Notes under the pieces: generated by a model
The model's input: only the letters and a program-made list of their open reading frames with translations
What the model was told of the DNA's origin: nothing
Database searches by the model: none
Assembly: GCA_009923445.1 (NCBI GenBank)
Contig: RFTN01000002.1
Coordinates: 38,436 to 102,435 of the forward strand
Source of the DNA: a bacterium
GTDB taxonomy: Bacteria > Patescibacteriota > Saccharimonadia > Saccharimonadales > SZUA-47
Direction of reading: 5' to 3'
DNA length: 64,000 nucleotides
Shown: in pieces, positions 1-64,000 of the stretch
Numbering within the stretch: position 1 is the stretch's first letter
Layout of the letters: every line of letters begins with the position of its first letter
Program-made: the position numbers and the translations under genes

Positions 1-628
1 AGTATTCACGATATACGTTCTGGCCCGCAACATGAAGCGGTGGCTGCATATCTACTTTCCCATTAGTCCACGTTACGGGTGCAGGTCGATGAGAAAAATT
101 TCGGTGAGTGAATGGTAGCCTAAACGTTGAATCTGCCCTTGATTTAGCTACCATGTTACTTATCCAACTCAAAACTGGTCCTTGTATATCATCTGCAGCA
201 ATTCCTGTAGGCAATTTGGTTATACCAAGAGTAAGATCAGGGTGTAAGGTAGGATCAGGAGCTTCTTCTTCAATCGAAACTATAGCTTGGTTGATAGCAT
301 TTAAAGCGCGAACAATTACTGGACATGTCCTGCCGTATCCATCCGAGAATAAAGTTTCTACCATGACCCCAGCCTTAAATGGTTTGCTCTGGTACTGATA
401 CTGAATGGGCGCACCATATGTTTTATCAGACCTAACGCGGTCTATTGCACGTTCAAGTCCGTTTGTTGCAATGTATTTTTCAGAATTATGAGATATTAGG
501 TTGTAAACAAATTGACGATAGCTATCGATTGATTGCCTAGCAATATACAGTACAAGCCCGTCATCGCAAACGCTCTCTGGACCATCTGGAGATAAATATC
601 CTGCTGGAGCATCTACATGTTCACTCAT
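1..628 (-). CDS. hypothetical protein, C-terminal part cut by the window edge (about 209 N-terminal codons present)
   Basis: My translation of the minus strand from ATG 628..626 (MSEHVDAPAGYLSPDG...) reaches position 1 without a stop. It is missing from the track because it has no stop in the window. It is longer than the overlapping + ORF 108..398. Confidence 0.55.
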   Translation of the reverse strand, partial: MSEHVDAPAGYLSPDGPESVCDDGLVLYIARQSIDSYRQFVYNLISHNSEKYIATNGLERAIDRVRSDKTYGAPIQYQYQSKPFKAGVMVETLFSDGYGRTCPVIVRALNAINQAIVSIEEEAPDPTLHPDLTLGITKLPTGIAADDIQGPVLSWISNMVAKSRADSTFRLPFTHRNFSHRPAPVTWTNGKVDMQPPLHVAGQNVYREY

Positions 629-795
629 AAGTATATTATACAATTAAACATTCATTTTTTGAAGCTTGTACTACAAACAATAGTGTACGTCGTTTAATCC
701 TTAATGCATTCATCAGCAATAATTCACTATAAACTTATAAACTATACTTTCTAGGTACAATGGGGGGTTTAAAAACTAGTTAGAGCTAGATGAAT

Positions 796-1323
796 CTAGG
801 CGGATTTTGCTTTTGCAGCAGCGACCTTAACAGTGTACTGATTCCTAACTTGAAATAGTAGGTATAGACCCACGGCTGAGCCTATAAGCGAAAAGAACAA
901 TGACTCAAAACCGCCCCTGCTGGTAAAAGCTGAAAATACGCCGTACACAACATTAACAAGTGCTGCCAAAAATACGAGATCCCAGCCCTTTTTTAAGCCA
1001 GATTTAAGACCTGAATATGCCCAAAGTAACAACACGGCCTGAATTACAAGAAAAATTAAACTAAGCCAATAAAATAAACCTAATCTTTCTGCTGAAGTTT
1101 CCACGCCAAAAGCATTAGAATAGTTGTTAATGGTTTGGATTACGCGGTCAGCGTTACGGCCCCACGCAAAAAGCCCCCATGCTACAACTAGCTGTACTAT
1201 GCCAACTATTGGCGCAGCCCACTGCAACCACCCGGCAAGAAGTTTTTGCGTACTTAGCGGTAGAGAAGGTACATCTTTAAACACATCTGCCATTTTTAAT
1301 TCAACTTTTTTTAATAGATCCAT
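796..1323 (-). CDS. hypothetical integral membrane protein (several hydrophobic helices)
   Basis: 175-aa ORF with long hydrophobic stretches (WLQWAAPIVGIVQLVVAWGLFAW, LFYWLSLIFLVIQAVLLLWAY, LVFLAALVNVVYGVF). A GAGGAG Shine-Dalgarno (SD) sequence lies upstream of the ATG. Confidence 0.6.
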   Translation of the reverse strand: MDLLKKVELKMADVFKDVPSLPLSTQKLLAGWLQWAAPIVGIVQLVVAWGLFAWGRNADRVIQTINNYSNAFGVETSAERLGLFYWLSLIFLVIQAVLLLWAYSGLKSGLKKGWDLVFLAALVNVVYGVFSAFTSRGGFESLFFSLIGSAVGLYLLFQVRNQYTVKVAAAKAKSA

Positions 1324-1423
1324 ACTTACAGACTCCTCATTATAGCTTTAGCATAGTCCTATGTCATTAAACGCGCAAGCAAGTACTTATAAGTGCTTAC
1401 TATATAGTTCACAGCTTTATTAA

Positions 1424-1453
1424 TTGACATAATACCTATTTATGTGTTATAAT
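1424..1453 (+). promoter_or_regulatory. sigma70-type promoter (TTGACA-18 nt-TATAAT) placed for a leaderless start at 1460
   Basis: TTGACA at 1424-1429 and TATAAT at 1448-1453. The ATG at 1460 lies 6 nt after the -10 box. Confidence 0.6.
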
Positions 1454-1459
1454 ATATTT

Positions 1460-2263
1460 ATGAACCGATCGGTGTCTTTGGTACTGGCTGTAACAACTTT
1501 TTTACTTGTTGCAATAACGAGTACGTTTGCTATAGCAAAATCAAACGTCTCGCCATTTAATAGCTACGCACCACCAGCTGAATATTCTCAGATCAGTGAA
1601 GCAAATGCCATAAGCAACAGTCGGGTAGGTACTTTCTTAGAAGATATCTTGTCTTACGAACCTAAGTTGCAGTTTTCGTATGCATCGTGGCAACCTGCAA
1701 TAAACAATACGAGTGAATCGACTCGTGCTAAAAAGGTAATTATAGAAGAATTATCTAAATATTCAGAGCAAACGCTGTCACGTATGGGTTTGAAAAAAGT
1801 ATACCTTGTGCAGCGCTTATATGTAGATGGAACGTTTCGGTCTGCTATGCCCGAGCCGCAATTTGATGATGCGCTATATTTTGACGTTAGCAGCAACTAT
1901 TTCGAAAGTGAAAATGGTACTTATATGCGCCGCACGGTGCATCACGAACTCAGTCATTTAATTGACTACAATTCGTTTGGCACATATAGACCGCAAGATA
2001 ACGACTGGTACAGATGTAACCCAATTAATCACACGTACGGAAACGGCGGAGCCTCTATGTACTCAGACGTTGCCTATGCGCACGCAGCTCACCCAAAACC
2101 CGGTTTTATAACGGGTTACGCTACAAGCGGTGTCGACGAAGACAGAGCAGAGGTATTTGCGCACTATATGACAAACAGAAATTATTTGTATGAGCTGGCG
2201 CAGAATGACGCTTCGTTGAGCTGTAAAGTTGCCCGGAGCGAACAGCTGTTAAGCAGATTGTAA
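1460..2263 (+). CDS. secreted/membrane-anchored HExxH protein (putative zinc metallopeptidase-like)
   Basis: N-terminal signal/anchor (MNRSVSLVLAVTTFLLVAITSTFA) and the HExxH motif in VHHELSHLID. I moved the start from the track's 1442 to ATG 1460 because 1442 lies inside the promoter. Confidence 0.5.
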   Translation: MNRSVSLVLAVTTFLLVAITSTFAIAKSNVSPFNSYAPPAEYSQISEANAISNSRVGTFLEDILSYEPKLQFSYASWQPAINNTSESTRAKKVIIEELSKYSEQTLSRMGLKKVYLVQRLYVDGTFRSAMPEPQFDDALYFDVSSNYFESENGTYMRRTVHHELSHLIDYNSFGTYRPQDNDWYRCNPINHTYGNGGASMYSDVAYAHAAHPKPGFITGYATSGVDEDRAEVFAHYMTNRNYLYELAQNDASLSCKVARSEQLLSRL

Positions 2264-2857
2264 AAGTTCTATATTTACATCATGTAGGCCACTGAAACCG
2301 GCAGCATTAACAATGGCTATATTTGCTTGCTGAGAATGTATGGCGTTTTCAACTACCGGTACGGGCACTATCTCAAATTGTGTCATTTTTTGTTGCAAAC
2401 ACTGTAAACTATCTTGAAAATACATAAGCCAATGCATCGAGCGCTCAGGTTTTTTTGCTTTTTCTCTGGCATCTTCTGTAGTTAACGTTCTTACAATACG
2501 AGCCATATTTTTAACGGTTATACCTAAATCTGACAATACTGCAGATTCGTCTAAGAATGTCACCATAACATCAACAGGCGGAATTAATGCAAAATCATAT
2601 TTACTATGCTCAGCGCTACTAAGGACACTATTATGGCGACAACGTGCCATTGGTATTAAATTATGCCTATCATCATGAAATGTTTTTACAAGTAAGCCAC
2701 TCGACGCAAACTTGCCAAACGGATGATACAGATGATGCCAATCTGTAAAACAACGACCCTGATTTTTAGCTATTGGACATTGTTCGCCGACACAGTCGCG
2801 CGTAATTGGAAGCCTGACCAACCCCGACTTATAGGTACGGGCTGGTCGAAGCTTCAT
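2249..2857 (-). CDS. hypothetical protein
   Basis: 202-aa ORF with no motif I can name. Its 3' end overlaps the convergent gene 1460..2263 by 15 nt. Confidence 0.45.
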   Translation of the reverse strand: MKLRPARTYKSGLVRLPITRDCVGEQCPIAKNQGRCFTDWHHLYHPFGKFASSGLLVKTFHDDRHNLIPMARCRHNSVLSSAEHSKYDFALIPPVDVMVTFLDESAVLSDLGITVKNMARIVRTLTTEDAREKAKKPERSMHWLMYFQDSLQCLQQKMTQFEIVPVPVVENAIHSQQANIAIVNAAGFSGLHDVNIELLQSA

Positions 2858-2949
2858 GGATTTGCTACTATTTTTTTATTTATAACCATTATTCAAGTTA
2901 TACCACAAGCAGTATAAGGGTGACATTGTAAAAACATCTACACTCGAAA

Positions 2950-3927
2950 CTACAAAATTAGCATTGCATCTCCAAAGCTATAGAATCTATATTTTTCTGC
3001 GATAGCATGGTTATAGATACGCTTAAGTTCGGGCTCGCTACCCACAAAAGATTCTACAAGTAACAATAAACTGGTACCGGGTAAGTGAAAATTAGTTACG
3101 AGCGAGTCAACGGCACGCCATTTATACCCAGGCTGAATCAATATATCGGTACTACTAAAATTTGCACAAAAGCCTTGTGTTGTTTTGTTACTTTCGAGCG
3201 TTCTGACTGACGTTGTACCGATAGCCGTTATGTGCCGAGCCATATTTAAAACCTGCGCGGCTTTTTCTGATATTTCGTAGCGCTCACTATGCAGTGATCC
3301 GCTTTTTAACTGTCGTTCGGTCAAGGGCGCAAAAGTGCCAAGCCCAACGTGTAAGGTAACCTCTATAAGGTTATGCGACTGTTGTAATTTCACTAAAAGT
3401 TCTTTCGTAAAATGCAGTCCCGCGGTAGGTGCCGCCTTACTGCCAAGCGGTTTTGCATACACAGTCTGATACTCATCACTCAGTTTATCGTTTTGGGGAA
3501 TATACGGAGGCAGGGGAACATGCTCAAAATTTTGTAGCCTTTCATCATCATGTGACACACTAAGCTTTAGGGTACGTATACCATCACCATCAACCGCCAA
3601 AACCTCAACATCGAGCCAAGATGTTAATTGAGTAGTCATACCTAGTTTAAATTTATTACCCTTTCGAACCATGGCTCGAATAGTGTGAGTATCTAACTTA
3701 TCAAGCACAAAAAGCTCTATACCGCCGTCAAAAAGCCATCGACAATGCTCAACCTTACTGTTGTTTACGACAATTGTTGAGTTTTTAGGTAAATACAGAC
3801 CAATGTTGTAAAAATAATCATCAGTAATTGTGCGGGATTTTCTGTCATACACCAATAACCTCGCACGGTCACGAGGCTGTACTGGCTCAGTGGCAATTAA
3901 ATCTTTTGGTAAGTTAAAGTCTATCAC
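2950..3927 (-). CDS. queA: S-adenosylmethionine:tRNA ribosyltransferase-isomerase
   Basis: Full-length QueA hallmarks: PLPPYI, QTVYA...APTAGLHFT, TLHVGLGTF, AIGTTSVRTLES, VTNFHLPGTSLL, EKYRFYSFGDAMLI. GTG start. Confidence 0.9.
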   Translation of the reverse strand: MIDFNLPKDLIATEPVQPRDRARLLVYDRKSRTITDDYFYNIGLYLPKNSTIVVNNSKVEHCRWLFDGGIELFVLDKLDTHTIRAMVRKGNKFKLGMTTQLTSWLDVEVLAVDGDGIRTLKLSVSHDDERLQNFEHVPLPPYIPQNDKLSDEYQTVYAKPLGSKAAPTAGLHFTKELLVKLQQSHNLIEVTLHVGLGTFAPLTERQLKSGSLHSERYEISEKAAQVLNMARHITAIGTTSVRTLESNKTTQGFCANFSSTDILIQPGYKWRAVDSLVTNFHLPGTSLLLLVESFVGSEPELKRIYNHAIAEKYRFYSFGDAMLIL

Positions 3928-3953
3928 TACAAACTCTAGTATACTTTATACAG

Positions 3954-6900
3954 ATGGGGTTTACTGAATCATACCAAAAACTTAATAGCGCCCAGCGTGC
4001 TGCGGTCGATACAATACAGGGCCCACTTTTGGTAGTGGCCGGACCCGGAACCGGTAAAACGCAATTACTAGCAACACGCATAGCTAATATACTTAAACTA
4101 ACCGATACTCCAGCACAAAACATATTGTGCCTAACGTTTACAGAATCTGCTGCACTCAATATGCAGGAACGACTTATGGAGATGATAGGCAATGATGCCT
4201 ACGACGTAAAAATTAGCACATACCATAGTTTTGGTAGTGACATCATACGTACGTACCCCGAATATTTTGAATCACTCAACATAGACACGAATGAAGAAAG
4301 TCGTCTTGAGCGCCCTATTGATGAGCTTGCAAAACATCAAATAGTACTCAATATTGTTAAGCTGCTACCATATGACAACCCACTTAAAAGTACGCAGTAT
4401 CACGTAGGTGATCTTATAAACACAATTAGTGAGCTCAAAAGAGGATTATTGGGACCCAAAGAACTACGCACTCTAGCCGCAAGTAACTTAAAAACCATTG
4501 AGTCTGTATCACCAATTGTAAATAAGTCATTGGTGGGCATTACTAAAATGCCCACAAAATTCGATACATCACTGCAATTATTTATGCCCATTCATAAAAT
4601 ACTGGCTACACTACAAACCGAATTAGCAAAACTTGGATACCTAGAGCTTGAAGAAGCAGTGCAGCAGGCACAAGAACTACAAAAATCTGCACCACTTACC
4701 AAATGGAAAAACAAATGGCTACATAAAACTGCTAGTAACACATGGAGCTTTACGGACCCAAAATTGAGTCATAAACTCACAGCTTTAGCAGGTGTGCTCG
4801 AAGCCTACACGATCGAGCTGAACAAGCGTGGTTTATACGATTTTGACGACATGATCTTGCGGGCAATAGCCGCAATGAAGCAAAACGACGAACTTAGGTA
4901 TAATCTACAAGAAAAATATCTTTATGTATTATTAGATGAATTTCAAGACACAAACGCTGCACAATTTGAACTAGTAAAGCAGCTAACAAATAACCCAATT
5001 AGTGAAGGGCGTCCAAATGTGATGGCGGTTGGCGATGACGATCAAGCAATATTTGCTTTTCAGGGCGCCGAAGTAGGTAACATTGTAGAATTTGTACGTA
5101 GCTACACAGATGTTACGATCATTAATCTCACACAAAACTATCGTTCGCATGGTGACATAATTTTTACTGCCCAACAGGTGAGTGGTCAAATTAAGACAGG
5201 GCTGAATCAAACAATTTTAAGCGGCAAAAAAACTCTGCAGGCAGGTGCAACCACATTACCACCAGGCGCACAGCTTGGTCGTTATCAATTTGTAGACCGC
5301 CCAAACGAATACACTTGGGTTGCGAACCAAATTGCCGAGCTTGCAAGGGCAGGCGAGAACCTGAATGATATTGCCGTACTTGCGCCTCGTCATAAATATC
5401 TCGAAGCAATAGTTCCTTTTTTGAACAATCAAGGAATTGCCGTCTCTTACGAAAAGCGAGAGAATATACTTCAAGCACCTATTGTACAACAGCTAAAAAC
5501 CATGTCCGAGCTAGTGCTGTCACTGCATCAACAAGACCATAAACTTGCAGCCTACTATTTTGCTATAGTTCTGTCGCATCCATCCTGGAACGTACCAATT
5601 GACGCTATTTGGCGTGTCAACTGGAAAGCAGGAACAGACACAGATAATAAACCTTGGCTCGAGGTAGCCCTAGACAATAAAGAAATACGGCAATGGGTGC
5701 TGTTTTTTATGACCTTAGCCGGCTTAGTTACTACAACACCGCTTGAAAAAATTTTGGACTACTTGACCGGTTCTGAACCGCTACAGGTTGGTTCTATACA
5801 AATTACTTCACCAATAAAAGATTATTTCTTTGATACCGAACAGCGCACATCTAAACCGCAGAACTTTTTTGAAACACTCACTCAATTGTCTGTTATACGC
5901 GAGAAGTTGAGGGACTACCAAATTACTCAAGAACATATGCTCATGCTGAGTGATTTTGTGTTATTTTTTGCTATGTACGATGCAGCCGAACAGCCGCTAC
6001 TTAATACACACCCGGTGTCACAAAGCGACAATGCAGTACAGTTAATGACAACCTATAAGGCAAAAGGTCTTGAGTTCGGGCATGTTTTTTTGCTGAGTTT
6101 ACACGACAGCGTGTGGGGCCCTTCTGCACAAGGCAACAATAACAAACTAGCCTTGCCGCCTAACTTAAAACATATACGTTATGCGGGTAGCAATGAAGAC
6201 GAGTTACTACGACTGTTTTTTGTCGCCATCACCCGAGCCAAAACAGGACTGTACTTAACTTCACACGAGCGTGCCGAAAATGGCAAAAAAATTATTCCCC
6301 TAAAATTTTTGTTAGAGATACCCAATGACCAAACATTTACTACTGGTATATTACCAACAAAATTTCAGCAAGTTGTGGACGTTTCTGCATTACCCATGCA
6401 GCTATACCAGCAAGCTATTGAACTGCAATGGCATGCGCCGCATAGTATAATTACTCCTACACTTAAATCTTTGCTAAAAAAGCGCCTAGACCGCTATGCA
6501 ATGAGTCCAACCCACGTGAATACGTTTATAGACTTGCAGTACGGTGGACCGGTAACATTTTTACTCAATACGCTACTTCGTTTTCCTAAAGCCCCAACAA
6601 ATGATGGTGTATTTGGCAACGTTATGCATGAGGTACTCGACTGGTACTGCAGGCAGTTAACAAAACCAAACCAAACTGAATTACTCAAATATTTGCAACT
6701 GCGACTACGGCACTACTTTAAAGATGCTGTCGAGTTGGACTTACTGCTACAACGTGGTACAAAAGCTTTACAAGCATTTATAGCACAACGGGGTCAAACC
6801 ATAGGCGTTCATGACATTAGTGAGCATAATTTTGCTGACGAAGGTGTGGTTGTTAATGATGTTCATTTAAGTGGTCGAATTGACCGAATGATAGTCGATA

Positions 6901-7268
6901 AAAAAACCAAAACAATCAAAGTTGTTGACTATAAAACAGGTGAAAGCTTTACGTCGTGGAAGCACACCATTAAGCTACTAAAATATCGTCAACAACTATG
7001 TATATATAAACTTCTTATTGAGGCTTCGCACACCTACAGGGGCTACACGGTAACCGAAGGCATACTAGAATTCGTTGAACCAGATGAAGACGGCACGTGC
7101 AGAGCATTGACCATGGAGTTTAGTGCTGATGAAATGAACGAAACAAAACGCTTAGTTACTGCGATATGGCATAAAATTCACACTCTCGATTTACCAGATG
7201 TGAGTGGATACGATAAGACATATGCGGGTGTACAAAATTTCATAAAAGACTTAGTAACTAATAATTAA
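3954..7268 (+). CDS. UvrD/Rep/PcrA-family superfamily 1 (SF1) helicase with C-terminal PD-(D/E)xK-type nuclease domain (AddA-like architecture)
   Basis: Walker A AGPGTGKTQ, DEFQDTN, QNYRS, TYKAKGLEF. The C-terminus has GRIDRMIVDKK...VVDYKTG, typical of RecB-like nuclease motifs. Confidence 0.85.
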   Translation: MGFTESYQKLNSAQRAAVDTIQGPLLVVAGPGTGKTQLLATRIANILKLTDTPAQNILCLTFTESAALNMQERLMEMIGNDAYDVKISTYHSFGSDIIRTYPEYFESLNIDTNEESRLERPIDELAKHQIVLNIVKLLPYDNPLKSTQYHVGDLINTISELKRGLLGPKELRTLAASNLKTIESVSPIVNKSLVGITKMPTKFDTSLQLFMPIHKILATLQTELAKLGYLELEEAVQQAQELQKSAPLTKWKNKWLHKTASNTWSFTDPKLSHKLTALAGVLEAYTIELNKRGLYDFDDMILRAIAAMKQNDELRYNLQEKYLYVLLDEFQDTNAAQFELVKQLTNNPISEGRPNVMAVGDDDQAIFAFQGAEVGNIVEFVRSYTDVTIINLTQNYRSHGDIIFTAQQVSGQIKTGLNQTILSGKKTLQAGATTLPPGAQLGRYQFVDRPNEYTWVANQIAELARAGENLNDIAVLAPRHKYLEAIVPFLNNQGIAVSYEKRENILQAPIVQQLKTMSELVLSLHQQDHKLAAYYFAIVLSHPSWNVPIDAIWRVNWKAGTDTDNKPWLEVALDNKEIRQWVLFFMTLAGLVTTTPLEKILDYLTGSEPLQVGSIQITSPIKDYFFDTEQRTSKPQNFFETLTQLSVIREKLRDYQITQEHMLMLSDFVLFFAMYDAAEQPLLNTHPVSQSDNAVQLMTTYKAKGLEFGHVFLLSLHDSVWGPSAQGNNNKLALPPNLKHIRYAGSNEDELLRLFFVAITRAKTGLYLTSHERAENGKKIIPLKFLLEIPNDQTFTTGILPTKFQQVVDVSALPMQLYQQAIELQWHAPHSIITPTLKSLLKKRLDRYAMSPTHVNTFIDLQYGGPVTFLLNTLLRFPKAPTNDGVFGNVMHEVLDWYCRQLTKPNQTELLKYLQLRLRHYFKDAVELDLLLQRGTKALQAFIAQRGQTIGVHDISEHNFADEGVVVNDVHLSGRIDRMIVDKKTKTIKVVDYKTGESFTSWKHTIKLLKYRQQLCIYKLLIEASHTYRGYTVTEGILEFVEPDEDGTCRALTMEFSADEMNETKRLVTAIWHKIHTLDLPDVSGYDKTYAGVQNFIKDLVTNN

Positions 7269-7407
7269 AGACTAACATCTGCATATATTTGCAGGTACAC
7301 TTATTGTTTTGTTCACGTAACACGCATTGTGTTAGTGGCATTACTTATTTTTATAAGCGATGCCTCAACCTTTTTTTAACGAAAAACGTAACAAAATACT
7401 ATTAGCG

Positions 7408-8109
7408 CTATTTTTTCTTTTTTGACTTTGCAACTTTTTTAGCAGGTGCTGGTTCCATGGCTTTTGATTGTGCTTTAAGCTCGGATTCTGGTGCTAAAAA
7501 TAAGTCGTACAAGTTCATACCCAAAACGGCACCCAGTATAGGGGCAGCTAAATAGGTCAAGCTCCAGCTATTAAGACCTAGTGCAACAGCTGGGTTTAAA
7601 ATACCGTTGCTAGCTGTTGAAGCAATTATCGCACCGAGCATTAATGATGTACCAATAGCAAACGCTGCACGTAGCCCCTGTAGCTTTTGTGTAACAGCTG
7701 CAGCAACGCCAAAGCTAAACACTAGCGCACCTACGGCTTCGGCAACAAAAATACGCCATTCAAACGGCCCTGCAATGTTTTGCAATACATCATTTTGTAA
7801 GTACTGAAACAATCGGAGCGCCACTGCAGCACCAAGTAACTGAGCAGCAATGTAGACAATTGCTGTAGTTGTCTCTATTTTACGTAGTGTCCAAAGTCCA
7901 ATTGTTATCGCCGGGTTAACATGCGCTCCACTTACACGACCAATAGTTAGAACTATTGTAGTCAAAGTTAAGCCTGCTATTGCAGCAACAAACCATGTTT
8001 TGTTTACAATAACGTTACTGTTTACCTGAGCTAACACTGCACTTGTTAGTAGCGCTGTACCAAAAAATTCCGCAACAATTACGCTTATTTTACTTCGTGT
8101 CATAAACAT
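7408..8109 (-). CDS. MIP-family channel (aquaporin/glycerol facilitator)
   Basis: Two NPA boxes (SGAHVNPAITIG and GILNPAVALG), six hydrophobic helices and a Lys-rich C-terminal tail. Confidence 0.85.
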   Translation of the reverse strand: MFMTRSKISVIVAEFFGTALLTSAVLAQVNSNVIVNKTWFVAAIAGLTLTTIVLTIGRVSGAHVNPAITIGLWTLRKIETTTAIVYIAAQLLGAAVALRLFQYLQNDVLQNIAGPFEWRIFVAEAVGALVFSFGVAAAVTQKLQGLRAAFAIGTSLMLGAIIASTASNGILNPAVALGLNSWSLTYLAAPILGAVLGMNLYDLFLAPESELKAQSKAMEPAPAKKVAKSKKKK

Positions 8110-8213
8110 CTTTCGTATTTAGTTATGTGTTCATAATAGTACGAATCTACCCCATAGCGCAACAGCAGTGACAAATGCTGGAATTTTTACATTATATATG
8201 CTATAATATACAC

Positions 8214-8558
8214 ATGAAGACAGTCGAGAAACTACTTTGGACTACAGGAATTAGCGCACTTACGGCTGGTACCGCTTATAGTATCGCAACCTACGACGAA
8301 AATCAGACTTTTAATACAAATAAGCCAGCAGTAATCGTAGAGGTTAATCCAACGCGACAAGGACCGGGCTACTACATTAACGGTGTTTTTTATAATGACC
8401 CAATTGTACGGGCAAATTTAGAGCTTAAGCAGTGTACTGAGCAGAATTCCGAACTAAAAGGTTGCGAAACCTATGCGCTTACAATATTCGACAGTCAAGT
8501 TGCAAATTTTGCAGTTGGTGAAGTTGTAGTTGTCGAAAAAATTAGATCTCAAGATTAG
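8214..8558 (+). CDS. hypothetical membrane-anchored/secreted small protein
   Basis: ORF with an N-terminal hydrophobic segment (LLWTTGISALTAGTAYSIA). I moved the start to ATG 8214, which lies 6 nt after TGcTATAAT (8199-8207). Confidence 0.5.
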   Translation: MKTVEKLLWTTGISALTAGTAYSIATYDENQTFNTNKPAVIVEVNPTRQGPGYYINGVFYNDPIVRANLELKQCTEQNSELKGCETYALTIFDSQVANFAVGEVVVVEKIRSQD

Positions 8559-8559
8559 A

Positions 8560-9573
8560 TTATTCAATAACTGTCAGATACTGCGTGCCGTCAGGCACCA
8601 CTAACGCATGAGCTAATTGAAATAGTATGCCTGCTTGTACTTTTCTAGCTACTTCTAGGCTTGCCTCTGCAGGGTCAGGATTTACTGTCATTATTTCGGC
8701 TTTTTTAATTAATTGAGGGAAGGTAACAACAAAAGTTTGCTTACCTTTATTTGCAGATATAAAATCTTCTTTCCTAAGACTTACACCTTCTCGCAAAATA
8801 ACAGTAATTAAGTTTTCTTTGTGACCGTGTGCGGGATCGTCATGGTCCCCACCTTCAAGTGTTCTTACGAGTCCACCTCTTGCTATAGTTTCATTTATTC
8901 CTTTAGCACCGTTCCAGGTTTCAAAGCTTGAGCTTGCAGCAAATTCTGCAGATCTTCGCACTTGCTGAGCATATTCATTTACATCAAAATTAAAGCCTAA
9001 TTTTTCAGTAAAGTATTTTACTAAAGGCTGTAGTGCATCGCCGTTGCTACCAGCTGCAGCATAAATTTTTTGAGCGCCATCTAGCGAACCACAATGAGAT
9101 GCTTCGCCGTGTGCATGAGTATCGATATGCGCGCCCAAACGTCTATCTGCAGCGGTTAACGTATCGGCAATAGTTTTAAAAATTTTTTCATATGGTTTTC
9201 CCGGCAACTCAGAACCACTAATAACCTGCATACCCGCTGCCGCATTTACACTACCACCAAATAATTTCGGGCTAACTACCTGATCTTCGCCTGTGTTGGT
9301 TTTAACCAATTCTCGACCGTCACCGCAGCCAGTAGAGGAGCCTTTTTCAATTGGGGCTAGGTGGCTAACTAAACTTTTAGCTAGTTCACGGGCTTCATTA
9401 TAGCTTTTAATTTCGGCGCTAGCCTTACCACCACCTACACCTAGAGGATTTTCACTTATCGACAAAGTCACATTACCAATTAATTCGCTACCGCTGGCAA
9501 CTACTTCCGTTGTCATTGGTAGTGGTGCTTTGACAAATAGTTCAGCCATGCGGGCTCCTTCAGGATTATTCAT
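8560..9573 (-). CDS. hypothetical protein with Cys/His cluster (CGDGR ... HIDTHAHGEASHCG)
   Basis: 337-aa ORF with an AAGGAA SD upstream. I could not assign a family from the sequence alone. Confidence 0.55.
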   Translation of the reverse strand: MNNPEGARMAELFVKAPLPMTTEVVASGSELIGNVTLSISENPLGVGGGKASAEIKSYNEARELAKSLVSHLAPIEKGSSTGCGDGRELVKTNTGEDQVVSPKLFGGSVNAAAGMQVISGSELPGKPYEKIFKTIADTLTAADRRLGAHIDTHAHGEASHCGSLDGAQKIYAAAGSNGDALQPLVKYFTEKLGFNFDVNEYAQQVRRSAEFAASSSFETWNGAKGINETIARGGLVRTLEGGDHDDPAHGHKENLITVILREGVSLRKEDFISANKGKQTFVVTFPQLIKKAEIMTVNPDPAEASLEVARKVQAGILFQLAHALVVPDGTQYLTVIE

Positions 9574-9687
9574 TTTAGTTCCTTATATTTATAAAAATTA
9601 ATTATTTAAGTATATCATAATTTACTACTTCACCTATTTGTGAGCATTATCACTTCTATAAACTAATTTTTGTATTATTGTGTAAAT

Positions 9688-9987
9688 ATGACAATACTGG
9701 GATTATCCGAAGTGACAAATATAGATTTAGAGCTATTATCTTGTGTTACCAAAGAAACCCTAAACGCTTCCTTTAAAGAAATAGGATTGGCGGCGCCCGC
9801 TTTACTAGTAAGTATAAATAATGCGGCAAATAGATCAGTTGGCAATAGCCCTGAAAGAAAAGCTGATTTTGTTGCCGGCGCAACTGCCGTAGCAGGTATG
9901 ATGATCTGGCATTCAGCCGTTATTGGTATAGATGAGCTTACTTATGTTAATACTGAAACTTCTGAGCAACTGCAACTGTTTTACTAA
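9688..9987 (+). CDS. hypothetical small protein
   Basis: ORF read from ATG 9688 (MTILGLSEV...). Its 3' end overlaps ctaB by 4 nt. Coding status is uncertain. Confidence 0.35.
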   Translation: MTILGLSEVTNIDLELLSCVTKETLNASFKEIGLAAPALLVSINNAANRSVGNSPERKADFVAGATAVAGMMIWHSAVIGIDELTYVNTETSEQLQLFY

Positions 9988-10853
9988 ACTACGTATGGAC
10001 TAAGTATTAAAAGAGAATTAGCGGTAACTAAACTTACGAGTGAAAATAAAAACACTTTTTTTGCCCAATTTTTATCGGTAACACCCTGCGTAGAAAACGC
10101 AATATACAACCAACGCATAGCTACTACTAACATTACACTGCCAAATACTATGCCTCCGCCACCAAAAGTGCTGAGTAGTAAAACTACAATACCAAATAAT
10201 ACAATATACAGCTGCATGTGTCGTTTTGTAGTCTGCACACCACTCACAATTGGTAAAAGCGGAATACTTGCACGCTTGTAATCATCGATTCGCCGTATAG
10301 CAATTGCGTAAAAATGGGGCATTTGCCACGTAACTAACATCAAAAATAATAGCAGCGCTTTAATATCTAGCTGATTGGTTGCGGCAACATAGCCAGCAAC
10401 TGGTGGCAGAGCGCCAGAAATTGTGCCAATAAGCGTACTATGCACGGTGGTACGCTTGGCATAGCCATAAACGACAACATAAAAAAACAACCCTAAAACG
10501 CCGCAAACTACCGTAAGTGTGTTTGTATATGTCGCTAAAAGTGTTACGCCTACACATCCAAGTATTGTCGCGAATATATAGGCAATAGTAGGCGTTATAG
10601 AACCGGTCACAAGTGCACGTTTTTTTGTGCGTTCCATGAGTGCATCTAAACGAACGTCTAGTATGTTATTTAAAACACAACCACATGCAATGATTAGTGC
10701 CGTGCCAGCTAGTAGTGCTGCCAAAGTTTGCAGGTGTACATCACCAGCTGCGCCAAAGAAATAGCCAGCCGTGGCAGCAAAAACATTACTGTAAACAATA
10801 CCCGGCTTTGTCATCCAGTAAAATTGCTTAATACGCTTTTTACTTAGTAACAT
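9984..10853 (-). CDS. ctaB: protoheme IX farnesyltransferase (heme O synthase), UbiA family
   Basis: Multi-TM UbiA-type protein with NNILDVRLDALMERTKKRALVTG and a second Asp-rich region, RRIDDYKRASIPLLP. Confidence 0.8.
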   Translation of the reverse strand: MLLSKKRIKQFYWMTKPGIVYSNVFAATAGYFFGAAGDVHLQTLAALLAGTALIIACGCVLNNILDVRLDALMERTKKRALVTGSITPTIAYIFATILGCVGVTLLATYTNTLTVVCGVLGLFFYVVVYGYAKRTTVHSTLIGTISGALPPVAGYVAATNQLDIKALLLFLMLVTWQMPHFYAIAIRRIDDYKRASIPLLPIVSGVQTTKRHMQLYIVLFGIVVLLLSTFGGGGIVFGSVMLVVAMRWLYIAFSTQGVTDKNWAKKVFLFSLVSLVTANSLLILSPYVV

Positions 10854-10878
10854 TTGCTAATTAGCCCACTTTATAAGG

Positions 10879-11301
10879 TTATTTTTTACGACGCTTCATG
10901 CTGGCAACTTGCAGGCGAACTGCGTGTCTATCCATCATGGCTTGAGCGTTCTGTAACGAAACATGGTCTTTGGCATTTGCCTTGAGATTTTTTGCTCGTT
11001 CATAAGCATCTTGCACTTCTTTTTCATTGAGTGAATCGGCTGAATCGGCTTCGTCGACCAAAACTCGTAACTGATCATTTTCAACCTGTACCGTACCGCC
11101 GCTGATCGCAAATACATCTCGTTGATCATCGCGCTCTGTAGCGGTGCGCCTAACTAGTATAACGCCGTCGGTTGCAACACTAATAAGAGGCATATGCCCT
11201 GGTAGCACGCCAATTATGCCATCGAGTGTTGGTATGATAACTTCGTAAACTTGGTCATCAAATTTAACACCGTCTAGGCTATACAACGTAAAATGAATCA
11301 T
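10879..11301 (-). CDS. atpC: F1 ATP synthase subunit epsilon
   Basis: The N-terminal beta-sandwich motif IPTLDGIIGVLPGHMPLIS, plus its position downstream of atpD. Confidence 0.85.
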   Translation of the reverse strand: MIHFTLYSLDGVKFDDQVYEVIIPTLDGIIGVLPGHMPLISVATDGVILVRRTATERDDQRDVFAISGGTVQVENDQLRVLVDEADSADSLNEKEVQDAYERAKNLKANAKDHVSLQNAQAMMDRHAVRLQVASMKRRKK

Positions 11302-11315
11302 TGTTGAACCATTAT

Positions 11316-13003
<1,688 letters not shown>

Positions 13004-13031
13004 AATTTAACTCCTTTTATAATTACGTGGT

Positions 13032-13904
13032 TCATTTCATTGCCTCTGCGCCACCGGTAACTTCGGCGATTTCTTGTGTAATGTTTGCTTGGCGGGCAGT
13101 ATTGAATGCTAGGGTAAGGTCGTCTATAAGGTCGTTGGCGTTGTCAGTGGCGTTTTTCATGCTTAGCATGCGCATACTGTGTTCGCTGGCTATACTCTCG
13201 AGCATAGCCTGCCAAATTTGGACCTCTAGCAGGCGCTCGGTCACATTATCGAGCACTGCTGTAATTGAAGGCTCAAACGTAACATCATTGAGCGATTCGA
13301 CCGCATCGGGGTCAGAAACATCAACTCGGGCAGGCAACAACGACAAAGATGTAGCTACTTGAGCAATATTTGATTGGTGTACTGTGTACAAAAGTTGCAC
13401 GTCATCAACCTCTTTATTTTCATACAGCTCGCTAATTGATGTTAGAATTGGACGTATATCATTTGCAGTTGGGTGGTCACCAAAACTAGGAAAAGCTGCC
13501 AGCAAGTCAATTGCGTCAATACGTTTTATAAACTGAACACCACGGTTACCAATTATGATAGCTTTGGTTGTAATGTTATCTTTTTGATCTTGTTGGGCTG
13601 CTTTGGTGAGCAGTTTTATAATATTGCTATTATAGGCACCCGCCAAACCGCGGTCGCTTGTTATAGCTACATATAAACGTGTCTTAACTTCGCGTTTAGT
13701 ATACAGCGGGTGGTCAACAATATCGGTAACAGTACTGAGTCGTGATAGTAATTCGTGAGCAGCCTTGCGATAACTGCGACCTTGCTGTGCGACCTCTGTT
13801 GCGCGGCGCATTTTACTGGCAGCAACTAACTCCATCGCTTTAGTTATTTGGCGAGTGCTTTGCACGCTTTTTCGGCGTCGTTGGAGTATTTGTGTACTAG
13901 CCAT
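13032..13904 (-). CDS. atpG: F1 ATP synthase subunit gamma
   Basis: N-terminus RRRKSVQSTRQITKAMELVAASKMRRA and C-terminus ITQEIAEVTGGAEA. Confidence 0.9.
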   Translation of the reverse strand: MASTQILQRRRKSVQSTRQITKAMELVAASKMRRATEVAQQGRSYRKAAHELLSRLSTVTDIVDHPLYTKREVKTRLYVAITSDRGLAGAYNSNIIKLLTKAAQQDQKDNITTKAIIIGNRGVQFIKRIDAIDLLAAFPSFGDHPTANDIRPILTSISELYENKEVDDVQLLYTVHQSNIAQVATSLSLLPARVDVSDPDAVESLNDVTFEPSITAVLDNVTERLLEVQIWQAMLESIASEHSMRMLSMKNATDNANDLIDDLTLAFNTARQANITQEIAEVTGGAEAMK

Positions 13905-14256
13905 GATTTGCTCCGTAAAGCCTGTCTTGGGTTAAACAAATATCGATTATTGCACTAACTAACTGATGTGGACTTTCTTGAATTTTTGGATTTGGTGAAA
14001 ACTTACTGAGTTCTGTAACCCACACACCAAGCCCTCTTTCAGTTGTATTGATGTATGGATCTGTTCCTGACCATTCAACTATGTTGTAGCAACCAGGGCT
14101 CAATTCATCACCACAATTCCACTGATTTAAATATATACCTTGAGTTTCGTCAGATTCGTCTTCTCCAGGGAATAAAAAACTTTCACGCAATGTCCACGCA
14201 GCATCAAGAATGACAGGGTCATACGCTTGATCGATGGATATTCGTGCATCAGACAT
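13897..14256 (-). CDS. hypothetical 119-aa protein embedded between atpA and atpG
   Basis: ATG 14256 directly follows the atpA TAA stop (TAAATG). Its last 8 nt overlap the atpG start. The atpG GGAG SD (13914..13911) lies inside it. I recognise no motif. Confidence 0.6.
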   Translation of the reverse strand: MSDARISIDQAYDPVILDAAWTLRESFLFPGEDESDETQGIYLNQWNCGDELSPGCYNIVEWSGTDPYINTTERGLGVWVTELSKFSPNPKIQESPHQLVSAIIDICLTQDRLYGANHG

Positions 14257-15822
14257 TTACTTAGATTCCTTTTTTTCTTCGACGTGTTTGTAGGCTTTGG
14301 CAATACTTTCAGCTAGTTTTAAGATTTTGGCTTTGTCTTCATCTTTTGGTTCGGTGCCAGTATCAAGACCACTTACAATTTTTGGGTGGTCGTGCTTAAC
14401 ATCACGGAGTAGGGCGGCTTCGGCAGTTTTAACTTTATCTAGTGGTACTGCGTCAAATTTTCCCTCGGTAGCGGCGAGCAAAATAGTGTACATTTGCCAT
14501 ACGGCGTACGGTGAGTATTGTGGCTGTTTTAGTAATTCAGTCAAACGCTGACCACGTTCGATACGTTGTTTGGTATCGGCATCAAGGTCGGTACTAAACT
14601 GGCTAAATGCAGCCAACTCGCGGAACTGCGCCAAGTCGACACGCAAACTTTTAGCAACAGACTTAACAGCTTTGGTTTGAGCCGATCCACCCACACGCGA
14701 CACACTCAGACCAACAGAAACGGCCGGGCGAATACCTTGGTAAAACAAGTTTGTTTCCATAAAAATCTGACCGTCAGTAATACTAATAACGTTGGTCGGA
14801 ATATAGGCACTAATATCACCAGCCTGGGTTTCGATAATAGGCAGGGCTGTTAATGACCCTGCACCTAAATCGTCAGATAGTTTGGCGCTGCGTTCTAGCA
14901 AGCGGCTATGCAAGTAAAATACATCGCCAGGGTAAGCTTCGCGGCCTGGTGGGCGGCGCAAAAGTAGTGACATTTGACGGTAGGCTGCAGCATGCTTGGA
15001 TAAATCGTCATAAATAATCAATGCGTGTTGTTTGTTGTCTCTGAAGTATTCACCCATACTGGTAGCGGCATAAGGCGCCAAGTACTGCAAGCTTGCAGGG
15101 TCGGCAGCGCTGGTGGCCACAATAATGGTTTGTTCCATAACACCTTCGCGCTTTAGGCGCTCGACAAGGCGGGCAACTTTACTCATTTTTTGCCCAATAG
15201 CTACATAAATATTTATGACACCTGTTTTTTGGTGGTGCTGGTTAATCATAGTGTCAACAGCTATGGCAGTTTTACCTGTTTGGCGATCGCCAATAATCAG
15301 CTCGCGCTGACCACGACCAATTGGCACCATTGCATCAATAGCGGTAATACCAGTCATGAGTGGTTCGTGAACACTTTTACGCGACAAAACACCTGGGGCA
15401 ATCTTTTCGACAGGGCTCATTTGCTTTGTTTTAATTGCGCCCTTGCCGTCGATAGGCACACCTAGAGGGTTAACAACACGGCCAACAAGCTCGGGGCCAA
15501 CCGGAACTTCCATAACTTTGCCGGTAAGTTTTGCTTTACCGCCAGCTTTAATAAGCGTATCATCACCTAGCAGTACTGCACCGATTTCGTCTTCGCCAAG
15601 GTTAAAGGCAAATGCAGAGACAACACTGCCATCAGTTGCATCAAGTTCAATCATTTCGTTATAGCCACAGTTTGTCAGGCCATAAATCCACACCACACCA
15701 TCACCAACACGGGTAACAATGCCTGTTTGTTCTATTTCGGGGCGCTTTTTAAGCTCAGCAATTGCAGATCTAATATCGGCCGACAAGTCTGCAATCGAGA
15801 TATCTTTCATTATGTTAGGCAT
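14257..15822 (-). CDS. atpA: F1 ATP synthase subunit alpha
   Basis: [18 protein letters not shown] Walker [35 protein letters not shown]. Confidence 0.95.
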
Positions 15823-15825
15823 CGG

Positions 15826-16227
15826 TTAATCCTTTCTTGCAGCCGTGAGCTGTTTAAATTTATTGAGCTTAGCGCGGACAGTTAAATCAAGCTCCTCACC
15901 GCCGAACTCAATACGCAAGCCACCAACAACGTTTGGGTCAATAGTTTCGTTTACATTATAAGATGCAGCATTAGGGTATTCTTGTACAACTGCAGCCATA
16001 ACATCGTCTCTTACGTCGCTGCTAATAGGGAAGGCTGACACTACTGACACTTCAACGTGGCCATGTTGGGCACGGTATGCAAGCACATCACGCATAATGC
16101 TATCCAGCTCATAGACACGGTTTTCCTCAAGTAGATAACCTGCTACTGCGTGAGCAAGTTGTTTGGAATCTTGCACTTTAAGTGTTTTTTCGGCTATTGC
16201 TTTAGCAATTTGGGAGCGATTATGCAT
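15826..16227 (-). CDS. atpH: F1 ATP synthase subunit delta (OSCP family), unusually short at 133 aa
   Basis: C-terminal OSCP-like segment VEVSVVSAFPIS...VVGGLRIEFGGEELDLTVRAKL, and its position between atpF and atpA. Confidence 0.75.
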   Translation of the reverse strand: MHNRSQIAKAIAEKTLKVQDSKQLAHAVAGYLLEENRVYELDSIMRDVLAYRAQHGHVEVSVVSAFPISSDVRDDVMAAVVQEYPNAASYNVNETIDPNVVGGLRIEFGGEELDLTVRAKLNKFKQLTAARKD

Positions 16228-16757
16228 TATTTTTTGCGACCCTTCAGTGCGTTATCTATTAGTTCAGAGTCTTTTTTGGCATCTACTTTTTCGTGCACTA
16301 CAGCTTCGGTCGCTTCAGAAACAAGGCCAACAATCTCTTTCTCTAGGCTACGACGTGCACGTTCGCTATCTTCGCCAATTTGCTCGTGTGCTTCTTTAAG
16401 CATTGCATCAGCCTTAGCTTTTGTAGATTTTTCTGACTTATGGGCGATTTCGCGTGATTCTTTATGTGCATTTGCGATAATGCGGTCAGCTTCATGACGA
16501 GCTTCGCGTATAACAGCTTCTGATTCGCCCTCAAGGTGTTTCATACGCTTTTCCATTTGTTCACCCAATAACACGCCGTCTTCAATAGTTTGGCGGCGCT
16601 TTTCAAGCATGGCAATGATTGGTTTGAATGCAAACTTTTTAAGAAGCAAAAATACCAAGACAAATGTGAGTAGCTGTATGACAAATGCTTGCACCGAAAA
16701 GCCTAAAATACCGCCAGAAGTTTCTGTCGATTCAGCTGCAAAGGTTGTTAACATCAT
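16227..16757 (-). CDS. atpF: Fo ATP synthase subunit b
   Basis: A single N-terminal TM helix followed by a long charged coiled-coil, KPIIAMLEKRRQTIEDG. Operon position supports the call. Confidence 0.85.
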   Translation of the reverse strand: MMLTTFAAESTETSGGILGFSVQAFVIQLLTFVLVFLLLKKFAFKPIIAMLEKRRQTIEDGVLLGEQMEKRMKHLEGESEAVIREARHEADRIIANAHKESREIAHKSEKSTKAKADAMLKEAHEQIGEDSERARRSLEKEIVGLVSEATEAVVHEKVDAKKDSELIDNALKGRKK

Positions 16758-16780
16758 TATTTATCTCCTATATTTTTGGG

Positions 16781-17005
16781 TTAAATAATGAACAATGACG
16801 CAAATACTAATAGTGCCATAAGCTCAACAATGGCAATAATGACCAAGATTTGACCTAAGTATTTGCTTGATTCTGGGTTGCGACCAACTGCATTCATAAA
16901 TGCCATACCAATCATACCTATACCAATAGCTGGCCCTAGCATACCAAAGCCCATCATAATACCTTTAGCTAACACTGTTAAATCTGTTGCTTCTGCAATA
17001 AACAT
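16781..17005 (-). CDS. atpE: Fo ATP synthase subunit c
   Basis: 74-aa two-helix hairpin with the loop GRNPES and a carboxylate in IAIVELMALLVF. Confidence 0.9.
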   Translation of the reverse strand: MFIAEATDLTVLAKGIMMGFGMLGPAIGIGMIGMAFMNAVGRNPESSKYLGQILVIIAIVELMALLVFASLFII

Positions 17006-17060
17006 GTCTTACTCCCTTTATTTATTTGTAACATTTAATTTATAAATCATCGTACTACCT

Positions 17061-17894
17061 TTAAGCTCCCGCCGTAACCGTTGCTGTCGCAGCATGGTCT
17101 TCGACTTCGTGTTGTTGGTGGTGTTTGACGGCAACCGCCAAGTACATCACTGACAACATAACAAAAATGTAAGCTTGCAATGCTCCGACGAGCATTTCAA
17201 GTATTACAAAAGGTAACGCAGTCAGTGGGGCGGCAGCAGCGCCCAGGTAAGCAAAAACAGCAATGATAATTTCGCCGATGGCAACATTTAAAAACAAACG
17301 CAGCGCCAGGCTAAAAATGCGGGTAAATTCGCCTAAAATCTCAAAAGCTCCTAAAAACCACGTCATTGGGTTTTTAAAGCTTCCATTAAAGTAATGCTTT
17401 AAATGAGGTATAAAACCGGATTCTGCTATAGCAAACTTTTGAATAAAAAACATACTGACGACTGCAGCAGCTAGCGTGCCGTTTAAGTCGGCTGTAAAAG
17501 GCCTAAATGCTGGGTTACCATTAAGCGTTACAGCCTCGCCAACACCTGGCATTAAACCTAGCCAGTTGCTTAATGTTATAAAAAAGAACATAGAGACAAA
17601 ATAAGGCGCATACTTGATGGCCTTTTTACGGTCACCCAGACTGCTGGCTATGAGGTTTGTAATAAAATCGGTGCCAAGTTCATAAAACTGTATTATGCCC
17701 CCTCGCGGCTTAATGCGCACCATTCGGGCAACCATTATACTCAGAGCCAATATTAAAACACTGCAAAACCACGCATAAAGCATACTGTTAGTAATACTAA
17801 GCGACCCAATGGTAAACACCTCGCCTGGTGTAATATGCACTACCGGCCCACTTTTAGCGGCCGCTTCGGCGCTAGCCATTAGACTTAGAATCAT
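17061..17894 (-). CDS. atpB: Fo ATP synthase subunit a
   Basis: Multi-TM protein with the conserved Arg motif FSLALRLFLNVAIGE. Confidence 0.9.
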   Translation of the reverse strand: MILSLMASAEAAAKSGPVVHITPGEVFTIGSLSITNSMLYAWFCSVLILALSIMVARMVRIKPRGGIIQFYELGTDFITNLIASSLGDRKKAIKYAPYFVSMFFFITLSNWLGLMPGVGEAVTLNGNPAFRPFTADLNGTLAAAVVSMFFIQKFAIAESGFIPHLKHYFNGSFKNPMTWFLGAFEILGEFTRIFSLALRLFLNVAIGEIIIAVFAYLGAAAAPLTALPFVILEMLVGALQAYIFVMLSVMYLAVAVKHHQQHEVEDHAATATVTAGA

Positions 17895-18238
17895 TTTTTA
17901 TTACCCTTCTTTTTAGCGGCGGCTTTGGCTGTGGCCTCAGCTAGCTCTTCTTCGGCTTGTTCTTGATTAACTTGTTTAACAGAATCCCACACTACAACGG
18001 CGCCGCCTGCAACTGCGAGCATAAAACCTGCTAGCGTATACGACGGTGAACTATTAAATCGTTGGTCAATTTTAATACCGGCAATTAGCGGAATAAGAAC
18101 AGTCAAAGCAAGGCGCCAGCCCATACCGATTGTGACTGCAAAAAATCTACTCTTAGCTGCAAGCACGTCCATATCAAATTGTTGACCACTCTGACTAGTG
18201 GGCGACTTTGGTGTTTTGGTGACGCCTGCTTTACTCAT
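17891..18238 (-). CDS. AtpZ/AtpI-like small membrane protein at the head of the atp operon
   Basis: Two TM helices around IAGIKIDQRFNSSPSYTLAGFMLAVAGG, which resembles the AtpZ/AtpI pattern. It overlaps the atpB start by 4 nt. A TGgTATACT extended -10 lies upstream. Confidence 0.6.
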   Translation of the reverse strand: MSKAGVTKTPKSPTSQSGQQFDMDVLAAKSRFFAVTIGMGWRLALTVLIPLIAGIKIDQRFNSSPSYTLAGFMLAVAGGAVVVWDSVKQVNQEQAEEELAEATAKAAAKKKGNKK

Positions 18239-18352
18239 TTGTTACTACTAGTATACCAGCGAAACAAAAGGGGCCGCAAGTGCTTACACGGTGTAATTAC
18301 TTTTTTACGACATTACGTGCTAGTGGTTACTAGTAAGAACCGTGCACCACCC

Positions 18353-18961
18353 CTACTGGCTGGGGTCAACCGCTTTGATAATTCGGTCCCATAATGTGAG
18401 TGGTTTTGTACCGCTACAACTAGCCGGATCAAATTGCTTGTCAACTTCTTCGGCATTTTTACGTATGCCGTCATATTGTTGCTGCAAGGCCGTAGCATCT
18501 TCACTGCCATAACTTACCAAAAGAGCGTCTTTGTCTTCTATTACTCGGTTTGTAATTGTGTCCACTTTTTGGCCGTTTAGTATAAACGTTAATTTTTTAG
18601 CATCGATGCCATCAACATATGTATCAGCTATATTAGTGAATGCCTTGTTTGTAATGCCGTAGCCAATGTTTGCAAAAAATGCACTCCACGTCACGGCGTC
18701 GTCATGCACATGCACGACATCGTTATTTGGTTTGTGCAAGTGCGCACGACCCTTAGGGCTTGTTCCTTCGCCGCTACAGGCCTGAACTTCTTCATATTGA
18801 GTAAACAAATCAAGCGGATCACGCTGACCGTTAACATAAATTGCAACATTTGCATGGTAGTGAGTCGATTTATCTTGAATTGATATAACGCGCAAGGTAA
18901 TAAACCACACCGCGCCCAGTAAAAACGCTAATACTAAATACAAAAATTGCTTCTTGTTCAT
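18353..18961 (-). CDS. hypothetical membrane-anchored protein with His clusters
   Basis: N-terminal TM (FLYLVLAFLLGAVWFITL) with HYHANVAIYVNG and HLHKPNNDVVHVHDD clusters. Confidence 0.55.
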   Translation of the reverse strand: MNKKQFLYLVLAFLLGAVWFITLRVISIQDKSTHYHANVAIYVNGQRDPLDLFTQYEEVQACSGEGTSPKGRAHLHKPNNDVVHVHDDAVTWSAFFANIGYGITNKAFTNIADTYVDGIDAKKLTFILNGQKVDTITNRVIEDKDALLVSYGSEDATALQQQYDGIRKNAEEVDKQFDPASCSGTKPLTLWDRIIKAVDPSQ

Positions 18962-19000
18962 GCTAGTAGTGTAGCAGTCTTAGGGTGTACAATTAAAGAG

Positions 19001-19186
19001 ATGATATGGTTAGCACATGCAGGAGAACAGCACGAAACTACTACACAGAGTGTCTTTCACGTAGTAAAAACTAATTTTGTAGCTTATTTTTTAATTACAG
19101 CGGTTTTTATTGGTATTATTTTTTTATTAGCCAGCCTATCTAAACCTAAAAAACAATCTAAGCAAAAGGACGAACCAAATGAGTGA
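19001..19186 (+). CDS. hypothetical small single-TM protein
   Basis: ATG 19001 lies 7 nt after TACAAT (18988-18993). One TM (FVAYFLITAVFIGIIFLLASL). It overlaps the next gene's start by 8 nt. Confidence 0.4.
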   Translation: MIWLAHAGEQHETTTQSVFHVVKTNFVAYFLITAVFIGIIFLLASLSKPKKQSKQKDEPNE

Positions 19187-19421
19187 TTCAAAAAAAGTTA
19201 TTGTTTACAGCACAACGTGGTGTGGCTTTTGTAAAATGGCTAAACAGTATTTTGATAGTAAAAAAATAGCCTATACCGAAGTTAATATCGAAGAAGACGA
19301 AGCCGCTGCCAGGCAAATTGTTGAAGAAACTGGCCAGATGGGTGTACCCGTTATACGCATTGGCAAAGAGGTTATTGTTGGCTTTGACCGACCAAAAATC
19401 GACGCCGCATTAGCAGCTTAA
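19179..19421 (+). CDS. glutaredoxin-like protein (CxxC thioredoxin fold)
   Basis: VIVYSTTWCGFCKMAKQYF with the CGFC active site, and the cis-Pro region GVPVIRIG. Confidence 0.8.
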   Translation: MSDSKKVIVYSTTWCGFCKMAKQYFDSKKIAYTEVNIEEDEAAARQIVEETGQMGVPVIRIGKEVIVGFDRPKIDAALAA

Positions 19422-19484
19422 CACTACATATAGTGTGTGATATATATCATAGACACTAGTTGTGACATTGTGTAAGCTAAACGC

Positions 19485-19838
19485 ATGGGACTTAATAAAC
19501 TACAACCAGAGCTAGATAACCAACAAATAGTTGAGCGATTACATGCATTTGGTAAATCAGAAGAAGAAATACTTCAATTACTTGGTGGTTTTAGCTTATT
19601 TTTGAGTGGTGAAGCTGACGTTCCTCCATTACCAAAAAATACCTGGGTTGATGATGAAGACCTGCCATTAGTAGAAAATGATGAACGCGTAAAGCTAGCA
19701 AGACTTGATCTAGAGCTTATACGTAAAGTTAAGGGCGAAGATACTAACACCATTGAGAGAAGCCGTTCTACCGAGTGGTACGTGTTACTAGAAAAATTTA
19801 TTTCGGTTATACCTATTGAAGATAAGTACGTAGCCTAG
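19485..19838 (+). CDS. hypothetical protein
   Basis: 117-aa acidic ORF with no recognisable motif. Confidence 0.45.
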   Translation: MGLNKLQPELDNQQIVERLHAFGKSEEEILQLLGGFSLFLSGEADVPPLPKNTWVDDEDLPLVENDERVKLARLDLELIRKVKGEDTNTIERSRSTEWYVLLEKFISVIPIEDKYVA

Positions 19839-19941
19839 TAGGTACACCTTAATTTTTTTTAGTTGTTAGCTTTTAAATTTTATCGTAATTAGAATCATAA
19901 GTTTTATTGTATTATTTATAATAATATTGTATAATCTTATT

Positions 19942-20373
19942 ATGAAATCTGCACTCGAACGCTTTCCTACACCCGAAGATTGGGTCGCCCTACAAGGTGG
20001 CAAGCCCACAATACTAGGTAATGCGGCTGGTGACGGCTTGTTTTTAGTTGTTCATGACTACGGCGACAAAACATTAGCGCAGTTTGGCATGATAGTACCA
20101 ACCCCTCATGATCAAATGATGAATAGTATTCTAAACCCGGTTGAATTGACGTATACACTGCAAAATCAACAGCACGACGTGCGTGTTCCAGCAGTTTTAT
20201 TAGCTGCACACCATGGCCTTGCGTGTAACCAAAAAAGCTACGATGCGCGGGGTAGCAGTTATGAGGTGCTTAATAAAAATACAAGTCGAGAGCTTGCAAT
20301 TCAAAAAGGGCTGGTGCCGTTTAGGCTTGGCGTGCTTGCTACAGGCCAACAATTACTTAGTCGTATCAAGTAA
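19942..20373 (+). CDS. hypothetical protein
   Basis: I moved the start from the track's TTG 19927 to ATG 19942, which lies 6 nt after TATAAT (19930-19935). Confidence 0.5.
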   Translation: MKSALERFPTPEDWVALQGGKPTILGNAAGDGLFLVVHDYGDKTLAQFGMIVPTPHDQMMNSILNPVELTYTLQNQQHDVRVPAVLLAAHHGLACNQKSYDARGSSYEVLNKNTSRELAIQKGLVPFRLGVLATGQQLLSRIK

Positions 20374-20394
20374 ACTACGCTATACTAGCTGTAT

Positions 20395-20970
20395 ATGGCG
20401 TTTGAGGATTATAAAACCAAAAAATCGGTTGTAGTTGTATATACAGGTGAGGGCAAGGGTAAAACCAGTGCGAGTGTTGGGCTTCTGGCCCGCGCTCTTG
20501 GCCGCGAGTGGTCTGTTGCATACATACAGTTTGTTAAAACCTGGGAAACGGGCGAATCTAACTTTATAGAAAAACTTAAAGCCGCAGACTTGTTTGGAGA
20601 TAAGCTTTTTTACTACCGTGGCGGTAAGGGCTTTTATAACGCTGGTGATATAAGCGCTAAAAATGTATCAGAAGATGAACATAAAAAGGCTGCCGAAGAA
20701 ACTTTTGCTATTGCCCTAAAAAAGGCCACCAGCGGCGAGTTCGACGTTGTTATATGTGATGAGATTAACAACGCAGCACACGATGGCCTGTTGCCAAAAA
20801 ACAGTATCGAAAAACTGATTAAAACTCGACATACTAAAACAAGCCTTTGCTTAACTGGGCGTAATTTTCCTGAAAAACTCGTACCACTCACCGATATTGC
20901 AACAAATATGACCAAAATTAAACATCATTTTGACGATAAATACTTAGCAAACAAAGGCATTGATTACTAA
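20395..20970 (+). CDS. cobO: cob(I)yrinic acid a,c-diamide / cob(I)alamin adenosyltransferase (CobA/CobO/BtuR family)
   Basis: VVVYTGEGKGKTSASVGLLARALG P-loop, IQFVK, VICDEINNA, LTGRNFPEKL ... KHHFDDKY..GIDY. Confidence 0.75.
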   Translation: MAFEDYKTKKSVVVVYTGEGKGKTSASVGLLARALGREWSVAYIQFVKTWETGESNFIEKLKAADLFGDKLFYYRGGKGFYNAGDISAKNVSEDEHKKAAEETFAIALKKATSGEFDVVICDEINNAAHDGLLPKNSIEKLIKTRHTKTSLCLTGRNFPEKLVPLTDIATNMTKIKHHFDDKYLANKGIDY

Positions 20971-21000
20971 AGCATAACTGGCTTGTGTTAGCATACTAAC

Positions 21001-21507
21001 ATGAGTAAACCGTGCCTTTATTTACTTTTAGGGTTACCAGGGTCGGGTAAAACTACTGCTGCTGAGCAAATTGCTAAAATAACGGGTTCTGTACACCTTA
21101 GTAGCGATAGTTTCAGGCTAAGTTTGTTTGAGGCACCAAAGTTTAGCCAAGACGAGCACGACAGTTTGTATAAAATGCTCGACTACATGTGCGAGCTTTT
21201 GTTAAAAAATGGCACGAGTGTTGTGTATGATGCAAATATAAATCGGCTCGTGCACCGCCAAGAAAAATATGCCCTCGCTAAAAAAGTAGGTGCAAACGTG
21301 CGGCTTTTTTGGCTACAAGTACACCGAGACATGGCAAAGCAACGGCGCCTAGACACGCAACACCCCATGCTTATACCTAAAAACGAGACTGCTCATGATT
21401 TGTTCGAGCGCGTCGCAGATGTATTCGAGGCACCAAAAAAGCCAGAAAAATTCATAGCTCTAGACGGTACAAAAATCACAAAAGCCTATATACAAAAATT
21501 TGTGTAG
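21001..21507 (+). CDS. P-loop kinase-like ATPase (AAA_33/zeta-toxin-like fold)
   Basis: Walker A GLPGSGKTT in a small 168-aa protein with YDANI after strand 2. Confidence 0.55.
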   Translation: MSKPCLYLLLGLPGSGKTTAAEQIAKITGSVHLSSDSFRLSLFEAPKFSQDEHDSLYKMLDYMCELLLKNGTSVVYDANINRLVHRQEKYALAKKVGANVRLFWLQVHRDMAKQRRLDTQHPMLIPKNETAHDLFERVADVFEAPKKPEKFIALDGTKITKAYIQKFV

Positions 21508-21521
21508 CAAATTGCCTATGC

Positions 21522-22037
21522 TTGCAAGAAAGCAAAGTGGCCAGTACCATTGCAACAATGACAAGGCGCATATTAATAACACTTTTTGCTGTTTCTGGTA
21601 TATGTATATTTTTGCGTCTGTACGCACATATAGGACTATACGATGTGGTTGAGGTGTTTGACGGCGACACCATAGCCGTTGCAATGGCTGGCCGCGTCGA
21701 AAAGGTGCGTCTAATCGGGGTAGATACGCCCGAGACAAAAGACCCCCGTAAACCGGTGCAGTGTTATGGCCCCGAGGCAAGTGCCTTTTCTCATAGTAAA
21801 CTAGACCGCGCCAAAGTGCGCCTGGTAAGTGACCCGCTCAGTACCAACCGCGACCGCTACGACAGGTTACTACGATATGTGTATTTGCAGGACGGCACAC
21901 TGTATAACAAGCAGTTGCTGTCCACTGGAAATGCCAGGACATATACCGGCTTTGCCTTTAGCAAAAGTCAAGAATTCGTAGTTGCCGAAACCCAAAGTAA
22001 GCAGCAAAATACAGGTTTATGGCAAAGATGCACATAA
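21522..22037 (+). CDS. thermonuclease (staphylococcal nuclease, SNase) homolog, membrane-anchored
   Basis: FDGDTIAV...VRLIGVDTPETKDP...CYGPEAS...RDRYDRLLRYVYL.DG..YN..LL..G.A. The track start is TTG 21522. ATG 21558 (MTRRILITLF...) is an equally plausible start. Confidence 0.8.
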   Translation: MQESKVASTIATMTRRILITLFAVSGICIFLRLYAHIGLYDVVEVFDGDTIAVAMAGRVEKVRLIGVDTPETKDPRKPVQCYGPEASAFSHSKLDRAKVRLVSDPLSTNRDRYDRLLRYVYLQDGTLYNKQLLSTGNARTYTGFAFSKSQEFVVAETQSKQQNTGLWQRCT

Positions 22038-22039
22038 AA

Positions 22040-22855
22040 CTATTTTGGTAGTTTTGATCGGCCAAAAGCACGGGCCAGACCTTCGCTCACAACAAAAAAC
22101 GGCTCTCCTACAAGTGGTAACAGCTTATTGCCAATACTGCCCATCCACCATAGCGAATAACCATGAGCTTTTAGTGTCGTCGGCCATCTGTTAAGATGAG
22201 CACTTTGTTGCCAACGATCCTCCCAGACGCGCTTTAGTTTTACGCCAACCCTCAACGTCTCGTCATACGTTATTTTGTAACCCATTTTATGGCAGTGTAG
22301 GGCAAGGTCAATATCCTCGTGAAACTCTTCACGTAAACAAACGCTATCTTTAACTGCCTGCCACATCTCTTTAGGCATTGCCATATTTGATCCCCATAAT
22401 ATGTAATGTCCTATGAATAGTCTGTTAAATCTATACGCAAGCTGGCTAAACATCCACCCATTCAAGCGTGGTAATCTAAAGTTATAAAAGTAACCACCTC
22501 CGGTCAAAGCTTCGTCGGTGTGTACGCTATTGCCGTAAAATCCTAGCACACGTTCTACCCAGTTATTCGGCAAAATCGTATCCGCGTCAATACGACCGAT
22601 TAGCTCACTTTTAACAGCGTCAAAGCCGGCATTCCTTGCAAAAACTATACCTTGTGTTGGCTGTTTTACAATTCGTACAAAACTATACTGCTTAACAATA
22701 TTGATTGTGTCATCGGTGCAGTTGTTATCTACCACAATAACCTGTTTAGGGGGAATAGTCTGATTTTTTATCGAATCTAAACACGCTTTGATATGGTGCT
22801 GTTCGTTATAAACTGGTATAACTATAGATAACGTTAATGCTTTTTTAGAAATCAC
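22040..22855 (-). CDS. family 2 glycosyltransferase
   Basis: LSIVIPVYNEQHHI...VIVVDNNCTDDT and the RIDADT (DxD-like) motif. GTG start. Confidence 0.8.
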   Translation of the reverse strand: MISKKALTLSIVIPVYNEQHHIKACLDSIKNQTIPPKQVIVVDNNCTDDTINIVKQYSFVRIVKQPTQGIVFARNAGFDAVKSELIGRIDADTILPNNWVERVLGFYGNSVHTDEALTGGGYFYNFRLPRLNGWMFSQLAYRFNRLFIGHYILWGSNMAMPKEMWQAVKDSVCLREEFHEDIDLALHCHKMGYKITYDETLRVGVKLKRVWEDRWQQSAHLNRWPTTLKAHGYSLWWMGSIGNKLLPLVGEPFFVVSEGLARAFGRSKLPK

Positions 22856-22873
22856 TTCATACTATAATAACAA

Positions 22874-23992
22874 ATGCCGATCAAAAAGAGAGTATCACCA
22901 ACAAGCAATGCCGCGTCCAGCGCATGGTACAAGCGGCCATTTAAATGGCTTGCTGACTATTGGCGTAAAAATGTATTCCATAAAATTGTTTGTGTTGTAT
23001 TGGCTATTGTTATTGCATTCACTGCAGGCATGTACGGTGTAGCACAGTGGTACATTTTTAAACACAAAAATGAGCCGCTACGTATAGGGGCGACTTTTAT
23101 ACCGAATTACGCAGAGTATTTTGGACTAGACCCTCAAGTTACTATGCAAAAAATGATTGACGAGCTTGGCATAAGGCAGTTTAGGCTAGTAAGCTACTGG
23201 AAAGATATTGAAAAACAACCTGGCCAATACGATTTCAGTAGCCTTGACTGGCAGTTTAGTAAGGTGCAAGCAACCGGAGGTAGGGTGAGTCTTGCAATAG
23301 GCCTGCGCCAACCTCGCTGGCCTGAATGTCATGCCCCAACATGGGCAGAACAAATGCCGTTAGAAGAATGGTATCCTAAGCTTAAAATATTCATGCAAAA
23401 AGTCATTGAACGATATGGCAATAATCCTGTGCTTGAGAGTTATCAACTCGAAAACGAGTTTTTTATGACGGTATTTGGCATTTGTCCTGACCACAGCCGC
23501 TGGCGCCTTGAAGACGAACATAGCTATGTTAAATCGCTCGATAGCAACACGCCAATTATTGTAAGTCGTAGCAATAATTGGATTGGTTTACCGCTTGGTG
23601 ACCCACGCCCTGATAGGTTTGGTATTTCTGTCTATAAACGCGTTTGGGATAAGTCTTTAACGAAAAGATACTATGAATATCCGCTACCAGCATGGTTTTA
23701 TGCGGGCTTAGCTGGTGGTGCAGAAATTTTAACTGGTAAAGATATGGTAATTCACGAACTACAGGCCGAGTCATGGTTGCCAGAAGGTATGAGTATGAAA
23801 ACGGCCCCATTGAGCGAAATCAACAAATCCATTAATTCAAAACGTCTTAAAGACCGCATTAAATACGCCGAAGCAACAGGTATGCGAGACATCTACTTAT
23901 GGGGACCCGAGTGGTGGCTATACCTAAAAGAAAAGCGTAATTACCCAGATTTGTGGGTCACGGCTAAAACAGAACTACAAAGCTACAGATAA
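22874..23992 (+). CDS. membrane-anchored TIM-barrel glycoside-hydrolase-like protein (GH-A clan features)
   Basis: N-terminal TM, W..IE..PGQYDFSSLDW and a YQLENEFF (NE catalytic-type) motif. The exact family was not determined. Confidence 0.45.
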   Translation: MPIKKRVSPTSNAASSAWYKRPFKWLADYWRKNVFHKIVCVVLAIVIAFTAGMYGVAQWYIFKHKNEPLRIGATFIPNYAEYFGLDPQVTMQKMIDELGIRQFRLVSYWKDIEKQPGQYDFSSLDWQFSKVQATGGRVSLAIGLRQPRWPECHAPTWAEQMPLEEWYPKLKIFMQKVIERYGNNPVLESYQLENEFFMTVFGICPDHSRWRLEDEHSYVKSLDSNTPIIVSRSNNWIGLPLGDPRPDRFGISVYKRVWDKSLTKRYYEYPLPAWFYAGLAGGAEILTGKDMVIHELQAESWLPEGMSMKTAPLSEINKSINSKRLKDRIKYAEATGMRDIYLWGPEWWLYLKEKRNYPDLWVTAKTELQSYR

Positions 23993-24013
23993 TCACTCTG
24001 TTACAATAGAGAT

Positions 24014-24478
24014 GTGAAAAACAAGCAACCTCAAGTTAAAAAGATCCAAAACAGCCGCGCACGGTTCGACTATGACCTTAAAGATGATTATTTGTGCGGT
24101 ATTGTTTTGAATGGCCGCGAAACCAAGGCACTCCGCCTAGGTCATGGCCAACTTAAGGGTGCATTTATAAATATTAAAGACGGCGAACTGTGGCTGAATA
24201 ACATGACTATTACAGGCCGCAACGGCTTACCTATTGACGAAGATGAAAAAACACGGCCACGCAAACTACTAGCCAAACAGCGTGAAATTGACCAACTAAT
24301 GAGCGCTAAGCAACAAGGTTTGAGCATTGTGCCAACCGAAGTTTTGACACGTACGCGCTTTATAAAGGTACGTATTGCTGTAGGGCGGGGTAAAAAGCAG
24401 TACGATAAACGCGCTACGCTCAAAAAGCGTGACGATGACCGCAACACAAGGCGAGAACTAAAACAAGTCCAACACTAG
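24014..24478 (+). CDS. smpB: SsrA-binding protein
   Basis: ARFDYDLKDDYLCGIVLNGRETKALR, LLAKQREIDQL and a basic C-terminal tail. GTG start 6 nt after TGtTACAAT. Confidence 0.9.
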   Translation: MKNKQPQVKKIQNSRARFDYDLKDDYLCGIVLNGRETKALRLGHGQLKGAFINIKDGELWLNNMTITGRNGLPIDEDEKTRPRKLLAKQREIDQLMSAKQQGLSIVPTEVLTRTRFIKVRIAVGRGKKQYDKRATLKKRDDDRNTRRELKQVQH

Positions 24479-25188
24479 CTTATTGTTGTACCAAGGGGCT
24501 GACCTTTTACGACGTTAGTGAGTATGTCTTCTTTATCTAGTTCAAAAATAATCAACGGCATGTGTTGCTCCATTGCAAGCCCCATAGCAGCTTTGTCCAT
24601 AACGGAAATAGCTGGGTTTTCGACAGCCTGTTGGTAGCTAAGAGTTGCAAACTTTTTAGCATCGGCAAACTTGGTTGGGTCTTTATCGTATACGCCGTCT
24701 ACTTTGGTGCTTTTAAGCACCACGTCGCAACCTAGTTCTAACGCCAAACTTACCGCAGCGGTATCTGTTGTTAAGTAGGGGCGACCAATACCACCGGCAA
24801 CAATAACGACTCTACCTTTTTGTAAGTGTTTTTCGGCTAAGCGGTGCACAAAAGGCTCGGCTACTTGCTCGGCAAAAATACTACTTAAACAGCGGGTAGG
24901 CACACCCCCAGCCTCGAATATATCTGTAATGGCGAGGGCGTTCATCATGGTACCTAGCATTCCCATATGGTCGGCTGTCACGCGTTTAATACCGTGGCCT
25001 GCAATTTGGGCGCCACGTACATAATTACCACCTCCCACCATAATCACAACTTCCGTACCTTTGATGACTATTTTTTTAACTTCGTTAGCAAGCCAAGCGG
25101 CTCGTTCGGGGTCTAGCCCACTATCAAACTTACCGGCAAGCTGTTCGCCAGAAAGTTTTAATAAAATTCTTTTATACGCCATTATCAT
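24475..25188 (-). CDS. pyrH: UMP kinase
   Basis: YKRILLKLSGEQLAG, VVIMVGGGNYVRG, VVIVAGGIGRPYLTTDTAA, VDGVYDKDP. Confidence 0.92.
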   Translation of the reverse strand: MIMAYKRILLKLSGEQLAGKFDSGLDPERAAWLANEVKKIVIKGTEVVIMVGGGNYVRGAQIAGHGIKRVTADHMGMLGTMMNALAITDIFEAGGVPTRCLSSIFAEQVAEPFVHRLAEKHLQKGRVVIVAGGIGRPYLTTDTAAVSLALELGCDVVLKSTKVDGVYDKDPTKFADAKKFATLSYQQAVENPAISVMDKAAMGLAMEQHMPLIIFELDKEDILTNVVKGQPLGTTIS

Positions 25189-25248
25189 CTAGTGTAACAT
25201 GGCTAAAATTTAAAAATTTTGCTCATTTAAAACTGCTACAATAATGCC

Positions 25249-26046
25249 ATGAAGCTATACTCGTGGAACGTTAATGGAATTAGAGCTGTCTGGAACAAAG
25301 GTCTGTTTCAGGATTTTATAGCTAAACACGACCCGGATATTATTTGCCTACAAGAGACTAAGGCTCAACCAGACCAAAGCCCTATAGATTTGCCGCAATA
25401 TACCGAATATTGGTACAGCGCCGATAAAAAGGGTTATAGCGGTACGGCAATTTTTAGCAAAACTCCGGCGACAGAGGTGCGAAACGGCTTTAGTGACACA
25501 ATTCAAAAAAAGTACAACTTTGCAGATAGCTTTGGTGATACTTCAAAAGAGGGTAGGGTGCTAAGCGCAAAAATCAACGGCATTTGGATAGTTACGGTGT
25601 ATACCCCTAACAGCAAAGACAAGTTAGAACGCTTACCTATGCGCTACCAAGTGTGGGACAAATCTTTTTTAGATCATTTGCAAGAGCTTGAACAAGACGC
25701 TCCCGTACTAACTTGTGGCGACTTTAACGTAGCGCACAAAGAGATAGATCTGGCCCGGCCAAAAGAAAGCGCTGGCAAACACGGCTTTACAATCGAGGAG
25801 CGCGAAGGCTTTGATAATTTTATGCAAGCTGGCTACACAGACACTTTTAGGCACCTGCACCCAACAAAAGCCGAGGCATATACCTGGTGGACTGCTTGGG
25901 GCGGGGCACGTCAGCGTAATGTTGGCTGGCGCATAGATTATTGGCTCGTTTCAAAATCTTTTGTGCCCAAAATTACACAAGCAGCTATTCATGCTGACGT
26001 TATGGGTAGCGACCACTGCCCAGTAAGCATAACTATAAAAGATTAG
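25249..26046 (+). CDS. xth: exodeoxyribonuclease III
   Basis: MKLYSWNVNGIRA, ICLQETK, GDFNVAH, WRIDY, SDHCPV. Confidence 0.9.
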   Translation: MKLYSWNVNGIRAVWNKGLFQDFIAKHDPDIICLQETKAQPDQSPIDLPQYTEYWYSADKKGYSGTAIFSKTPATEVRNGFSDTIQKKYNFADSFGDTSKEGRVLSAKINGIWIVTVYTPNSKDKLERLPMRYQVWDKSFLDHLQELEQDAPVLTCGDFNVAHKEIDLARPKESAGKHGFTIEEREGFDNFMQAGYTDTFRHLHPTKAEAYTWWTAWGGARQRNVGWRIDYWLVSKSFVPKITQAAIHADVMGSDHCPVSITIKD

Positions 26047-26234
26047 CCACAATACTTACGCAACAATACATATTGCAGCTTTAGACTTAGAAAGTACTAC
26101 CGTTCGACGCACAGCATTACAGTTATTGCAGCCGAAATAGTGACCCACGGCTGTATGTTCGTACTAAATCGTAAAGACATTATGTATGGTATATAGTACT
26201 AAACCGGCCGTAATGTATTAAAATCTGTAAATAT

Positions 26235-27017
26235 ATGAGTGACTATTGGCAGCAGCAAACAAACGAACCATTATTTAAAGAAATATTATGGAGTCGACCA
26301 GAGAATAAGCAACAATCAGGTAAATTACTGATTATAGGTGGTAATAAGTTTGGATTTGCAGCACCAGCCGAAGCGTACACAAACGCAGAGAATAGTGGCG
26401 CTGGTGCAATACGAGTATTGCTGCCCGAAGCTCTCGAAAAGATAGTTGGCCACGGAGCGTTTGATGCGTATTATGCCCCAACAAACCTTAGCGGTAGTTT
26501 TAGCAAACAGGCACTAGATAGCATGTTGGTACAAGCAAGTTGGTCAGACTACGCGCTCGTGGCCGGAGACTTAGGTAAAAACAGCGAGACAGCAGTACTG
26601 CTAGATAGTTTTATAAAAAAATACAGTGGCCCACTCTGTATTACTAAAGATGCTGTTGATTACTTTATTCAGACACCAACAGAATTACTCAAACGTGAAC
26701 ATACAACCATTGTAGCTTCGTACGAACAGCTGCAAAAAATTGGCATACATAATGGTAATACGGTGCCATTAACGTTTGGAATGCCAGCCCCAGCAGTTGC
26801 AGAATGGCTACATTTGCTAACTCTACATATAAAAAGCATAATTGTTACATACCACAACAATCAGTTGTTTGTAGCTGACAATGGTAGGGTTGTGTCGCAA
26901 GTAGATAAAATCTATACCGAAAAAATCTGGCGCGTTGCTACAGCTGCCAAGGCCAGCGTGTTTGTTATGCAAAACCCAACCCAACCACTTGAGGCGGTTG
27001 CAACAAGTTGGTTATAA
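26235..27017 (+). CDS. hypothetical protein with weak resemblance to the YjeF C-terminal (NAD(P)HX dehydratase/carbohydrate kinase) fold
   Basis: GKLLIIGGNKFGFAAPAEAY...SGAGAIRVLLP resembles the YjeF_C N-terminal pattern. The C-terminal GD..G motif is not evident. Confidence 0.35.
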   Translation: MSDYWQQQTNEPLFKEILWSRPENKQQSGKLLIIGGNKFGFAAPAEAYTNAENSGAGAIRVLLPEALEKIVGHGAFDAYYAPTNLSGSFSKQALDSMLVQASWSDYALVAGDLGKNSETAVLLDSFIKKYSGPLCITKDAVDYFIQTPTELLKREHTTIVASYEQLQKIGIHNGNTVPLTFGMPAPAVAEWLHLLTLHIKSIIVTYHNNQLFVADNGRVVSQVDKIYTEKIWRVATAAKASVFVMQNPTQPLEAVATSWL

Positions 27018-27042
27018 AGCTATTTTATGTTATAATAATATT

Positions 27043-27936
27043 ATGTCAAATACTCAAAAACTTAAAGACGGTAGAACCGGATACGCAAGACTTACGTCAA
27101 ATAGTTTATCTACTCATACAAGTAGCTACTTAAGCCGTAACAGCTGGAACGGTAAACACGAAGCGTTTGAATCGCTCGCAAGTGCACCATATGGTCAACC
27201 AGAACCATTATTTATGGCACGAGCAGCTTTTGAATTAGCAGCAACAGCCCCGGACACTATTCGACCCGATGTATTTCTTGAAAAAATGGTTTTATACGCG
27301 CTAAAAGCACAAGAATCCAAACGTAAAAGTCTTTCGACGGCATTGACGGCTGATATGTTTTACGCAAATATTCCATTGTTAATTGCAATACACATCGATA
27401 AACAACATCCCTCGGCCGAGCGAATACAAAAAGCTAAATTAGACAGCATCAAGTCTCTTGCAGAAAACAGACCAAAAAATTCGTTACAACGTAAAGATGC
27501 AGTTGAATATAGTGGAGCCGCAGCAGAGCTATGCAGCCTTGTTATGCTACAAAGTTATAGTGTTGATAAGCTCGGAGGAAGCGATTGGACACCCGTACCA
27601 ACTCTATTATCTGAAGATTGTGACAGCAAAAAAGGAAGCAGCCAAAATAACAATTGGGACATTTCTGTTTATACAGGTAAAGATGTAGAACTTTGTTACA
27701 AAGCACAAATTAAATACGGCAACATTGTACGCAGTAGAAATTATCGCAATGACATCGCTGTTATAAATATAAAAAAAGACCTCATTCTACCGGGCGAGGA
27801 TGAGCTGAGAGTCGGTAGCCTCATACACGAAATAAAAAAAGCACACAGCGACTACGATCAAAGTAAATTTACGGATACCCTTCGTCAGCGTACGGACATA
27901 ATGTTAGACATGTTAGACAGTCCAGGAAACGTGTAA
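27043..27936 (+). CDS. hypothetical protein
   Basis: I moved the start to ATG 27043, 6 nt after TGtTATAAT (27028-27036). The track's 26935 start would overlap the preceding gene by 83 nt. Confidence 0.5.
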   Translation: MSNTQKLKDGRTGYARLTSNSLSTHTSSYLSRNSWNGKHEAFESLASAPYGQPEPLFMARAAFELAATAPDTIRPDVFLEKMVLYALKAQESKRKSLSTALTADMFYANIPLLIAIHIDKQHPSAERIQKAKLDSIKSLAENRPKNSLQRKDAVEYSGAAAELCSLVMLQSYSVDKLGGSDWTPVPTLLSEDCDSKKGSSQNNNWDISVYTGKDVELCYKAQIKYGNIVRSRNYRNDIAVINIKKDLILPGEDELRVGSLIHEIKKAHSDYDQSKFTDTLRQRTDIMLDMLDSPGNV

Positions 27937-27938
27937 AA

Positions 27939-27958
27939 GTGGGCAAGGAGGGACTTGA
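27939..27958 (-). repeat. exact 20-nt duplicate of the tRNA-Leu 3' end (T-loop to acceptor end)
   Basis: gtgggcaaggagggacttga at 27939-27958 is identical to 28135-28154. A degenerate third copy (gggagggactttgacc) lies at about 27980-27995. Confidence 0.8.
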
Positions 27959-28103
27959 CTTGCCACCAAAATGGAAAAGGGAGGGACTTTGACCTTTCGC
28001 ACAAAAGAAAAATTACTTTTGTGCATGAAACCCCTTCGGGGCTAAAGGGCGGCCAAAGCCCACGGGGCTTTGTCGTTCAAGTACTTCTTGATCTAACAAA
28101 TTA

Positions 28104-28128
28104 AAGACCGGTCTAACGACCGGTTCTT
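28104..28128 (-). terminator. hairpin downstream of tRNA-Leu (terminator-like)
   Basis: aagaccggtc / gaccggt(t)ctt stem with a taac loop, followed on the minus strand by taatttgtt. Confidence 0.5.
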
Positions 28129-28132
28129 AATT

Positions 28133-28218
28133 TGGTGGGCAAGGAGGGACTTGAACCCTCACAACCTTGCGATCACTGGATTTTGAGTCCAGCGCGTCTA
28201 CCATTCCGCCACTCGCCC
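28133..28218 (-). tRNA. tRNA-Leu(CAA), class II with long variable arm, CCA encoded
   Basis: I folded it by hand. Acceptor GGGCGAG/CTTGCCC, anticodon stem CTGGA/TCCAG with loop CTCAAAA, T arm GAGGG-TTCAAGT-CCCTC, 3' ACCA. Confidence 0.9.
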
Positions 28219-28305
28219 AATAAGGAAATTTACTGGCATAGTATACCTTAAAAATGGCGGTGTAGCAAAGACATAGGGTATACTAAACACTAGAATAACA
28301 CTACT

Positions 28306-29670
28306 ATGACAGATCACCCACTACCTAATAAAAATGATTTTGTACTACAGCCGTTACACGATGATGTTTCTGTTGCGGCTACGCCAATTTCTAGTAAAAC
28401 ACAGTCGCAATTATTCGAACTCGAAGAATTGCGTAAGCAAATTGATAATTTAACAAACAATCCAGCCGTAACCGATACAGTAGACACAACACATTCATTA
28501 GGTCAGCAAATTAATCAACAACAAGATCTCAAAACAGAAGCAAGTATCCCTAAGCAAAAAAAAGCGGCTGTGCAAGTTGTACGCGACAAACTCGCAAAGC
28601 TGTACGCACGTGAGCCAGACGCAACCGACGAAGCAATAAAAGCCTTTCAAGTACAAAATCACCGTAGTAAACATCAGATGTTTATGTACAATTTAACTAC
28701 CTCGGGCAAAAGTTTAGCACAAATACAAACGCAGTGGCATGAATATTATGTTGCTCTGCCAGATAGCGAAAAACATGTGGTTTGGCAAGAATTCTATAAA
28801 GCCAATGAACATAATTCTACTAGCGTTCATGCGCCCTACGTACCACCGCATGCAAAGGCGCACAGCAAACACACGACATTTCATAGCAATAACAATGATA
28901 CGCGCACAACCGCTCAAATTAAGCAGCAGGTCGTTAATCGCCTTTCAGCGAACGGTAAGCTAAAAGCTAAGCATCATTTTCAGTCATTGTTATTCGGTAT
29001 GGTTATGGCCTCGATAGTTGTTGTTATATTTTTGTTTGGCTTTTTTAATGAACGATTTATAGCACCATTTGTTAGTCCAAGTAAGCAAGTTAGCGCCACG
29101 CCTATTGTCGGCTCGAGTGTAAATGTTGGGCCAGAATCTAAAATTATCATTCCAAAAATTAACCTCGAGGTGCCAGTTGTGTATGACTTAAATACAACCG
29201 AAGAGAAAGACGTGCAGGCCGGACTCGAGAACGGGGTGGTACACTACTCAACATCCGTAGAGCCAGGACAAGTGGGTAACGTAGTCATAGTTGGTCACTC
29301 TAGTAACAACATATTAAACAAGGGTAAGTATAAGTTTGCGTTCGTGCTACTAAAACGCTTAGAGATCGGCGACACTATAAGCCTGCAAAAAGGAGGCATT
29401 AGATATACTTACGAAGTCTACGACAAAAAAATCGTAAAACCCACTGATGTAAGCGTACTGGGCACAACCGCAAAACCAAATACTGTCACGCTTATCACCT
29501 GTGATCCACCAGGCACATCTCTAAACCGCCTCGTTGTGGTTGCCGAACAGATATCTCCAGACCCTACAATTAATAAACAAACTGCTGAAAAAGTTCCAGC
29601 ATTGTCAAGCAACGGCGTACTGCCAAGTAACGCACCAAGCCTATGGCAGCGTATAAAAGATCTATTCTAA
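28306..29670 (+). CDS. sortase-family transpeptidase with a long N-terminal cytoplasmic extension
   Basis: TM at about aa 225-245. Catalytic motifs VIVGHSS (His), TLITCDPPG (Cys) and NRLVVVAE (Arg). Confidence 0.8.
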   Translation: MTDHPLPNKNDFVLQPLHDDVSVAATPISSKTQSQLFELEELRKQIDNLTNNPAVTDTVDTTHSLGQQINQQQDLKTEASIPKQKKAAVQVVRDKLAKLYAREPDATDEAIKAFQVQNHRSKHQMFMYNLTTSGKSLAQIQTQWHEYYVALPDSEKHVVWQEFYKANEHNSTSVHAPYVPPHAKAHSKHTTFHSNNNDTRTTAQIKQQVVNRLSANGKLKAKHHFQSLLFGMVMASIVVVIFLFGFFNERFIAPFVSPSKQVSATPIVGSSVNVGPESKIIIPKINLEVPVVYDLNTTEEKDVQAGLENGVVHYSTSVEPGQVGNVVIVGHSSNNILNKGKYKFAFVLLKRLEIGDTISLQKGGIRYTYEVYDKKIVKPTDVSVLGTTAKPNTVTLITCDPPGTSLNRLVVVAEQISPDPTINKQTAEKVPALSSNGVLPSNAPSLWQRIKDLF

Positions 29671-31139
29671 TTGTTTAATTTGATTAGTGTACGACTAATG
29701 TTAAACGGCTTAGTGGTTTTACTAAAGCTGTATAAATATCGGTAAGTATTATCAAAATTTACGCTAAATAATTCGTTTGTTTCCATTAGTTGCTGTGTAT
29801 TTGCGCCATCGAAGTCAGTTATATATGCAAAGCCATTGCTAACATACTGTAGGTGCTTACCATCTGCCCAGCGTAGCTTTTGAGCACTAATAGGCTGCGC
29901 GATATCAAAACGTGATGATTTATTTTCTTCAAAATAGTAACTTGCTATTCGCTGACCACCTCTTGCCATAACGACGCTACCATCTGTTGAAAAAGATACT
30001 TCGCTCGGCTCATTTAAAGCAAACATAGCCACAGCTAAAGGTAAGGTTTTTGTGGGGTTTGATTTAAAATAACCAACAGGATTTTTAAAAATAGCAACTT
30101 TGTTGTCTTTTGTAGCACCGACAGCGACAGTAGTGTTTGAGCCGTACTTAGAAATTCCCAATAAATGTGGGCCATCTTGACTAATTTCTCGAACAAGATA
30201 ACTTTTTTCTAAGCCGTCAGTAATACGTACCTGGACCTTGCCTTGTGACGCCACGACGAGCGTTGTATACAGTATAGTATTTTCATTCAAAGTCCTAAAC
30301 TCTAGCACTTCAGTCAGTCGGGAGGTGAGTATACTAGTGGCAACTGTAGCGGTATTGAGCACCTTGGTTGCAGGATTATACACAAAAAAACGGTCGTTAC
30401 TCCGCTCACTTAAACTTATCACAACACCGGGAACGCCATAAAGGCGTGTTAGATTCTTTGCCAGTAGTGTATTGTCTTTGTTTAACAAAAAATAATCTTG
30501 CACAGCACCGTTATAGCGATTCTCTAGTAGCATCGTTTTATTGTCGTCTGACCACTCGCTTACCACCAAATAACCAATTTTGTTGGCGTCGACATACAGC
30601 GACGCATCGATGGCAATTGCTTTTGGTGCCTCTTCTGGTTGAGTTAAGTCATATAGGTAGAACTGTTTTGGCTGGTCTGCAAATGCAAGTGTTATCCAAC
30701 GTCTATCGGGACTTTGCGAAATATCAGAAGGCGCACTCGAAAACGTCTGCGCTATACTCGTACTAAGCTCTTTCGGAATAAGTCGTGCGTAATCAAGACG
30801 CTGCACAATACCGCCGTCAAGGGTGACTTGTTGATTCCAGTCACGGTAGTTATCTTTTTTAAAACTTACACTGTAAGCACCGCTTGGTAGCACCAGTTTG
30901 CCGGATGTCTTTGCGCGCTGCTGTTTGTCGTTTACATATACCCGAGCACCTTCGGGGTCGCTGTTAACAATAATTTGACCGTTTTGAATGAGACTACCCG
31001 TTTGTCTATCCACATAAAAACCGCTACCTATGTATACTAATATAACTGTTGCAAAAGCTATTGCAACCGCCATAAGCCCGTAGCCTACGAACAATCTTCT
31101 ACGAAGTGCGATTTTTTTCTTGGGGTCTAAATAATCCAT
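29667..31139 (-). CDS. PEGA-domain membrane-anchored protein with a probable beta-propeller-like C-terminal region
   Basis: N-terminal TM, then SDPEGARVYVNDKQQ...GAYSVSFKKDNY (PEGA). Its 3' end overlaps the sortase gene by 4 nt. Confidence 0.65.
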   Translation of the reverse strand: MDYLDPKKKIALRRRLFVGYGLMAVAIAFATVILVYIGSGFYVDRQTGSLIQNGQIIVNSDPEGARVYVNDKQQRAKTSGKLVLPSGAYSVSFKKDNYRDWNQQVTLDGGIVQRLDYARLIPKELSTSIAQTFSSAPSDISQSPDRRWITLAFADQPKQFYLYDLTQPEEAPKAIAIDASLYVDANKIGYLVVSEWSDDNKTMLLENRYNGAVQDYFLLNKDNTLLAKNLTRLYGVPGVVISLSERSNDRFFVYNPATKVLNTATVATSILTSRLTEVLEFRTLNENTILYTTLVVASQGKVQVRITDGLEKSYLVREISQDGPHLLGISKYGSNTTVAVGATKDNKVAIFKNPVGYFKSNPTKTLPLAVAMFALNEPSEVSFSTDGSVVMARGGQRIASYYFEENKSSRFDIAQPISAQKLRWADGKHLQYVSNGFAYITDFDGANTQQLMETNELFSVNFDNTYRYLYSFSKTTKPFNISRTLIKLNN

Positions 31140-31327
31140 GAGCTGTATGTATAAAAATATTTTTTTATTTTTGTATGTTTATGTATTTGATTATATCAGT
31201 TAGTAGCTTGTTTTGCACGTATATTTTAAGCCTAAGCTACTTGCAGGCAATAAGACAGTAGTGTACCATAACGTATAGACATAAAAGATATACAACACTT
31301 GTATTTTGTAGAGGGTAACAACAAACT

Positions 31328-32371
31328 GTGGGCACGCATACGAATGTTATAGAAATAAACGGCACAACCTACGATGCTGTGAGCGGTGTGGTTGTACGTT
31401 CACAAAATAGTACTACAGTAGTAGATGGTATTGTGCGTCGCTCAAAAGATACGCACACTCACCGACAAGTCGGTCACTCAGCCGTTAAATTACGCCCTAA
31501 ACCACAAAAATCCACTACTCTTATGCGTAGTGCTGTAAAAAAGCCACACACATTACATGTTTTAGATGTTCAAAAGCCTAAACCATCGGTTCCGTTGAGC
31601 GTTCATAATAAAAATACCATAGCAAAAAAATCTTACGATATACCAGAACAACGCAAGCAACGAGCTGAATTAGTTGTAAAAAGTGAGCAGATAAAAAAAT
31701 TCTCAGCAACACAATCGGGAGCTACGTCACATATAAATCTAACAGAGATACGTCCGACGCCACTATACGATAACTCAATCGAATATTCGCGACCTTCTCA
31801 TATTAAAAAAGCAGATCTACTCGAAAAAGCTATGCAGGCAGCACAGGGCCATAATGAACCTGCGTATAAGCACAAAGAGAAGTTGCACCATAAAATCGCA
31901 AAAAAAATCGGTATTAGTGGGCGGGCCGTAGCAATAACTTCGACCGTGCTCGCAGGCGTATTGGTTGGAGGGTTTTATGCGTATCAAAATGTGCCAAAGC
32001 TTGCCGTGCGCGTTGCATCAAATCGAGCTGGAATAAAAGCTAGCATACCAACGTATAGTCCGGCTGGCTTTTCAATTAATGGGCCCATTCAGTACAGATC
32101 AGGGCAGGTGGTAGTCGGCTTTAAGTCAAACATTGATGAACGCAACTATACGTTAACGCAGCAAAATACATCATGGTCAAGTGATACGCTGCTTGATAAC
32201 TTTTTGGTCAATAACAAAAAACAATACCAAACGTACCAAGACAAAGGCCGCACAATTTACATTTACGATACAAATAATGCAACCTGGATTGACGACGGTA
32301 TTTGGTACCAAATTGAGGGTCAATCGCAGCTGAGTAGCGACCAACTTGTGCGTATAGCTAGCAGTCTATAA
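31328..32371 (+). CDS. hypothetical single-pass membrane protein
   Basis: GTG start, a basic N-terminal half, a TM (AITSTVLAGVLVGGFYAY) and an extracytoplasmic C-terminal domain. Confidence 0.5.
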   Translation: MGTHTNVIEINGTTYDAVSGVVVRSQNSTTVVDGIVRRSKDTHTHRQVGHSAVKLRPKPQKSTTLMRSAVKKPHTLHVLDVQKPKPSVPLSVHNKNTIAKKSYDIPEQRKQRAELVVKSEQIKKFSATQSGATSHINLTEIRPTPLYDNSIEYSRPSHIKKADLLEKAMQAAQGHNEPAYKHKEKLHHKIAKKIGISGRAVAITSTVLAGVLVGGFYAYQNVPKLAVRVASNRAGIKASIPTYSPAGFSINGPIQYRSGQVVVGFKSNIDERNYTLTQQNTSWSSDTLLDNFLVNNKKQYQTYQDKGRTIYIYDTNNATWIDDGIWYQIEGQSQLSSDQLVRIASSL

Positions 32372-34039
32372 AACTTGTAATCGAGCCTTAACTCTCTTTA
32401 TACCCATGACTTGCATGATTGTATATAAATCAGGTGTGCGATCTTTGCCGGTCAGTTTTACGCGCAGAATTTTAGCAAAATCAGCTACATTACCCTTAAA
32501 AGCATTAGGGTCTGCCTTAAATGCTTTGTTATCTGTTGCAAAACCAGTCACCGTAGCAGCTTTTTTGAGCTTTTCGAACCAAGTCGGTTGATCATCGTCA
32601 GGATCGTAAGTAGCAAAAAACGCTTTGCAAACATCTGTTAAAGTGGTGGTATCGAAAGCTTCTAGCAACGCGCCTATTTGGGGTGCAAAATCAGCCTCAT
32701 ATAACTCATCAAAAAAATAGCCATACTGATCCGGACCGTCACTCCATTTAGCAATATCTTTACGCCGCTTATCGCCAAATCGTTCAATGGACAATACTGC
32801 GGTGAGGTACTGTTTATCGGCATTGTTTAGCGCTGCTCTGAATGCTTTGTTTGTAGAATGCTTTAATTCCGCTTCGAATTCTTCGATCGGCAAGCTAGCA
32901 ATGTATTCTTTGGTGTAGTCGTCTAATTTAGCCGTATCTAATAACGGAGCCCTACTAGCAGATAGTTTTTTTAAAGATATCCTGAAGTCTGCAAGCGGTT
33001 TGTTGGGATTTGCCCTATACCAATCCTCGAAACTACTATCGGCGAGCCCTAGAAGGTATGGTTTAATTCCTTCAATAGGGTACCCTTGATTTAACCAATA
33101 CTGTACGTCGGCCTCGGGGTCTTTGCGTTTACTGAGCTTGCGCTTTCCACCGCCATTACTATCCATAATGCTAATTGGTGCAAAATGAGCATAGCTATAA
33201 CGTGGAATGCCCAAAGCGTCACAAAGCTCAATATGCAGCGGTGTGCTTGGCAACCATTCGTCACCACGCAATACAAAAGTAGTTTTCATTAAATAATCAT
33301 CGACTACATGCGCCAGATGATATGTTGGCAGTTGCGACCCGTCGGCCTTAATTAATGGTACGTCTAAATCGTTTTCGGGCAGTTCAAGGTGACCCTTGAG
33401 CACATCGTCAAATCCGACTCGCTTGTCGTGGCTGCCATTCGATTTAAAGCGCAATACGAATGGCATGCCAGCATCTAGCTGTGCGGCAATTTCTTGGTCA
33501 GACCTATCTCGCCAGAGCGCCCACTTACCGTAATAGCCTGGGCGTACTTTAGCTGCTTGCTGTGCTGTATAGCTGGCATCCAATTCCTCTTTTGTAGCAA
33601 AACAAGGGTAGGCGCGACCTTTTTGCAGCAAATCGACTGCATAACTTAAATACAATTCACGACGCTGACTCTGTAAGTAGGGACCATACGCACCGTAGCT
33701 ACTGCCATCGGCTTTAACACCTTCGTCGGGCACTAAATCGAATGCATTTAATGCAGCTACGATTTGCGCTATACCGTCTGTAATTTCTCGCTTTTTGTCA
33801 GTATCTTCGATGCGCAGCATATAAACACCGCCGGTTTGACGTGCCAAATACTGATTTAATAGGCACATGTATATGGTGCCAATATGCAAAAAGCCAGTTG
33901 GGCTAGGTGCGCTGCGGGTAACAATTGCGTCTGCTGCTAAGCCGCGTGGTGGGTATGAAGCCTCAATGTCTTGGCGAGACCGTAGCGTGACATCGCTTAG
34001 TAATAGGCTTTGTATTCGGTCAATTGTTTGCTGATTCAT
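32366..34039 (-). CDS. gltX: glutamate--tRNA ligase
   Basis: Class I HIGH motif (APSPTGFLHIGT), RIEDTD and KMSKS-type KLSKRK. Confidence 0.9.
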   Translation of the reverse strand: MNQQTIDRIQSLLLSDVTLRSRQDIEASYPPRGLAADAIVTRSAPSPTGFLHIGTIYMCLLNQYLARQTGGVYMLRIEDTDKKREITDGIAQIVAALNAFDLVPDEGVKADGSSYGAYGPYLQSQRRELYLSYAVDLLQKGRAYPCFATKEELDASYTAQQAAKVRPGYYGKWALWRDRSDQEIAAQLDAGMPFVLRFKSNGSHDKRVGFDDVLKGHLELPENDLDVPLIKADGSQLPTYHLAHVVDDYLMKTTFVLRGDEWLPSTPLHIELCDALGIPRYSYAHFAPISIMDSNGGGKRKLSKRKDPEADVQYWLNQGYPIEGIKPYLLGLADSSFEDWYRANPNKPLADFRISLKKLSASRAPLLDTAKLDDYTKEYIASLPIEEFEAELKHSTNKAFRAALNNADKQYLTAVLSIERFGDKRRKDIAKWSDGPDQYGYFFDELYEADFAPQIGALLEAFDTTTLTDVCKAFFATYDPDDDQPTWFEKLKKAATVTGFATDNKAFKADPNAFKGNVADFAKILRVKLTGKDRTPDLYTIMQVMGIKRVKARLQVL

Positions 34040-34118
34040 GAGTGGTATTTTAGCACTTTTTGTATCTGTTTGTAATCATGCCAAATATTCTGTACACTTA
34101 AACGTAAGCGACTTACCT

Positions 34119-35366
34119 ATGGATGATATGTTTATTGCACCAAAAAAGAAACCGTCGAAATTAGTCTTTCGACGCAAGCAGCCGGCGCAGATCGACACTC
34201 CTACTGAGCCGGTTGTTGCGCCCCCTAAAATAGATGCAAATCAAAAACAAGATTCAAAGCCAGAACCCCCTAAAGTATCACCACCTAAAAAAGCGAACTG
34301 GTTTAAACGAACACCGTTAAAAAAGAAACTATTCATCGCGATACCTATAGCCGTATTACTCGTGAGCGGTGGGGCTGTGTTCGCGCTACGACCTCGTAAA
34401 CAACCAGTACCAACGCCAGCACCTGTTGTTGAAAAAATAGAGGAACCCCCAAAGCCAACAACCGTCGCTAGCTCACTAACGGGCGTACAAATAAGTCCAG
34501 AGTTAAACAATCGCGGGGTAACGGCAGTTATGATAGAAAATAGCATCGACGCTCGGCCACAATCGGGACTAATAGACGCAGGACTGGTTTTTGAAGCAAT
34601 AGCCGAGGGTGGCATTACGCGCTTTGTGGCACTTTATCAAGAATCACAGCCTGACTATATAGGACCCGTACGGAGCGCGCGACCCTATTATATAGATTGG
34701 ATACTACCATATGACCCAACGTATGCCCATGCAGGCGGTAGTCCAGAAGCGCTCCAAATGATACAGAATCTTGGCATGAAAGACATGGACCACGGAGCCA
34801 ACGGGTCAGCCTATCAGCGTGTGTCTAACAGGTATGCGCCGCATAATTTATATACCTCTATGGCTAACCTTGACGCAATACGCAACAAAAATAACTGGGC
34901 TGGCAAGCCTTTTAGTGGCTTTATGCGTAAGCCAGACCAAGCAGTTGCTACAAAAACAGCCACCGCAATAGATTTGCAAATATCGAGCGCGTTGTTTAAT
35001 GTGCACTACGATTACGATGCAGCCTCGAATAGTTATTTACGTAGCGAGGGTGGCAGACCGCACGTCGACGAAAAAACCGCAAAGCAACTGCAACCTAAAG
35101 TTGTTGTTGCATTAATAGTTCCATACAGCATTCACCCCGATGGTATACACAGCAAGTACCAAACTATCGGCAGCGGGCAAGCTCTAGTTTTTCAAGACGG
35201 TAACATGCAGGAAGCAACCTGGACTAAAGCATCTCAAAATTCTATGATTACGTTTACAGATGCGGGGGGTAGGGTATTGGCGCTCAATGCCGGTCAAACA
35301 TGGGTCACCGCAGTCGGTGATCGTGGCATGGTGACCTTTGTAGCTCAGCCGGTTACACCTCAGTAG
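34119..35366 (+). CDS. DUF3048-family secreted/membrane-anchored protein (YerB-like)
   Basis: TM plus Pro-rich linker, then VMIENSIDARPQSGLIDAGLVFEAIAEGGITRFVALY. I moved the start to ATG 34119 because the track's 34038 start overlaps the divergent gltX start. Confidence 0.65.
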   Translation: MDDMFIAPKKKPSKLVFRRKQPAQIDTPTEPVVAPPKIDANQKQDSKPEPPKVSPPKKANWFKRTPLKKKLFIAIPIAVLLVSGGAVFALRPRKQPVPTPAPVVEKIEEPPKPTTVASSLTGVQISPELNNRGVTAVMIENSIDARPQSGLIDAGLVFEAIAEGGITRFVALYQESQPDYIGPVRSARPYYIDWILPYDPTYAHAGGSPEALQMIQNLGMKDMDHGANGSAYQRVSNRYAPHNLYTSMANLDAIRNKNNWAGKPFSGFMRKPDQAVATKTATAIDLQISSALFNVHYDYDAASNSYLRSEGGRPHVDEKTAKQLQPKVVVALIVPYSIHPDGIHSKYQTIGSGQALVFQDGNMQEATWTKASQNSMITFTDAGGRVLALNAGQTWVTAVGDRGMVTFVAQPVTPQ

Positions 35367-35368
35367 CT

Positions 35369-36904
35369 ATGGATACATACAAGGTACTTACCAACAAGGC
35401 CGTAGCGCGCATTTTTTGGCTTTATAGCGCCAATGCATTCGTTATTATTGGGTTATGGCTTGCACTTGCATATTATGGTGTATCGAGCACAATATCACTC
35501 GCTGTTATGCTTAGCGTTTTACTTGTTTTATTGCTATTAAGCTCTTACTGGGTGGTGAACTTTACTATGAAGCCACTTGCTTATGTGCGCCAAGGCATAC
35601 TCCATGTAAGCAGCAACACATCACGGCTGTCTGCGCCGCAAGTAGAAGAGCTTCAATTTGGTCGTGAGCTTGCAACACAGCTGCTCGGCAACGTCTACAC
35701 AATGGCTGCCCAAACAACACATACAACCAGACAACAACAAGCGACGACCGAAGTAGCCTACGACCAAACATTCCTTAATGCATTACCCACGCCCGTATTC
35801 ACTGTTACAGGTTCTGGCGTACTCCATTATATAAACGACGCTGGTTTATTATTTTTAGGGCAACCCATTACCGCCAGAGCAGAGCTACAAAACAAGAATA
35901 TTTATGACGTGCTAAACCTAACATTTCCAAACGAAGCTACCTACGAAACATGGCTACAAAACGCTCGTAGTAAGGTATTAAAAGCAACAATAAGTTGGGA
36001 GCGAGTTCGACTAGTCGATGCTAATAACACACCTATAAAGCAATTTGATATGGCGGCAAGCTATAGCAAAGCAGGTGGCGAAATTGAATCGATCATCACT
36101 ATATTTGATCATAGTGATTTGTATAATAAAGATGATCAAGAGATTAGTTTTGTAGCAATGGCGGTACATGAGCTGCGTACCCCCCTTACGGTAATGCGTG
36201 GCTATATTGAGGTGTTCGAGGACGAGCTCGGCCCAACTCTCAGCCCTGAGCTAAAAGACTTTATGCATAAAATGAATGCGAGCGCACAGCAGTTAACAGC
36301 ATTTGTAAGTAACATACTAAATGTCGCACGAGTAGAAGAAAACCAGCTTCTGCTTACCTTACAAAAACATAATTTAAAAGAAATTATGGTTAGTGCCGTC
36401 AGCGACTTGCAGTTGCGTGCAGCGGTACACGGCAAGCACATTGAGTTATCAGTGCCAGATACTATACCAGATGTAGCAGTTGACCGAATTAGTTTGCACG
36501 AGGTCATAAACAACTTGGTAGATAATGCAATTAAATACAGTGATAAAAGCGATAAAATTATAATTTCGGCGCACACCGAGTCTGGCATGGTGCAAATAGA
36601 CGTACAAGATTTTGGACTCGGCATACCCGATTCGGTAGTACCAAAACTTTTTGATAAATTTTATCGTAGCCACCGCAGTAAAGTACAGATAGGCGGTACG
36701 GGTTTAGGCCTTTACTTATGCAAGGCAATTGTTACTGCACTAGGTGGCAACATTTGGGTACATACAAAAGAAGGTGCAGGTAGCACATTTAGCTTCACTA
36801 TCGAACCGTACAGCGAAGACAAACATGCAGCTGGCGCAAGCCAAGATGGTATCATGAGAGGAGCACATGGCTGGATTAAGAACCATTCTATGTACCGAAG
36901 GTAA
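35369..36904 (+). CDS. membrane-bound sensor histidine kinase
   Basis: Two N-terminal TM helices, H-box FVAMAVHELRTPLT, N-box NNLVDNAIKYS, G-boxes DFGLGIP / GGTGLGLYLCK. Confidence 0.85.
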   Translation: MDTYKVLTNKAVARIFWLYSANAFVIIGLWLALAYYGVSSTISLAVMLSVLLVLLLLSSYWVVNFTMKPLAYVRQGILHVSSNTSRLSAPQVEELQFGRELATQLLGNVYTMAAQTTHTTRQQQATTEVAYDQTFLNALPTPVFTVTGSGVLHYINDAGLLFLGQPITARAELQNKNIYDVLNLTFPNEATYETWLQNARSKVLKATISWERVRLVDANNTPIKQFDMAASYSKAGGEIESIITIFDHSDLYNKDDQEISFVAMAVHELRTPLTVMRGYIEVFEDELGPTLSPELKDFMHKMNASAQQLTAFVSNILNVARVEENQLLLTLQKHNLKEIMVSAVSDLQLRAAVHGKHIELSVPDTIPDVAVDRISLHEVINNLVDNAIKYSDKSDKIIISAHTESGMVQIDVQDFGLGIPDSVVPKLFDKFYRSHRSKVQIGGTGLGLYLCKAIVTALGGNIWVHTKEGAGSTFSFTIEPYSEDKHAAGASQDGIMRGAHGWIKNHSMYRR

Positions 36905-36909
36905 ACACT

Positions 36910-37290
36910 ATGGATAAAAAACCGAACTTACTGTGTATAGAAGACGAAAACTTTATTGGCGAACTTTATACGCGTGCACTAACCCATGCAGGGTATGACG
37001 TAAAAGTTATAGCAGATGGGGAAGCTGCATTGGCCGAATCATTAACAAACGCATACGATATTATATTGCTCGATATTATGCTGCCGAGTATGAGTGGTGT
37101 AGAAATACTACGGCGCCTAAAAGACCAATCACAAACTCCGCCACTAAAGGCTAAAATTATAATTACAACCAATTTAGACCAAGAAGAATCAACCCGCGAA
37201 AAAATTGAAAAAATGGCAGATGGCTACTTGGTTAAAGCCGAAATTACACCTCGTGAACTTGTAGCTTATTTACAGCAAATCAAACTGTAG
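36910..37290 (+). CDS. stand-alone receiver-domain response regulator (no output domain)
   Basis: LLCIEDE, DIILLDIMLPSMSGVEILRRLK, and a conserved Lys in ADGYLVKAEI. Only 126 aa. Confidence 0.85.
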   Translation: MDKKPNLLCIEDENFIGELYTRALTHAGYDVKVIADGEAALAESLTNAYDIILLDIMLPSMSGVEILRRLKDQSQTPPLKAKIIITTNLDQEESTREKIEKMADGYLVKAEITPRELVAYLQQIKL

Positions 37291-37612
37291 TTTGTGTAAT
37301 TATATCTTGTAAATTAGCCCTATAAAATACAACAAAATGCTTATGTACACGCCAACTGCTGCAGGTATATACTTAGTACAGCTATGAGGGCACTGGTGGG
37401 AATCCCAATTTTTGCACTCAAGCTTTACACTGAGTTTTAAACTCTAAAAAGCACTCTAGAGATACCAATCTCTACATATACAAGTGTCTAGTCATGAACA
37501 TGCAGCAGAACGGTTGCTATTGTTTTATCTAGCTACTCCTCAAACATAAATCCGTTCCAACTAACAGATTTAGTTGTCTATTAACTGCTACTTAAAATTT
37601 GAGGAGATGTAT

Positions 37613-37855
37613 ATGCATCAAGAGATTTATGTCACAAGTTTTTACTTTGCAAAAGGCAACACCAAAAAGAGCTATCCGCGCCGCATAGAGACCAGCGAAG
37701 GCAAACAAATAAACTTTATAGAAGAAGGCTTACGCTGTGTCGTTCAAAAAGGCCAAGAATTGATTGAAATTTTTACAATGAGTGATGGCCAGATAACTTA
37801 TCGTATTGGCCATCAGCAACGTGGAAACGAATGGTTGCTATTAAGCACGCAATAA
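37613..37855 (+). CDS. hypothetical small protein
   Basis: GAGGAG SD at 37601-37606, then ATG 37607/37613 (MHQEIYVTSF...). Confidence 0.45.
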   Translation: MHQEIYVTSFYFAKGNTKKSYPRRIETSEGKQINFIEEGLRCVVQKGQELIEIFTMSDGQITYRIGHQQRGNEWLLLSTQ

Positions 37856-37890
37856 TTTGAATAATTCTAAGTTTGTTGTATAATATAGTC

Positions 37891-38214
37891 ATGCTTTACG
37901 TACCCGAATTACCCAACCAACACTGCAAAGAAGCAGCAATAACGCAGCTTTTTTTGTACAATACAGCGTTAGACATCGAGAAAATGCTTGGGAACGGAAT
38001 TGATGCGTCAACCGGTGAGCCAATTACCGAACAACAAATTATCGGTAGACAAATGCGCCTTAACATTGCTAGCAAATACCTATCGAGCGCCGTTAGTGAA
38101 TGTATGAGTTGCCAAGTATACAAAGATAGTGATACAAATGGCTGTCCAAACGACATTAAAACAGATGATCAACAGCAGCCATTGTTTGGTTTTATACGCA
38201 CCATATTGCTCTAA
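37891..38214 (+). CDS. hypothetical small protein
   Basis: ATG 37891 lies 6 nt after TATAAT (37879-37884). The track's TTG 37873 start lies inside the promoter. Confidence 0.45.
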   Translation: MLYVPELPNQHCKEAAITQLFLYNTALDIEKMLGNGIDASTGEPITEQQIIGRQMRLNIASKYLSSAVSECMSCQVYKDSDTNGCPNDIKTDDQQQPLFGFIRTILL

Positions 38215-38228
38215 ACATAAAATGCATT

Positions 38229-38651
38229 TTACGAACGTGGCAACGGACACAGCTTAACGACTAGCGCAAGAGCATCTATGTGGGTGTATAAACCACTTGA
38301 TGCAAATTCTAATACCGCTGCTCCTACTGGGTTAACTGATGTATTGCTACTTTTAAGTAAATCTACTTTATCGTTTATATCGTTTGCAGAGGCAACACCA
38401 ATTGACCACACCTTGCTAAAATCTAGGGTTATGCGTTGCAGCGGTACAGAAACTGCAATTATAGGTATGCTTTGTTCTGGGTTTTGGGGTGTACCAATCC
38501 AGTAGGCTGCTTTATTACCGTTAAGGGTTGGGGCGGGGTATGCCTTGTCAGGTATTTTGTAGGCATTACAGTATGAGTTGAGGTCGCCAACAGCAAAACG
38601 GCGTAGTAGTGGCCTAAAATGCGGATCATATGTTTCGATGCTGTGATTCAC
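38229..38651 (-). CDS. hypothetical protein
   Basis: 140-aa ORF with no recognisable motif. Confidence 0.45.
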   Translation of the reverse strand: MNHSIETYDPHFRPLLRRFAVGDLNSYCNAYKIPDKAYPAPTLNGNKAAYWIGTPQNPEQSIPIIAVSVPLQRITLDFSKVWSIGVASANDINDKVDLLKSSNTSVNPVGAAVLEFASSGLYTHIDALALVVKLCPLPRS

Positions 38652-38744
38652 TTTAAAATTACATTACAGCAACAAATAAAATATGCAAACTATAATCTAC
38701 CGATAAAATGTGGTAAAATTGTGCGAAGTCTACCACCTAAGCAA

Positions 38745-38798
38745 GGTCCCGTCGTCTAGCGGTTAGGACATCTGGTTCTCATCCAGAAGATCGCGGGT
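38745..38798 (+). pseudogene. 5' 54 nt of tRNA-Glu(CUC) (acceptor 5' strand through the 5' half of the T arm), lacking a 3' partner
   Basis: 54/54 identical to 38919-38972. It is followed by unrelated hairpin-rich sequence instead of the T-loop. Confidence 0.8.
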
Positions 38799-38918
38799 GA
38801 AGCTTGCCGGTGGCAAGCTGCAAGGCAACCTTCCGACGAAAACTTGTTTTCGATAGCGAAGTTGCGGGGTCGCCGAAGGTGACCGAGTCTTGAGTCGAAC
38901 CTTTATAATATAAACTAT

Positions 38919-38994
38919 GGTCCCGTCGTCTAGCGGTTAGGACATCTGGTTCTCATCCAGAAGATCGCGGGTTCGAGTCCCGCCGGGATCACCA
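38919..38994 (+). tRNA. tRNA-Glu(CUC), CCA encoded
   Basis: I folded it by hand. Acceptor GGTCCCG/CGGGATC (one G-U pair), D arm GTCT-AGCGGTTA-GGAC, anticodon arm TCTGG-TTCTCAT-CCAGA, T arm GCGGG-TTCGAGT-CCCGC, ACCA. TATAAT at 38904-38909 lies 9 nt upstream. Confidence 0.9.
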
Positions 38995-39002
38995 AACTAA
39001 GA

Positions 39003-39029
39003 ATTTCACCGATAGTGTGGAATTTTTTT
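39003..39029 (+). terminator. intrinsic terminator after tRNA-Glu
   Basis: aatttcac / gtggaatt stem (one G-U pair) followed by a T7 run. Confidence 0.6.
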
Positions 39030-39130
39030 GTTTGGTCAACACTTGGCAGGCGGGACGAGAACGGTTGTGCCGGTGGCACAAGCTGGTCTCAACGCCCCTA
39101 GACAATACGTAAGGATTGACGTGGGGTTGC

Positions 39131-39145
39131 TTGGTCAAAATGAAT
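39131..39145 (+). repeat. 15-nt direct repeat ttggtcaaaatgaat (left copy)
   Basis: Identical to 44743-44757. The 8-nt core ttggtcaa also occurs at 39032-39039. Confidence 0.5.
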
Positions 39146-39168
39146 ATTTTTACATTTTGACTGCAAGG

Positions 39169-39190
39169 CGAGTCCCGCCGGGATCACCAA
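39169..39190 (+). repeat. 22-nt duplicate of the tRNA-Glu 3' end (T-loop nt 56 to CCA plus 1)
   Basis: cgagtcccgccgggatcaccaa is identical to 38974-38995. A 9-bp hairpin follows at 39209-39233. Confidence 0.8.
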
Positions 39191-39268
39191 GTTAGATAAA
39201 AGATTGAAATTAGGCTGATTTTTCCAGCCTAATCTTATTCGTGGAACACCTATAGTAGTTTTTTACTC

Positions 39269-39335
39269 ATGGTTACATAACATAATCCTTATGGTTACAT
39301 ATTGTATCTGTTAATATCTACTTATGGTTACATAT
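39269..39335 (+). promoter_or_regulatory. three direct repeats ATGGTTACATA(A/T) upstream of the Fic gene (operator/iteron-like)
   Basis: Copies at 39269-39280, 39291-39302 and 39324-39335. The last two are identical over 16 nt (cttatggttacatatt). Start-to-start spacings are 22 and 33 nt. Confidence 0.5.
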
Positions 39336-39356
39336 TCAAATAATTGATGGTACAAT

Positions 39357-40514
39357 ATGCACATTATGTTAACCATTCCCGAGCCATCATTTAAATCAAG
39401 CCTGACCGACCTAATTGTTGAGCTAGAAGGATTAAGAAATAAAAACGTATCGGGTACTGCAAAGCCATGGATATTTATTGAGCTCAAGAACTTATTCCAT
39501 ATAGTAGAAGCACTCAGCTCAGCAAGAATTGAAGGAAACCATACGACGCTCGCAGATTTTATAGACGCACAGCTTAGCCTAGACTTACAAAACGAAGAGC
39601 TAAATGAGATCTCGAACATCATTAAATGTCTAGACTTTATAGATAAGAATATCTCAACTCTGGATATAAATAAGGCATTTATACTAGAGTTGCACAAACA
39701 GGTTGTCAAAGGACTGAGTACTGCTAAAGAAGGAGATTCACGAATCGGCTCATACCGTAAAGAGCCTCGCAAGATTGCAAATTCTCAGCATGTGTTACCT
39801 CAGCCAGGTGACATAGACGATCTTATGAGGGAGTTATTAGCCTTCATAAACGAAAAAACTGAGCCTAAACTGGACCTTCTAAAGGTAGCCATCGCTCATC
39901 ACCGTTTTGTTTGGATACACCCGTTCGGCAACGGTAACGGTAGAGTCGTACGACTACTGACTTACTCCATGCTTTGCAAGCAGGGCTTTATTACAACTGG
40001 GCTAACTAGGCTCTTTAACCCTGCGGCAGTATTCTCTGGTGACAGACAAAAATACTACGATATGCTCGAAATTGCAGATATAGGTACAGACGCCGACATA
40101 CTGTCATGGTCTGAATATGTATTAAGTGGCCTACGTGACGAGGTAAAAAAATCCCAGCAGCTTACTGATGCAAAGTTTGTAAGATATAATATACTCGCTC
40201 CAACCCTTGATTGGGCTGAAGAAAAAAACATATTGAATGAACTTGAAGCAAAAGTACTACGGAGATTAGTTAAGAAGGATTCTATAAAAGCCGCAGACAT
40301 CAGAGACCTATGGCCGAGTGATTTTTCCCATGTCGTTGTATCTAAATTTTTGAGGAAACTTCGCAAGCAAAATTTCGTAAGACCACTTAAAGAAAATGGC
40401 CGTGAATATGTTCTTAAATTTACTGGCAATAAACTGACGCGTGGCATCTTGGAACAAATGGAGAGCCAAGGCATGCTACCAGTACACGTCGATGAACTGT
40501 CCAGGAGTAAGTAG
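39357..40514 (+). CDS. Fic-domain protein (AMPylase family) with an N-terminal inhibitory-helix motif and a C-terminal winged-helix-like region
   Basis: Fic motif HPFGNGNGRVVR, N-terminal SARIEG matching (S/T)xxxE(G/N). ATG 39366 is an alternative start. Confidence 0.85.
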   Translation: MHIMLTIPEPSFKSSLTDLIVELEGLRNKNVSGTAKPWIFIELKNLFHIVEALSSARIEGNHTTLADFIDAQLSLDLQNEELNEISNIIKCLDFIDKNISTLDINKAFILELHKQVVKGLSTAKEGDSRIGSYRKEPRKIANSQHVLPQPGDIDDLMRELLAFINEKTEPKLDLLKVAIAHHRFVWIHPFGNGNGRVVRLLTYSMLCKQGFITTGLTRLFNPAAVFSGDRQKYYDMLEIADIGTDADILSWSEYVLSGLRDEVKKSQQLTDAKFVRYNILAPTLDWAEEKNILNELEAKVLRRLVKKDSIKAADIRDLWPSDFSHVVVSKFLRKLRKQNFVRPLKENGREYVLKFTGNKLTRGILEQMESQGMLPVHVDELSRSK

Positions 40515-40668
40515 CAGTTCATTTCAAATCTAGATTAATTTTTGAAGTTTTACATCCAACTCACCAATCGCATCCACAAAAGTGTTCCACCCATTTCCCG
40601 GTAGGCCCACCAAACTAGATAACGGATACGAATTGACAATTATGCAATCAAATCGTATAATTCAACCA

Positions 40669-41217
40669 TCACCAAGACAGGCTACCTTGCAGAGTGCGTC
40701 TCTCAAGAAAATGCCTGTCATTTTTTTGCTCTAATTTTGTTTTCTTAGTACTTATGTAGTCTATTTTATGTACAAAGGGTTTTAGTAACTTGGAATATTT
40801 ATTCTTGTTATGTACAAGAATCTTCTTTAGCTTATTATTTTCTTCTAAGTATTCGTACAGGCACAAAAAGTCGCCATCACCACTAACAATAACTGCCTCG
40901 TCGTAGTCTTTAAACAGTCTTGCTGCGGAATGCAGGACAAGTTCTGCGTCTACATTTCCTTTGGTAGCTTTTTTACCATATTTAAAATAATGTTGTGTAG
41001 GTTTAAACACAAGTATGTAGCCAGCATTTTGAAGATAAAAATATAGCTTTTGGTTTTCGGGCATTTGTCCTATAAATAAGTATGCTTTTTCGACGTGATA
41101 CGTGTCGTTTAAAAAGCGCCTAAACTTTACGAAATCAAGCTTCCAGCCAACAGTTCTCACACCCAAATTAAGATTCTGACTATCTATAAATGCAAACGTG
41201 GAAGCGTGTTTTTTCAT
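40669..41217 (-). CDS. NYN-domain (LabA-like) putative ribonuclease
   Basis: FAFIDSQNLNLG at the N-terminus and VIVSGDGDFLCL. Very AT-rich: one 60-nt line (40741-40800) counts 15 G+C. Confidence 0.75.
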   Translation of the reverse strand: MKKHASTFAFIDSQNLNLGVRTVGWKLDFVKFRRFLNDTYHVEKAYLFIGQMPENQKLYFYLQNAGYILVFKPTQHYFKYGKKATKGNVDAELVLHSAARLFKDYDEAVIVSGDGDFLCLYEYLEENNKLKKILVHNKNKYSKLLKPFVHKIDYISTKKTKLEQKNDRHFLERRTLQGSLSW

Positions 41218-41422
41218 TACAAATAGTATCTCATAATCTTTTTCATTTTGCTGTTTTTTGTAAAGTTCGATATTCTTGGGAAATCACCAAGAAAAGCGCC
41301 TTGCTTTTGTAACGACCTCGCCCCACTATTATCAAGTTGGAATTTGACTGGATTGACACCAATTGCAAACAAAATCGATGCAAAGTCTATGGTGACTTAG
41401 AAGTTGTAAAATACGTCGCTAA

Positions 41423-42634
41423 CTAGGTATTGGCGTCTAACGAGCCGTCTACAAAAGCTAGCATTGCTACATAATTTGTTGCACGTCCTTTAGTTCCGTC
41501 ACCTAAAGAGTGCTTTTTTCCTACTGGCAAGAAAGTTAAGCCATGAAAGACGTCGGTTGGATCTAGCTTTGTATTGCTAAAGGCGCAGTTATCCATAGTG
41601 GCTGCGATGAGCGGTAACGCTTCTGTATCTGGTGGAGTTTCGGGATCAAACGAACTAGTAATTAAGTAAAGATTGTTCGGGCACAAGCCTTGCTCTGCAA
41701 GGCCAATAGGCATAGAAGCTCTCCTTTGAGCAGAGGTCATTCCGGGCATAAAGGCGCCAATACTTCTCCATGAGTCAGTTGTCGGTGGATTAGTTGCTAT
41801 AACAGACTTAATTCTGCCTGTCTCATGGAGGTTTCGTAACACTGTTAACTGCTCGGCACTAACACCTGGAATTTGTGCATTCGGAGTGCCTAAAATGTAG
41901 GCAAGCGTACCGCCTGCCGACACACCAGCAAGCACTATGTCTCGATTAGGTGCAGCTGCCATCACATTTTGCAGTGCATCAATTGCATCCTCATATGCTG
42001 TAGGGAATGTTTTGCCAACATTAGTTTTTCTATAATCAATCGCAGCTATATCAAATCCATAATCTACCATTGCGAGTATCCCTGGGCTTACCGACTTCAG
42101 CGCATCAGTATCGCCTCCTACAAAACCTCCACCATAAGCAAAAACAACTATAGGATTTTCGGATGGAGTATCTGCCTGTTTTACGGTTTTTGTGCGGTAA
42201 TCTATAGGTGACTCATAAAAGACATATTTCTGATGCTGTTCTTGACCATACCAGACAGTAGCTGGTTCTATTTTGTGATACCAAGAAGTGTAGTCTTTTT
42301 CTGCGGTAAAAAGTTCATTAGTGGTAGGCATGGGCACTATTTCAAAAGACGCTTCGATAGGTTGCGTAGTGGTTTCAGGCACGTTGATTCGATCAGCTGT
42401 GGCAGTCACTTCAACCGGCGCTTCAATCGAACTCAAGGCAGTCGTTGGCGTTGAAGGGTAGAGTGGACTAATTTCACTTTCAAACACTTCAGCCTGTTGA
42501 CGCACTTGGGTCTCACCTGCAGTTGAACTATCTAAACCACAACCTTGCAACAGCAATCCCGTTGCTATTAGCACGCTTCTAAGATGGGGTTTTCTAGGAG
42601 CGTGCAGCTGTTCAGGGCTAGGATGGTACTTCAT
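41423..42634 (-). CDS. lipoprotein alpha/beta-hydrolase (esterase/lipase, GGGF oxyanion type)
   Basis: Lipobox LLQGC, FAYGGGFVGGD, nucleophile elbow GVSAGG. Confidence 0.7.
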   Translation of the reverse strand: MKYHPSPEQLHAPRKPHLRSVLIATGLLLQGCGLDSSTAGETQVRQQAEVFESEISPLYPSTPTTALSSIEAPVEVTATADRINVPETTTQPIEASFEIVPMPTTNELFTAEKDYTSWYHKIEPATVWYGQEQHQKYVFYESPIDYRTKTVKQADTPSENPIVVFAYGGGFVGGDTDALKSVSPGILAMVDYGFDIAAIDYRKTNVGKTFPTAYEDAIDALQNVMAAAPNRDIVLAGVSAGGTLAYILGTPNAQIPGVSAEQLTVLRNLHETGRIKSVIATNPPTTDSWRSIGAFMPGMTSAQRRASMPIGLAEQGLCPNNLYLITSSFDPETPPDTEALPLIAATMDNCAFSNTKLDPTDVFHGLTFLPVGKKHSLGDGTKGRATNYVAMLAFVDGSLDANT

Positions 42635-42824
42635 ATCAATATACTAACATTTATGAAAGTTTATTTTGTATAAGCACCATAGAATGTCATGCGTAGTTCT
42701 GACATGACCTAACTTCTAATTTGCCAAGAATTTGAAGTAACATGTATGTAAGCCCCCCATTACGCACAACATGTCTCGGGTTAAGAGGCATATAATATAT
42801 ACAAAAGGAGCCCAATATATACGC

Positions 42825-43038
42825 ATGCAGGTAAACGTCACATCCAAAGATACGTAACAATGTATTGTCTGGTATTAAAAGTGGTATGACACAAACAGAA
42901 GCTGCCGACGTGTATGGTGTTAATCTAAATACAGTGAGCACATGGTGTCGTCAAGATGTTGTGGGTGGTGAGAAAAACTACCTCATACAAATAAACCAAC
43001 TAAAACGTGAACTAGATAATGCTACCGTGTCATATTGA
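42825..43038 (+). pseudogene. frameshifted/truncated IS-type transposase N-terminal HTH (OrfA-like) remnant
   Basis: TATAAT 42791-42796, AAAGGAG 42804-42810 and ATG 42825 open a 10-codon ORF. In the next frame comes ...NVLSGIKSGMTQTEAADVYGVNLNTVSTWCRQ...INQLKRELDNA*, an HTH followed by a coiled-coil start. No catalytic (DDE) part follows. Confidence 0.4.
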
Positions 43039-43069
43039 ATAGTTTCTTTGATAATTTCACTAAAAAATT

Positions 43070-44389
43070 CTAGGGAGAAGACTGAACCGTGTTGTTATAG
43101 GAGTCGCAGTCTGCACCATAAACTTTACCACTAGAGCACTTAGGATCATTGCTTACATTTCTTGGATCTTCTTGTACGAAAATATTTCCTGCAGTGTTTC
43201 TAGACAGAGAATTACCCGTGACAGTAGTGTTGTTAGACCCAGAAAGTTGAATGCCGTAAGCTGAATTACCCGTGACTGTGTTATTGGTTATTGTTCCTTT
43301 TGTTGAGACTTCGTAATAAATCCCGTTTCGTAGATTGCCCGATGCTGTATTGTTACTTATCACAATGTTTTCCGCCTGAAGATCAATCCATAGGCCATTA
43401 GCTTTATTATTTATGAACTGGTTATTCGTTATCGTAGCGCCTCTAGTATATGTGAACTTTGCTCCAGCTGCCGCAGCTGTTGTTCCTGATATGGCATTGT
43501 TGCCAGTATTATTATTTGACATTATATTGTTCTGAACAATAATACCGTGACCGTTGTTAACGTGCAGACCCATCCAATTATTTTTATCAAAAACGTTGTT
43601 CTTTACAACGGAATTGTTAGTTTGAACAGACAATCCTATAGATTCACTTTCTTGAAATGTGCTGTATTCAACAGTTACGCCGCTACTAAGCGAACTAGCA
43701 ATAATCACCATAGCTGGCTTTTGTGAAAAATCCTTTGTCGAAGCATACTTTTTAAACCCAATGCCTTGGATTTTACTTCCTCCTGCATTTGTTACAAGAA
43801 ATAGCGCAAATTGCAATTTGTTTTGCCCATCCAACCATACACTTTCACCGGGATAAGCAGCAATAGTTAATTTTTTGGATATAGTTAGGCTTATATCTGT
43901 ATAGATTCCAGCCCTTAAAACTATGGTTGATCCTGCGCTGGCACTACTAACTGCAGCCTTGAAGGAAGATGTGGAATTAACGATTATTGAGTTTGACGGT
44001 ATTGTGTAGTTTATTGTTTGAGGTGGGGCTGTAGGTTCATTAGGTCGAGGTTGAGATGGCGCAGGTTCTTGTTTTGGGCCAGTGCTTGAATCACTTGAAG
44101 GTGGGCCAGTGCTTGAATCACTTGAAGGTGGGTTAGTGCTTTTTATATCTGTGCTATCTTCTGAGGACAATGGCTGTTCGTTATCAAGATTGGGCTTAAC
44201 ATTATCTAGACTCGAAGTATCATTAGAATTATCAATTTTTTCGTAATTATTTGAGTACCTATTTAACAAGGCTAAACTTGAAGTCGCTAGGAGTGTAACG
44301 AACGTAAAAACTAAAACCAAACTAGCTATTTTGTGGCTAATGTAAAAATTTTGTAACTTTCTAATAGTATTTAAAACTGCAAATTTCAT
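43070..44389 (-). CDS. membrane-anchored right-handed parallel beta-helix repeat protein
   Basis: N-terminal TM, a Ser/Pro-rich linker, then many N-rich repeats of about 22 aa (VVKNNVFDKNNWMGLHV, IVQNNIMSNNNTGN, ITNNQFINNKANGLWI, ISNNTASGNLRNGIYY, ITNNTVTGNSAYGIQL, VTGNSLSRNTAGNIFV). Confidence 0.7.
   Translation of the reverse strand: MKFAVLNTIRKLQNFYISHKIASLVLVFTFVTLLATSSLALLNRYSNNYEKIDNSNDTSSLDNVKPNLDNEQPLSSEDSTDIKSTNPPSSDSSTGPPSSDSSTGPKQEPAPSQPRPNEPTAPPQTINYTIPSNSIIVNSTSSFKAAVSSASAGSTIVLRAGIYTDISLTISKKLTIAAYPGESVWLDGQNKLQFALFLVTNAGGSKIQGIGFKKYASTKDFSQKPAMVIIASSLSSGVTVEYSTFQESESIGLSVQTNNSVVKNNVFDKNNWMGLHVNNGHGIIVQNNIMSNNNTGNNAISGTTAAAAGAKFTYTRGATITNNQFINNKANGLWIDLQAENIVISNNTASGNLRNGIYYEVSTKGTITNNTVTGNSAYGIQLSGSNNTTVTGNSLSRNTAGNIFVQEDPRNVSNDPKCSSGKVYGADCDSYNNTVQSSP
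44076..44129. repeat. perfect 2 x 27-bp tandem repeat inside the beta-helix gene linker
   Basis: gggccagtgcttgaatcacttgaaggt at 44076-44102 and 44103-44129, with a partial third unit after. It encodes the repeated SSDSSTGPP. Confidence 0.9.
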
Positions 44390-44737
44390 TTTTTTGTTTT
44401 ATTGCTACTCCTTTTTATTACACTTTTCAAACTATAAAGTCAAGTTGGGCCAAAGTTTTTTAAATCTTTAATTGCTTTAGATTACAAAAAAAATGAATTA
44501 AACGAATAAAAAGCAAATTTGGTTCTTGAGGGTCTGGTCGCCGGGTTTTATTGAAGTTTGAACAAACTATTTTTACTATTTAACAGAAGAGCACTTTTAG
44601 TTAATCCAACAAACTAAAAATGTTTCAAATTATGTTAGTCCCCTATATCGAACTGAATATATAAGTTTGAATGATTCACATCTTTGCGATGTAATTATCG
44701 CCTAATACTAGTATAGATATTCCCCTAATCCCACCGC

Positions 44738-44757
44738 TTTGTTTGGTCAAAATGAAT
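44738..44757 (+). repeat. 20-mer tttgtttggtcaaaatgaat whose two halves recur separately next to tRNA-Glu
   Basis: The first 13 nt equal 39027-39039 and the last 15 nt equal 39131-39145. Confidence 0.5.
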
Positions 44758-44837
44758 TGGCTTACCTACGCAGCAATCTAAGCTTTATATGGCTTATGCT
44801 TGCTAAATATATTAGATAACAATAAGCTAGATACACA

Positions 44838-45167
44838 ATGTCTGAATTTAATACACCTGCAAATAATGGTCCATATATAAACGATGTCGAGCGAGCTATG
44901 CATGTTAGAGACCAGATTAGCCAGGGGGTAGATTGGCAAGAATTTGCAAATTGCAAGGGTGCTAACCCTGATATATTTTATTCTGATAATAAAAGAGACG
45001 TAGTTGATGCAAAATTTATTTGTAGCAGATGTGTCGTAAGACAAGAATGCCTGAACTATGCACTAAAGTATAACGATCCGAAAGGTGTATTTGGTATATG
45101 GGGTGAGAAAACAGAGTATGAAAGGCGTGCTATACGCGAAAGAAATTATTTTGATACTTCGCTTTAA
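44838..45167 (+). CDS. WhiB-like (Wbl) Fe-S transcription factor family protein
   Basis: Four Cys in the Wbl pattern (FANCKGANPDIFY ... C-SR-C-VVRQE-C), a GIWGE turn and a basic tail, ERRAIRERN. Confidence 0.8.
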   Translation: MSEFNTPANNGPYINDVERAMHVRDQISQGVDWQEFANCKGANPDIFYSDNKRDVVDAKFICSRCVVRQECLNYALKYNDPKGVFGIWGEKTEYERRAIRERNYFDTSL

Positions 45168-45292
45168 TGAAATCGAAGTAATTTAAAAATATCAATTTAT
45201 TATGTAAATGTACTCATGAACTATTTTGTGTTGCGCTTACGGTTAAAAAAACAGATAATGTACGTATAGTTGAAAATTTATATCGGAGAAAA

Positions 45293-46558
45293 ATGGGTCT
45301 ATTCAGCGCCAAATCAAAACCTAAAAAAACGAGCGCACTCGCAAGCAGCCTTCAAAGCGAGAAAATTAAGAGTGACATAATTTTAAGTGCTATTGACGAC
45401 TGTGTCGTGTACATTGATACTTCTGGGGTTATATATCTTTTTAACCCCGCAGCGTCTAAGCTGACCGGCTGGCTTTCTGGTGAAGCAATTGGCGTCGATT
45501 ACAGGTCTGTAATTACATTAATTGATGAAAAAGGCGTGCCCATTGCAAATGATTTACATCCATTCACCGTTGTACTGATGCAAAAAACACCAATCCGTTC
45601 AGATAATGCCATAATAAAAAACAGAAATGGAGCATCGATATCAATTGATATGACAGTATCGCCGCTGTTTGATGCAAACGAGCAATTACAAGGTGCAGTA
45701 AGCGTTATTCGTGATGTAACCGAACAGCGACGGGCCGAAAAACAACGCGCTGAGTTTATTAGTACAGCGAGTCATGAAATGCGCACGCCAGTGGCTGCAA
45801 TTGAAGGTTACTTAGCACTGGCACTCAACGACAAAGTGAGTAAAATCGACGATAAGGCACGCAGTTTTCTTACTAAGGCACACGAAAGCACTCAGCATCT
45901 CGGTAAATTATTTCAAGATTTATTAACAAGCGCCAAAGCCGAGGACGGTCGCTTAACAAGCCACCCTATAGCAGTAGAAATGAGTGAGTTTGTAGAAAAA
46001 CTAACCCAAGACCTTAAATTTGTTGCCGAAAAGAAAAATCTTCAATTAGAGTGTACAATAGGCAGTCCATCGGGCTTTACCGATGCCAGCAAAGTAATAA
46101 AACCACTTTACTATGTGCAGGCTGACCCAGATAGGCTGCGAGAAGTCATAACAAACCTGTTTGATAACGCAGTTAAATACACCGAAACTGGAAAAATAAC
46201 TATAAGTTTGTCGGGTGACGATAAAGTGGTGCAGTTCAGAATACGCGACACCGGGCCAGGAATACCTATAGAAGACCAGCCGCATTTGTTTCAAAAGTTT
46301 TACAGGGTAGACAACTCGGCAACGCGTACCATTGGCGGCACCGGTCTCGGCTTGTTCATTACTAAGAAGATTATCGAGCTATACAGCGGTCGTATTTGGG
46401 TTGAAAGTACGCCTGGGCTAGGTAGTACGTTTATAATAAACCTTCCGCGAATTACAAGTGAAAGAGCACGACAGCTACAAAAAGAAGAAGATTCAAGACC
46501 GGCAGGCAGCGTTTACACACAAAATACTGCACCTAGTAACACGGGCGTGATACAATAA
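45293..46558 (+). CDS. cytoplasmic PAS-domain sensor histidine kinase
   Basis: GGAG SD, PAS region, H-box FISTASHEMRTPVAAIEGY, NLFDNAVKYT, DTGPGIP, GGTGLGLFITKK. Confidence 0.85.
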   Translation: MGLFSAKSKPKKTSALASSLQSEKIKSDIILSAIDDCVVYIDTSGVIYLFNPAASKLTGWLSGEAIGVDYRSVITLIDEKGVPIANDLHPFTVVLMQKTPIRSDNAIIKNRNGASISIDMTVSPLFDANEQLQGAVSVIRDVTEQRRAEKQRAEFISTASHEMRTPVAAIEGYLALALNDKVSKIDDKARSFLTKAHESTQHLGKLFQDLLTSAKAEDGRLTSHPIAVEMSEFVEKLTQDLKFVAEKKNLQLECTIGSPSGFTDASKVIKPLYYVQADPDRLREVITNLFDNAVKYTETGKITISLSGDDKVVQFRIRDTGPGIPIEDQPHLFQKFYRVDNSATRTIGGTGLGLFITKKIIELYSGRIWVESTPGLGSTFIINLPRITSERARQLQKEEDSRPAGSVYTQNTAPSNTGVIQ

Positions 46559-46603
46559 TGCTAAAGCTAATACGAACCAATAAATAACAGAGAGGGAGTT
46601 CTA

Positions 46604-47923
46604 ATGGCTAAAATAATGCTTGTCGAAGACGACAATAACTTACGAGAAATTTACGAAGCCCGACTCTTAGCAGAGGGGTATGAAATAGTGACCGCCCGTG
46701 ACGGCGAAGAAGCCTTAGCTATAGCAGTTAAAGAGCGCCCAGATTTAGTTATTAGCGACGTTATGATGCCAAAAATTAGCGGTTTTGATATGCTAGATAT
46801 TTTGCGTAGCACCCCCGAAACCAAAAATGTAAAAGTCATAATGATGACGGCACTTAGCCAAGTCGAAGATAAAGAGCGGGCTGAAAAACTTGGTGCCGAC
46901 AGGTACCTAGTTAAATCACAGGTGACACTTGAAGATGTAGCGAGAGTGGCTCGTGAAGTATTAGAGCTCGATCAACCCACAACGTCAACTCCAGCACCAG
47001 CTGTTAACGCAGCTCCTATTGCACCAGTAGTCGACGCGCCACTACCAACTGCTGTTCCTGTAGCTACCACTGAGCAACCGGCAGTAGTAGCGCCACCAGC
47101 ACCAACCGTTAATGAACAGGCCGCGACCACTACGAGCACACAACCAAACCCTATTACTGTTACTGATATAAACGATCAAGTGCCAAGCATAGATAGTACT
47201 ACCACGGCCGAACCACCCCAATTAGACGCATCTGGCATAACAGATTTGTCATCTCAAAATATTCCTGCTTCTGAGGTTGAAAAAGCTACTTTGCCAGAGA
47301 CTCAAACGACGCAAGAAGTGCCAGGTGATAATGAAATCATTCAACCGTCTGCAAAATCTTGGAATCTAGAAACGCAAGCTACCGACACTAATGAACAACA
47401 AGTAGGCGTATCGTCTGAGCAAGCAAGCAGTGTTGATGCAATTGCAGCCGCTGAAGAAAAAGTTAATAGCGTAGATACAGTCAGTATAGAAGACGAAGAG
47501 ACAGCCATAGCAAAACAAATTGAAACAATGATTGGCAAAACGACACCGACAGAATCAACTACTACCCAAAATCAAGGTACTCCTACAACTTTAGCTAACA
47601 CCGGTAGTGTTGTTGCTGCTGAATCAGCTGTTAGCTCAGCACAACAAGCAACGCCACCTACGGAGCATACTGTGCCGCCAGAACAAAGCGCGAGCGCCAC
47701 ATCGCCAACTAGCACTGAGGGCCAAAAAGTCATACAGCCACTCACCAACGCTACGCAGCCAACAGGACCAGATATTCACGAACTTGCTGCCAAAGAAGAT
47801 GCGATTACGGCCGTTCACAGCAGCGGAAGTGTTATTACTCCGACCGAAGTAGGCGATACGACAGCAGAAAATAAGGTAGAATCAAAACCGGCAGGTATCG
47901 ATCCTAATTCATTAGCCTTATAA
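46604..47923 (+). CDS. response regulator: receiver domain plus a low-complexity tail of about 310 aa (no recognisable output domain)
   Basis: MLVEDD, DLVISDVMMPKISGFDML, ADRYLVKS. The rest is rich in Thr/Pro/Ala/Gln/Glu/Ser. Confidence 0.8.
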   Translation: MAKIMLVEDDNNLREIYEARLLAEGYEIVTARDGEEALAIAVKERPDLVISDVMMPKISGFDMLDILRSTPETKNVKVIMMTALSQVEDKERAEKLGADRYLVKSQVTLEDVARVAREVLELDQPTTSTPAPAVNAAPIAPVVDAPLPTAVPVATTEQPAVVAPPAPTVNEQAATTTSTQPNPITVTDINDQVPSIDSTTTAEPPQLDASGITDLSSQNIPASEVEKATLPETQTTQEVPGDNEIIQPSAKSWNLETQATDTNEQQVGVSSEQASSVDAIAAAEEKVNSVDTVSIEDEETAIAKQIETMIGKTTPTESTTTQNQGTPTTLANTGSVVAAESAVSSAQQATPPTEHTVPPEQSASATSPTSTEGQKVIQPLTNATQPTGPDIHELAAKEDAITAVHSSGSVITPTEVGDTTAENKVESKPAGIDPNSLAL

Positions 47924-47930
47924 TAGTTAA

Positions 47931-48596
47931 ATGAGATTAAACAAATGGCTTGCAGAACATTCGCGTTATTCAAGGCGGGCAGCCGACGCATTGATTAGTC
48001 AAGGCAAGGTAGTTATAAACGGGCAGACTGCTTTGGTCGGCCAGCCGTACAACGACGGCGACACTGTTTTACTAGATGGTAAAATCATTAGTCAAACTAA
48101 CGCCAAAAAAATTGTCGTATTACTACATAAACCAGTTAGTTATGTGTGTAGCCGAAACGGGCAGGGTGCTCAAACTGTATACAGTTTAATTCCTGTTCAT
48201 TTGCACAGCTTAGACATTGCCGGCAGGCTAGATAAAGACAGCTCAGGCCTAGTAGTACTAACTAATGATGGTACACTTTTGCACGACCTTACGCATCCGT
48301 CACACAATAAAGTTAAAGAATATATAGTGGGTTTAGATGTGCCCCTAGCGTCTCAGCACCAAGCAGCCATACAACAAGGTGTTAAGCTTGAAGATGGGTT
48401 AAGTAAGCTGCAGCTTGTCTTGTTAGATGCAAGTAAACACAAATGGCAAGTGACCATGCATGAAGGCCGCAACAGGCAAATTAGACGCACTTTTGAGGCG
48501 CTAGGATATACCATTGTTAGTCTGCACCGCACCCGCATGGACAACTACCTGATAGGAACAATTCCTACTGGCAAGTTTAAGCAGTTATCTGCGTAG
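47931..48596 (+). CDS. RsuA/RluB-family pseudouridine synthase with an S4 domain
   Basis: MRLNKWLAEHSRYSRRAADALI (S4), GRLDKDSSGLVVLTNDG (catalytic Asp), GRNRQIRR. Confidence 0.85.
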   Translation: MRLNKWLAEHSRYSRRAADALISQGKVVINGQTALVGQPYNDGDTVLLDGKIISQTNAKKIVVLLHKPVSYVCSRNGQGAQTVYSLIPVHLHSLDIAGRLDKDSSGLVVLTNDGTLLHDLTHPSHNKVKEYIVGLDVPLASQHQAAIQQGVKLEDGLSKLQLVLLDASKHKWQVTMHEGRNRQIRRTFEALGYTIVSLHRTRMDNYLIGTIPTGKFKQLSA

Positions 48597-49001
48597 TGAT
48601 GCCAGCAATTCTTTATTAATTCGTTGATTGCCTACAATATAAATTGAAGTTATGTTTGTGTAGCTTGGTACAACATTATTAGGGCCGCACTCCATTATAT
48701 ATCTCATACCACCAAACAGTACGCCACGCATGAAATCCTGTGGTAAACATTGGTTTTTTTTGCGATCCATGAGCGCTTCGGTAGTACAAGAGCCTAAAAT
48801 CTTAACTGGGCGACCATCTACCGGCATACTGCTAAGTATGCGTAAATCTACGTATGGCTCAGGGCCACTCGTCAGTATTTGAAACTCATCAAAAACACCC
48901 TCACTTCTAGTACGTATGCGAACAATCTCACCTGGAGTTGTCTGTATAAGATCTAAACGATGCAGCGGGGTTTTATCTATCACAATATATTTATAACACA
49001 A
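48585..49001 (-). CDS. hypothetical protein
   Basis: 138-aa ORF with a TTG start as listed. The start is uncertain and I recognise no motif. Confidence 0.4.
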   Translation of the reverse strand: MCYKYIVIDKTPLHRLDLIQTTPGEIVRIRTRSEGVFDEFQILTSGPEPYVDLRILSSMPVDGRPVKILGSCTTEALMDRKKNQCLPQDFMRGVLFGGMRYIMECGPNNVVPSYTNITSIYIVGNQRINKELLASLRR

Positions 49002-49063
49002 TTGTACTTTTATTACAAATACTTCTACGTTTAGAGTGCCATATCTGTTATAATATTCACAAT

Positions 49064-50464
49064 ATGAGTAAAAAAATTCCTATTGTTGCGCTGGTTGGGC
49101 GTGCAAATGTCGGTAAATCCAGCCTGTTTAACGCAATTATTGGCCGCCGCGAGGCAATTGTTGCTAACGAACCCGGCACCACCCGAGACAGCATAAGCGC
49201 CAAGGCTACTACTATTGATGGTAGTGATTTTTGGCTCGTAGATACTGCGGGCATGAAGGATGCCGTTGACGACTTTGAATTTACGATTCAAGAACAAATC
49301 GCCCAGGCAGCAGATAGTGCCGATGTTATTTTAGTTGTTGCTGAAGCCCATGTGGGCATTAACGACGAGGACCGCCGTGTTGCCAAAATGGCACTTAAAA
49401 CGCGTAAACCCGTTATACTGCTCGTAAACAAGGCTGATAAAGCTAAAAATAGCACTGCGGGTTTTGAGCGACTTGGTATTAAAACAATTATTGCTACTAG
49501 TGCCGTGCACCACACAGGGCTAGAGGAGCTTTTGCGTCATATAGACGAGCTTGTGCCGCAAAGCAGCATATTGGTAGCCGACGACCGTATTCGTGTAGCC
49601 ATACTAGGTCGCCCTAACGTCGGTAAATCTAGCCTATTTAATGCTCTGAGCAGTAAGCAGCAGGCCGTTGTAGCCGACAGGGCAGGTACCACGCGTGACA
49701 TAAACCGCACCGTAGTCACGTATCATAAAAAAGAGATTGAACTACTCGACACCGCTGGCATACGCCGCAGCGGTAAAATAGAGACCGGTGTTGAACAGTT
49801 TAGTGTGTTGCGCAGTTTAAGCGCTATTGAACAATCAGACATATGTTTACTCCTTATAGATGCCACCGAACTGAGTGTTGCGCTCGACCAAAAAATTGCA
49901 GGCCTCATTAAAGAGGCAGGTAAGGGGCTGGTATTAGTAGTCAGTAAGTGGGACAAGCTAGACAAAGACGCCTACACCCGCGACCGTATAGCTCCGTTAA
50001 TATCCGAAGATTACAAATTTGCACCGTGGGCAACCCTTATTTTTACCAGTAGCGAAACTGGCCAAAATGTCACCAAAATTTTTGATATTGTGCTTGAAAT
50101 TATGAACAAGCGTGCCCAAAAACTTAAGACTGCCGAGCTAAACCGCTGGCTAAAACGAATGACCGACAAGCATCCACCAGCAGGACTAAAAAACAAGCAA
50201 CCTAAACTGCGCTATATGGTGCAAGAAGAAAACCCAATTCCGGCATTTAGAATTTATGGTAGCCAAACTAAGTTTGTACACTGGAGCTATAGACGGTACC
50301 TCGAACGAGAGCTGCGCGAAAGCTACGACTTTAGCGGAACGCCACTACAGCTATGGTTTATAGACCGCGACGCAGAGCGCACGGGCGAGTTAGAGGCAGC
50401 ACCAAACACCTACAATCCCATTAAGCGCAAAAACAGCAAATTACGTAAAATGGGCAAAAAGTAA
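49064..50464 (+). CDS. der: ribosome-associated GTPase Der (EngA), double GTPase domains
   Basis: Two G1 motifs (GRANVGKSSLFN, GRPNVGKSSLFN), DTAG twice, NKAD / SKWD, and a KH-like C-terminus. Confidence 0.92.
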   Translation: MSKKIPIVALVGRANVGKSSLFNAIIGRREAIVANEPGTTRDSISAKATTIDGSDFWLVDTAGMKDAVDDFEFTIQEQIAQAADSADVILVVAEAHVGINDEDRRVAKMALKTRKPVILLVNKADKAKNSTAGFERLGIKTIIATSAVHHTGLEELLRHIDELVPQSSILVADDRIRVAILGRPNVGKSSLFNALSSKQQAVVADRAGTTRDINRTVVTYHKKEIELLDTAGIRRSGKIETGVEQFSVLRSLSAIEQSDICLLLIDATELSVALDQKIAGLIKEAGKGLVLVVSKWDKLDKDAYTRDRIAPLISEDYKFAPWATLIFTSSETGQNVTKIFDIVLEIMNKRAQKLKTAELNRWLKRMTDKHPPAGLKNKQPKLRYMVQEENPIPAFRIYGSQTKFVHWSYRRYLERELRESYDFSGTPLQLWFIDRDAERTGELEAAPNTYNPIKRKNSKLRKMGKK

Positions 50465-51099
50465 TGGCATTGTTTATAAAAAAGAACGAAGTCGGATCAC
50501 ATACACCAATCTATAGCGTCAGTGCGCAGCATATTTTAATGGTTGTTGGTTTGGGCAACATAGGGCCTGAATACGATGGCACACGCCACAATATTGGCTT
50601 TGAGGCGATAGATTACCTTGCAAACCAATACGACGCGCCCTGGGCCCTTAAAAAAGACCTAAAAGCCTATGTAGCCAGTACGGTTATGGGTAGTACCCGT
50701 GTTTTGTTTGTAAAACCGACTACTTTTATGAATTTAAGTGGCGAAGCAGTGCAGGCAGTGGCGCATTTTTATAAGGTGCCACAAAAAGACATGCTTATCG
50801 TGCATGACGAGCTAGATATAGACTTCGGCAAAATACGCACCAGTAACGACGGAAGCCATGCTGGTAACAACGGTATTAAATCTATTATTGGAATTTTTGG
50901 CGAAAAGTTTAGTCGTTTGCGCATTGGTATCGGCCCTAAAAAACCAGCTCAAATTGATGCTGCCGACTTTGTACTTGGTACTTTTACAGCCGCACAACAA
51001 AAAGAACTCCCTCTTATTATTAAAGAGGTTGCCAGTATGGTTGCTGACCGCAGCGCCAGCGGCGAGCTATTTGTAGAAACCCGCACGGTATTATTTTAG
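50464..51099 (+). CDS. pth: peptidyl-tRNA hydrolase
   Basis: VVGLGNIGPEYDGTRHNIGF, TFMNLSG, HDELD, GHNGIKS-like AGNNGIKS. Confidence 0.9.
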   Translation: MALFIKKNEVGSHTPIYSVSAQHILMVVGLGNIGPEYDGTRHNIGFEAIDYLANQYDAPWALKKDLKAYVASTVMGSTRVLFVKPTTFMNLSGEAVQAVAHFYKVPQKDMLIVHDELDIDFGKIRTSNDGSHAGNNGIKSIIGIFGEKFSRLRIGIGPKKPAQIDAADFVLGTFTAAQQKELPLIIKEVASMVADRSASGELFVETRTVLF

Positions 51100-51837
51100 A
51101 TATTCGTCTCGTATTTCATAAGCTCTATCTTGTGCAGATTGCATCATATTGTAGAGCAGCGGAGTCAGTTCGCGTGCTGTTGTAAAAGAAGCGCGGCGAT
51201 TACCTTCGGCAAAGGGCACTTCTAGTGGCTCGCTAAAGGCGATTACTGTTGGAACACTGGATCCAATTGGCCGCTTGTTATCTTCGCTGGCAAGTCCAGC
51301 TATACCCATAGCAATAACCGACGTGCCGATATGTTGGGCTGCAAGCATAAGCGCCGTGGGCTTAACATCATGGACCACTCGCACATCTTCTTTTATTCGA
51401 GTACCTTCACTGTACAGCTTTACTACTTCGTCTTGCTCTAAAAAGTGGCCAAAGGCTAGTTCGATACCCTTCATACTAGGATTTAAGCGGTCGACCGCAC
51501 CAGCGCCCAAACTGTGCATTAGCCACGATACTGGCCGATTAGGAAAGTTTTGTTGCCTTGACACGGGGCGAGGGCGCTCAAACCCAGCTTTGGCAATAGC
51601 CGCAACAGTTGCGGGAATATCCCAGCCAGACCTATGAACGGGGCTAAAAATAGCTCTACCTCGATACTCTTTGGTTGCTTTTGGCACATCAATAATCAGG
51701 CGACCGTTTATAACTTGCGATACAGCACTTGCACCAGTCGATGCGATCAAACGCAGCGGCTTGTTAACCTTTTTACTGCGCAGCCATTCGTAATAGTCGG
51801 GGTGGTCCGGTGGGCTTAACCATGGTTTGTTGCTCAT
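51091..51837 (-). CDS. lysophospholipid (1-acyl-glycerol-3-phosphate type) acyltransferase-like protein
   Basis: HxxxxD motif in SPVHRSGWDIP and YSEGTR. Confidence 0.6.
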   Translation of the reverse strand: MSNKPWLSPPDHPDYYEWLRSKKVNKPLRLIASTGASAVSQVINGRLIIDVPKATKEYRGRAIFSPVHRSGWDIPATVAAIAKAGFERPRPVSRQQNFPNRPVSWLMHSLGAGAVDRLNPSMKGIELAFGHFLEQDEVVKLYSEGTRIKEDVRVVHDVKPTALMLAAQHIGTSVIAMGIAGLASEDNKRPIGSSVPTVIAFSEPLEVPFAEGNRRASFTTARELTPLLYNMMQSAQDRAYEIRDEYLK

Positions 51838-51922
51838 GTGTTTTGCAATTGTAACATACCAAAAATACTAATGTTTTTTATAAAACTTCTCAGCACTTTT
51901 ATAATTGCTGTGGTTCAATATT

Positions 51923-52372
51923 TTATTCTTGGTGTGTATGCAATAGCAAAAAGTCAGCCGTTGCACGGCTCAAAACTGGCTTATGTTTTGTGTATGCTGT
52001 TGGTTCATCGCCTTGCAGTTCGTTTATAAATGCTTCGAACTCTACAATATCGGTAATAGTGAGGGCAGTAATTATGCTGTAAAGTTTAGTATCATTGAGC
52101 GACGCGTATACGTAATCAGTATCGGAAGTATATAAGCGGTGGACCGCGTGCCCTATGCCTCGTTGGCGTAGTTCATGGGCAATTCGACGTTCTTGCCTGG
52201 TTGCAAGTGCTGCAATCTGCGGGCTTAGGCCTTGTTGCTGTAATAAAGCTTTACTGCGCCGTACAGATTGCGACGGGTGATTGGGCAGCAAAATACTAAA
52301 CGGCGAATCAGGAATATCTGGGTGTTTTATAGTACTTTGCTCCATTGTTAAATAATATTCGTTAATCAACAT
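51923..52372 (-). CDS. hypothetical protein
   Basis: 149-aa ORF. The internal ATG at 52345 lies 6 nt after TATTAT (52357..52352) and may be the true, leaderless start. Confidence 0.45.
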   Translation of the reverse strand: MLINEYYLTMEQSTIKHPDIPDSPFSILLPNHPSQSVRRSKALLQQQGLSPQIAALATRQERRIAHELRQRGIGHAVHRLYTSDTDYVYASLNDTKLYSIITALTITDIVEFEAFINELQGDEPTAYTKHKPVLSRATADFLLLHTHQE

Positions 52373-52394
52373 ACTAGTCTACTCTAAATATAAA

Positions 52395-52756
52395 TATAAA
52401 CAGCCTCCAGAGGGGGTGGGCACCGCTGGAGGCTGATTACACCCTTCAACCCACCTTGAAGGCCTCCCTTAAACAAACTCGCAAAAGATGTTTAAGGGCC
52501 CACTCTAGGATTGCCGCATCGCATACCAAGCTCAAATAAAACGAGTGGATGGTGCGGGGTTAAAGGGGTTAGTCTGTTTTAGAACGGTACTACGCGAACG
52601 TAGAAACGTTTGAAGCAACAATAGGACGTGGAGGGTAACAACGGCTACCTGCTAGCCAAACACGCTCTAAAACAACCTAACGTCTCTGTAATTTTTGGTT
52701 ACAGGATGTTAATTTTGGGTATAAGGTGCGTGAAGTACAAATAATGTACTTAACAG
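52395..52756 (-). ncRNA. candidate structured non-coding RNA or long leader (class unknown)
   Basis: About 360 nt between a near-consensus promoter and the terminator, with no ORF above 10 codons. Hand-found helices include gttttaga/tctaaaac (52576-52583 with 52666-52673), enclosing a ctacg-UUCG-cgtag hairpin (52590-52603). Confidence 0.45.
52401..52435 (-). terminator. intrinsic terminator (10-bp GC-rich stem, T-rich tail on the minus strand)
   Basis: cagcctccag (52401-52410) pairs with ctggaggctg (52426-52435). On the minus strand the stem is followed by tttatatttatattt. Confidence 0.65.
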
Positions 52757-52762
52757 GTTGCA

Positions 52763-52791
52763 ATTTTAGCAAATATATTTCATTATGTCAA
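52763..52791 (-). promoter_or_regulatory. sigma70-type promoter TTGACA-17 nt-TAAAAT with TG extension
   Basis: The minus strand reads ttgacataatgaaatatatttgctaaaat (-35 at 52791..52786, -10 at 52768..52763). Confidence 0.55.
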
Positions 52792-52810
52792 TAGTAGAAT
52801 ATTTATTTGT

Positions 52811-53683
52811 ATGAATAGCAATAATAGTATAATAAAACATAAGCTCAATGGAATAGTGGCAGATAGAGTCAGCCAGCTACACGACGCACCACAAACGTTA
52901 TTTTATTTAGGTGCCGACCCGAACGAGCTATTACAGGGCCCAAGCGTTGCAATTGTCGGGTCGCGCAAAATGACACCGTACGGCCACGCGGTCACTACAA
53001 AACTAGCAACCGACCTTACAAGGGCAGGGGTAACAGTTGTAAGTGGCCTTGCCCTAGGCGTAGATGCCGCAGCACAGCGTGCGGTAGTGGCTGCTGGCGG
53101 CAAAACAATCGCGGTATTGGCTGGTGGGCTTGATGCCATACACCCAGCGTCACACGCTGGTTTAGCACGGCAAATAGTCGACCTGGGCGGGGTATTGGCA
53201 AGCGAATACACCGTAGGGGTACCGGCACATAAATCGCAATTTATAGCCCGCAACCGTTTGGTGGCGGCATTAGCAGACGCCGTTATAATCACCGAGGCTG
53301 CAATTAAAAGTGGCAGTTTACATACAGCTGACTTTGCGCTTGATTTGGGTAAGCCCATTTGTGCTGTACCAGGGCCTATTACTAGCAATACCAGCCAAGG
53401 CACCAACCAGTTACTTAAAAACGGCGCACACGTCATTGCGTGCGCTCAAGACGTATTAGATATTTTAGGTATCGGTCCACTCACCTCTAAGCAACAAACA
53501 ATTTTTGGCCTCAATCCTCAGCAAATGAAGATACTATCACTTATGCAAACAGGAGTTAATAAAAGCGAAGAACTTTACGCCAAAGCTGGTATGAACGAAT
53601 CCGACTTTGCCCAAGCACTCACCATGCTCGAAATTCATGGGCATATACGCAGCCTTGGCAGCAGTAATTGGCAATTACTTTAA
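52811..53683 (+). CDS. dprA: DNA processing protein DprA
   Basis: VAIVGSRKMTPYG, VVSGLALGVDAAAQRA, SGSLHTADFALDLGKPICAVPG. Confidence 0.9.
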   Translation: MNSNNSIIKHKLNGIVADRVSQLHDAPQTLFYLGADPNELLQGPSVAIVGSRKMTPYGHAVTTKLATDLTRAGVTVVSGLALGVDAAAQRAVVAAGGKTIAVLAGGLDAIHPASHAGLARQIVDLGGVLASEYTVGVPAHKSQFIARNRLVAALADAVIITEAAIKSGSLHTADFALDLGKPICAVPGPITSNTSQGTNQLLKNGAHVIACAQDVLDILGIGPLTSKQQTIFGLNPQQMKILSLMQTGVNKSEELYAKAGMNESDFAQALTMLEIHGHIRSLGSSNWQLL

Positions 53684-53767
53684 CAACGAATAGTTAAATC
53701 AAAAAACATTAAACCCGATTCAATTACACTTAACTATTATTTATTTTCGTACTATACTGAAAAAAGT

Positions 53768-55357
53768 ATGAAAAAATGGGGAGTCGTTGTCGTATTAGCT
53801 GCAGCCCAATTTGTTATGGTACTTGATAGTACCGTCATGAATGTGTCTATTTCGCAGATTGTACAAGACCTAGGCACAACAGTATCGGCATTACAAACAG
53901 CCATTACATTTTACGCACTCACTATGGCGTCGCTCATGCTTATTGGAGCTAAGTTGTGTAACAAGTGGGGGCTGATGCGTGCCTTTACTATTGGTTCGGT
54001 TATATACGGAATAGGTTCTCTTATTACTGCACTAAGCCCAAATGTGACCACTCTATTTATTGGCTGGTCAGTCATAGAAGGCCTTGGTGCGGTGCTAGTT
54101 ATACCTGCAGTCACGGCTATAATTGCGCTCAGCTACAAGGGTAAAGAACGCGTAACAGCATATGCAATTATTGGTGGCGTTAGTGGCATGGCCGCTGCAG
54201 CAGGCCCACTTATTGGTGGTTTTATGACAACCTATTTGTCGTGGAGATATGTGTTTGTTGCCGAAACAATCGTTATGGTAGTAGTACTGTTTAAAGCAAA
54301 GTCATTTAAGGTTAATGCACCACCACAAAAAGGCAAGCTAGATATACAAAGCGCGCTACTGTCGGCGAGCGGCCTATTGCTGATTGTATACGGCATGTTA
54401 CTTAGCAAAACGCTCGGGTGGGTAAGCCCGATGCAAATACCAAACATAGGCGGCTACGATATAGCACCTTTTGGCGTCTCTATAGTTACCTACATGATTC
54501 TTACTGGCATAGTTATAATCAAATTCTTTTTTGACCGGCAAACAATGCTTGAGGCTAACCCACAGGGCGAGCCACTACTTAAAGTGTCACTCCTAAAAAG
54601 CAAACAGTTACGCGCTACTTTATCGGTGTTATCGTCACAGTATGTTATAACGGCGGCAACGTTTTTTGTTATACCTATTTACTTACAAATTTCGCAGGGT
54701 TTAAACGCGCTACAAACCGGCATTAAGATAATGCCGCTATCTATAGCGCTTATAGTAGCCTCTGTCATCGGTTCAAAACTAATTAACCGGTACACGCCAA
54801 AACAAATTGTACGAGCCGGGCAAATACTAATGGTCGCCGGCGTGGTTGTGTTGCTGGCTGCAATTGACCCAGAGCTTACGAGTGTTGCCCTTAGCGTGTC
54901 GCTCGCACTGCTTGGTTTTGGGCTTGGCCTATTAGCATCACAGCTTGCAAATGTCGCAATAGATGCAGCAGGCAGCCAAAATTCTAGTGAAGTTGGTGGC
55001 ATGACTGGTACGTTTCAGAACCTTGGCAGTTCACTGGGCACGGCATTAATTGGGTCAGTCATGGTCGCGTCATTAACAACCGGGTTTGTGTCAAACATTA
55101 ACACCTCAACATTACCCGATTCAATCAAGACGTATATTACACAGCAATACCAAACTGGCGTATCAATTGTGTCGCCTAGCGATGTTACGGCCTATGCGCA
55201 GTCGCAGGGTATAGATACCCAAACCGCTACTGACATTGCCGACACATATAGCCAATCGCAACTTGTCAGCCTAAAGCGATCAATATTTTTCTTGGCAGTC
55301 ATTGCAGCAATGTCATTACTGTTGTCAAAGCATATACCCAACAAAAAAGTAGCCTAG
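53768..55357 (+). CDS. MFS transporter, 14-TM DHA2 (EmrB/QacA-like) type
   Basis: VMVLDSTVMNVSI near the N-terminus, about 14 hydrophobic helices, 529 aa. Confidence 0.8.
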   Translation: MKKWGVVVVLAAAQFVMVLDSTVMNVSISQIVQDLGTTVSALQTAITFYALTMASLMLIGAKLCNKWGLMRAFTIGSVIYGIGSLITALSPNVTTLFIGWSVIEGLGAVLVIPAVTAIIALSYKGKERVTAYAIIGGVSGMAAAAGPLIGGFMTTYLSWRYVFVAETIVMVVVLFKAKSFKVNAPPQKGKLDIQSALLSASGLLLIVYGMLLSKTLGWVSPMQIPNIGGYDIAPFGVSIVTYMILTGIVIIKFFFDRQTMLEANPQGEPLLKVSLLKSKQLRATLSVLSSQYVITAATFFVIPIYLQISQGLNALQTGIKIMPLSIALIVASVIGSKLINRYTPKQIVRAGQILMVAGVVVLLAAIDPELTSVALSVSLALLGFGLGLLASQLANVAIDAAGSQNSSEVGGMTGTFQNLGSSLGTALIGSVMVASLTTGFVSNINTSTLPDSIKTYITQQYQTGVSIVSPSDVTAYAQSQGIDTQTATDIADTYSQSQLVSLKRSIFFLAVIAAMSLLLSKHIPNKKVA

Positions 55358-55469
55358 TTTAGTTTTATGAAAATAACTTATTTACTTAGCTTTAGGTCAG
55401 TACTAGCTATGAACCTAGCGGACCTTGGTTATACTAGTAAATAGTACGTTTTTTTACTACAATAAGCTC

Positions 55470-56006
55470 ATGATTAATCCTAATTCAATGCCAGACAATG
55501 GTTCTATACACGAAAAAGTAGTGCTTAAACTCAATGGATCATTGGCCGCTTTTGAAGGCACGCCTATGACTCCACTTATATATGAGGCACTTACAGAGGC
55601 AGGTATCCCAGTTGAAGGACATAGCTTAAAAGGCCTTTCGTTCCCTGATGGCTATGACAACTACTACGGACTGCCTGTTGATACTCCAGATGAATTTAAC
55701 CCGAGTGAGCATGGCATATCGCCTATAGTCACTCGTATGCAAGAATCAGTGCAAAACGGTGAAGTACGGGTAGATACCCCAGATTTTAACACTTTACGTT
55801 TTAGAAGAGAGCCACTTTTAACAACCGATGGCACAAATCTGACATTTCTTACTGAAAAACTAATGCCAATTGGCCTTAGACGATTAACAGATGTTGAAAC
55901 CGGTGAAGTAGTTTGCTACCAGGCACTAATGAATACTGATGGAGGCCGACCCGGCTACGTGATGCTCCCGACTTCACTAGTTGAAAATGTGCCTGTACGG
56001 CACTAA
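55470..56006 (+). CDS. hypothetical protein
   Basis: I moved the start to ATG 55470, 6 nt after TACAAT (55458-55463). Confidence 0.5.
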   Translation: MINPNSMPDNGSIHEKVVLKLNGSLAAFEGTPMTPLIYEALTEAGIPVEGHSLKGLSFPDGYDNYYGLPVDTPDEFNPSEHGISPIVTRMQESVQNGEVRVDTPDFNTLRFRREPLLTTDGTNLTFLTEKLMPIGLRRLTDVETGEVVCYQALMNTDGGRPGYVMLPTSLVENVPVRH

Positions 56007-56152
56007 TGCCTTGCAAATTGCTACATACACTCAAATAACTTTAGAAACACAATAAAGTAGAAAAACTTGCATTTATACACGTACACCTGCTAAGGTAGCG
56101 GTTGCGCTATATGAACTTACACGAGTAGCGTGTTAAGCTAAAGGTTAAACAT

Positions 56153-58450
56153 ATGTCTACAAAAAACTTAGTAATTGTTGAAAGCCCCGCCAAGGCTCGC
56201 ACAATCGAAAAATACTTGGGCAAAGACTACACTGTACTTAGTAGCTTCGGTCATATTCGTGATTTGCCAACAAAAGGCATGAGCATAGATAAAGAAAATG
56301 GCTTTACTCCAACCTATGAGATTCCTGTAGATAAAAAGAAAGTAGTTGCCGAACTTAAAAAGCAGGCCAAGGGCGCAACTGTATGGCTCGCGAGTGATGA
56401 AGACCGCGAAGGTGAGGCTATTTCGTGGCATTTGTGCGAGGCACTAAAACTTGACCCTAAAACGACCAAACGCATTGTGTTCCACGAAATAACCAAAAAC
56501 GCTATTTTAGAAGCTATAAAGCAGCCACGTACAGTAGATTTACACTTAGTTGATGCCCAACAAGCCCGCCGCGTACTCGACCGACTTGTTGGTTATGAAC
56601 TAAGCCCCGTGCTTTGGAAAAAGGTCCGCCCCGGCTTAAGCGCTGGTCGAGTACAATCTGTTGCAGTGCGTATTATTGTCGAGCGAGAACGCGAAATTAA
56701 AGCGTTCGAATCCGAAAGCTCATTTAAGATATTTGGCACCTTTACAACAAGCGACAAACGCGAAGTTACTGCAGAGCGTGCCGAGAAACTTGCTTCCTAT
56801 AACGATGCGCTATCGGTATTGGCGTCGAGTAAAGACGCGGTATTTAGTGTCGTATCAATTGATCAAAAACCGGGGTCTAAAAACCCAAGTGCTCCATTTA
56901 CGACAAGTACACTACAGCAAGAAGCCTCGCGTCGCCTAGGCTACGGCGTACGCCAAACTATGACCCTCGCGCAACGATTGTACGAAAACGGACACATAAC
57001 CTATATGCGCACCGACAGCACGAATTTATCTGGTCAAGCAATAGCTGCAGCAAGCGACTACATAACAAGTAGGTTTGGAAAAGAATATCACCAAGTTCGT
57101 CAATTTAAGACTAAAAATGCCAGCGCTCAAGAGGCGCACGAAGCTATTAGACCAACTAGTGTTGCGTCATTAGAGAAGGGTGCAGACGCCCAACAGCAAA
57201 AGCTTTACAAACTAATTTGGCAACGTTTTATTGCAAGCCAAATGGCACCTGCAAGCATACAAAAGACAGAGGTGACAATATCTGCTAGTGGTCAAAAAAT
57301 ACCATATATTGCTAAGGGAGAAGTGCTGCAATTTGATGGCTTTTTAGCGGTGTATGGTGGTGGCAAAGACGATGTAATTTTGCCTCAACTAGCCGTAGGC
57401 GATACACTATTGCGTCAAACACTTAATGCTACAGAGGTATTTAGCCGTGGTCCAGCTCGCTTTAGCGAAGCAAGCCTAGTAAAGGCCCTCGAAGAAATGG
57501 GTATTGGCCGCCCTAGCACGTATGCTCCTACTATTAGCACCATACAGACAAGAGGTTATGTTGAAAAAACTGACCTGCAAGGCACCCAGCGTAGTGTTCG
57601 TCATGCTGTACTTAGTAACAGCGGCATTACAGAGCAGACTACAGAAGAGACAACAGGGGCAGACAAAGGCAAGCTATTGCCAACTGCATTAGCTGAAATG
57701 ACGACTGACTTTTTAGTAAAATACTTTGCACCAATTGTAGATTTTGACTTTACCGCCAAGGCCGAGGCCGAATTTGACTTAATTGCTGAGGGAAAAACGG
57801 CCTGGAACAGTATGATAGCAGACTTTTACACAGATTTTAAACCACTTATTAGTGCGTCCGCAGATGTATCACGGGCAGAAACATCGCAATCAAAAACACT
57901 TGGAACCGACCCCAAAACAGGCAAGCCAGTCATAGCTCGATTTGGTCGTTTTGGACCAATGTTACAGCTTGGCGAAGTAGAAGGCGAAGAAGAAAAACCA
58001 AAGTTTGCGCCACTACCAGAAGGAACTACGCTAGACTCCGTAACATTTGAACAGGCAATTGAAATGTTTAAACTACCACGCGTAGTGGGCACTACCGAAG
58101 ACGGGCGAGAAATAAAGGCAAATGTCGGTCGTTTTGGGCCCTATATCGTCGTTGGTAAACTATTTGTAAGCATTAAGCCTCATGGCCCGCTCGATATAGA
58201 CGAACAAACTGCCCGAACCCTTATAACAGAAAAAGAAAATGCCGCAGCCGAGAATACAATTGCAGATTTTGGCACAATTCGGGTGTTAAAAGGCAGGTAC
58301 GGACCGTATATTACAGACGGCAAAAAGAATGCCAAAATTCCTAAAGATACAAAACCAGAAAAAATCACAGAAGCACAAGCCAAGATATTATTGGCCGAAG
58401 CACCCGCCAAAGGCAAGGGACGCCGCTTCACCAAAAAAGCTAAAAAGTAA
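56153..58450 (+). CDS. topA: DNA topoisomerase I
   Basis: Toprim LVIVESPAKARTIEKYLG, DEDREGE, active-site region ITYMRTDS, and Cys-less C-terminal repeats (RFGPMLQLG, RFGPYIVVG, RYGPYITDG). Confidence 0.93.
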   Translation: MSTKNLVIVESPAKARTIEKYLGKDYTVLSSFGHIRDLPTKGMSIDKENGFTPTYEIPVDKKKVVAELKKQAKGATVWLASDEDREGEAISWHLCEALKLDPKTTKRIVFHEITKNAILEAIKQPRTVDLHLVDAQQARRVLDRLVGYELSPVLWKKVRPGLSAGRVQSVAVRIIVEREREIKAFESESSFKIFGTFTTSDKREVTAERAEKLASYNDALSVLASSKDAVFSVVSIDQKPGSKNPSAPFTTSTLQQEASRRLGYGVRQTMTLAQRLYENGHITYMRTDSTNLSGQAIAAASDYITSRFGKEYHQVRQFKTKNASAQEAHEAIRPTSVASLEKGADAQQQKLYKLIWQRFIASQMAPASIQKTEVTISASGQKIPYIAKGEVLQFDGFLAVYGGGKDDVILPQLAVGDTLLRQTLNATEVFSRGPARFSEASLVKALEEMGIGRPSTYAPTISTIQTRGYVEKTDLQGTQRSVRHAVLSNSGITEQTTEETTGADKGKLLPTALAEMTTDFLVKYFAPIVDFDFTAKAEAEFDLIAEGKTAWNSMIADFYTDFKPLISASADVSRAETSQSKTLGTDPKTGKPVIARFGRFGPMLQLGEVEGEEEKPKFAPLPEGTTLDSVTFEQAIEMFKLPRVVGTTEDGREIKANVGRFGPYIVVGKLFVSIKPHGPLDIDEQTARTLITEKENAAAENTIADFGTIRVLKGRYGPYITDGKKNAKIPKDTKPEKITEAQAKILLAEAPAKGKGRRFTKKAKK

Positions 58451-58645
58451 TCATAAACTCTTTCTGTAGTGTTGTAAACTACGTTTATCCACAATTTGTG
58501 TCGATAGCGACAATGATGCGTAGTAATATTCACATACAACTTTTTATGCACAAATAGCTACTACGTGGTAAAATATAATTGTAATAACACTTGTTTGACT
58601 TATATAAATATTTGTTGTATTATTAACTTAATAAAAGAGAGTTAT

Positions 58646-59680
58646 ATGGCAGAAACCGATAAAGCAACTACACTACATATTGAGAAAACGATAGGTAACA
58701 TACTTGATGTTATTGACCGCGAGCGAGAGCGAGAAATTATTTCACGCCGCTACGGATTATTTGATCGAAAAGAAACCCTCGAGCAAATTGGGGAGCTTTT
58801 AGGTATTACCCGCGAACGCGTTCGACAACTTGAAAAATCTGTCATTTTACGCTTAAAAGCAGCTGCTGAAAAAGACCTACAAGACATCGAAGATATTAGT
58901 GATGTATTTAAACAAGAAATTGTTAAACTTGGTGGTGTAGCGCGTATAAGCGATCTTACTGCCACATTAGTAGAAAATCCGACTAAACTAGATCAGTCGC
59001 GTGTTTCGTTTTTAGCACAACTTGTACCGAGCCTAGCTTTTGTAGATGAAAGCGACCACTACCATATGACCACCGGTTTAGTCTCATTACACAGCGAAAA
59101 GGCTATCCGTGATCAAGTCGGGTACGTTATTGAAGCAATTAAAAAAATAGGCCAACCTGCAAAAATCGAAGAGATTGCCGGATCACTAGGCGATCCTAGC
59201 GCAGAACATGTACGAGCACTTGCAAGTATTAGCAAACACCTAGCGCATTTAAATGGTCGCTGGGGCCTTGCAAAATGGCCAATGGTTAACCCTAAAAACA
59301 TTCGTGACAAAATATATGTTATTTTGCACGAAAATGGCAAGCAAATGCACTTTAACGAAATTGCTAAATCTATTCGTGATAGCGGCTTTAAGCGTAAAGA
59401 CGTTACTACCCAAGCTATTCACAACGAACTTATCAAAGATGGTCGTTTTGTATTGGTTGGCCGTGGTATTTACGCCTTAAAAGAGTGGGGCTATAAGAAG
59501 GGGACTGTTTCTGACGTTATTACTGAGGTATTAACAGAAGCTAAAGAGCCTTTACACCGAGACGAAATTGTTAAACGCGTACTTAAAAAACGTTTTGTTA
59601 AAGAAACAACTATTTTGCTTAACTTACAGGGCAAGCCCGAATTTAAGCGCGTCGCTAAAGCTACGTACGCACTAGCTTAG
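58646..59680 (+). CDS. sigma-70 region-4-like HTH protein with a C-terminal HARE-HTH-like domain
   Basis: RRYGL...TLEQIGELLGITRERVRQLEKSVILRLK (r4.2-like). The C-terminus has MHFNEIAKSI...FVLVGRGIYALKEW. I moved the start from the track's GTG 58565 to ATG 58646. Confidence 0.6.
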   Translation: MAETDKATTLHIEKTIGNILDVIDREREREIISRRYGLFDRKETLEQIGELLGITRERVRQLEKSVILRLKAAAEKDLQDIEDISDVFKQEIVKLGGVARISDLTATLVENPTKLDQSRVSFLAQLVPSLAFVDESDHYHMTTGLVSLHSEKAIRDQVGYVIEAIKKIGQPAKIEEIAGSLGDPSAEHVRALASISKHLAHLNGRWGLAKWPMVNPKNIRDKIYVILHENGKQMHFNEIAKSIRDSGFKRKDVTTQAIHNELIKDGRFVLVGRGIYALKEWGYKKGTVSDVITEVLTEAKEPLHRDEIVKRVLKKRFVKETTILLNLQGKPEFKRVAKATYALA

Positions 59681-59696
59681 TTTATAAAATAAAGCC

Positions 59697-60395
59697 ATGG
59701 AACCTACACCCGAAATTGTCGCCCCAGATAGCATGTCTAATAAAGACATCCCTACAGATTTACAAAGGCGTTTAGCATATTTAGCAGCACACCAAAAACA
59801 ACAAGTACCATGGGTTGCAGGTGACGTTATTGAACTGCCAAATATTCAGGATTACGTAAAATTTGAAGATAGATTAATAGACTTTGTTCCTCATAATAAA
59901 CAAGCAGAGTTTATATGGGAGGGTCGAGAGAAAATCGATCAAAAAATTACGCCTAAGAAGTTCTATGGGCGAGTCTGTGACATATCGCTAACATATACTG
60001 ACCAGCCTTACGATTACATCCAGGCATACACCACTGGGCACCGCCGTGATACATTACTTAATACAACACAAACACCTGGCTTTGCCTTTGGTTTTATACT
60101 TCAGGCTGCCCTAAGCAGTACTGGCAGAGGCACTATTGGTGCGCTTGATACTTTTATTGCATATGCGTATCAAGGCCTAGAGCAGCAAAAAAATGGTCTA
60201 TATAATTTTAGATCACCCAGTAATTCATCAGTTGGCGCATGTGGTATACGCAGGGTTGTTTGCACACCAACAGTAGTAACCGATACACCACTTGAAGAAT
60301 TAAGGGAATCGTCAAGACAAACCGCACTGCGCTTAAAAAGGCGGGCTATGAAACACCCTTACCGCGGGGCTACCGAGACAAATCGCAGTACATAA
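59697..60395 (+). CDS. hypothetical protein
   Basis: 232-aa ORF. ATG lies 6 nt after TAAAAT (59685-59690). Confidence 0.5.
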   Translation: MEPTPEIVAPDSMSNKDIPTDLQRRLAYLAAHQKQQVPWVAGDVIELPNIQDYVKFEDRLIDFVPHNKQAEFIWEGREKIDQKITPKKFYGRVCDISLTYTDQPYDYIQAYTTGHRRDTLLNTTQTPGFAFGFILQAALSSTGRGTIGALDTFIAYAYQGLEQQKNGLYNFRSPSNSSVGACGIRRVVCTPTVVTDTPLEELRESSRQTALRLKRRAMKHPYRGATETNRST

Positions 60396-60432
60396 CATTT
60401 ATATTTAAAGTACTACGAATTAACTAGATATT

Positions 60433-60993
60433 ATGAATTTACAACGTTATCAGGGATGCACTCTAGAGGTTTTTGACGTAAATATAGACGAACTTCGACA
60501 ATCAAGAATGTCACAGATAATCGATACTTTGCCTCCTCATGAAGATACGTTTGTAAGATCAACGACTGTAAGTATAGGTGGCGTGGCTACGCATGACATG
60601 GCCTCGCGTGGCATAGATTATTTTTTATCAGAAGTAGATAGAGGCATGCAAGAGATAACGACTGCCGCGTCAGTCGGCGTTGTATGGCATGAATGGGGCC
60701 TTATACGTCGCTCTTCTCCACATTTCTACTATAGTGATGAATTGGCCATATTTGGCATTACCGACTATGTGTTAGGTGCACGTGTACAGCGATTACAAGG
60801 ACATACAGTAAGTAGAGCAAGTGAGCACTTTATTTCGCTGCCGATTGCCCTTAACAAAGCAGTAAAAACATTTAGAAAAGAAAACGGCTGGGGTTTTTTA
60901 GATATAGCAAGATCCGTACAGTTTACCCAACCGCCAGTAGAGAAGGGGATTTCTGTACCTATTCTGCATGATATAGAACCACGCCTATACTAA
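60433..60993 (+). CDS. hypothetical protein
   Basis: 186-aa ORF with no recognisable motif. Confidence 0.5.
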   Translation: MNLQRYQGCTLEVFDVNIDELRQSRMSQIIDTLPPHEDTFVRSTTVSIGGVATHDMASRGIDYFLSEVDRGMQEITTAASVGVVWHEWGLIRRSSPHFYYSDELAIFGITDYVLGARVQRLQGHTVSRASEHFISLPIALNKAVKTFRKENGWGFLDIARSVQFTQPPVEKGISVPILHDIEPRLY

Positions 60994-61035
60994 GCTAATG
61001 CTATACTACTATCTAGGAAGTGACCAATAATTACT

Positions 61036-63600
61036 ATGGCGCTATTACGCAAAAAACAACACAACTTTAACGATACGGTGCTACTTGCGCTGGAGATTCC
61101 ACGTACCAACGACAAAAAAGAACTTGCAGCCGAACAAATGCTAGCAGCCCTACACGGTATTTTGCGTCCCAAGCGCGAAAAGCATATGCAAGAACATATT
61201 AGCCTAGAAATGAGCTCTATTGGTGGGCGTATACGTTTTTACATATGGACCCCTAAGCATTTACAAGCATTTGTAGAGGGGCAGGTATATGCTCAGTATC
61301 CGACTGTGCAAATATTCGAGCAGTCAAACGACTATGCAGAGCGCACTCTCGAGCAACCGATCGTTTATGGCACCGAACTTGCTCTCACCACTCATGATTC
61401 TATTCCTATAAAAACATTTCCGAGCTTTGAAGTTGACCCGCTTGCAGCCATAACAGCAACGCTTGCAAAGCTCGACCGAGAGAACGAGGAAGTGTGGATA
61501 CAGATTATGGCCCGACCAATTGCTGACGAATGGCATATGCGCGGTGCTAAACAAGTGAACACTATTAAAAAAGGCGGTGCTGTCCGTACTGGCGGCGGGG
61601 GACTTGGTTATGTTGGCCAGGCATTTGCCGCCCTTGTAAAGCCGCCAGAAGCAAGTACTAAATCATCTATAGCTGTTGATTTGTCAGAACGTGACAAAAG
61701 CCGCATACATGCAATCGAAGAGAAGAGCACAAAGCTAGGCTATCAAGTTAAGGTTCGTATAGTATACGCCGGTCCTGACCAGTACACGGCCAAAAACCAA
61801 ATGCAGGCTATGGTGGGGGCTTTTAAGCAATTTAATACTACGAATTTAAACGGCTTTACAAGCAAAAAACCTACCTTTAAAAGAGATGTAGTAGCCGAAT
61901 ATCGTGCCCGCTTTTTTATAGACCAAGGCTTCATATTAAACATCGAAGAGCTTGCGAGCTTGTTTCATTTGCCACATACGACAGTCGAAACCCCAAATAT
62001 TGTATGGGCTACTACCAAAACGGCCGAACCACCAGCCAAAATTCCTACAGCAAAAACACATGACGCAAGTGATATTAGTCTGTTTGGCGTATCTAATTTT
62101 AGGGGCACAAATACGGTATTTGGTATTGGCCGTCGTGACCGAGCGAGGCACATGTACATTATTGGACAGACGGGTACAGGCAAGTCGGGATTGCTTGAGC
62201 TTTTGACCTTGAGCGACGTGTACTATGACCAAGGTATTGCTATTATTGACCCGCATGGCGATTACGCGCAAAGTATTATGAAGTTTATTCCCGAGCGCCG
62301 CATAAAAGACGTGGTATATTTTAACCCAGCTGATGCTGACTTCCCGATAGGCTTTAACCCGCTTGAAGTAACTGACCCAAGCCTTAAAAATCACACCTCA
62401 AGTGAGCTTGTAGGTGTATTAAAACGCATGTTCGAAAGTTGGGGCCCACGGCTTGAATATATACTGCGCTACACCATTTTAGCGCTACTAGACTACCCAA
62501 ATGCGACTATGCTAGATATTACCCGCATGTTGACTGAAAAGTCGTTTAGAGATGATGTTATAGCCCATGTTTCAGACCCCGTTGTGCGTAATTTTTGGAC
62601 GATTGAATTTGCAAGCTGGAACGAAAAGTTCGCAAGTGAAGCTGTTGCACCTGTACTTAATAAAGTTGGTGCTTTTACCGCCAACCCAATGCTTCGAAAC
62701 ATTGTTGGGCAAACAAAAAGCAGTATTAACATCCGCCAACTTATGGACGAAGGTAAAATTTTAATCGTAAACCTCTCGCGCGGCGTTGTCGGCGAGGACA
62801 ATGCGGCTATACTGGGTGCTTTAATGGTAACCAAAATTCAGTTGGCAGCTATGAGCCGCGCTAACATACCCGCCGAACAACGCCGTCCGTTTTACTTGTA
62901 CGTCGACGAGTTCCAGAATTTTGCAACCGATAGCTTTGCCGTAATTTTAAGCGAAGCTCGTAAGTACGCACTAAACCTTACCGTAGCTAACCAGTATGTT
63001 TCACAAATGTCACAAATTGTACGAGACGCTGTGTTTGGTAACGTCGGGTCAATGGTGAGCTTTAGGGTCGGAGCTGATGATGCAGCGTTTTTAGGTAAGT
63101 ACTATATACCACAATTTGAAGCTCAAGACCTAATACAGCTGCATAATCGACACTTTATTGCCACAATGAGCATTGAGGGCGAAAAAACACCACCATTTAG
63201 CGGCAGTACCCTACAAATACCGCAAAACCCAAACGATTTCACTACACAAATAATAGAACATTCACGCCGTGGTTACGCACAGCACAAAACTATCGTAGAA
63301 GCCACAATAGCACAGCAAACACAGCCTAAACGCCACAATGCAGCCCACATGGCGCTCAAGGCAACGTTAAAACCAGTTATACCAATCGAGAAGGTAGTAG
63401 CATACAGCAATCCAACACAAACATCACAATCAAATACACAGCAAGCACAGCAACAAACAGTACACCCCGCTAAAAGGCAAAGAACCCGTAAAAAAAATTC
63501 TGAGCATAACAACCAAACAAAATACGAACATAAGCAACAGCCAATTATTAAAGAACCAGCAAAACCACAATCTGACGAAACAGTAATACGACTTAGGTAG
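61036..63600 (+). CDS. VirD4/TraG/TraD-like (FtsK-HerA superfamily) P-loop ATPase with an uncharacterised N-terminal domain of about 330 aa and a Gln/Thr-rich tail
   Basis: Walker A IIGQTGTGKSG, IAIIDPHGDY, Walker B FYLYVDEFQNFAT, and LNLTVANQY. Confidence 0.7.
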   Translation: MALLRKKQHNFNDTVLLALEIPRTNDKKELAAEQMLAALHGILRPKREKHMQEHISLEMSSIGGRIRFYIWTPKHLQAFVEGQVYAQYPTVQIFEQSNDYAERTLEQPIVYGTELALTTHDSIPIKTFPSFEVDPLAAITATLAKLDRENEEVWIQIMARPIADEWHMRGAKQVNTIKKGGAVRTGGGGLGYVGQAFAALVKPPEASTKSSIAVDLSERDKSRIHAIEEKSTKLGYQVKVRIVYAGPDQYTAKNQMQAMVGAFKQFNTTNLNGFTSKKPTFKRDVVAEYRARFFIDQGFILNIEELASLFHLPHTTVETPNIVWATTKTAEPPAKIPTAKTHDASDISLFGVSNFRGTNTVFGIGRRDRARHMYIIGQTGTGKSGLLELLTLSDVYYDQGIAIIDPHGDYAQSIMKFIPERRIKDVVYFNPADADFPIGFNPLEVTDPSLKNHTSSELVGVLKRMFESWGPRLEYILRYTILALLDYPNATMLDITRMLTEKSFRDDVIAHVSDPVVRNFWTIEFASWNEKFASEAVAPVLNKVGAFTANPMLRNIVGQTKSSINIRQLMDEGKILIVNLSRGVVGEDNAAILGALMVTKIQLAAMSRANIPAEQRRPFYLYVDEFQNFATDSFAVILSEARKYALNLTVANQYVSQMSQIVRDAVFGNVGSMVSFRVGADDAAFLGKYYIPQFEAQDLIQLHNRHFIATMSIEGEKTPPFSGSTLQIPQNPNDFTTQIIEHSRRGYAQHKTIVEATIAQQTQPKRHNAAHMALKATLKPVIPIEKVVAYSNPTQTSQSNTQQAQQQTVHPAKRQRTRKKNSEHNNQTKYEHKQQPIIKEPAKPQSDETVIRLR

Positions 63601-64000
63601 AGCAGTTACATAAAACACAAAATAAAAATTTGCGGGCGACCTATAAATATTTACAACTTAAACGCAGGGCAGACACGAATCGAGCCATAGACATTACGTC
63701 GTACAATGTATATTTTGCGACTGATAATGAGTGCGGATAAGTTGAACACCAAGTACCCCCGCATGGGGGACTATTTTGTAATCGACACCTATACATACGA
63801 TTTATACATATACAATCTACTCTTGTTATGTGTATTAGCACTATTTGCTTCAAACTTGTCCGTAGACTTATCCACAGCACCGTGAAAACTAACCGGTATA
63901 GATTTCACGCGTCGTTATTTATTATTTGCATTTCCCCCGCTTTGATAGTTATATATAGTTTTTTGACAAATGCCCTACTTTGTATATTAATATGTTTTTT

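Follow-up and report, generated by a model that had tools for sequence, protein, structure and literature searches.

Partial copies of a tRNA gene are usually taken as footprints left by kilobase-sized, integrase-carrying islands, and a displaced tRNA fragment with its start in the T-loop is the classical mark of a tRNA-targeting integrative element; Williams reportedly sorted tRNA/tmRNA integration into sublocation classes in 2002. Smaller relatives of such systems include the CIMEs associated with the ICESt elements of Streptococcus thermophilus, which have att sites without an integrase and are mobilised in trans. IS200/IS605 PATEs and REP/RAYT sequences are hairpin-defined elements moved in single-stranded form by HUH transposases, and the tRNA-linked repeats behind E. 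coli tyrT are 178-bp units that each contain the last 19 nt of tRNA-Tyr. The Islander database covers tRNA/tmRNA genomic islands and prophages, their tyrosine integrases and the T-loop sublocation (PMC4383910), and tandem or degraded partial tRNAs like those reported here have also been described for tycheposons (10.1101/2020.12.28.424599).

Here we analyse a 64,000-nucleotide stretch of DNA (the window) from a Candidatus Saccharimonadales (Patescibacteria) bacterium, in which a 5′ fragment, an intact gene and a 3′ fragment of tRNA-Glu(CUC) follow one another on the same strand (Table 1). An earlier interpretation made without database searches (the sequence-only reading) had taken these pieces for one tRNA split in its T-loop by a 370-nt insert carrying a complete replacement gene. 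Its anatomy held up: the extent and perfect identity of both outer pieces, the common orientation, the intact gene with its TATAAT box, the breakpoints in the T-loop and the lack of any ORF within 38799-39168 were all recovered. Direct reading of the sequence also confirmed that T55 is in neither outer piece, the 5′ repeat stopping at T54 and the 3′ repeat spanning T-loop nt 56-60. Because T55 is missing, the outer fragments do not rejoin into a clean tRNA, and joining 38798 to 39169 yields a 6-nt T-loop. Neither the 54-nt nor the 22-nt repeat is expected by chance (0 for either in 100 shuffles of the window), and neither has a further copy elsewhere in the window. As a whole, the intact tRNA and its partial copies look like the work of protein-less miniature elements or their scars, and not of one 370-nt insert; the fallback offered by the sequence-only reading, decayed integration scars or a small non-autonomous tRNA-targeting element, comes close to what the comparisons below show.

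Table 1. Features of the tRNA-Glu(CUC) and tRNA-Leu(CAA) loci, in window coordinates
Feature	Coordinates	Strand	Basis or remark
Sister module behind tRNA-Leu(CAA)	27939..28132	-	sequence read; fold z = -3.9
20-nt 3′ fragment TCAAGTCCCTCCTTGCCCAC in tRNA-Leu module	27939-27958	-	perfect 3′-end repeat 193 nt downstream
tRNA-Leu(CAA)	28133-28218	-	
5′ fragment, tRNA-Glu(CUC) nt 1-54	38745..38798	+	54/54 identity to full gene; ends at T54
A-core, conserved three-hairpin module	38799..38887	+	covariance-model hit, 108.6 bits
A-core start: GAAG, then H1	38801-38819 (H1)	+	
CTGCAAGG in A-core, after H1	38818-38825	+	
H2 of A-core	38830-38861	+	
H3 of A-core, GGTCGCC-GAA-GGTGACC	38868-38884	+	
3′ end of unit A: inverted, diverged copy of tRNA 3′ end	38878..38918	+	
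-10 box TATAAT of intact tRNA-Glu	38904-38909	+	9 nt ahead of tRNA
Intact tRNA-Glu(CUC)	38919..38994	+	ARAGORN; Rfam tRNA model, 65.5 bits
Terminator-like AT-rich hairpin and U-run	38999..39029 (about)	+	fold; inverted repeat I6
Unit B, interrupted T-arm	39049..39168	+	fold z; comparisons
T-stem 5′ strand-like GGCGGGAC of unit B, then GAGAAC	39049-39056 (GGCGGGAC)	+	
H1′ of unit B, TGCCGGTGGCA top common with H1	39062-39085	+	11-mer shared with H1
H2′ of unit B	39094-39127	+	
Right-end hairpin of unit B, ending CTGCAAGG	39128-39168	+	
3′ fragment, tRNA-Glu(CUC) nt 56-76 plus A	39169..39190	+	22/22 identity
Second terminator-like hairpin	39209..39233	+	called by terminator scan; conserved in L035

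The intact copy is presumed to be the functional tRNA-Glu(CUC) gene. Judged by alignment, the 5′ fragment is a pseudo-copy at the probable position of the ancestral gene: 38600-38744 can be aligned with the region ahead of the lone tRNA in the related locus L007 (z 3.8; 3/1000 shuffles), unlike unit A, which gave no alignment there. Together with the next 17 nt, this piece scores 28.2 bits against the Rfam tRNA model, just below the 29-bit threshold, and mutations in the equivalent 5′ fragments of L035, L089 and L144 mark it as a pseudogene. The original downstream flank lies directly 3′ of the 3′ fragment. Positions 39169-39252 are 82% identical to the flank directly after the intact tRNA in L035 and 94% identical over 36 nt to that of L127, and the second terminator-like hairpin is probably the original terminator of the locus. 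The intrinsic terminator that had been proposed after the intact tRNA folds like one, but it is an AT-rich stem on which the consensus scan made no call; its base extends by pairing of the tRNA ACCA with a downstream UGGU. A tRNA-terminator-TGGT layout also occurs at plain loci such as L006, the single plain, non-syntenic locus that a scan of a genome collection returned.

An assembly artefact does not account for the arrangement. A collapsed or chimeric repeat, which the sequence-only reading had named as a possible undoing of its claim, is extremely improbable, even though the source is a MAG from sample SAMN10254649 / SRR8075950 and the three assemblies with identical sequence (NCBI MAG GCA_010031135.1, an ENA assembly and Logan contigs) may come from one sample. 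In the Logan k=31 assembly, contig ends coincide exactly with the limits of the 54-nt repeat, as expected of a real repeat, so that both junctions exist in reads, and the 22-nt repeat is shorter than k. Furthermore, the same order of 5′ fragment, unit A and intact tRNA is found in the unrelated samples L127, L035, L015/L029, L089 and L042.

Comparison across related Saccharibacteria divides the locus in two. The upstream unit (174 nt) consists of tRNA nt 1-54, the A-core, a T-loop remnant and the -10 box, unit A itself being 120 nt; the downstream unit (195 nt) runs from a terminator through a remnant T-stem strand and an insert of three hairpins to nt 56-76. A metagenome scan that required an exact 28-mer listed at least 120 loci. 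Among the approximately 123 tRNA-Glu(CUC) loci listed, about 100 (about 84%) have neither unit, approximately 6 have the upstream unit only (L127, L035, L015/L029, L089 and L042), approximately 15 have the downstream unit only (L007 and about 14 others), and the window alone has both. The comparison of empty and filled sites that the sequence-only reading had proposed revealed variation, with empty loci for each unit, and the units also proved to occur apart. L007, which is syntenic with the window (GluRS, DUF3048, HK, RR and small ORFs), contains one tRNA and the downstream unit only, and in L127 and L035 the 5′ fragment, unit A and tRNA are followed directly by the flank that lies beyond the 3′ fragment in the window, without the 195-nt downstream unit. 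These upstream-only and downstream-only states show, at the level of sequence, that the two halves are separable units, each bounded by direct tRNA repeats (54 nt and 22 nt, respectively).

The A-core is defined by its fold. In the covariation analysis, which takes in only five distinct A-core sequences, 96.9% of cells are paired, versus 25-49% with the partners slid, and 14/26 pairs have changed on both sides; the observed values were reached in 0/500 shuffles. One invariant G.U pair and several other G.U cells occur together with no A.C cells, which indicates that the core folds on the tRNA-sense strand. The covariation in these alignments thus shows a conserved secondary structure on that strand. 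No Rfam family matches the A-core. The 3′ end of unit A contains the inverted repeat I2, 24 nt that are 71% complementary to 38970-38993 (20 nt at 80% in the L029 equivalent), and the T-loop remnant TCGAACC at 38895-38901 lies upstream of TATAAT, an order that recurs in L015 and L089.

The distribution of the core is uneven. Unit A of the window is approximately 95% identical to that of L127 and L035, versus approximately 70% for coding genes. The A-cores of L127 and L144 are very different, despite a common right flank with 89% identity over 617 nt. In L144 one core is nested within the H3 strand of another, after TTTCGGGT, and L102 carries an inverted copy. The core is not confined to tRNA-Glu: L009 has an A-core (92.6 bits) inserted within a module behind tRNA-Leu(CAA). 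The window has the sister module at its own tRNA-Leu(CAA), without the core, and the first 60 nt of its body match L009 at 59/60 positions; it comprises a terminator, a diverged tRNA-Leu-like body, AGGGGT^hairpin-GCGAAAGG^TCAAAGTCCCTCCC and GGCAAG^TCAAGTCCCTCCTTGCCCAC (^ marking a junction). As far as these alignments reach, the distribution of the A-core is inconsistent with vertical descent.

Unit B is likewise structured. The segment 39049-39190 folds alone into a closed, interrupted T-arm (z = -6.0), in which three hairpins lie inside a helix formed by GGCGGGAC with GUCCCGCC from the 3′ fragment. Its left-end-like hairpin reads GGCGGGAC^GAGAAC-H1′, and its right arm resembles that of the tRNA-Leu module in the window (z 4.0; 3/500). 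The left junctions have the common form GGGT^GA(A/G)A-hairpin, with GGGT or GGT ahead of the insert in the six compared and degenerate versions (GGGAC, GGGC or GCGG-T) in three further ones; H1, which covaries, lies 2-3 nt from the left junction. GCAAGG-type right junctions have the common form hairpin-GCAAGG^(T)C(G/A)A. Contiguous T-arm insertions in L009 and L144 have two ends that match the outer junctions of the window, which read GGGT^GAAG-hairpin (left) and hairpin-CTGCAAGG^CGAG (right). Those insertions are without target duplication, and the units of the window are instead flanked by long repeats.

Several of these traits recall PATE and REP elements: the modules are small and non-coding and fold in a strand-specific manner. 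A hairpin close to each end, conservation of structure over sequence and, in L009 and the nested copy of L144, insertion 3′ of GGGT^ without target duplication may be further parallels. On the other hand, the hairpin at the left end is not a copy of the one at the right, no more than one or two copies occur per 64 kb, and the long tRNA direct repeats of the window are not a known feature of that family. Tyrosine-integrase islands offer another partial parallel, since an intact tRNA accompanied by a displaced fragment from the T-loop to the 3′ end, as direct repeats, and a hot spot with variable gene content downstream are common to both. The present locus differs in the lack of an integrase among the ORFs scanned, in the small size (174-195 nt) and non-coding nature of the units, in one unit that displaces the 5′ part and brings a promoter, the mirror of the usual situation, in repeats that fall short of the full T-loop, and in an insert with a conserved, covarying three-hairpin core. 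The claim that the pattern fits no described element was too strong for the displaced fragments starting in the T-loop, which are classical; the unusual features are the small size without any protein, the displacement of a 5′ fragment and a hairpin core that is conserved. T-loop-interrupted tRNA-Glu copies in Saccharibacteria were not found described in the literature.

A search of the window for an integrase, which the sequence-only reading had suggested for the rest of the genome, gave none: in 40 of the 47 window ORFs of at least 170 aa, Phage_integrase, Resolvase and Recombinase had no match, no transposase was found and no TnpA, TnpB or RAYT was seen, which leaves any mobilising enzyme hypothetical. 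In other lineages a large-serine-recombinase (LSR) element adjoins the same tRNA-Glu. In L029 and L137-L142 the 3′ end of the LSR gene overlaps the tRNA in antisense and is accompanied by RHH, Replic_Relax and DUF3768, and in L029/L015 the 5′ fragment, unit A and tRNA are followed at once by the recombinase gene. Over 10 kb, the LSR loci L137-L142 have neither unit A nor a tRNA fragment; a tRNA fragment is also missing from the far ends of the elements, and tblastn of the LSR against the window matched only 22 residues from the antisense strand of the tRNA itself. The LSR element was rejected as a source of A or B, there being no sequence relation. No free form, either a circle or an empty site with its donor, was observed. 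In being protein-less DNA between att-type repeats at a tRNA-type site, with a presence that varies among relatives, the units resemble CIMEs; known CIMEs, however, are kilobases long, and the present comparisons yielded no autonomous partner element with the same arms.

We regard it as evenly poised whether the modules are miniature, non-autonomous T-loop-targeting units, or scars of them, acted on in trans by a putative enzyme. One working tRNA-Glu(CUC) would be bracketed by two broken pseudo-copies, each interrupted in its T-loop by a protein-less, hairpin-rich module from a family of approximately 40-135 nt, and the modules may be mobile units or deletion remnants of larger ones. Entry into the palindromic T-arm (5-bp stem, 7-nt loop) would proceed via an enzyme supplied in trans. 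This could be a site-specific integrase of the T-loop class, the 174-nt and 195-nt units then being tiny circles in integrated form, by which the 5′ or the 3′ part of the gene is restored, with predicted circle joints GCGGGT^GAAGC and GCAAGG^CGAGTCCC; or it could be a single-strand HUH-type transposase that reads the hairpins. Gene conversion would hold the repeats identical to the live gene, and recombination between repeats may delete units to give the upstream-only, downstream-only and plain forms. Several points may count against such T-loop-targeting units: the repeat of a classical tyrosine integrase should include the crossover region, and here the 5′ repeat stops at T54 and the 3′ repeat starts at C56; unit B of the window shows no significant similarity to the common downstream-unit family (z < 1); and high conservation with covariation could also mean a host-selected RNA. 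A stronger version is a tentative proposal that we lean against: that the A-core and its relatives form an undescribed class of protein-less, structure-defined modules (approximately 40-135 nt) that enter Saccharibacteria tRNA T-loops (GGGT^T). The enzyme in trans would then read the T-arm hairpin together with the module's own hairpins, and some versions would carry or regenerate a promoter and tRNA part, such that the host keeps a working gene.

Three other explanations bear on the same observations. The sequence-only reading would make 38799-39168 a single composite element that entered the resident gene between nt 54 and 56 with a promoter, tRNA-Glu and terminator of its own, the other forms in relatives being deletion derivatives via the 22-nt or 54-nt repeats. 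Its outer ends do match the family ends, which bound one contiguous insertion in L009 (Leu) and L144; the L029/L015 layout with a serine recombinase is what an autonomous version would be expected to look like; and the excess of downstream-only over upstream-only loci among those listed would follow if the longer 54-nt repeat recombined more often. We consider it unlikely, however, because the units are separable, T55 is absent from both outer fragments and B, with its own T-stem strand and left-end-like hairpin, closes on itself. Furthermore, the common downstream-unit family is unrelated both to the window's B and to LSR DNA, the LSR loci L137-L142 are devoid of A and fragments as described above, no second locus among those listed has both units, and the 5′ fragment of each genome follows the tRNA variant of that genome and not a common element-borne one.

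Alternatively, the modules could be host-selected structured ncRNAs derived from tRNA duplicates and kept by selection rather than mobility, for example a tRNA-like leader or decoy co-transcribed with tRNA-Glu, or a 3′ RNA ending in a mimic of the T-arm and acceptor. The strong strand-specific covariation, the conservation of A relative to coding genes, the folds of B and the Leu module, and 3′ fragments that follow each lineage's own acceptor sequence are consistent with such RNAs; moreover, the stretch from an upstream promoter-like box to the intact tRNA contains no terminator, which would make A part of the transcript as a leader. We nevertheless find this quite unlikely, given that most of the related loci listed have neither unit, that the A-core differs between close relatives and exists in nested, tandem and inverted copies, that the 5′ fragments decay as noted above and the 3′ fragments drift by 1-3 mismatches (L007, L052, L084, L088 and L112), that the 5′ fragment with A folds no better than shuffles (z -1.1), and that no Rfam family is matched. 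Finally, tandem duplication by unequal crossing-over or template switching at the T-arm, followed by decay and gene conversion from the live copy, would require no mobile element and would liken the units to those behind tyrT. L098 and L110 each have two full tRNA-Glu copies at a distance of 0.8-1.7 kb, two downstream units lie in tandem in L129, the downstream-unit bodies appear to resemble diverged tRNA (D-loop TGGT, an anticodon-like arm and a T-stem strand), and GGTTCGAACC is a palindrome. The tyrT repeats are also similar in that units of approximately 175-195 nt lie downstream of a tRNA, each ending in its 3′-terminal ~20 nt, in tandem in L129; they differ in being mutual copies via unequal crossing-over, the present units differing in sequence, including 5′ fragments and bearing a mobile-looking structured core. 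Duplication alone seems very unlikely, since it leaves unexplained both the constant junction motifs and a non-tRNA A-core that covaries, is nearly identical in distant genomes and also occurs at tRNA-Leu and nested within another core.

Other candidates were rejected. Group I tRNA introns share the phylum and interrupt tRNA genes with structured RNA-like sequence, but their insertion points, 35/36 and the classical sites, are in the anticodon loop, and group I models recognise them. The present break falls at 54/55-56, the exons are incomplete and the interrupted copies decay. No intron family was matched at E <= 10 in 37500-40500, and with T55 missing a group I or other self-splicing intron was discarded. 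A split, trans-spliced tRNA of the archaeal type was dismissed because the organism is bacterial, complementarity between the beginning of A and the end of B is limited to 5 bp and the halves are separate in relatives. No model hit supported a T-box riboswitch or tmRNA, and a retroelement primer-binding site was set aside because the inverted 3′-end copy is only 71% complementary and there is no reverse transcriptase. With Rfam 15 at gathering thresholds only two tRNAs pass in the whole window, no family matches the modules of the tRNA-Glu or tRNA-Leu locus at E <= 10, and a permissive search of six related loci returned only tRNAs and one sub-threshold hammerhead in L071. A phage or plasmid origin was rejected, as blastn against plasmids and phages matched the tRNA only. 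In viral contigs the 3′-end 18-mer had five chance matches in GC-rich coding DNA, with no tRNA, and the junction 20-mer, the H3 motif and LSR relatives were not found.

The footprints described here enclose only approximately 120-175 nt of non-coding DNA with a three-hairpin core that is conserved in structure and apparently exchangeable, a core found at two distinct tRNA genes in a CPR bacterium with a reduced genome. Should the modules be mobile, they would represent a minimal cis-acting unit for T-loop-directed insertion and point to a trans-acting enzyme in Saccharibacteria; if they are host RNAs instead, they would form a new family of tRNA-derived structured RNAs. For tRNA annotation in these genomes, truncated and interrupted pseudo-copies are to be expected, one of them here falling just short of the detection threshold. 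Mobility of the modules could also explain part of the variation in gene content beside tRNA-Glu. The genes between tRNA-Glu and a conserved PAS-HK differ among the window, L007, L035 and L144, and the NYN and hydrolase segment at 40573-42897 is 92% identical to L144, versus 67-70% for core genes.

The tRNA-Glu(CUC) locus consists of an intact gene flanked by two partial copies on the same strand, as the sequence-only reading had described, with T55 absent from the 5' fragment and from the 3' fragment alike. The outer repeats of 54 and 22 nt are not expected by chance (0 matches in 100 shuffles), and neither has a further copy in the 64-kb window. The TATAAT lying 9 nt upstream of the intact tRNA and the protein-less character of the region, which contains no ORF, were likewise borne out. 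As for the proposed intrinsic terminator, an AT-rich hairpin with a U-run does follow the intact gene directly, but a consensus scan does not call it.

Coordinates and junctions of the features discussed (^ marks a junction; positions are in the window unless a related contig, L-number, is given)
Feature	Position	Strand	Detail
5' fragment, tRNA-Glu nt 1-54	38745-38798	+	54/54 identical to full gene
Intact tRNA-Glu(CUC)	38919-38994	+	
3' fragment, tRNA-Glu nt 56-76 plus next A	39169-39190	+	22/22 identical
tRNA-Leu(CAA)	28133-28218	-	
tRNA-Leu(CAA) with own downstream module	27939-28218	-	terminator, tRNA-Leu-like body, two T-loop junctions
Leu module, first T-loop junction			AGGGGT^hairpin-GCGAAAGG^TCAAAGTCCCTCCC
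Leu module, second T-loop junction	27939-27958	-	GGCAAG^TCAAGTCCCTCCTTGCCCAC; 20/20 identical to tRNA 3' part
Clean left junctions (GGGT or GGT before insert)	window, L127		GCGGGT^GAAGC
Clean left junction	L015		GCGGGT^GAAGA
Clean left junction	L009		GAGAGGT^GAAAA
Clean left junctions	L144		ACGGT^GAGTA and TCGGGT^GAAGT
Degenerate left junction	L089		GCGG-T^GATAA
Degenerate left junction	window, spacer B		GCGGGAC^GAGAAC
Degenerate left junction	L102	-	AGGGC^GAGAAC
Right junction, GCAAGG-type modules			hairpin-GCAAGG^(T)C(G/A)A
Large serine recombinase gene	L029 1466-3274	-	
Large serine recombinase gene	L137 10001-11737		
Large serine recombinase genes	L138, L139, L140, L141, L142		

Names attached to homologues of its histidine kinase, and the one genome-collection match to its tRNA, place the organism in Candidatus Saccharimonadales (Saccharibacteria). 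Comparison with related Saccharibacteria revealed loci empty for either of two units, an upstream one (the 5' fragment and the 120-nt stretch A that follows it; 174 nt) and a downstream one (a spacer and the 3' fragment; 195 nt in the window). A metagenome contig scan, seeded on an exact match to tRNA nt 27-54 that biases the census, returned at least 120 loci. Among the matches listed, about 100 are plain, with neither unit, about 15 have the downstream unit only (100-175 nt, then 18-22 nt repeated from the 3' end of the locus's own tRNA), and the window is the only one with both. In L127 and L035, the 5' fragment, A and the intact tRNA are followed at once by the sequence that lies after the 3' fragment in the window, so these loci lack the 195-nt unit bounded by 22-nt repeats; upstream units with a diverged A occur in L015/L029, L089 and L042. 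L007, which is syntenic with the window (kinase 74% identical; GluRS, DUF3048, histidine kinase, response regulator and small ORFs in shared order), has one tRNA-Glu(CUC) without a 5' fragment, after which come a terminator, approximately 150 nt and a repeat of its tRNA 3' end that has diverged slightly. Because the window sequence 5' of the 5' fragment, unlike A, aligns with the sequence 5' of the L007 tRNA (z 3.8), the 5' fragment probably marks the former gene position. Since 5' fragments are mutated in L035, L089 and L144, and several 3' fragments in relatives have 1-3 mismatches, the comparison identifies both as pseudo-copies, not exons. A tRNA intron was also considered and rejected, with no intron-model match and fragments that fail to rejoin into a tRNA; the tRNA introns known from Patescibacteria belong to group I and interrupt the anticodon loop (PMC13011429).

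The first ~90 nt of A, here termed the A-core, form three hairpins (H1, H2 and H3) with conserved single-stranded motifs: GGTGAA 5' of H1, UGCAAGG between H1 and H2, and UUNCGGGG 5' of H3. In an alignment of only five distinct sequences, 96.9% of cells are paired, compared with 25-49% for slid partners, and both sides have changed in 14 of the 26 pairs, values reached by none of 500 shuffles. One G.U pair is invariant and further G.U cells occur, with zero A.C cells, which argues that the A-core folds on the tRNA-sense strand, presumably as RNA or single-stranded DNA.

The distribution of the A-core does not fit vertical descent. A of the window is approximately 95% identical to that of L127 and L035, whose coding genes are only ~70% identical, and the A-cores of L127 and L144 differ greatly despite a common flank with 89% identity over 617 nt. 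In L144, a decayed 5' part precedes two A-cores, of which the second interrupts the first after TTTCGGGT; the rest of the interrupted core is then followed by a T-loop-to-CCA fragment and an L127-type flank. Elsewhere, the tRNA-Leu(CAA) module of L009 contains an A-core (92.6 bits), placed after GAGAGGT, and in L102 an inverted A-core adjoins an inverted 3' fragment. The L144 locus (14140-14840, minus strand) is the tRNA-Glu equivalent, and the whole 15.8-kb contig has no intact tRNA; with only the decayed part, nested cores and 3' fragment there, that genome would have to encode tRNA-Glu(CUC) at another place or do without it.

The spacer B and the 3' fragment (39049-39190) fold together with z = -6.0. 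Because GGCGGGAC in B pairs with GUCCCGCC of the 3' fragment around three hairpins, the fold model makes this a self-contained T-arm carrying a ~112-nt insert; the first hairpin of B shares its TGCCGGTGGCA top with H1. In the Leu module, the right arm (GGGGTT, an AT-loop hairpin and (G/C)(C/G)AAGG, up to the T-loop fragment) is similar to that of B (z 4.0, 3/500). The body of this Leu module agrees with L009 at 59 of its first 60 nt and looks like a diverged tRNA-Leu copy; by eye, downstream-unit bodies in general appear to be diverged tRNA copies. The common downstream-unit family joins further along the tRNA, for example at ...CCGCT^ATCCCG. Two downstream units stand in tandem in L129 (minus strand, downstream of tRNA 6384-6459, flipped coordinates), in the order tRNA, terminator, body, 3' fragment, terminator and second body start (TGGTTATTCTC...). 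In L065, ~130 nt past tRNA-Leu(CAA) (2693-2777, minus strand), lies the 3' third of a different tRNA (GAGAGTTCGATTCTCTCCCGCGCCACCA), whose T-arm and acceptor strand are complete. A hammerhead type III-like match in L071 (574-630, minus strand; core CUGAUGAG...GGACGAAA) directly follows a downstream tRNA-Glu module, at 38.5 bits, below the 48.5-bit threshold.

We favour, at roughly even confidence, a reading in which one live tRNA-Glu lies between two pseudo-copies broken in the T-loop by a family of miniature, protein-less, hairpin-defined modules, mobile or remnants of mobile DNA, acted on in trans. It is possible but doubtful that the A-core represents a truly novel class of miniature elements that target T-loops. 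The putative enzyme would recognise the palindromic T-arm. It may be a T-loop-class site-specific integrase, with the 174-nt and 195-nt units as integrated tiny circles, one kind restoring the 5' part of the gene along with a promoter and the other its 3' part along with a terminator; this would account for the direct repeats and for the existence of loci lacking either unit. Alternatively, a single-strand transposase reading the hairpins would explain why insertions are nested or lack a target duplication (L009, L144), and why structure is conserved over sequence. Gene conversion could keep the repeats identical to the live gene and, together with repeat-mediated deletion, yield the four observed locus states.

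The sequence-only reading had instead seen one 370-nt insert splitting a single tRNA; the two units occur apart in relatives, and we consider this reading unlikely. Less probable again is a structured RNA under host selection, which would suit the covarying fold and sits poorly with the scattered distribution of the core. Duplication followed by decay, with no element, does not account for the nested and tRNA-Leu-associated cores; we rate it slightly lower still. An assembly artefact is highly improbable. Logan k=31 contigs do break here, but they stop at 38774 and resume at 38943, the exact borders imposed by a real 54-nt repeat, so both junctions are present in reads; the identical sequence also occurs in GCA_010031135.1 (contig RHBH01000006.1, a metagenome-assembled genome), an ENA assembly and Logan contigs, all three of which may derive from one sample.

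A displaced downstream tRNA repeat is the textbook mark of tRNA-targeting islands (PMC4383910), and tycheposon remnants bear a comparable signature (10.1101/2020.12.28.424599). The tRNA-Glu locus shares this repeat and differs in its size of only ~0.2 kb without an integrase, in the displaced 5' fragment and supplied promoter, and in the covarying core of the inserted DNA. Of the 47 window ORFs of at least 170 aa, 40 were scanned, and none carries a domain of an integrase, recombinase or transposase. Elsewhere among Saccharibacteria, a conserved gene for a large serine recombinase (578 aa) runs antisense into tRNA-Glu(CUC) and terminates there, its stop codon being the reverse complement of the D-arm CTA, on an element that also carries RHH, Replic_Relax, DUF3768 and FtsK-like genes. 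Its DNA has no sequence relation to A or B, no tRNA fragments lie within 10 kb of it in L137-L142, and it coincides with A in L029 only; it probably exploits tRNA-Glu(CUC) independently of the modules.

Genes between tRNA-Glu and a conserved PAS kinase vary among the window, L007, L035 and L144, a pattern that marks the site as a hot spot. Next to the tRNA-Glu site, the segment with the NYN-domain and BD-FAE hydrolase genes (40573-42897) matches L144 at 92% identity, where core genes reach 67-70%, and looks like a horizontally exchanged island; it is inverted in L144 relative to the window. On the 5' side of tRNA-Glu(CUC), the order GluRS, DUF3048, histidine kinase and response regulator (32366-37290) is kept in many Saccharibacteria (L007, L008, L009, L137, L138, L144). 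Three direct repeats of the 16-mer CTTATGGTTACATATT (39266-39336; 81-100% identity, spacings 22 and 33 nt) sit just 5' of a Fic-family gene (39357-40514) and may be operator sites. Further along, a sigma70_r4/HARE-HTH/KorA-like protein (58565-59680) and a TrwB/HerA-like ATPase (61036-63600) may be parts of a type IV secretion or conjugation-like system.

Follow-up and report, generated by a model that had tools for sequence, protein, structure and literature searches.

A tRNA-Glu(CUC) gene probably flanked by two small recombinase-less insertions, beside a separate low-GC accessory block, in a Saccharimonadales genome

In the 64,000-nucleotide stretch of DNA analysed here (the window), the tRNA-Glu(CUC) gene is on balance best explained as flanked by two small insertions without a recombinase, each of which splits the T-loop and leaves an intact copy of the gene. 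Within this explanation, the 5.6-kb low-GC block past the native trailer is probably a separate product of gene turnover in a hot spot of variable genes, and the 20-mer at its far end is probably an element residue, with an integrase-type att site rejected. The first-pass annotation had read the locus as a tRNA-adjacent accessory segment with short direct repeats as its att-like ends. The features are listed in Table 1.

Table 1. Features of the tRNA-Glu locus and the adjoining variable region (positions in the window)
Feature	Position	Strand	Basis
Displaced 5′ fragment of tRNA-Glu, positions 1-54, ending G53-T54	38745-38798	+	Exact copy of 38919-38972
Module A, ~88-nt structured RNA in T-loop of displaced 5′ fragment	38797-38884	+	Covariance model R1
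Spacer carried with module A	38885-38918	+	Sequence inspection
Intact tRNA-Glu(CUC)	38919-38994	+	ARAGORN; Rfam tRNA, 65.5 bits
Terminator-like hairpin and T-run from downstream insertion	38996-39029	+	TTCAC..GTGGAA then T7, sequence inspection
Copy 1 (39027-39039), start of an inverted, degenerate tRNA 3′ end	39027-39063	+	Reverse-complement comparison
Three hairpins of type C module	39065-39161	+	RNA folding
Type C hairpin 1 (TTGTGCC-GGT-GGCACAA)	39065-39081	+	
Type C hairpin 2	39090-39129	+	
Type C hairpin 3 (GTCAAAATG..CATTTTGAC)	39134-39161	+	
TGCAAGG (degenerate 5′ T-stem), then displaced tRNA-Glu 3′ fragment, C56 to CCAA	39162-39190	+	Fragment 39169-39190 = 38974-38995
Native tRNA trailer with original terminator (39209-39233)	39191-39265	+	Terminator scan
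Lineage-specific accessory block	39266-44737		Pfam, composition, relatives
Predicted SoFic-like Fic protein	39357-40514	+	Pfam Fic; PADLOC SoFic, 5.5e-46
NYN nuclease	40669-41217	-	Pfam
Alpha/beta hydrolase	41423-42634	-	Pfam
57-aa HTH fragment	42865-43038	+	Pfam
Beta-helix protein	43070-44389	-	Pfam
Right-hand 20-mer TTTGTTTGGTCAAAATGAAT	44738-44757	+	Isolated match to two internal pieces of downstream insertion
WhiB-family gene	44838-45167	+	Pfam WhiB

Two exact repeats at the tRNA-Glu gene, absent from the first-pass annotation, are larger than those it recorded: 54 nt of the tRNA 5′ part and 22 nt from the T-loop to CCAA. The displaced 5′ fragment scored 28.2 bits as a tRNA in Rfam, under the threshold of 29, and adjoins a native-type promoter region on its upstream side. 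There is a promoter-like site at 38653-38682. In the relative L169, it is the displaced 5′ copy and not the intact gene that is preceded by the conserved Saccharimonadales tRNA promoter motif cctgttatgata. Module A consists, in order, of GUGAA, hairpin 1 (GCUUGCC-GGU-GGCAAGC), GCAAGG, the long hairpin 2, GGG and hairpin 3 (GGUCGCC-GAA-GGUGACC); the covariance model matched it at 94.1 bits (E = 1.5e-22), the sole match in the window. At its junction one nucleotide, T55, is absent, a detail that sits poorly with our overall explanation. The spacer starts with (C)GAGTC, left over from a T-loop, and also holds TTGAGTCGAACC, a short part of the T-arm in inverted orientation, and a TATAAT box (38904-38909) 9 nt upstream of the intact gene; it is approximately 90% identical between the window and L169, and module A is followed by the same arrangement in L115, L105, L108, L116, L118 and L101. 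The upstream insertion (38797-38972) is thus read, with the same measured preference as the explanation to which it belongs, as module A, the TATAAT spacer and a second copy of tRNA positions 1-54; insertion of that copy would have stranded the original 5′ part, its T-loop now holding the module, behind the old promoter.

The downstream insertion measures 195 bp and is equally well placed at 38974-39168 or 38996-39190. Besides a second C56-CCAA copy, it carries a terminator of its own, the tRNA 3′ end in inverted, degenerate form, and three hairpins; insertion of the second copy would have displaced the original 3′ end ahead of the original terminator. Its terminator-like hairpin was not called by the consensus terminator scan and is missing from L169, in which the tRNA runs directly into the other terminator. 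Copy 1 of the reported repeat is the start of the inverted tRNA 3′ end, TTGGTCA..GGCGGGACGAGAAC, where the perfect reverse complement would read TTGGTGATCCCGGCGGGACTCGAAC: GGCGGGACGAGAAC agrees with the reverse-complemented T-arm at 12 of 14 positions, and GTTTGGT pairs with ACCAAAC across the terminator. An inverted tRNA-end copy was present in 32 of 40 members of the downstream-unit family, with a mean score of 11.0 versus 5.8 for shuffled queries. Copy 2 (39131-39145) is the 5′ arm of the third type C hairpin, which has 9 bp. Folding of 39024-39192 gave a z-score of -4.46, and none of 200 shuffles folded equally well. Type C homologues follow tRNA-Glu in L043 and L015 and also tRNA-Leu, the other tRNA in the window, which has a downstream unit of the same kind.

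L169 provides the empty site. Its upstream unit is 94% identical over 257 nt, the 195-bp unit is missing, and the tRNA is joined directly to the trailer, so that the bases equivalent to 39169-39190 form the 3′ end of the tRNA itself and those aligning with 39191-39265 (82% identity) follow directly. The difference is a 195-bp indel with a 22-bp duplication, in place of the 91-nt insert with an 8-bp duplication that had been proposed.

The repeats that first drew attention to the locus are real. The 8-mer TTGGTCAA occurs at 39032, 39131 and 44743, as annotated; the whole window holds six occurrences against 2.5 ± 1.6 expected, a number reached in 3 of 100 shuffles. The annotated 13-nt match (39027-39039 with 44738-44750) and 15-nt match (39131-39145 with 44743-44757) are exact, and the copy 2 match is longer than had been stated (39127-39145 with 44739-44757, 18/19). 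Set against shuffled sequence, the repeats have moderate support, with the qualification that they were judged post hoc: an exact match of at least 15 nt between the 206-nt tRNA trailer and the next 10 kb arose in 1 of 300 dinucleotide shuffles, and one between this trailer and the remaining window in 2 of 60.

For the origin of the 20-mer we infer one of two histories, decay of a second element or coincidence. Most likely it would be the remnant of a second downstream element whose interior was lost by deletion between two TTGGTCAA repeats; the earlier suggestion that it has the sequence expected after recombination between copies 1 and 2 is retained as viable for the third copy. A chance match, sharing no history with the tRNA-proximal sequences, is a distinct possibility, though one to which we give rather less than even weight. 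It agrees with the 2 in 60 frequency across the whole window, the post hoc detection of the pattern in AT-rich DNA, the lack of further similarity to the tRNA or the downstream insertion on either side of the 20-mer, and an inverted repeat at the block ends that is itself no better than chance (91 of 300 shuffles). It is opposed by the 1 in 300 frequency for the adjacent 10 kb, by the extension of the match to 18/19, by the fact that the 20-mer joins exactly those two pieces that the TTGGTCAA repeat separates, and by its opening with a T-run and the TTTGGTCA motif that marks element starts. As regards a decayed element, the match is only moderately significant and nothing else of a second element is recognisable nearby; a residue so old that everything else has gone should not retain 20 perfect bases, unless deletions account for what was lost.

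As for the origin of the two tRNA-flanking units, we propose that they would arise by recombination within tRNA sequence. A short segment resembling the tRNA, with the module lying within it, would pair with the gene, and a single crossover would integrate it, by analogy with tRNA-targeting integrative elements; the enzymes would be supplied in trans. Against this proposal, the units have no linked recombinase, reverse transcriptase or nuclease, and neither a free nor a circular form was observed. Both tRNA copies of a lineage share lineage-specific D-loop differences, while the module and spacer are nearly identical between lineages, so a duplication made from the target, or gene conversion, fits better than a replacement tRNA part borne by the element. 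All five assemblies of the source population are identical across 36910-45167 and therefore offer no polymorphism supporting mobility at the locus.

A metagenome scan recovered at least 120 stretches with module A, and 127 copies were analysed. An intact tRNA lies 68-87 nt upstream in 41 of these copies, 122-180 nt downstream in 39 and on both sides in 6; the neighbouring tRNAs are all on the same strand and represent 14 amino-acid families. That module A is genuinely a structured RNA, encoded on the tRNA strand, is shown by its covariation: of 31 pairs in the alignment of 113 sequences, 23 have compensatory changes, one G.U pair is retained in 103 sequences, helices 1 and 2 are paired at 98.8% and 94.6%, and the covariation score was reached by none of 500 shuffles. 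This conservation suggests a function beyond that of passive DNA, a point against our preferred explanation. The duplicated tRNA part, exact in most cases, is either the last 21-22 nt or runs from position 1 to 17, 24-25, 29, 37-38 or 50-55, and in most members the interrupted tRNA copy is cut off at its 5′ or 3′ end. Several observations are signs of gain and loss: the presence/absence difference between L012 and L014, which have identical tRNAs, nested copies in L105 and L189, tandem copies in L184, a twice-interrupted pseudo-copy in L141, and near-identical module and spacer sequences in lineages whose neighbouring proteins are only 57-62% identical. In L097, L160, L117, L158, L167 and L193, cargo genes lie between the tRNA end and a short repeat of it, followed by a terminator and an element, the same layout that is proposed for the right-hand 20-mer. 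Module A has no match in Rfam 15, and full-text literature searching found no description of it; small structured elements that split tRNA genes and leave an intact copy, the 195-bp insertion among them, constitute a widespread, apparently undescribed family.

Mobility at the RNA level is an unlikely but coherent alternative: module A, and perhaps other types, would be intron-like, reverse-spliced or ligated into exposed tRNA or hairpin loops, and partial cDNA would be fixed beside the parent gene. This would account for duplications that begin at +1 or end at the mature CCA, and for the inverted copies as snap-back products, the sense, antisense, sense order resembling fold-back synthesis. 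Selection on the sense-RNA structure, with its conserved G.U pairs, is in agreement, as are insertion points in single-stranded loops of the tRNA (D-loop, anticodon loop and T-loop; positions 17, 24-25, 37-38 and 54), at the module's own junction (the nested copies) and in loops of unrelated hairpins, and the contrast between lineage-specific tRNA copies and near-identical modules. Against it, DNA-level signals travel with the units (the TATAAT spacer and a terminator unlike the native one), no reverse transcriptase or ligase is linked, Rfam ribozyme and intron models give no match, and none of the 127 copies is a complete intron-containing tRNA without an intact neighbour; duplications of tRNA ends are equally expected for any gene-restoring element.

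We think it slightly less probable still that the units are not selfish and belong to the host, as RNA elements within the tRNA transcription units of Saccharimonadales and other CPR bacteria. They would then be passed on vertically and kept alike by gene conversion, and could, for example, act as leaders or trailers in which an antisense segment pairs with the 3′ half of the tRNA to control processing or read-through. Both tRNAs in the window have a unit, RNA-level structure is strongly conserved, the units always lie on the tRNA strand at fixed distances, and the antisense segment could pair with the tRNA 3′ end or the displaced fragment. Yet presence varies among relatives with the same tRNA (L169 versus the window as well as L012 versus L014), both the module type (A, B, C) and the insertion position at the same tRNA-Glu gene differ among lineages, nested, tandem and tRNA-remote copies occur, and many relatives have no such unit.

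The accessory block itself is compositionally foreign. Both spot counts in the first-pass annotation (G+C of 15/60 at 40741-40800 and 30/60 at 11461-11520) are exact, and systematically the segment 39191-44737 has a GC content of 38.8% versus 42.8 ± 1.35% for the other 5.5-kb windows of the stretch, none of which is as low; its tetranucleotide distance of 0.20 is the largest, against a maximum of 0.165 elsewhere. The block is absent from L169, L007 and L008, with L169 the sole informative relative for this absence: it has the same tRNA-Glu cassette and trailer, and 1.1 kb of unrelated DNA replaces Fic through WhiB. With its SoFic-type Fic, NYN and HTH-fragment genes, the segment is thus accessory and tRNA-adjacent, as annotated. 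The distance between tRNA-Glu and the PAS kinase ranges from 0.1 to 4.9 kb across 29 Saccharimonadales loci, with the tRNA in either orientation. WhiB homologues were limited to an identical protein and one at 53% identity, and L007, L008 and L169 have no WhiB gene upstream of the kinase; because this gene is lineage-specific at the locus, the variable region probably reaches as far as the PAS kinase at 45293.

That the block is a genomic island integrated site-specifically beside the tRNA, with the 13- to 20-nt repeats as attL/attR cores, is improbable. Direct repeats do bracket a deviant block beside a tRNA that is missing from L169, and related metagenomic loci have cargo genes between 9-10-nt direct repeats of the tRNA 3′ end. 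But copies 1 and 2 both lie inside the 195-bp insertion, itself missing from L169, and the trailer and terminator conserved there separate this insertion from the block. The displaced fragment is found 174 nt from the tRNA instead of at the block's far end, and whereas the repeats at the cargo loci are tRNA 3′ ends, no tRNA fragment lies near 44.7 kb. No integrase or transposase gene was found by Pfam, nor a recombinase gene at the far end, and the flanks of the three copies share nothing past 13, 15 or 19 nt.

It is very improbable that the outer pieces (38745-38798 and 39169-39190) form a functional tRNA-Glu with a 370-nt intron containing another tRNA-Glu: each is an exact copy, together they make a whole tRNA except for T55, and they are flanked by a native-type promoter and the native terminator, but T55 is absent, neither a group I nor a group II intron is matched in Rfam at E <= 1, the 5′ piece occurs in L169 without a separate 3′ piece, and the interrupted copy is truncated in most family members.

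Our preferred explanation, two recombinase-less insertions, can be compared with several known systems. A T-loop sublocation of tRNA-targeting integration was reportedly described by Williams in 2002. Like tRNA-targeting integrative elements and genomic islands of the tyrosine-integrase type (Islander database, PMC4383910; review, PMC9897764), the units split a tRNA gene while the inserted DNA restores an intact one; the displaced fragment is an exact direct repeat at the other end, the junction lies in the T-loop (in the anticodon loop of other members), and cargo genes may lie between tRNA and fragment (L097, L160). Unlike them, the units span 175-200 bp, encode no integrase or other protein, and each carry a conserved structured RNA exactly at the junction; the downstream type holds an inverted tRNA 3′ end, some units interrupt the D-loop, and 5′-restoring and 3′-restoring versions occur on one gene. 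MITEs and CIME-type att-flanked remnants of integrative elements, as non-autonomous derivatives of mobile elements, are likewise small, non-coding, multi-copy, nested or in tandem, and presumably trans-dependent. The module differs in having no terminal inverted repeats and a structure conserved on the RNA of one strand, and, in place of a short fixed target duplication, of which the empty site has none, 17-55 nt or 21-22 nt of the tRNA is duplicated.

Disrupted tRNA genes of Archaea (non-canonical introns, split and permuted genes), for which integration of mobile elements has been modelled (Sugahara et al. 2012, PMC3293823), share interruptions in the D-loop, anticodon loop and T-loop, fragments beside full genes and a proposed link to mobile DNA. 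The hosts here are bacteria (Saccharimonadales/CPR), and because an intact uninterrupted gene always adjoins the interrupted copy, nothing indicates that the latter is used. Group I introns in the anticodon loop of bacterial tRNA genes (bioRxiv 10.1101/2020.01.27.920355) are also structured RNAs in a tRNA gene, with U before the insertion and G near the 3′ end; at 88 nt, module A is far under the group I core size, has no match to Rfam Intron_gpI at E <= 1, also occupies the T-loop or D-loop, lacks one exon nucleotide and usually has truncated exons. SoFic is a single-gene anti-phage defence protein with a Fic domain, modelled in PADLOC. The product of the Fic gene in the block matches this profile over residues 44-352, and on that basis is predicted to be SoFic-like; the gene belongs to the variable block as cargo and forms no part of the tRNA-flanking units.

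The tRNA-Glu(CUC) gene of the window is flanked, within the same 450 nt, by two further pieces of its own sequence. Both are exact and larger than the short repeats noticed in the first-pass annotation, which had missed them, and both were recovered by a repeat search. Together, the outer pieces make up the whole tRNA minus T55, and the locus reads as a tRNA gene whose T-loop is split by 370 nt holding a complete second copy of the same tRNA. Two insertions are present in this one gene, an upstream unit carrying a structured RNA (module A) and a 195-bp downstream unit. In each case an intact gene is kept and an exact fragment is displaced, and for the downstream unit a relative provides the empty site. 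The families to which the two units belong are widespread, with gain and loss between relatives.

Coordinates of the tRNA-associated units and related features in the window and in related metagenomic or assembly loci (L numbers)
Feature	Sequence	Position	Strand	Remarks
5' tRNA-Glu fragment	window	38745-38798	+	first 54 nt of the tRNA, exact repeat
Module A	window	38797-38884	+	88 nt; between 5' fragment and intact tRNA
Spacer	window	directly after module A	+	34 nt, with TATAAT
Intact tRNA-Glu(CUC)	window	38919-38994	+	tRNA-gene prediction and Rfam
Terminator-like hairpin and T-run	window	38996-39029	+	directly after the tRNA
Inverted degenerate copy of tRNA 3' end	window	after the T-run	+	TTTGGTCAA..GGCGGGACGAGAAC; 12/14 against reverse complement of T-arm
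Three hairpins	window	39065-39081, 39090-39129, 39134-39161	+	
TGCAAGG, degenerate 5' T-stem	window	before 39169	+	followed by the 22-nt tRNA fragment
3' tRNA-Glu fragment	window	39169-39190	+	last 22 nt (C56 to CCAA), exact repeat
Terminator in native trailer	window	39209-39233	+	terminator scan
Fic protein	window	39357-40514	+	PADLOC SoFic 5.5e-46, residues 44-352; Pfam Fic 7.7e-19
Second trailing unit	window	28132-27939	minus	behind tRNA-Leu(CAA) (28133-28218, minus); in order: terminator, inverted T-arm piece (ACTTGAAC), GACAA, CGT-loop hairpin, GGCCGCCCTTTAGCC, two more hairpins, degenerate fragment, good tRNA 3' fragment (GTCAAGTCCCTCCTTGCCCAC, 27959-27939)
Type B module	L019	2958-3120		downstream of tRNA-Glu
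Type B module	L024	78-240		downstream of tRNA-Glu
Type B module	L033	9140-9298		downstream of tRNA-Glu
Type B module	L023, L031, L034			downstream of tRNA-Glu
Module A in hairpin loop	L155	9623-9760		12-bp hairpin (GTCATCCCGAGC / GCTCGGGATGAC), away from tRNA
Module A tandem array	L113	1259-1500		spacers ~42 nt, away from tRNA
Module A tandem array	L192	504-700		spacers ~42 nt, away from tRNA
Cargo next to tRNA-Lys	L097	1055-3100 (oriented)	minus	hydrolase and racemase-like protein
Cargo next to tRNA-Lys	L160	5338-6020 (oriented)	minus	99-aa protein

The downstream insertion was delimited by comparison with L169, part of a 430-kb metagenomic contig syntenic with the window (response regulator 58%, PAS kinase 62% and RluB 50% identical in protein sequence). 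The 5' fragment, structured insert, spacer and intact tRNA-Glu are all present in L169, with 94% nucleotide identity over 257 nt, and the CCAA of its tRNA directly joins the sequence that in the window comes after the 3' fragment (39191-39265, 82% identity). Relative to L169, the window carries a 195-bp insertion together with a 22-bp duplication of the tRNA end. In the empty site the native trailer directly follows the tRNA 3' end, and L169 lacks 195 bp, not 99 bp, which rules out the earlier reading of a 91-nt insert with an 8-bp duplication. Terminal inverted repeats of the 91-nt insert were likewise discounted, its ends CACTTGGCAGG and CGTGGGGTTGC not being complementary. The equivalent piece is bordered on both sides by TTGGCT in the related locus L043 and by TTGG in L015, and may represent a sub-element.

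The segment consisting of 5' fragment, module A, spacer, tRNA and trailer (38745-39265; L169 5346-5756, minus strand) is 82-94% identical between the two lineages, while the flanking proteins are only 57-62% identical, and this cassette suggests horizontal exchange or strong homogenisation between them. Differences in the D-loop are lineage-specific and common to both tRNA copies within the window and within L169, whereas module and spacer hardly differ from one lineage to the other. Target-derived duplication or gene conversion therefore fits better than a replacement part borne by the element.

Within the downstream unit, the first bases of the inverted copy (TTTGGTCAA..) pair with ACCAAAC across the terminator. 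The whole unit folds far better than its shuffles (z-score -4.46); in the predicted fold, the inverted copy pairs with the 22-nt fragment and so closes the structure. Many relatives show the same layout behind tRNA-Glu with three different internal modules, designated types A, B and C. The unit behind tRNA-Leu shares with the tRNA-Glu element of L043 a core of GAACGACAA, a hairpin and GGCCGCCCTTTAGCC. Type B occupies the same slot, between terminator and tRNA-Glu 3' fragment, and comprises GCGAAGCGGGT, a GGTGC-TTG-GCACC hairpin and a GCGC-GAAG-GCGC hairpin in which compensatory changes are visible. The possibility that types B and C are divergent forms of module A was rejected, since R1, the covariance model built for module A, finds neither; they are taken as separate families.

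This anatomy accounts for two of the three short repeats that had been proposed as att-like ends of an accessory island. The 8-mer TTGGTCAA does occur at 39032, 39131 and 44743 (copies 1 to 3), six times in the window in all against 2.5 expected, a number reached by 3/100 shuffles. Copies 1 and 2 both lie inside the 195-bp insertion: the inverted tRNA end begins with copy 1, and copy 2 forms the 5' arm of the third hairpin, a perfect 9-bp helix. The 8-mer is absent from the 7.5 kb of L169 examined. The 13-nt and 15-nt matches of the right-hand 20-mer (44738-44757) to the surroundings of these two copies are exact as described, and the copy-2 match runs further, to 18/19 positions (39127-39145 versus 44739-44757). 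An exact 15-mer shared between the 206-nt trailer and the next 10 kb arose in 1/300 dinucleotide shuffles, and the same test on the rest of the window gave 2/60; the significance is moderate, for a pattern noticed post hoc. A segment that is accessory and tRNA-associated stands, but its short repeats do not mark island ends and are explained as by-products of a small insertion flanking the tRNA.

The 20-mer itself opens with the T-run and TTTGGTCA motif that starts these elements and continues with the arm of hairpin 3, precisely the sequence expected if such an element had suffered a deletion between its two TTGGTCAA repeats. A second element on the far side of the cargo is also a common layout in cargo-bearing loci. 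Nothing else of an element survives at this site, and the statistics allow a chance match. A decayed element copy is only slightly ahead of that explanation.

The upstream insertion is defined by module A. A search pattern derived from four module copies matched at least 120 metagenomic stretches, and the first hairpin was a perfect 7-bp helix in 116 of 132 pattern matches among those listed. Compensatory changes were evident in the homologue of locus L012, and an alignment of 113 distinct copies demonstrated double changes in 23 of 31 predicted pairs. Helix 1 was 98.8% and helix 2 94.6% paired, and the covariation score was reached by no shuffle. For helix 3, the columns used in R1 and in the shuffle-tested score lie one register off those of RNAalifold and are 32% paired; the valid register is that of RNAalifold (pairs 83-100 to 87-96), which shows GC/CG, UA/CG and CG/UA exchanges and a conserved G.U. 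One pair is G.U in 103/113 sequences, and G.U is common elsewhere while A.C is rare, which indicates RNA-level selection in the direction of the tRNA. R1 scored 94.1 bits on the window (E = 1.5e-22, 38791-38890), a match by construction because the window sequence is in the seed; the independent support is therefore the covariation over the 113 sequences.

Only tRNA models of Rfam 15 matched in the 8.5-kb window region, in six module-bearing loci and in twelve loci with the module not beside a tRNA. Module and spacer had no match in phage or plasmid collections. The first pattern gave ten matches in viral contigs, all in coding-like DNA and none with an intact hairpin, and these were dismissed as chance. 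Full-text literature searches yielded no description of these units, which is weak evidence of novelty as most subscription journals were not covered. Module A is an abundant family with strong covariation and no Rfam family, and is apparently undescribed.

We then placed 127 copies, among the matches listed, relative to tRNA genes. An intact tRNA ended 68-87 nt upstream of the module in 41 copies and started 122-180 nt downstream in 39, with both arrangements in six; most of the remaining copies lie at contig ends. In the window, with a 5' fragment reaching to 38798 and an intact tRNA that begins 122 nt after the module start, the arrangement is of the same kind as in 86/127 copies. Among the copies listed, module and tRNA always share a strand, and 14 amino-acid families are represented among the tRNAs. 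When the tRNA lies upstream, its last 21-22 nt are repeated exactly just after the module; when it lies downstream, an exact repeat runs from position 1 to 17, 24-25, 29, 37-38 or 50-55 and ends at the module. These end positions fall in or beside the D-loop, anticodon loop and T-loop.

Other configurations were also observed. A module sits inside the junction of another in L105 and L189, a pseudo-copy holds two modules in L141, and units are in tandem in L184. Module copies also occur in loops of unrelated hairpins, as in L155; no known RNA gene was found by Rfam at the sites in L113, L192 and L155. In six loci (L097, L160, L158, L167, L193 and L117), protein-coding cargo separates the tRNA 3' end from a 6-10-nt repeat of it, beyond which follow terminator, inverted copy, module and fragment. 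In L097 and L160, direct repeats of 9-10 nt from the tRNA 3' end (CCCTCCAAG and TGGCCCTCCA) stand on either side of the cargo; the one on the right runs into terminator, inverted copy and module.

The 5.6-kb block of the window, from the Fic gene to the beta-helix gene, is accessory by composition, content and absence from L169. Its GC content (39191-44737) is 38.8%, the lowest of all 5.5-kb windows (42.8 +/- 1.35% in the others), and its tetranucleotide distance is the largest in the window. These systematic measurements agree with the deviation proposed in the first-pass annotation, whose two GC spot counts were both right. Besides the Fic protein, a SoFic-like defence protein by profile, Pfam identified NYN, a hydrolase, a beta-helix protein and a 57-aa HTH fragment. 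The NYN-domain nuclease gene is convergent with the Fic gene (39357-41217) and gives weak PADLOC NYN and HEC-09 matches; a small defence island is a possible reading of the block. Just upstream of the SoFic-like gene, three direct repeats (T/C)TATGGTTACATA at 39264-39336, spaced 22 and 33 nt, overlap a promoter-like site with an extended -10 (39327-39356) and look like an operator array for a regulator. The beta-helix gene contains a perfect 27-nt tandem duplication (44075-44128) in its low-complexity, Ser/Pro-rich N-terminal part.

The block genes are absent from L169, L007 and L008, all distant relatives, and WhiB is also absent from L007 (kinase 80% identical) and L008. Where the window has Fic through WhiB between trailer and kinase, L169 has an unrelated AT-rich stretch of 1.1 kb. 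The left boundary of the block relative to L169 is at ~39266, past the native terminator. In this comparison, the native trailer comes to lie between the repeats and the block. An intact tRNA does stand at one end, but 271 nt intervene, comprising the 195-bp insertion and then the native trailer. No 3' tRNA fragment was found at the far end, the sole one preceding the block; the best local alignments of the tRNA to 44390-44840 scored 18 on the tRNA strand and 14 in reverse, both at background level. Neither a tRNA fragment nor a further element remnant was found around 44.7 kb, close to the HTH fragment or within the L169 spacer, and Pfam identified no recombinase or integrase in the block. 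Because a tRNA fragment at the far end and a recombinase are both missing, the block fails as an integrase-type island. A candidate terminal inverted repeat (39237-39262 versus 44703-44729, 20/26) was dropped, as 91/300 shuffles were as good. A search for an empty site through WhiB homologues returned only the identical protein and one at 53% identity.

Orthologues of the PAS histidine kinase (45293-46558 in the window) assign the lineage to Saccharimonadales. Across related loci, tRNA-Glu lies upstream of this kinase in 29 of 38; its anticodon is CUC in 28 of them and UUC in L035. The tRNA and the kinase are 0.1 to 4.9 kb apart, the intervening genes vary, and the tRNA has the orientation of the kinase in six loci and the opposite one in 23. 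This interval is a hot spot of gene turnover. The inverted tRNA 3'-end copies of trailing units could mediate such inversions of the tRNA. Three small ORFs between response regulator and tRNA (93, 113 and 140 aa; 37574-38651) have no Pfam or PADLOC family and may also be part of the variable region; the 93-aa ORF has distant copies in L009 and L029 (31-39% identity). Proteins identical to those of the window are confined to near-identical assemblies, and five assemblies with identical proteins, searched for polymorphism, were 100% identical over 36910-45167. Of two Logan contigs, L006 breaks in the tRNA repeat and L004 in the 27-nt tandem repeat, inside which it begins at window position 44103; an assembly artefact fits these breaks better than excision.

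The locus is more interesting than the first-pass annotation suggested, exposing an abundant and apparently undescribed structured RNA family tied to partial tRNA duplications. If the interpretation is correct, tRNA genes of Saccharimonadales, and probably those of CPR bacteria more widely, are routine targets of very small non-coding elements, which restore the gene that they interrupt. Such units would give sub-threshold tRNA-like matches and might cause short-read assemblies to break where tRNA parts are repeated, the probable explanation of the L006 break; direct and inverted tRNA-end copies could drive the gene turnover and tRNA inversions observed at this locus across the order. The L169 empty site shifted the boundaries and altered the reading of the locus; before short repeats beside a tRNA are taken for island ends, such a site from a relative is needed.

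Regarding mechanism, the fixed position of module A at tRNA loop junctions points to an RNA-protein or RNA-only activity. In the best-supported reading, the units would arise when the gene recombines, within its tRNA sequence, with a short tRNA-like segment into which a module is set, the enzymes acting in trans. The main rival is an RNA-level mechanism fixed through cDNA, in which a ~90-nt RNA enters exposed loops of mature tRNAs, other hairpins and its own copies; we consider it improbable. The module would then be fixed by partial cDNA copies recombining beside the parent gene, with an intact tRNA always surviving next to the interrupted pseudo-copy, a route to which we likewise give a low probability. 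Two observations point towards something less ordinary than recombination: the RNA-level selection on the module, together with insertion sites that are single-stranded in RNA, and tRNA copies that are lineage-specific beside a module and spacer nearly identical across lineages. It is similarly doubtful that module A and its relatives form a new class of bacterial retro-mobile, intron-like elements in CPR with no known ribozyme or protein family attached. A group I intron was rejected, as Intron_gpI had no match (E <= 1 in the 8.5-kb scan, E <= 5 in six loci) and T55 is missing between 38798 and 39169. Hammerhead and HDV-like readings of module A were rejected as well, with no matching model and core motifs that do not fit.

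Integrative elements that target tRNA genes restore the gene, displace a fragment of it, place the junction in a tRNA loop and supply their own promoter or terminator (PMC4383910, PMC9897764). The units described here have the same layout, and it is for this reason that recombination within the tRNA is the best-supported reading.

What the first reader, a model, noticed from the sequence alone, without database searches (positions are those of the whole stretch)
52395..52791. Non-coding transcription unit of about 360 nt, promoter to terminator, class unknown
The 438-nt gap between the 149-aa ORF and dprA contains, on the minus strand, a near-consensus promoter. This is TTGACA, 17 nt, then TAAAAT with a TG extension (-35 at 52791..52786, -10 at 52768..52763). 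About 330 nt downstream is a strong intrinsic terminator: a 10-bp stem at 52401-52435 followed by tttatatttatattt. Nothing longer than about 10 codons is open in between. By hand I can draw several helices. There is a long-range 8-bp helix (52576-52583 with 52666-52673). It encloses ggcta-gcagg-tagcc and an extended aacg...ctacg-UUCG-cgtag...cgtt hairpin. There are also cccttaaaca/tgtttaaggg and ccttcaa/ttgaagg stems. I could not match it to tmRNA, RNase P RNA, SRP RNA or a T-box. It is either an independent structured sRNA or a long riboswitch-like leader for the downstream hypothetical gene, which may instead have its own leaderless promoter at 52357..52352.
Basis: partly seen in the sequence, partly recalled or inferred. 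Interest (0 to 1): 0.55.

Follow-up and report, generated by a model that had tools for sequence, protein, structure and literature searches.

The report
Conserved structured RNA gene of Saccharibacteria
The gap next to dprA holds a strongly promoted, roughly 370-nt folded RNA gene found once per genome across Saccharibacteria, matching no known RNA family, whose invariant 3' hairpin cap also turns up on its own in uncultivated phage genomes.

Summary
On the minus strand, a near-consensus extended -10 promoter (52791-52763) drives a ~370-nt transcript. It ends in a 10-bp hairpin plus U-tract (52435-52386).

Homologues occur once per locus in more than 200 Saccharibacteria genome and metagenome contigs. 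They sit between a divergent dprA-topA block and a convergent pth-der block. Usually no same-strand gene follows, so this is a stand-alone RNA gene and not a leader.

Covariation supports an 11-bp long-range helix, a hairpin presenting the invariant loop UGUUACCCUCC, a 9-bp pseudoknot (CCCUUUAAC:GUUGAAGGG) and the 3' hairpin (9 of 10 pairs doubly compensated).

Rfam 15 and ARAGORN give no match, and the defining features of RNase P RNA, tmRNA, SRP RNA, 6S RNA and T-box are absent.

Unexpectedly, the invariant 15-nt 3' loop (CGGUGCCCACCCCCU), capped on unrelated stems, occurs as 47 distinct stand-alone hairpins in IMG/VR phage contigs.

Best reading: a new, abundant trans-acting scaffold RNA whose invariant loops are docking sites, with the 3' cap copied by phages. 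Its function is unknown.

The parts
52786..52791 (-). -35 hexamer TTGACA
   Evidence: A perfect TTGACA at 16-18 nt spacing (17 nt in 173) is present in 169 of the 192 homologues in which a -10 was found.
52763..52771 (-). Extended -10, TGcTAAAAT
   Evidence: A -10 was recognised in 192 of 202 homologues, 186 of them with the TG extension.
52386..52757 (-). Inferred transcript, about 360-372 nt. The start is inferred about 6-8 nt after the -10. The end is inferred within the U-tract.
   Evidence: Ends are inferred from the promoter and hairpin positions. Estimated lengths in homologues are 283-511 nt, median about 390. No RNA-end data were available.
52730..52754 (-). P1, the 5' hairpin (GUUAAGUAC...GUACUUCAC)
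   Evidence: A hairpin forms at this position with different stem sequences in homologues.
52717..52729 (-). J1/2, conserved segment G(C/U)ACCUUAUACCC drawn as unpaired
   Evidence: Conserved block. Only the Y varies, which fits a possible G:C or G.U pairing of GYACC with GGUGC in the 3' loop. That pairing is an inference.
52676..52712 (-). P2, (C/U)UAAC...GUUAG helix with a variable inserted hairpin (CUGUAA...UUACAG in the window)
   Evidence: Hairpin inserts of 0-70 nt always stack on CUAAC:GUUAG. The L005 clade compensates with CGA:UCG.
52663..52673 (-). P3 5' strand, GUUUUAGAGCG
   Evidence: 99.5% of cells paired, 3 pairs with changes on both sides, and U:A to U:G changes that fit only this strand.
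52576..52586 (-). P3 3' strand, CGUUCUAAAAC
52627..52643 (-). P4 inner stem closing the invariant 11-nt loop UGUUACCCUCC (loop 52630-52640)
   Evidence: The loop block GUUGUUACCCUCCAC is identical in 88 of 110 genome homologues. The closing pairs covary, A:U to C:G.
52590..52603 (-). P5, variable hairpin (CUACG-UUCG-CGUAG)
   Evidence: A hairpin of unrelated sequence and loop sits at this position in nearly all homologues. The segment folds more than 1 sd better than shuffles in 140 of 202.
52559..52575 (-). Junction AGACUAAC plus pseudoknot 5' strand CCCUUUAAC (52567-52559)
52451..52558 (-). Variable domain enclosed by the pseudoknot. It includes the hairpin CCCUUAAACA...UGUUUAAGGG (52498-52466).
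   Evidence: Two subtypes exist across the class. The hairpin shows compensatory changes within the window's clade.
52442..52455 (-). G-rich block GGUGGGUUGAAGGG. GUUGAAGGG (52450-52442) is the pseudoknot 3' strand. GGUGGG (52455-52450) is complementary to CCCACC of the 3' loop.
   Evidence: Pseudoknot: 97.1% of cells paired; terminal pair C:G 91, G:C 14, A:U 1; U.G to U:A or C:G at another pair. A second compensation, GCC...GGC, appears in a separate clade. The loop-loop contact is an inference.
52436..52441 (-). Linker UGUAAU. In most relatives an optional hairpin (P8) is inserted here.
52401..52435 (-). 3' hairpin: 10-bp stem plus the invariant 15-nt loop CGGUGCCCACCCCCU (52425-52411)
   Evidence: 99.9% of cells paired and 9 of 10 pairs changed on both sides. 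The loop core is identical in 100 of 100 sequences that were selected without using it. The same cap on unrelated stems occurs in 47 distinct phage-contig hairpins.
52386..52400 (-). U-rich tail UUUAUAUUUAUAUUU
   Evidence: A T-rich tail follows the hairpin in homologues.

Best explanation
This is a stand-alone gene for an abundant, highly structured non-coding RNA of about 370 nt in the window and 283-511 nt in relatives. It is present once per locus across the class Saccharimonadia.

Shown:
- It has its own near-consensus extended -10 promoter.
- It has a fixed architecture: P1, a conserved junction, P2, then a three-way junction of P3, P4 and P5. P4 presents the invariant loop UGUUACCCUCC.
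- A 9-bp pseudoknot encloses a variable domain.
- The RNA ends in a 10-bp hairpin with the invariant loop CGGUGCCCACCCCCU, followed by a U-tract.

Inferred:
- The 3' hairpin ends transcription and protects the 3' end. Its cap and the other invariant C-rich loops are docking sites.
- The RNA works in trans as a scaffold or regulator bound to a conserved cellular partner, either a protein or another RNA. It does not control a neighbouring gene.
- The 3' cap is an autonomous recognition module. Uncultivated phages, at least one physically linked to a Saccharibacteria locus, carry single stand-alone copies in intergenic, mostly sense-oriented positions. They most likely use these copies to engage or compete for the same partner.
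- The partner and the cellular process are unknown.
For: Promoter conservation:
- 192 of 202 homologues have a recognisable -10, 186 have the TG extension, and 169 have a perfect TTGACA.

Distribution:
Nearly all are Saccharibacteria, with one match each.
- An independent metagenome scan that used only 5'-domain motifs returned 120 more loci.

Synteny:
- DprA lies divergently upstream in 86 of 120 loci. Pth lies convergently downstream in 93 of 120, often abutting the hairpin.
- The 149-aa ORF is absent in L002 and L005.

Structure:
- z = -5.95.
- P3 and inner P4 are 98.8% paired, with 0 of 500 shuffles reaching this.
- For the pseudoknot plus 3' hairpin, the covariation score is 0.469 against 0.127 for shuffles and at most 0.087 for slid registers.
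- There are 38 G.U cells against 1 non-pair in the 3' stem.
- The A-to-G changes opposite U in P3 fit only this strand.

Invariance:
- The 3' loop core is identical in 100 of 100 sequences not selected on it.

No known family:
- Rfam 15 gave nothing at gathering score, at E<=10 on the region, or at E<=1 on the whole window. ARAGORN found no tmRNA.

Phage copies:
- 52 of 87 IMG/VR matches, 47 of them distinct, sit in hairpins whose stems are unrelated to one another and to host stems.
- In these stems G.U outnumbers A.C by 35 to 11, and 48 of 52 hairpins are intergenic.
- L322 links phage-like genes, a stand-alone hairpin and a full host RNA on one contig.
- Negative control: the P4-loop 15-mer gave only chance-like viral hits.
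Against: - There is no direct evidence of transcription or of RNA ends.
- No partner has been identified.
- The proposed loop contacts (GGUGGG with CCCACC, and GYACC with GGUGC) cannot be tested by covariation because the sequences do not vary.
- The hosts of the hairpin-bearing phages are unknown except for the L322 linkage.
- The hairpin was not found within 1.5 kb upstream of the terminase gene in three related phages, so its role in phages is not tied to one gene.
- A very divergent form of a known housekeeping RNA cannot be fully excluded, because no complete genome could be checked for RNase P RNA, SRP RNA, tmRNA and 6S RNA elsewhere.
Confidence: 0.6

Rival explanations
1. It is a base-pairing regulator, similar in style to Staphylococcus RNAIII, RsaE/RoxS or the actinobacterial 6C RNA. 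In this model its exposed C-rich loops (ACCCUCC, CCCACCCCCU) pair with G-rich sequences such as Shine-Dalgarno sites of target mRNAs.
For: Three invariant C-rich elements, two of them in hairpin loops, resemble the anti-Shine-Dalgarno sequence. Two of the eight near-complements to the P4 loop in the window lie just upstream of start codons, at 31310 and 17899.
Against: Complementary sites in the window are no more frequent than chance: 8 found against 11.4 expected, and 3 against 2.0. Only about 6 of 50 genes in the window have an SD-like motif, and many start right after a -10-like hexamer. Seeds that evolve with their targets are not expected to stay 100% invariant across a class. The elaborate pseudoknotted fold is more than a seed carrier needs.
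Confidence: 0.15
2. It is an extremely divergent version of a universal housekeeping RNA (RNase P RNA, SRP RNA, tmRNA, or a 6S/Ms1-type RNA polymerase binder) that Rfam models cannot see.
For: Its size, single copy, strong promoter and class-wide conservation fit a housekeeping RNA. CPR RNase P RNAs are known to be divergent and needed lowered thresholds to detect (PMC8172020). There are loose sequence resemblances, recalled from memory: GGGUUGAAGGGUG to RNase P J11/12, and AGCGGUGCCC plus UGUAAU to the SRP Alu domain.
Against: No RNase P, SRP, tmRNA or 6S hit appeared even at E<=10 on 601 nt, and ARAGORN found no tmRNA. Both complete Saccharimonadia genomes in PMC8172020 yielded RNase P RNA with RF00010. 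The 5' and 3' ends sit in local hairpins and do not pair with each other. There is no GGAAAGUCC / ACAGAA..GGCUUA P4 sequence, no T-arm or tag reading frame, and no GNAR-capped domain IV. GUUGAAGGG is Watson-Crick paired with CCCUUUAAC, unlike J11/12.
Confidence: 0.07
3. It is a defence- or antitoxin-type RNA that holds a host protein in check. In this model phages carry the 3' cap as a molecular mimic to neutralise the system, as with pseudo-ToxI against ToxIN or RNA anti-CRISPRs.
For: Stand-alone copies of the exact cap occur in 47 distinct phage hairpins, some as small promoter-to-terminator units. In the window a small ORF of unknown function follows the RNA on the same strand.
Against: The RNA sits in a fixed housekeeping neighbourhood and not in a variable defence island. 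No conserved adjacent protein gene exists, and the downstream ORFs differ or are absent. There are no tandem repeats apart from the short U-tract repeat.
Confidence: 0.1
4. It is a cis-acting leader or riboswitch controlling the downstream same-strand gene (the 149-aa ORF or the acyltransferase) through its terminator.
For: In the window and its close relatives a same-strand gene follows. CCUUCAA/UUGAAGG and the pseudoknot are mutually exclusive in the window's clade.
Against: In most genomes the next recognised gene is convergent pth, and the downstream genes are not homologous across loci. The alternative hairpin is not conserved. No Rfam riboswitch matched.
Confidence: 0.03

Closest known systems
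Large orphan structured bacterial RNAs (OLE, raiA motif, ROOL, GOLLD)
   Same: It is several hundred nucleotides long. It has many invariant nucleotides in loops and junctions, variable peripheral hairpins and a pseudoknot. It is lineage-restricted and has its own promoter. Its function is not deducible from neighbouring genes. As I recall, ROOL and GOLLD also have a link to phages.
   Different: There is no Rfam match to any of them. The architecture differs, the lineage is different (Saccharibacteria), and only one small module, the 3' cap, is shared with phages.
C-rich-loop regulatory RNAs (RNAIII, RsaE/RoxS, 6C RNA)
   Same: Hairpin loops expose runs of C that resemble the anti-Shine-Dalgarno sequence.
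   Different: This RNA is larger than RsaE/RoxS and 6C, and it is pseudoknotted. Its loops are 100% invariant over a whole class. The genome uses few SD sequences. No enrichment of targets was seen.
SRP RNA Alu domain
   Same: In the window's clade two adjacent hairpins are joined by UGUAAU, and their loops are complementary (GGUGGG and CCCACC). The string AGCGGUGCCC also occurs in the Bacillus Alu loop. These resemblances are recalled from memory and were not tested.
   Different: There is no SRP S domain and no Rfam SRP hit. The order of elements differs. In most relatives a hairpin is inserted in the linker, and the first 'hairpin' is in fact a pseudoknot strand.
Bacterial RNase P RNA
   Same: Similar size, single copy, class-wide presence, a long-range pseudoknot helix and invariant junction nucleotides.
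   Different: The defining P4 sequences, the P1 end pairing and the CM match are all absent (sequence inspection). Saccharimonadia genomes have a separate RF00010-detectable RNase P RNA according to PMC8172020.
Phage RNA mimics of host RNAs (pseudo-ToxI, RNA anti-CRISPRs)
   Same: Phage genomes carry a short stand-alone copy of a module from a host-encoded RNA, sometimes with its own promoter.
   Different: Here the host RNA is a conserved chromosomal gene of unknown function. No toxin or Cas partner is known, and only the loop is copied, not the stem.

Membership tests
Bacterial RNase P RNA (Rfam RF00010/RF00011) | Match to the covariance model | tested here: not met
   No hit at gathering score, at E<=10 on 52300-52900, or at E<=1 on the whole window.
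Bacterial RNase P RNA (Rfam RF00010/RF00011) | P4 helix built from the conserved CR-I (GGAAAGUCC) and CR-V (ACAGAA..GGCUUA) sequences, and P1 pairing of the 5' and 3' ends | tested here: not met
   Neither sequence appears among the conserved blocks. The 5' and 3' ends each form local hairpins.
tmRNA | tRNA-like domain formed by the two ends, plus a tag reading frame | tested here: not met
   ARAGORN finds no tmRNA and Rfam gives no hit. The only candidate short frame lies in P5, which varies by compensatory changes and indels.
SRP RNA (small or large bacterial) | Domain IV hairpin with a GNAR tetraloop and conserved internal loops; CM match | tested here: not met
   No Rfam hit. No conserved hairpin has these features, and the P5 loops vary freely.
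6S RNA / Ms1 | Rod-like fold closed by the 5' and 3' ends, with a large central bubble | tested here: not met
   The architecture is multi-domain with a three-way junction and a pseudoknot, and the ends are not paired. No Rfam hit.
Riboswitch / T-box / other cis-regulatory leader | A regulated gene immediately downstream on the same strand, conserved across homologues | tested here: not met
   Convergent pth follows in 93 of 120 loci. The same-strand ORFs differ or are absent.
Guide RNAs of RNA-guided nucleases (tracrRNA/sgRNA, omega RNA, HEARO) | Adjacency to cas9, iscB or tnpB, or to a CRISPR array | tested here: not met
   The neighbours are dprA, topA, pth, der and an acyltransferase. The two largest ORFs in the window are a UvrD/PD-(D/E)XK helicase-nuclease and a HerA/TrwB-like ATPase. 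No HEARO hit. The GUUUUAGAGC resemblance to Cas9 repeats is treated as coincidental.
Type III antitoxin RNA (ToxI-like) | Tandem repeats followed by a toxin gene | tested here: not met
   The only tandem repeat is the short U-tract repeat. There is no conserved downstream gene.
Integration target (attB) with phage attP copies | Phage copies matching the host 3' stem and tail, and lying next to an integrase | tested here: not met
   Viral stems do not match 200 host stems, except for L322 itself. Seven of the larger flanking ORFs gave no integrase match in Pfam.

The most novel reading that the evidence does not exclude
This RNA is the RNA subunit of a previously unrecognised, Saccharibacteria-wide ribonucleoprotein. 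Its 3' cap hairpin (closing G:C plus CGGUGCCCACCCCCU) is the recognition element for the partner. Phages of these bacteria have captured that cap as a minimal RNA mimic, and they express it from their own promoters, from tRNA arrays or from late-gene transcripts to hijack or disarm the complex.
Probability: 0.3. Interest if true: 0.9.

Novelty: categorically new. Interest (0 to 1): 0.8.

Why it matters
Saccharibacteria are reduced-genome epibionts in which little non-coding DNA is kept; TM7x is about 94% coding with no validated small RNAs (bioRxiv 10.1101/2022.03.25.485537). An RNA of this size, with a consensus promoter, invariant loops and a fixed place in the genome across the whole class, is therefore very likely to matter to their biology. 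No such RNA turned up in Rfam 15 or in the paper library available here.

The same 15-nt cap appears on unrelated stems in dozens of uncultivated phage genomes. That gives a concrete and testable handle: a small RNA element that host and virus both depend on. It could also serve as a marker for predicting which phages infect these bacteria.

Saccharibacteria can now be manipulated genetically by natural transformation (PMC10633639), so the gene can be deleted or its loops mutated directly.

Tried and rejected
- Known RNA families: Rfam 15 was run at gathering score, at E<=10 on the region and at E<=1 on the window. Only tRNAs and noise matched. ARAGORN found no tmRNA.
- Leader for the 149-aa ORF: rejected by synteny. 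The ORF has only a sub-threshold RecX hit.
- CRISPR or tracrRNA reading of GUUUUAGAGC: no cas or tnpB genes are nearby. The helix partner lies within the RNA.
- Resemblances recalled from memory to the group I intron R element (ACAGACUAA) and to RNase P J11/12: the G is not conserved (A, G or U), and GUUGAAGGG is Watson-Crick paired.
- GUUAG pairing with the downstream CUAAC, as RNAalifold proposed: this conflicts with the upstream CUAAC:GUUAG helix (P2). P2 is favoured by the pattern of hairpin inserts and by compensation in the L005 clade. The role of the downstream CUAAC is unresolved.
- Phage hairpins as attP sites: the stems do not match host stems, and no integrase was found among seven of the larger flanking ORFs.
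- Other modules in phages: the P4-loop 15-mer gave only chance-like hits.
- Host assignment of the phages: no cultured GenBank phage carries the cap. The capsid is about 29% identical to cyanophage capsids. Terminase relatives carry no taxon names.
- Conservation of the hairpin upstream of the terminase gene in three related phages: not found within 1.5 kb.
- Degenerate copies of the cap (1-2 mismatches) in the roughly 2.5 Mb of host and 3'-loop-scan viral loci held: one doubtful case only.
- mRNA targets in the window: no more than chance.
- Literature: no paper in the library describes this RNA or contains the loop sequence.
Full report
**What is in the window**

On the minus strand, the 438-nt gap between a 149-aa ORF (51923-52372) and dprA (52811-53683; DNA_processg_A, E = 1e-63) holds three elements:
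- a promoter, TTGACA-17 nt-TAAAAT, preceded by TG (52791-52763). It scores 11/12 and is the best site in the region.
- about 370 nt with no conserved reading frame. Only 30- and 31-aa TTG ORFs are present.
- a 10-bp hairpin with a 15-nt loop (52435-52401), followed by UUUAUAUUUAUAUUU.

The terminator scanner missed the hairpin because it accepts only loops of 3-8 nt. The transcript folds far better than shuffled sequence: -123.7 kcal/mol, z = -5.95, with 0 of 100 shuffles as good.

**Origin**

The window comes from a 178-kb metagenome scaffold. Several of the named DprA relatives are labelled Saccharimonadales, Microsaccharimonas or Saccharibacteria.

**Known families**

Rfam 15 gave nothing but tRNAs in three runs:
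- at gathering score on the whole window;
- at E<=10 on 52300-52900, where only microRNA-type noise appeared;
- at E<=1 on the whole window.

ARAGORN found two tRNAs and no tmRNA.

A paper on complete CPR genomes reports divergent RNase P RNAs. These were still found with RF00010 at lowered thresholds, including in its two Saccharimonadia genomes (PMC8172020). Our RNA gives no such hit. It also lacks the P4 sequences, an end-to-end P1, a T-arm or tag frame, and an SRP domain IV.

**Homologues and context**

Contigs encoding DprA relatives of 54-81% identity all have a 460-610-nt gap upstream of dprA. That gap aligns with the window's RNA, promoter included. The 149-aa ORF is missing in L002 and L005.

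Each had one match, and nearly all were Saccharibacteria MAGs. The five loci from other phyla are chance matches in coding sequence without a hairpin.

tblastn of the window's proteins against these loci gave:
- DprA divergently upstream in 86 of 120;
- TopA in 80;
- Pth convergently downstream in 93, often ending 35-45 nt after the loop;
- the acyltransferase in only one.

The RNA is therefore an independent gene in a fixed housekeeping neighbourhood, not a leader.

The promoter is conserved with it. Of 202 homologues, 192 have a recognisable -10, 186 have the TG extension, and 169 have a perfect TTGACA at 16-18 nt spacing (17 nt in 173). Estimated RNA length is 283-511 nt.

**Structure**

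I used anchored comparison of about 200 sequences and two formal pair counts. From 5' to 3' the architecture is:
- P1, a hairpin;
- a conserved junction, G(C/U)ACCUUAUACCCC;
- P2, (C/U)UAAC...GUUAG with optional inserted hairpins;
- P3, GUUUUAGAGCG:CG(C/U)UCUAAAAC, 11 bp, which closes a three-way junction;
- P4, a variable stem presenting the loop UGUUACCCUCC, which is almost invariant;
- P5, a variable hairpin;
- a junction, A(G/A/U)ACUAAC;
- a pseudoknot, CCCUUUAAC:GUUGAAGGG, enclosing a variable domain of two subtypes;
- an optional hairpin, P8;
- the 3' hairpin.

On alignment A3, P3 and inner P4 are 98.8% paired. None of 500 shuffles reached the observed pairing or covariation, and slid registers gave 27-50% pairing.

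On alignment A4 (110 sequences):
- The 3' stem is 99.9% paired, and 9 of 10 pairs change on both sides.
- The pseudoknot is 97.1% paired. Its terminal pair is C:G 91, G:C 14, A:U 1, and another pair runs U.G 93, U:A 11, C:G 3.
- The overall covariation score is 0.469, against 0.127 for shuffles and at most 0.087 for slid registers.

A second compensation at the other end of the pseudoknot, GCCUUUAAC with GUUGAAGGC, appears in a separate clade that MAFFT misaligned.

G.U pairs in the 3' stem, and the U:A to U:G changes on the 3' strand of P3, fit only the minus-strand transcript.

- The ccuucaa/uugaagg hairpin exists only in the window's clade, and its 3' arm is the pseudoknot strand.
- The aacg/cguu outer pairs overlap P3.
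- The ggcua hairpin is a lineage-specific insert.
- The cccuuaaaca hairpin is real within the window's subtype.

**Invariant loops**

To avoid ascertainment bias, I scanned metagenome contigs with a pattern made only of P3 and P4 sequence. In 100 distinct complete sequences, the 3' loop core GGUGCCCACCCCCU was identical in all 100. Only the closing pairs varied.

GGUGGG, just 5' of the pseudoknot strand, is complementary to CCCACC in the loop. It is present in most sequences and is relocated in one clade. GYACC in the 5' junction could pair with GGUGC in the loop. Both contacts are inferences, because the sequences do not vary.

RNAfold suggests the loop is itself partly paired: G2:C14, G3:C13, a bulged U4 and G5:C12. 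This leaves a CCCACC hexaloop.

**Phage copies of the 3' cap**

A scan of IMG/VR with the loop 15-mer gave 87 matches, about the number expected by chance for a 15-mer (my estimate). However, 52 of them (47 distinct) are flanked by 10-nt arms that are complementary at 7-10 positions. By my calculation chance would give about 0.3 such cases.

Properties of these hairpins:
- The stems are unrelated to each other and to 200 host stems.
- Stem cells are 404 Watson-Crick, 35 G.U and 11 A.C, so the structure is constrained on this strand.
- 48 of 52 are intergenic.
- Only 8 of 47 are followed by a T-run.

Their contexts differ:
- after a major head gene;
- after an endolysin amidase;
- after a DNA methylase;
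- upstream of RecT;
- 46-58 nt upstream of large ORFs, one of which is terminase-like;
- between tRNA-like sequences;
- as small units with a promoter-like -10 or -35/-10 just upstream, the hairpin, and in most cases a T-run.

Further checks:
- No integrase appeared among seven of the larger flanking ORFs scanned.
- Fifteen such loci gave no Rfam match apart from one tRNA.
- No cultured GenBank phage carries the cap.
- One IMG/VR contig, L322, carries phage-like genes, a stand-alone hairpin and a complete Saccharibacteria RNA side by side.
- As a control, the P4-loop 15-mer gave 57 viral hits, none in a hairpin context apart from L322's host RNA.
- No variant loops with 1-2 mismatches occur in hairpins in the roughly 2.5 Mb of host and 3'-loop-scan viral loci held, apart from one doubtful case.

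**Interpretation**

It is shown that this is a conserved, independently promoted, pseudoknotted RNA gene with invariant loops.

It is inferred that the RNA acts in trans as a scaffold or regulator, and that its loops dock a conserved partner. It is also inferred that the 3' hairpin doubles as terminator and recognition module, and that phages carry the cap to reach the same partner.

Four more specific readings are less likely:
- A Shine-Dalgarno-pairing regulator. This is weakened by chance-level complementarity. It is also weakened by the scarcity of SD motifs in this genome, where many genes start just after a -10-like hexamer.
- A divergent housekeeping RNA. The defining features are absent.
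- An antitoxin-like RNA. There is no conserved partner gene and there are no repeats.
- A leader. This is refuted by synteny.

**Novelty**

No paper in the searchable library describes this RNA or contains the loop sequence. It matches no family in Rfam 15.

I rate it a new RNA class, with two caveats. Its function is unknown. A full genome-wide check for the canonical housekeeping RNAs could not be run here.

Noticed in passing
IMG/VR loci L250-L335 (for example L258, L279, L311, L333, L326, L254, L282/L283): Forty-seven distinct stand-alone hairpins carry the exact 3' loop of the Saccharibacteria RNA on unrelated stems. They lie in intergenic regions of uncultivated phage contigs. Some form small promoter-to-terminator units, and two lie between tRNA-like sequences.
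   Followed up: partly
L322 (IMGVR_UViG_3300049064_000004), 5738-8360: This contig is labelled viral. It carries a RecT-like gene and an FtsK/HerA-like 644-aa gene, with a stand-alone cap hairpin (6863-6877, minus strand) upstream of recT. A complete Saccharibacteria-type RNA gene sits at its end (about 7950-8360, plus strand).
   Followed up: partly
L007 2391-2600 (minus strand), just downstream of the RNA's terminator: There is a second, disrupted copy of the 3' hairpin: AGCGGUGCCCA, then about 95 nt, then CACCCUCUGGUAGUCGUUUUUAUUUUAAGAAUAC. The last ~32 nt (from CCCUCUGG on) repeat the RNA's own 3' end. It looks like the scar of an insertion or recombination inside the loop.
   Followed up: no
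window, upstream of most genes (for example 22874, 24014, 25249, 49064, 51837, 53768): Only about 6 of 50 genes have a Shine-Dalgarno-like motif. Many start codons lie 5-12 nt after a -10-like hexamer (TATAAT, TACAAT, TATACT). This suggests widespread leaderless or very short-leader mRNAs.
   Followed up: partly
window 38745-38815 (+): A possible third tRNA scores 28.2 bits, just under Rfam's gathering score of 29. It lies 100 nt upstream of tRNA-Glu and was not called by ARAGORN.
   Followed up: no
window 51923-52372 (-): The 149-aa ORF downstream of the RNA is absent from close relatives (L002, L005). It has only a sub-threshold RecX_HTH2 hit (18 bits against a 26-bit cut-off). It is a lineage-specific insertion between the RNA and the acyltransferase gene.
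   Followed up: partly
L392 about 1385-1430, upstream of a phage terminase gene: The stem AGAGGGAG/CUCCCUCU closes the G-rich loop UGUGGUGG and is followed by a U-run. This resembles the inverse of the C-rich cap. It may be unrelated.
   Followed up: no
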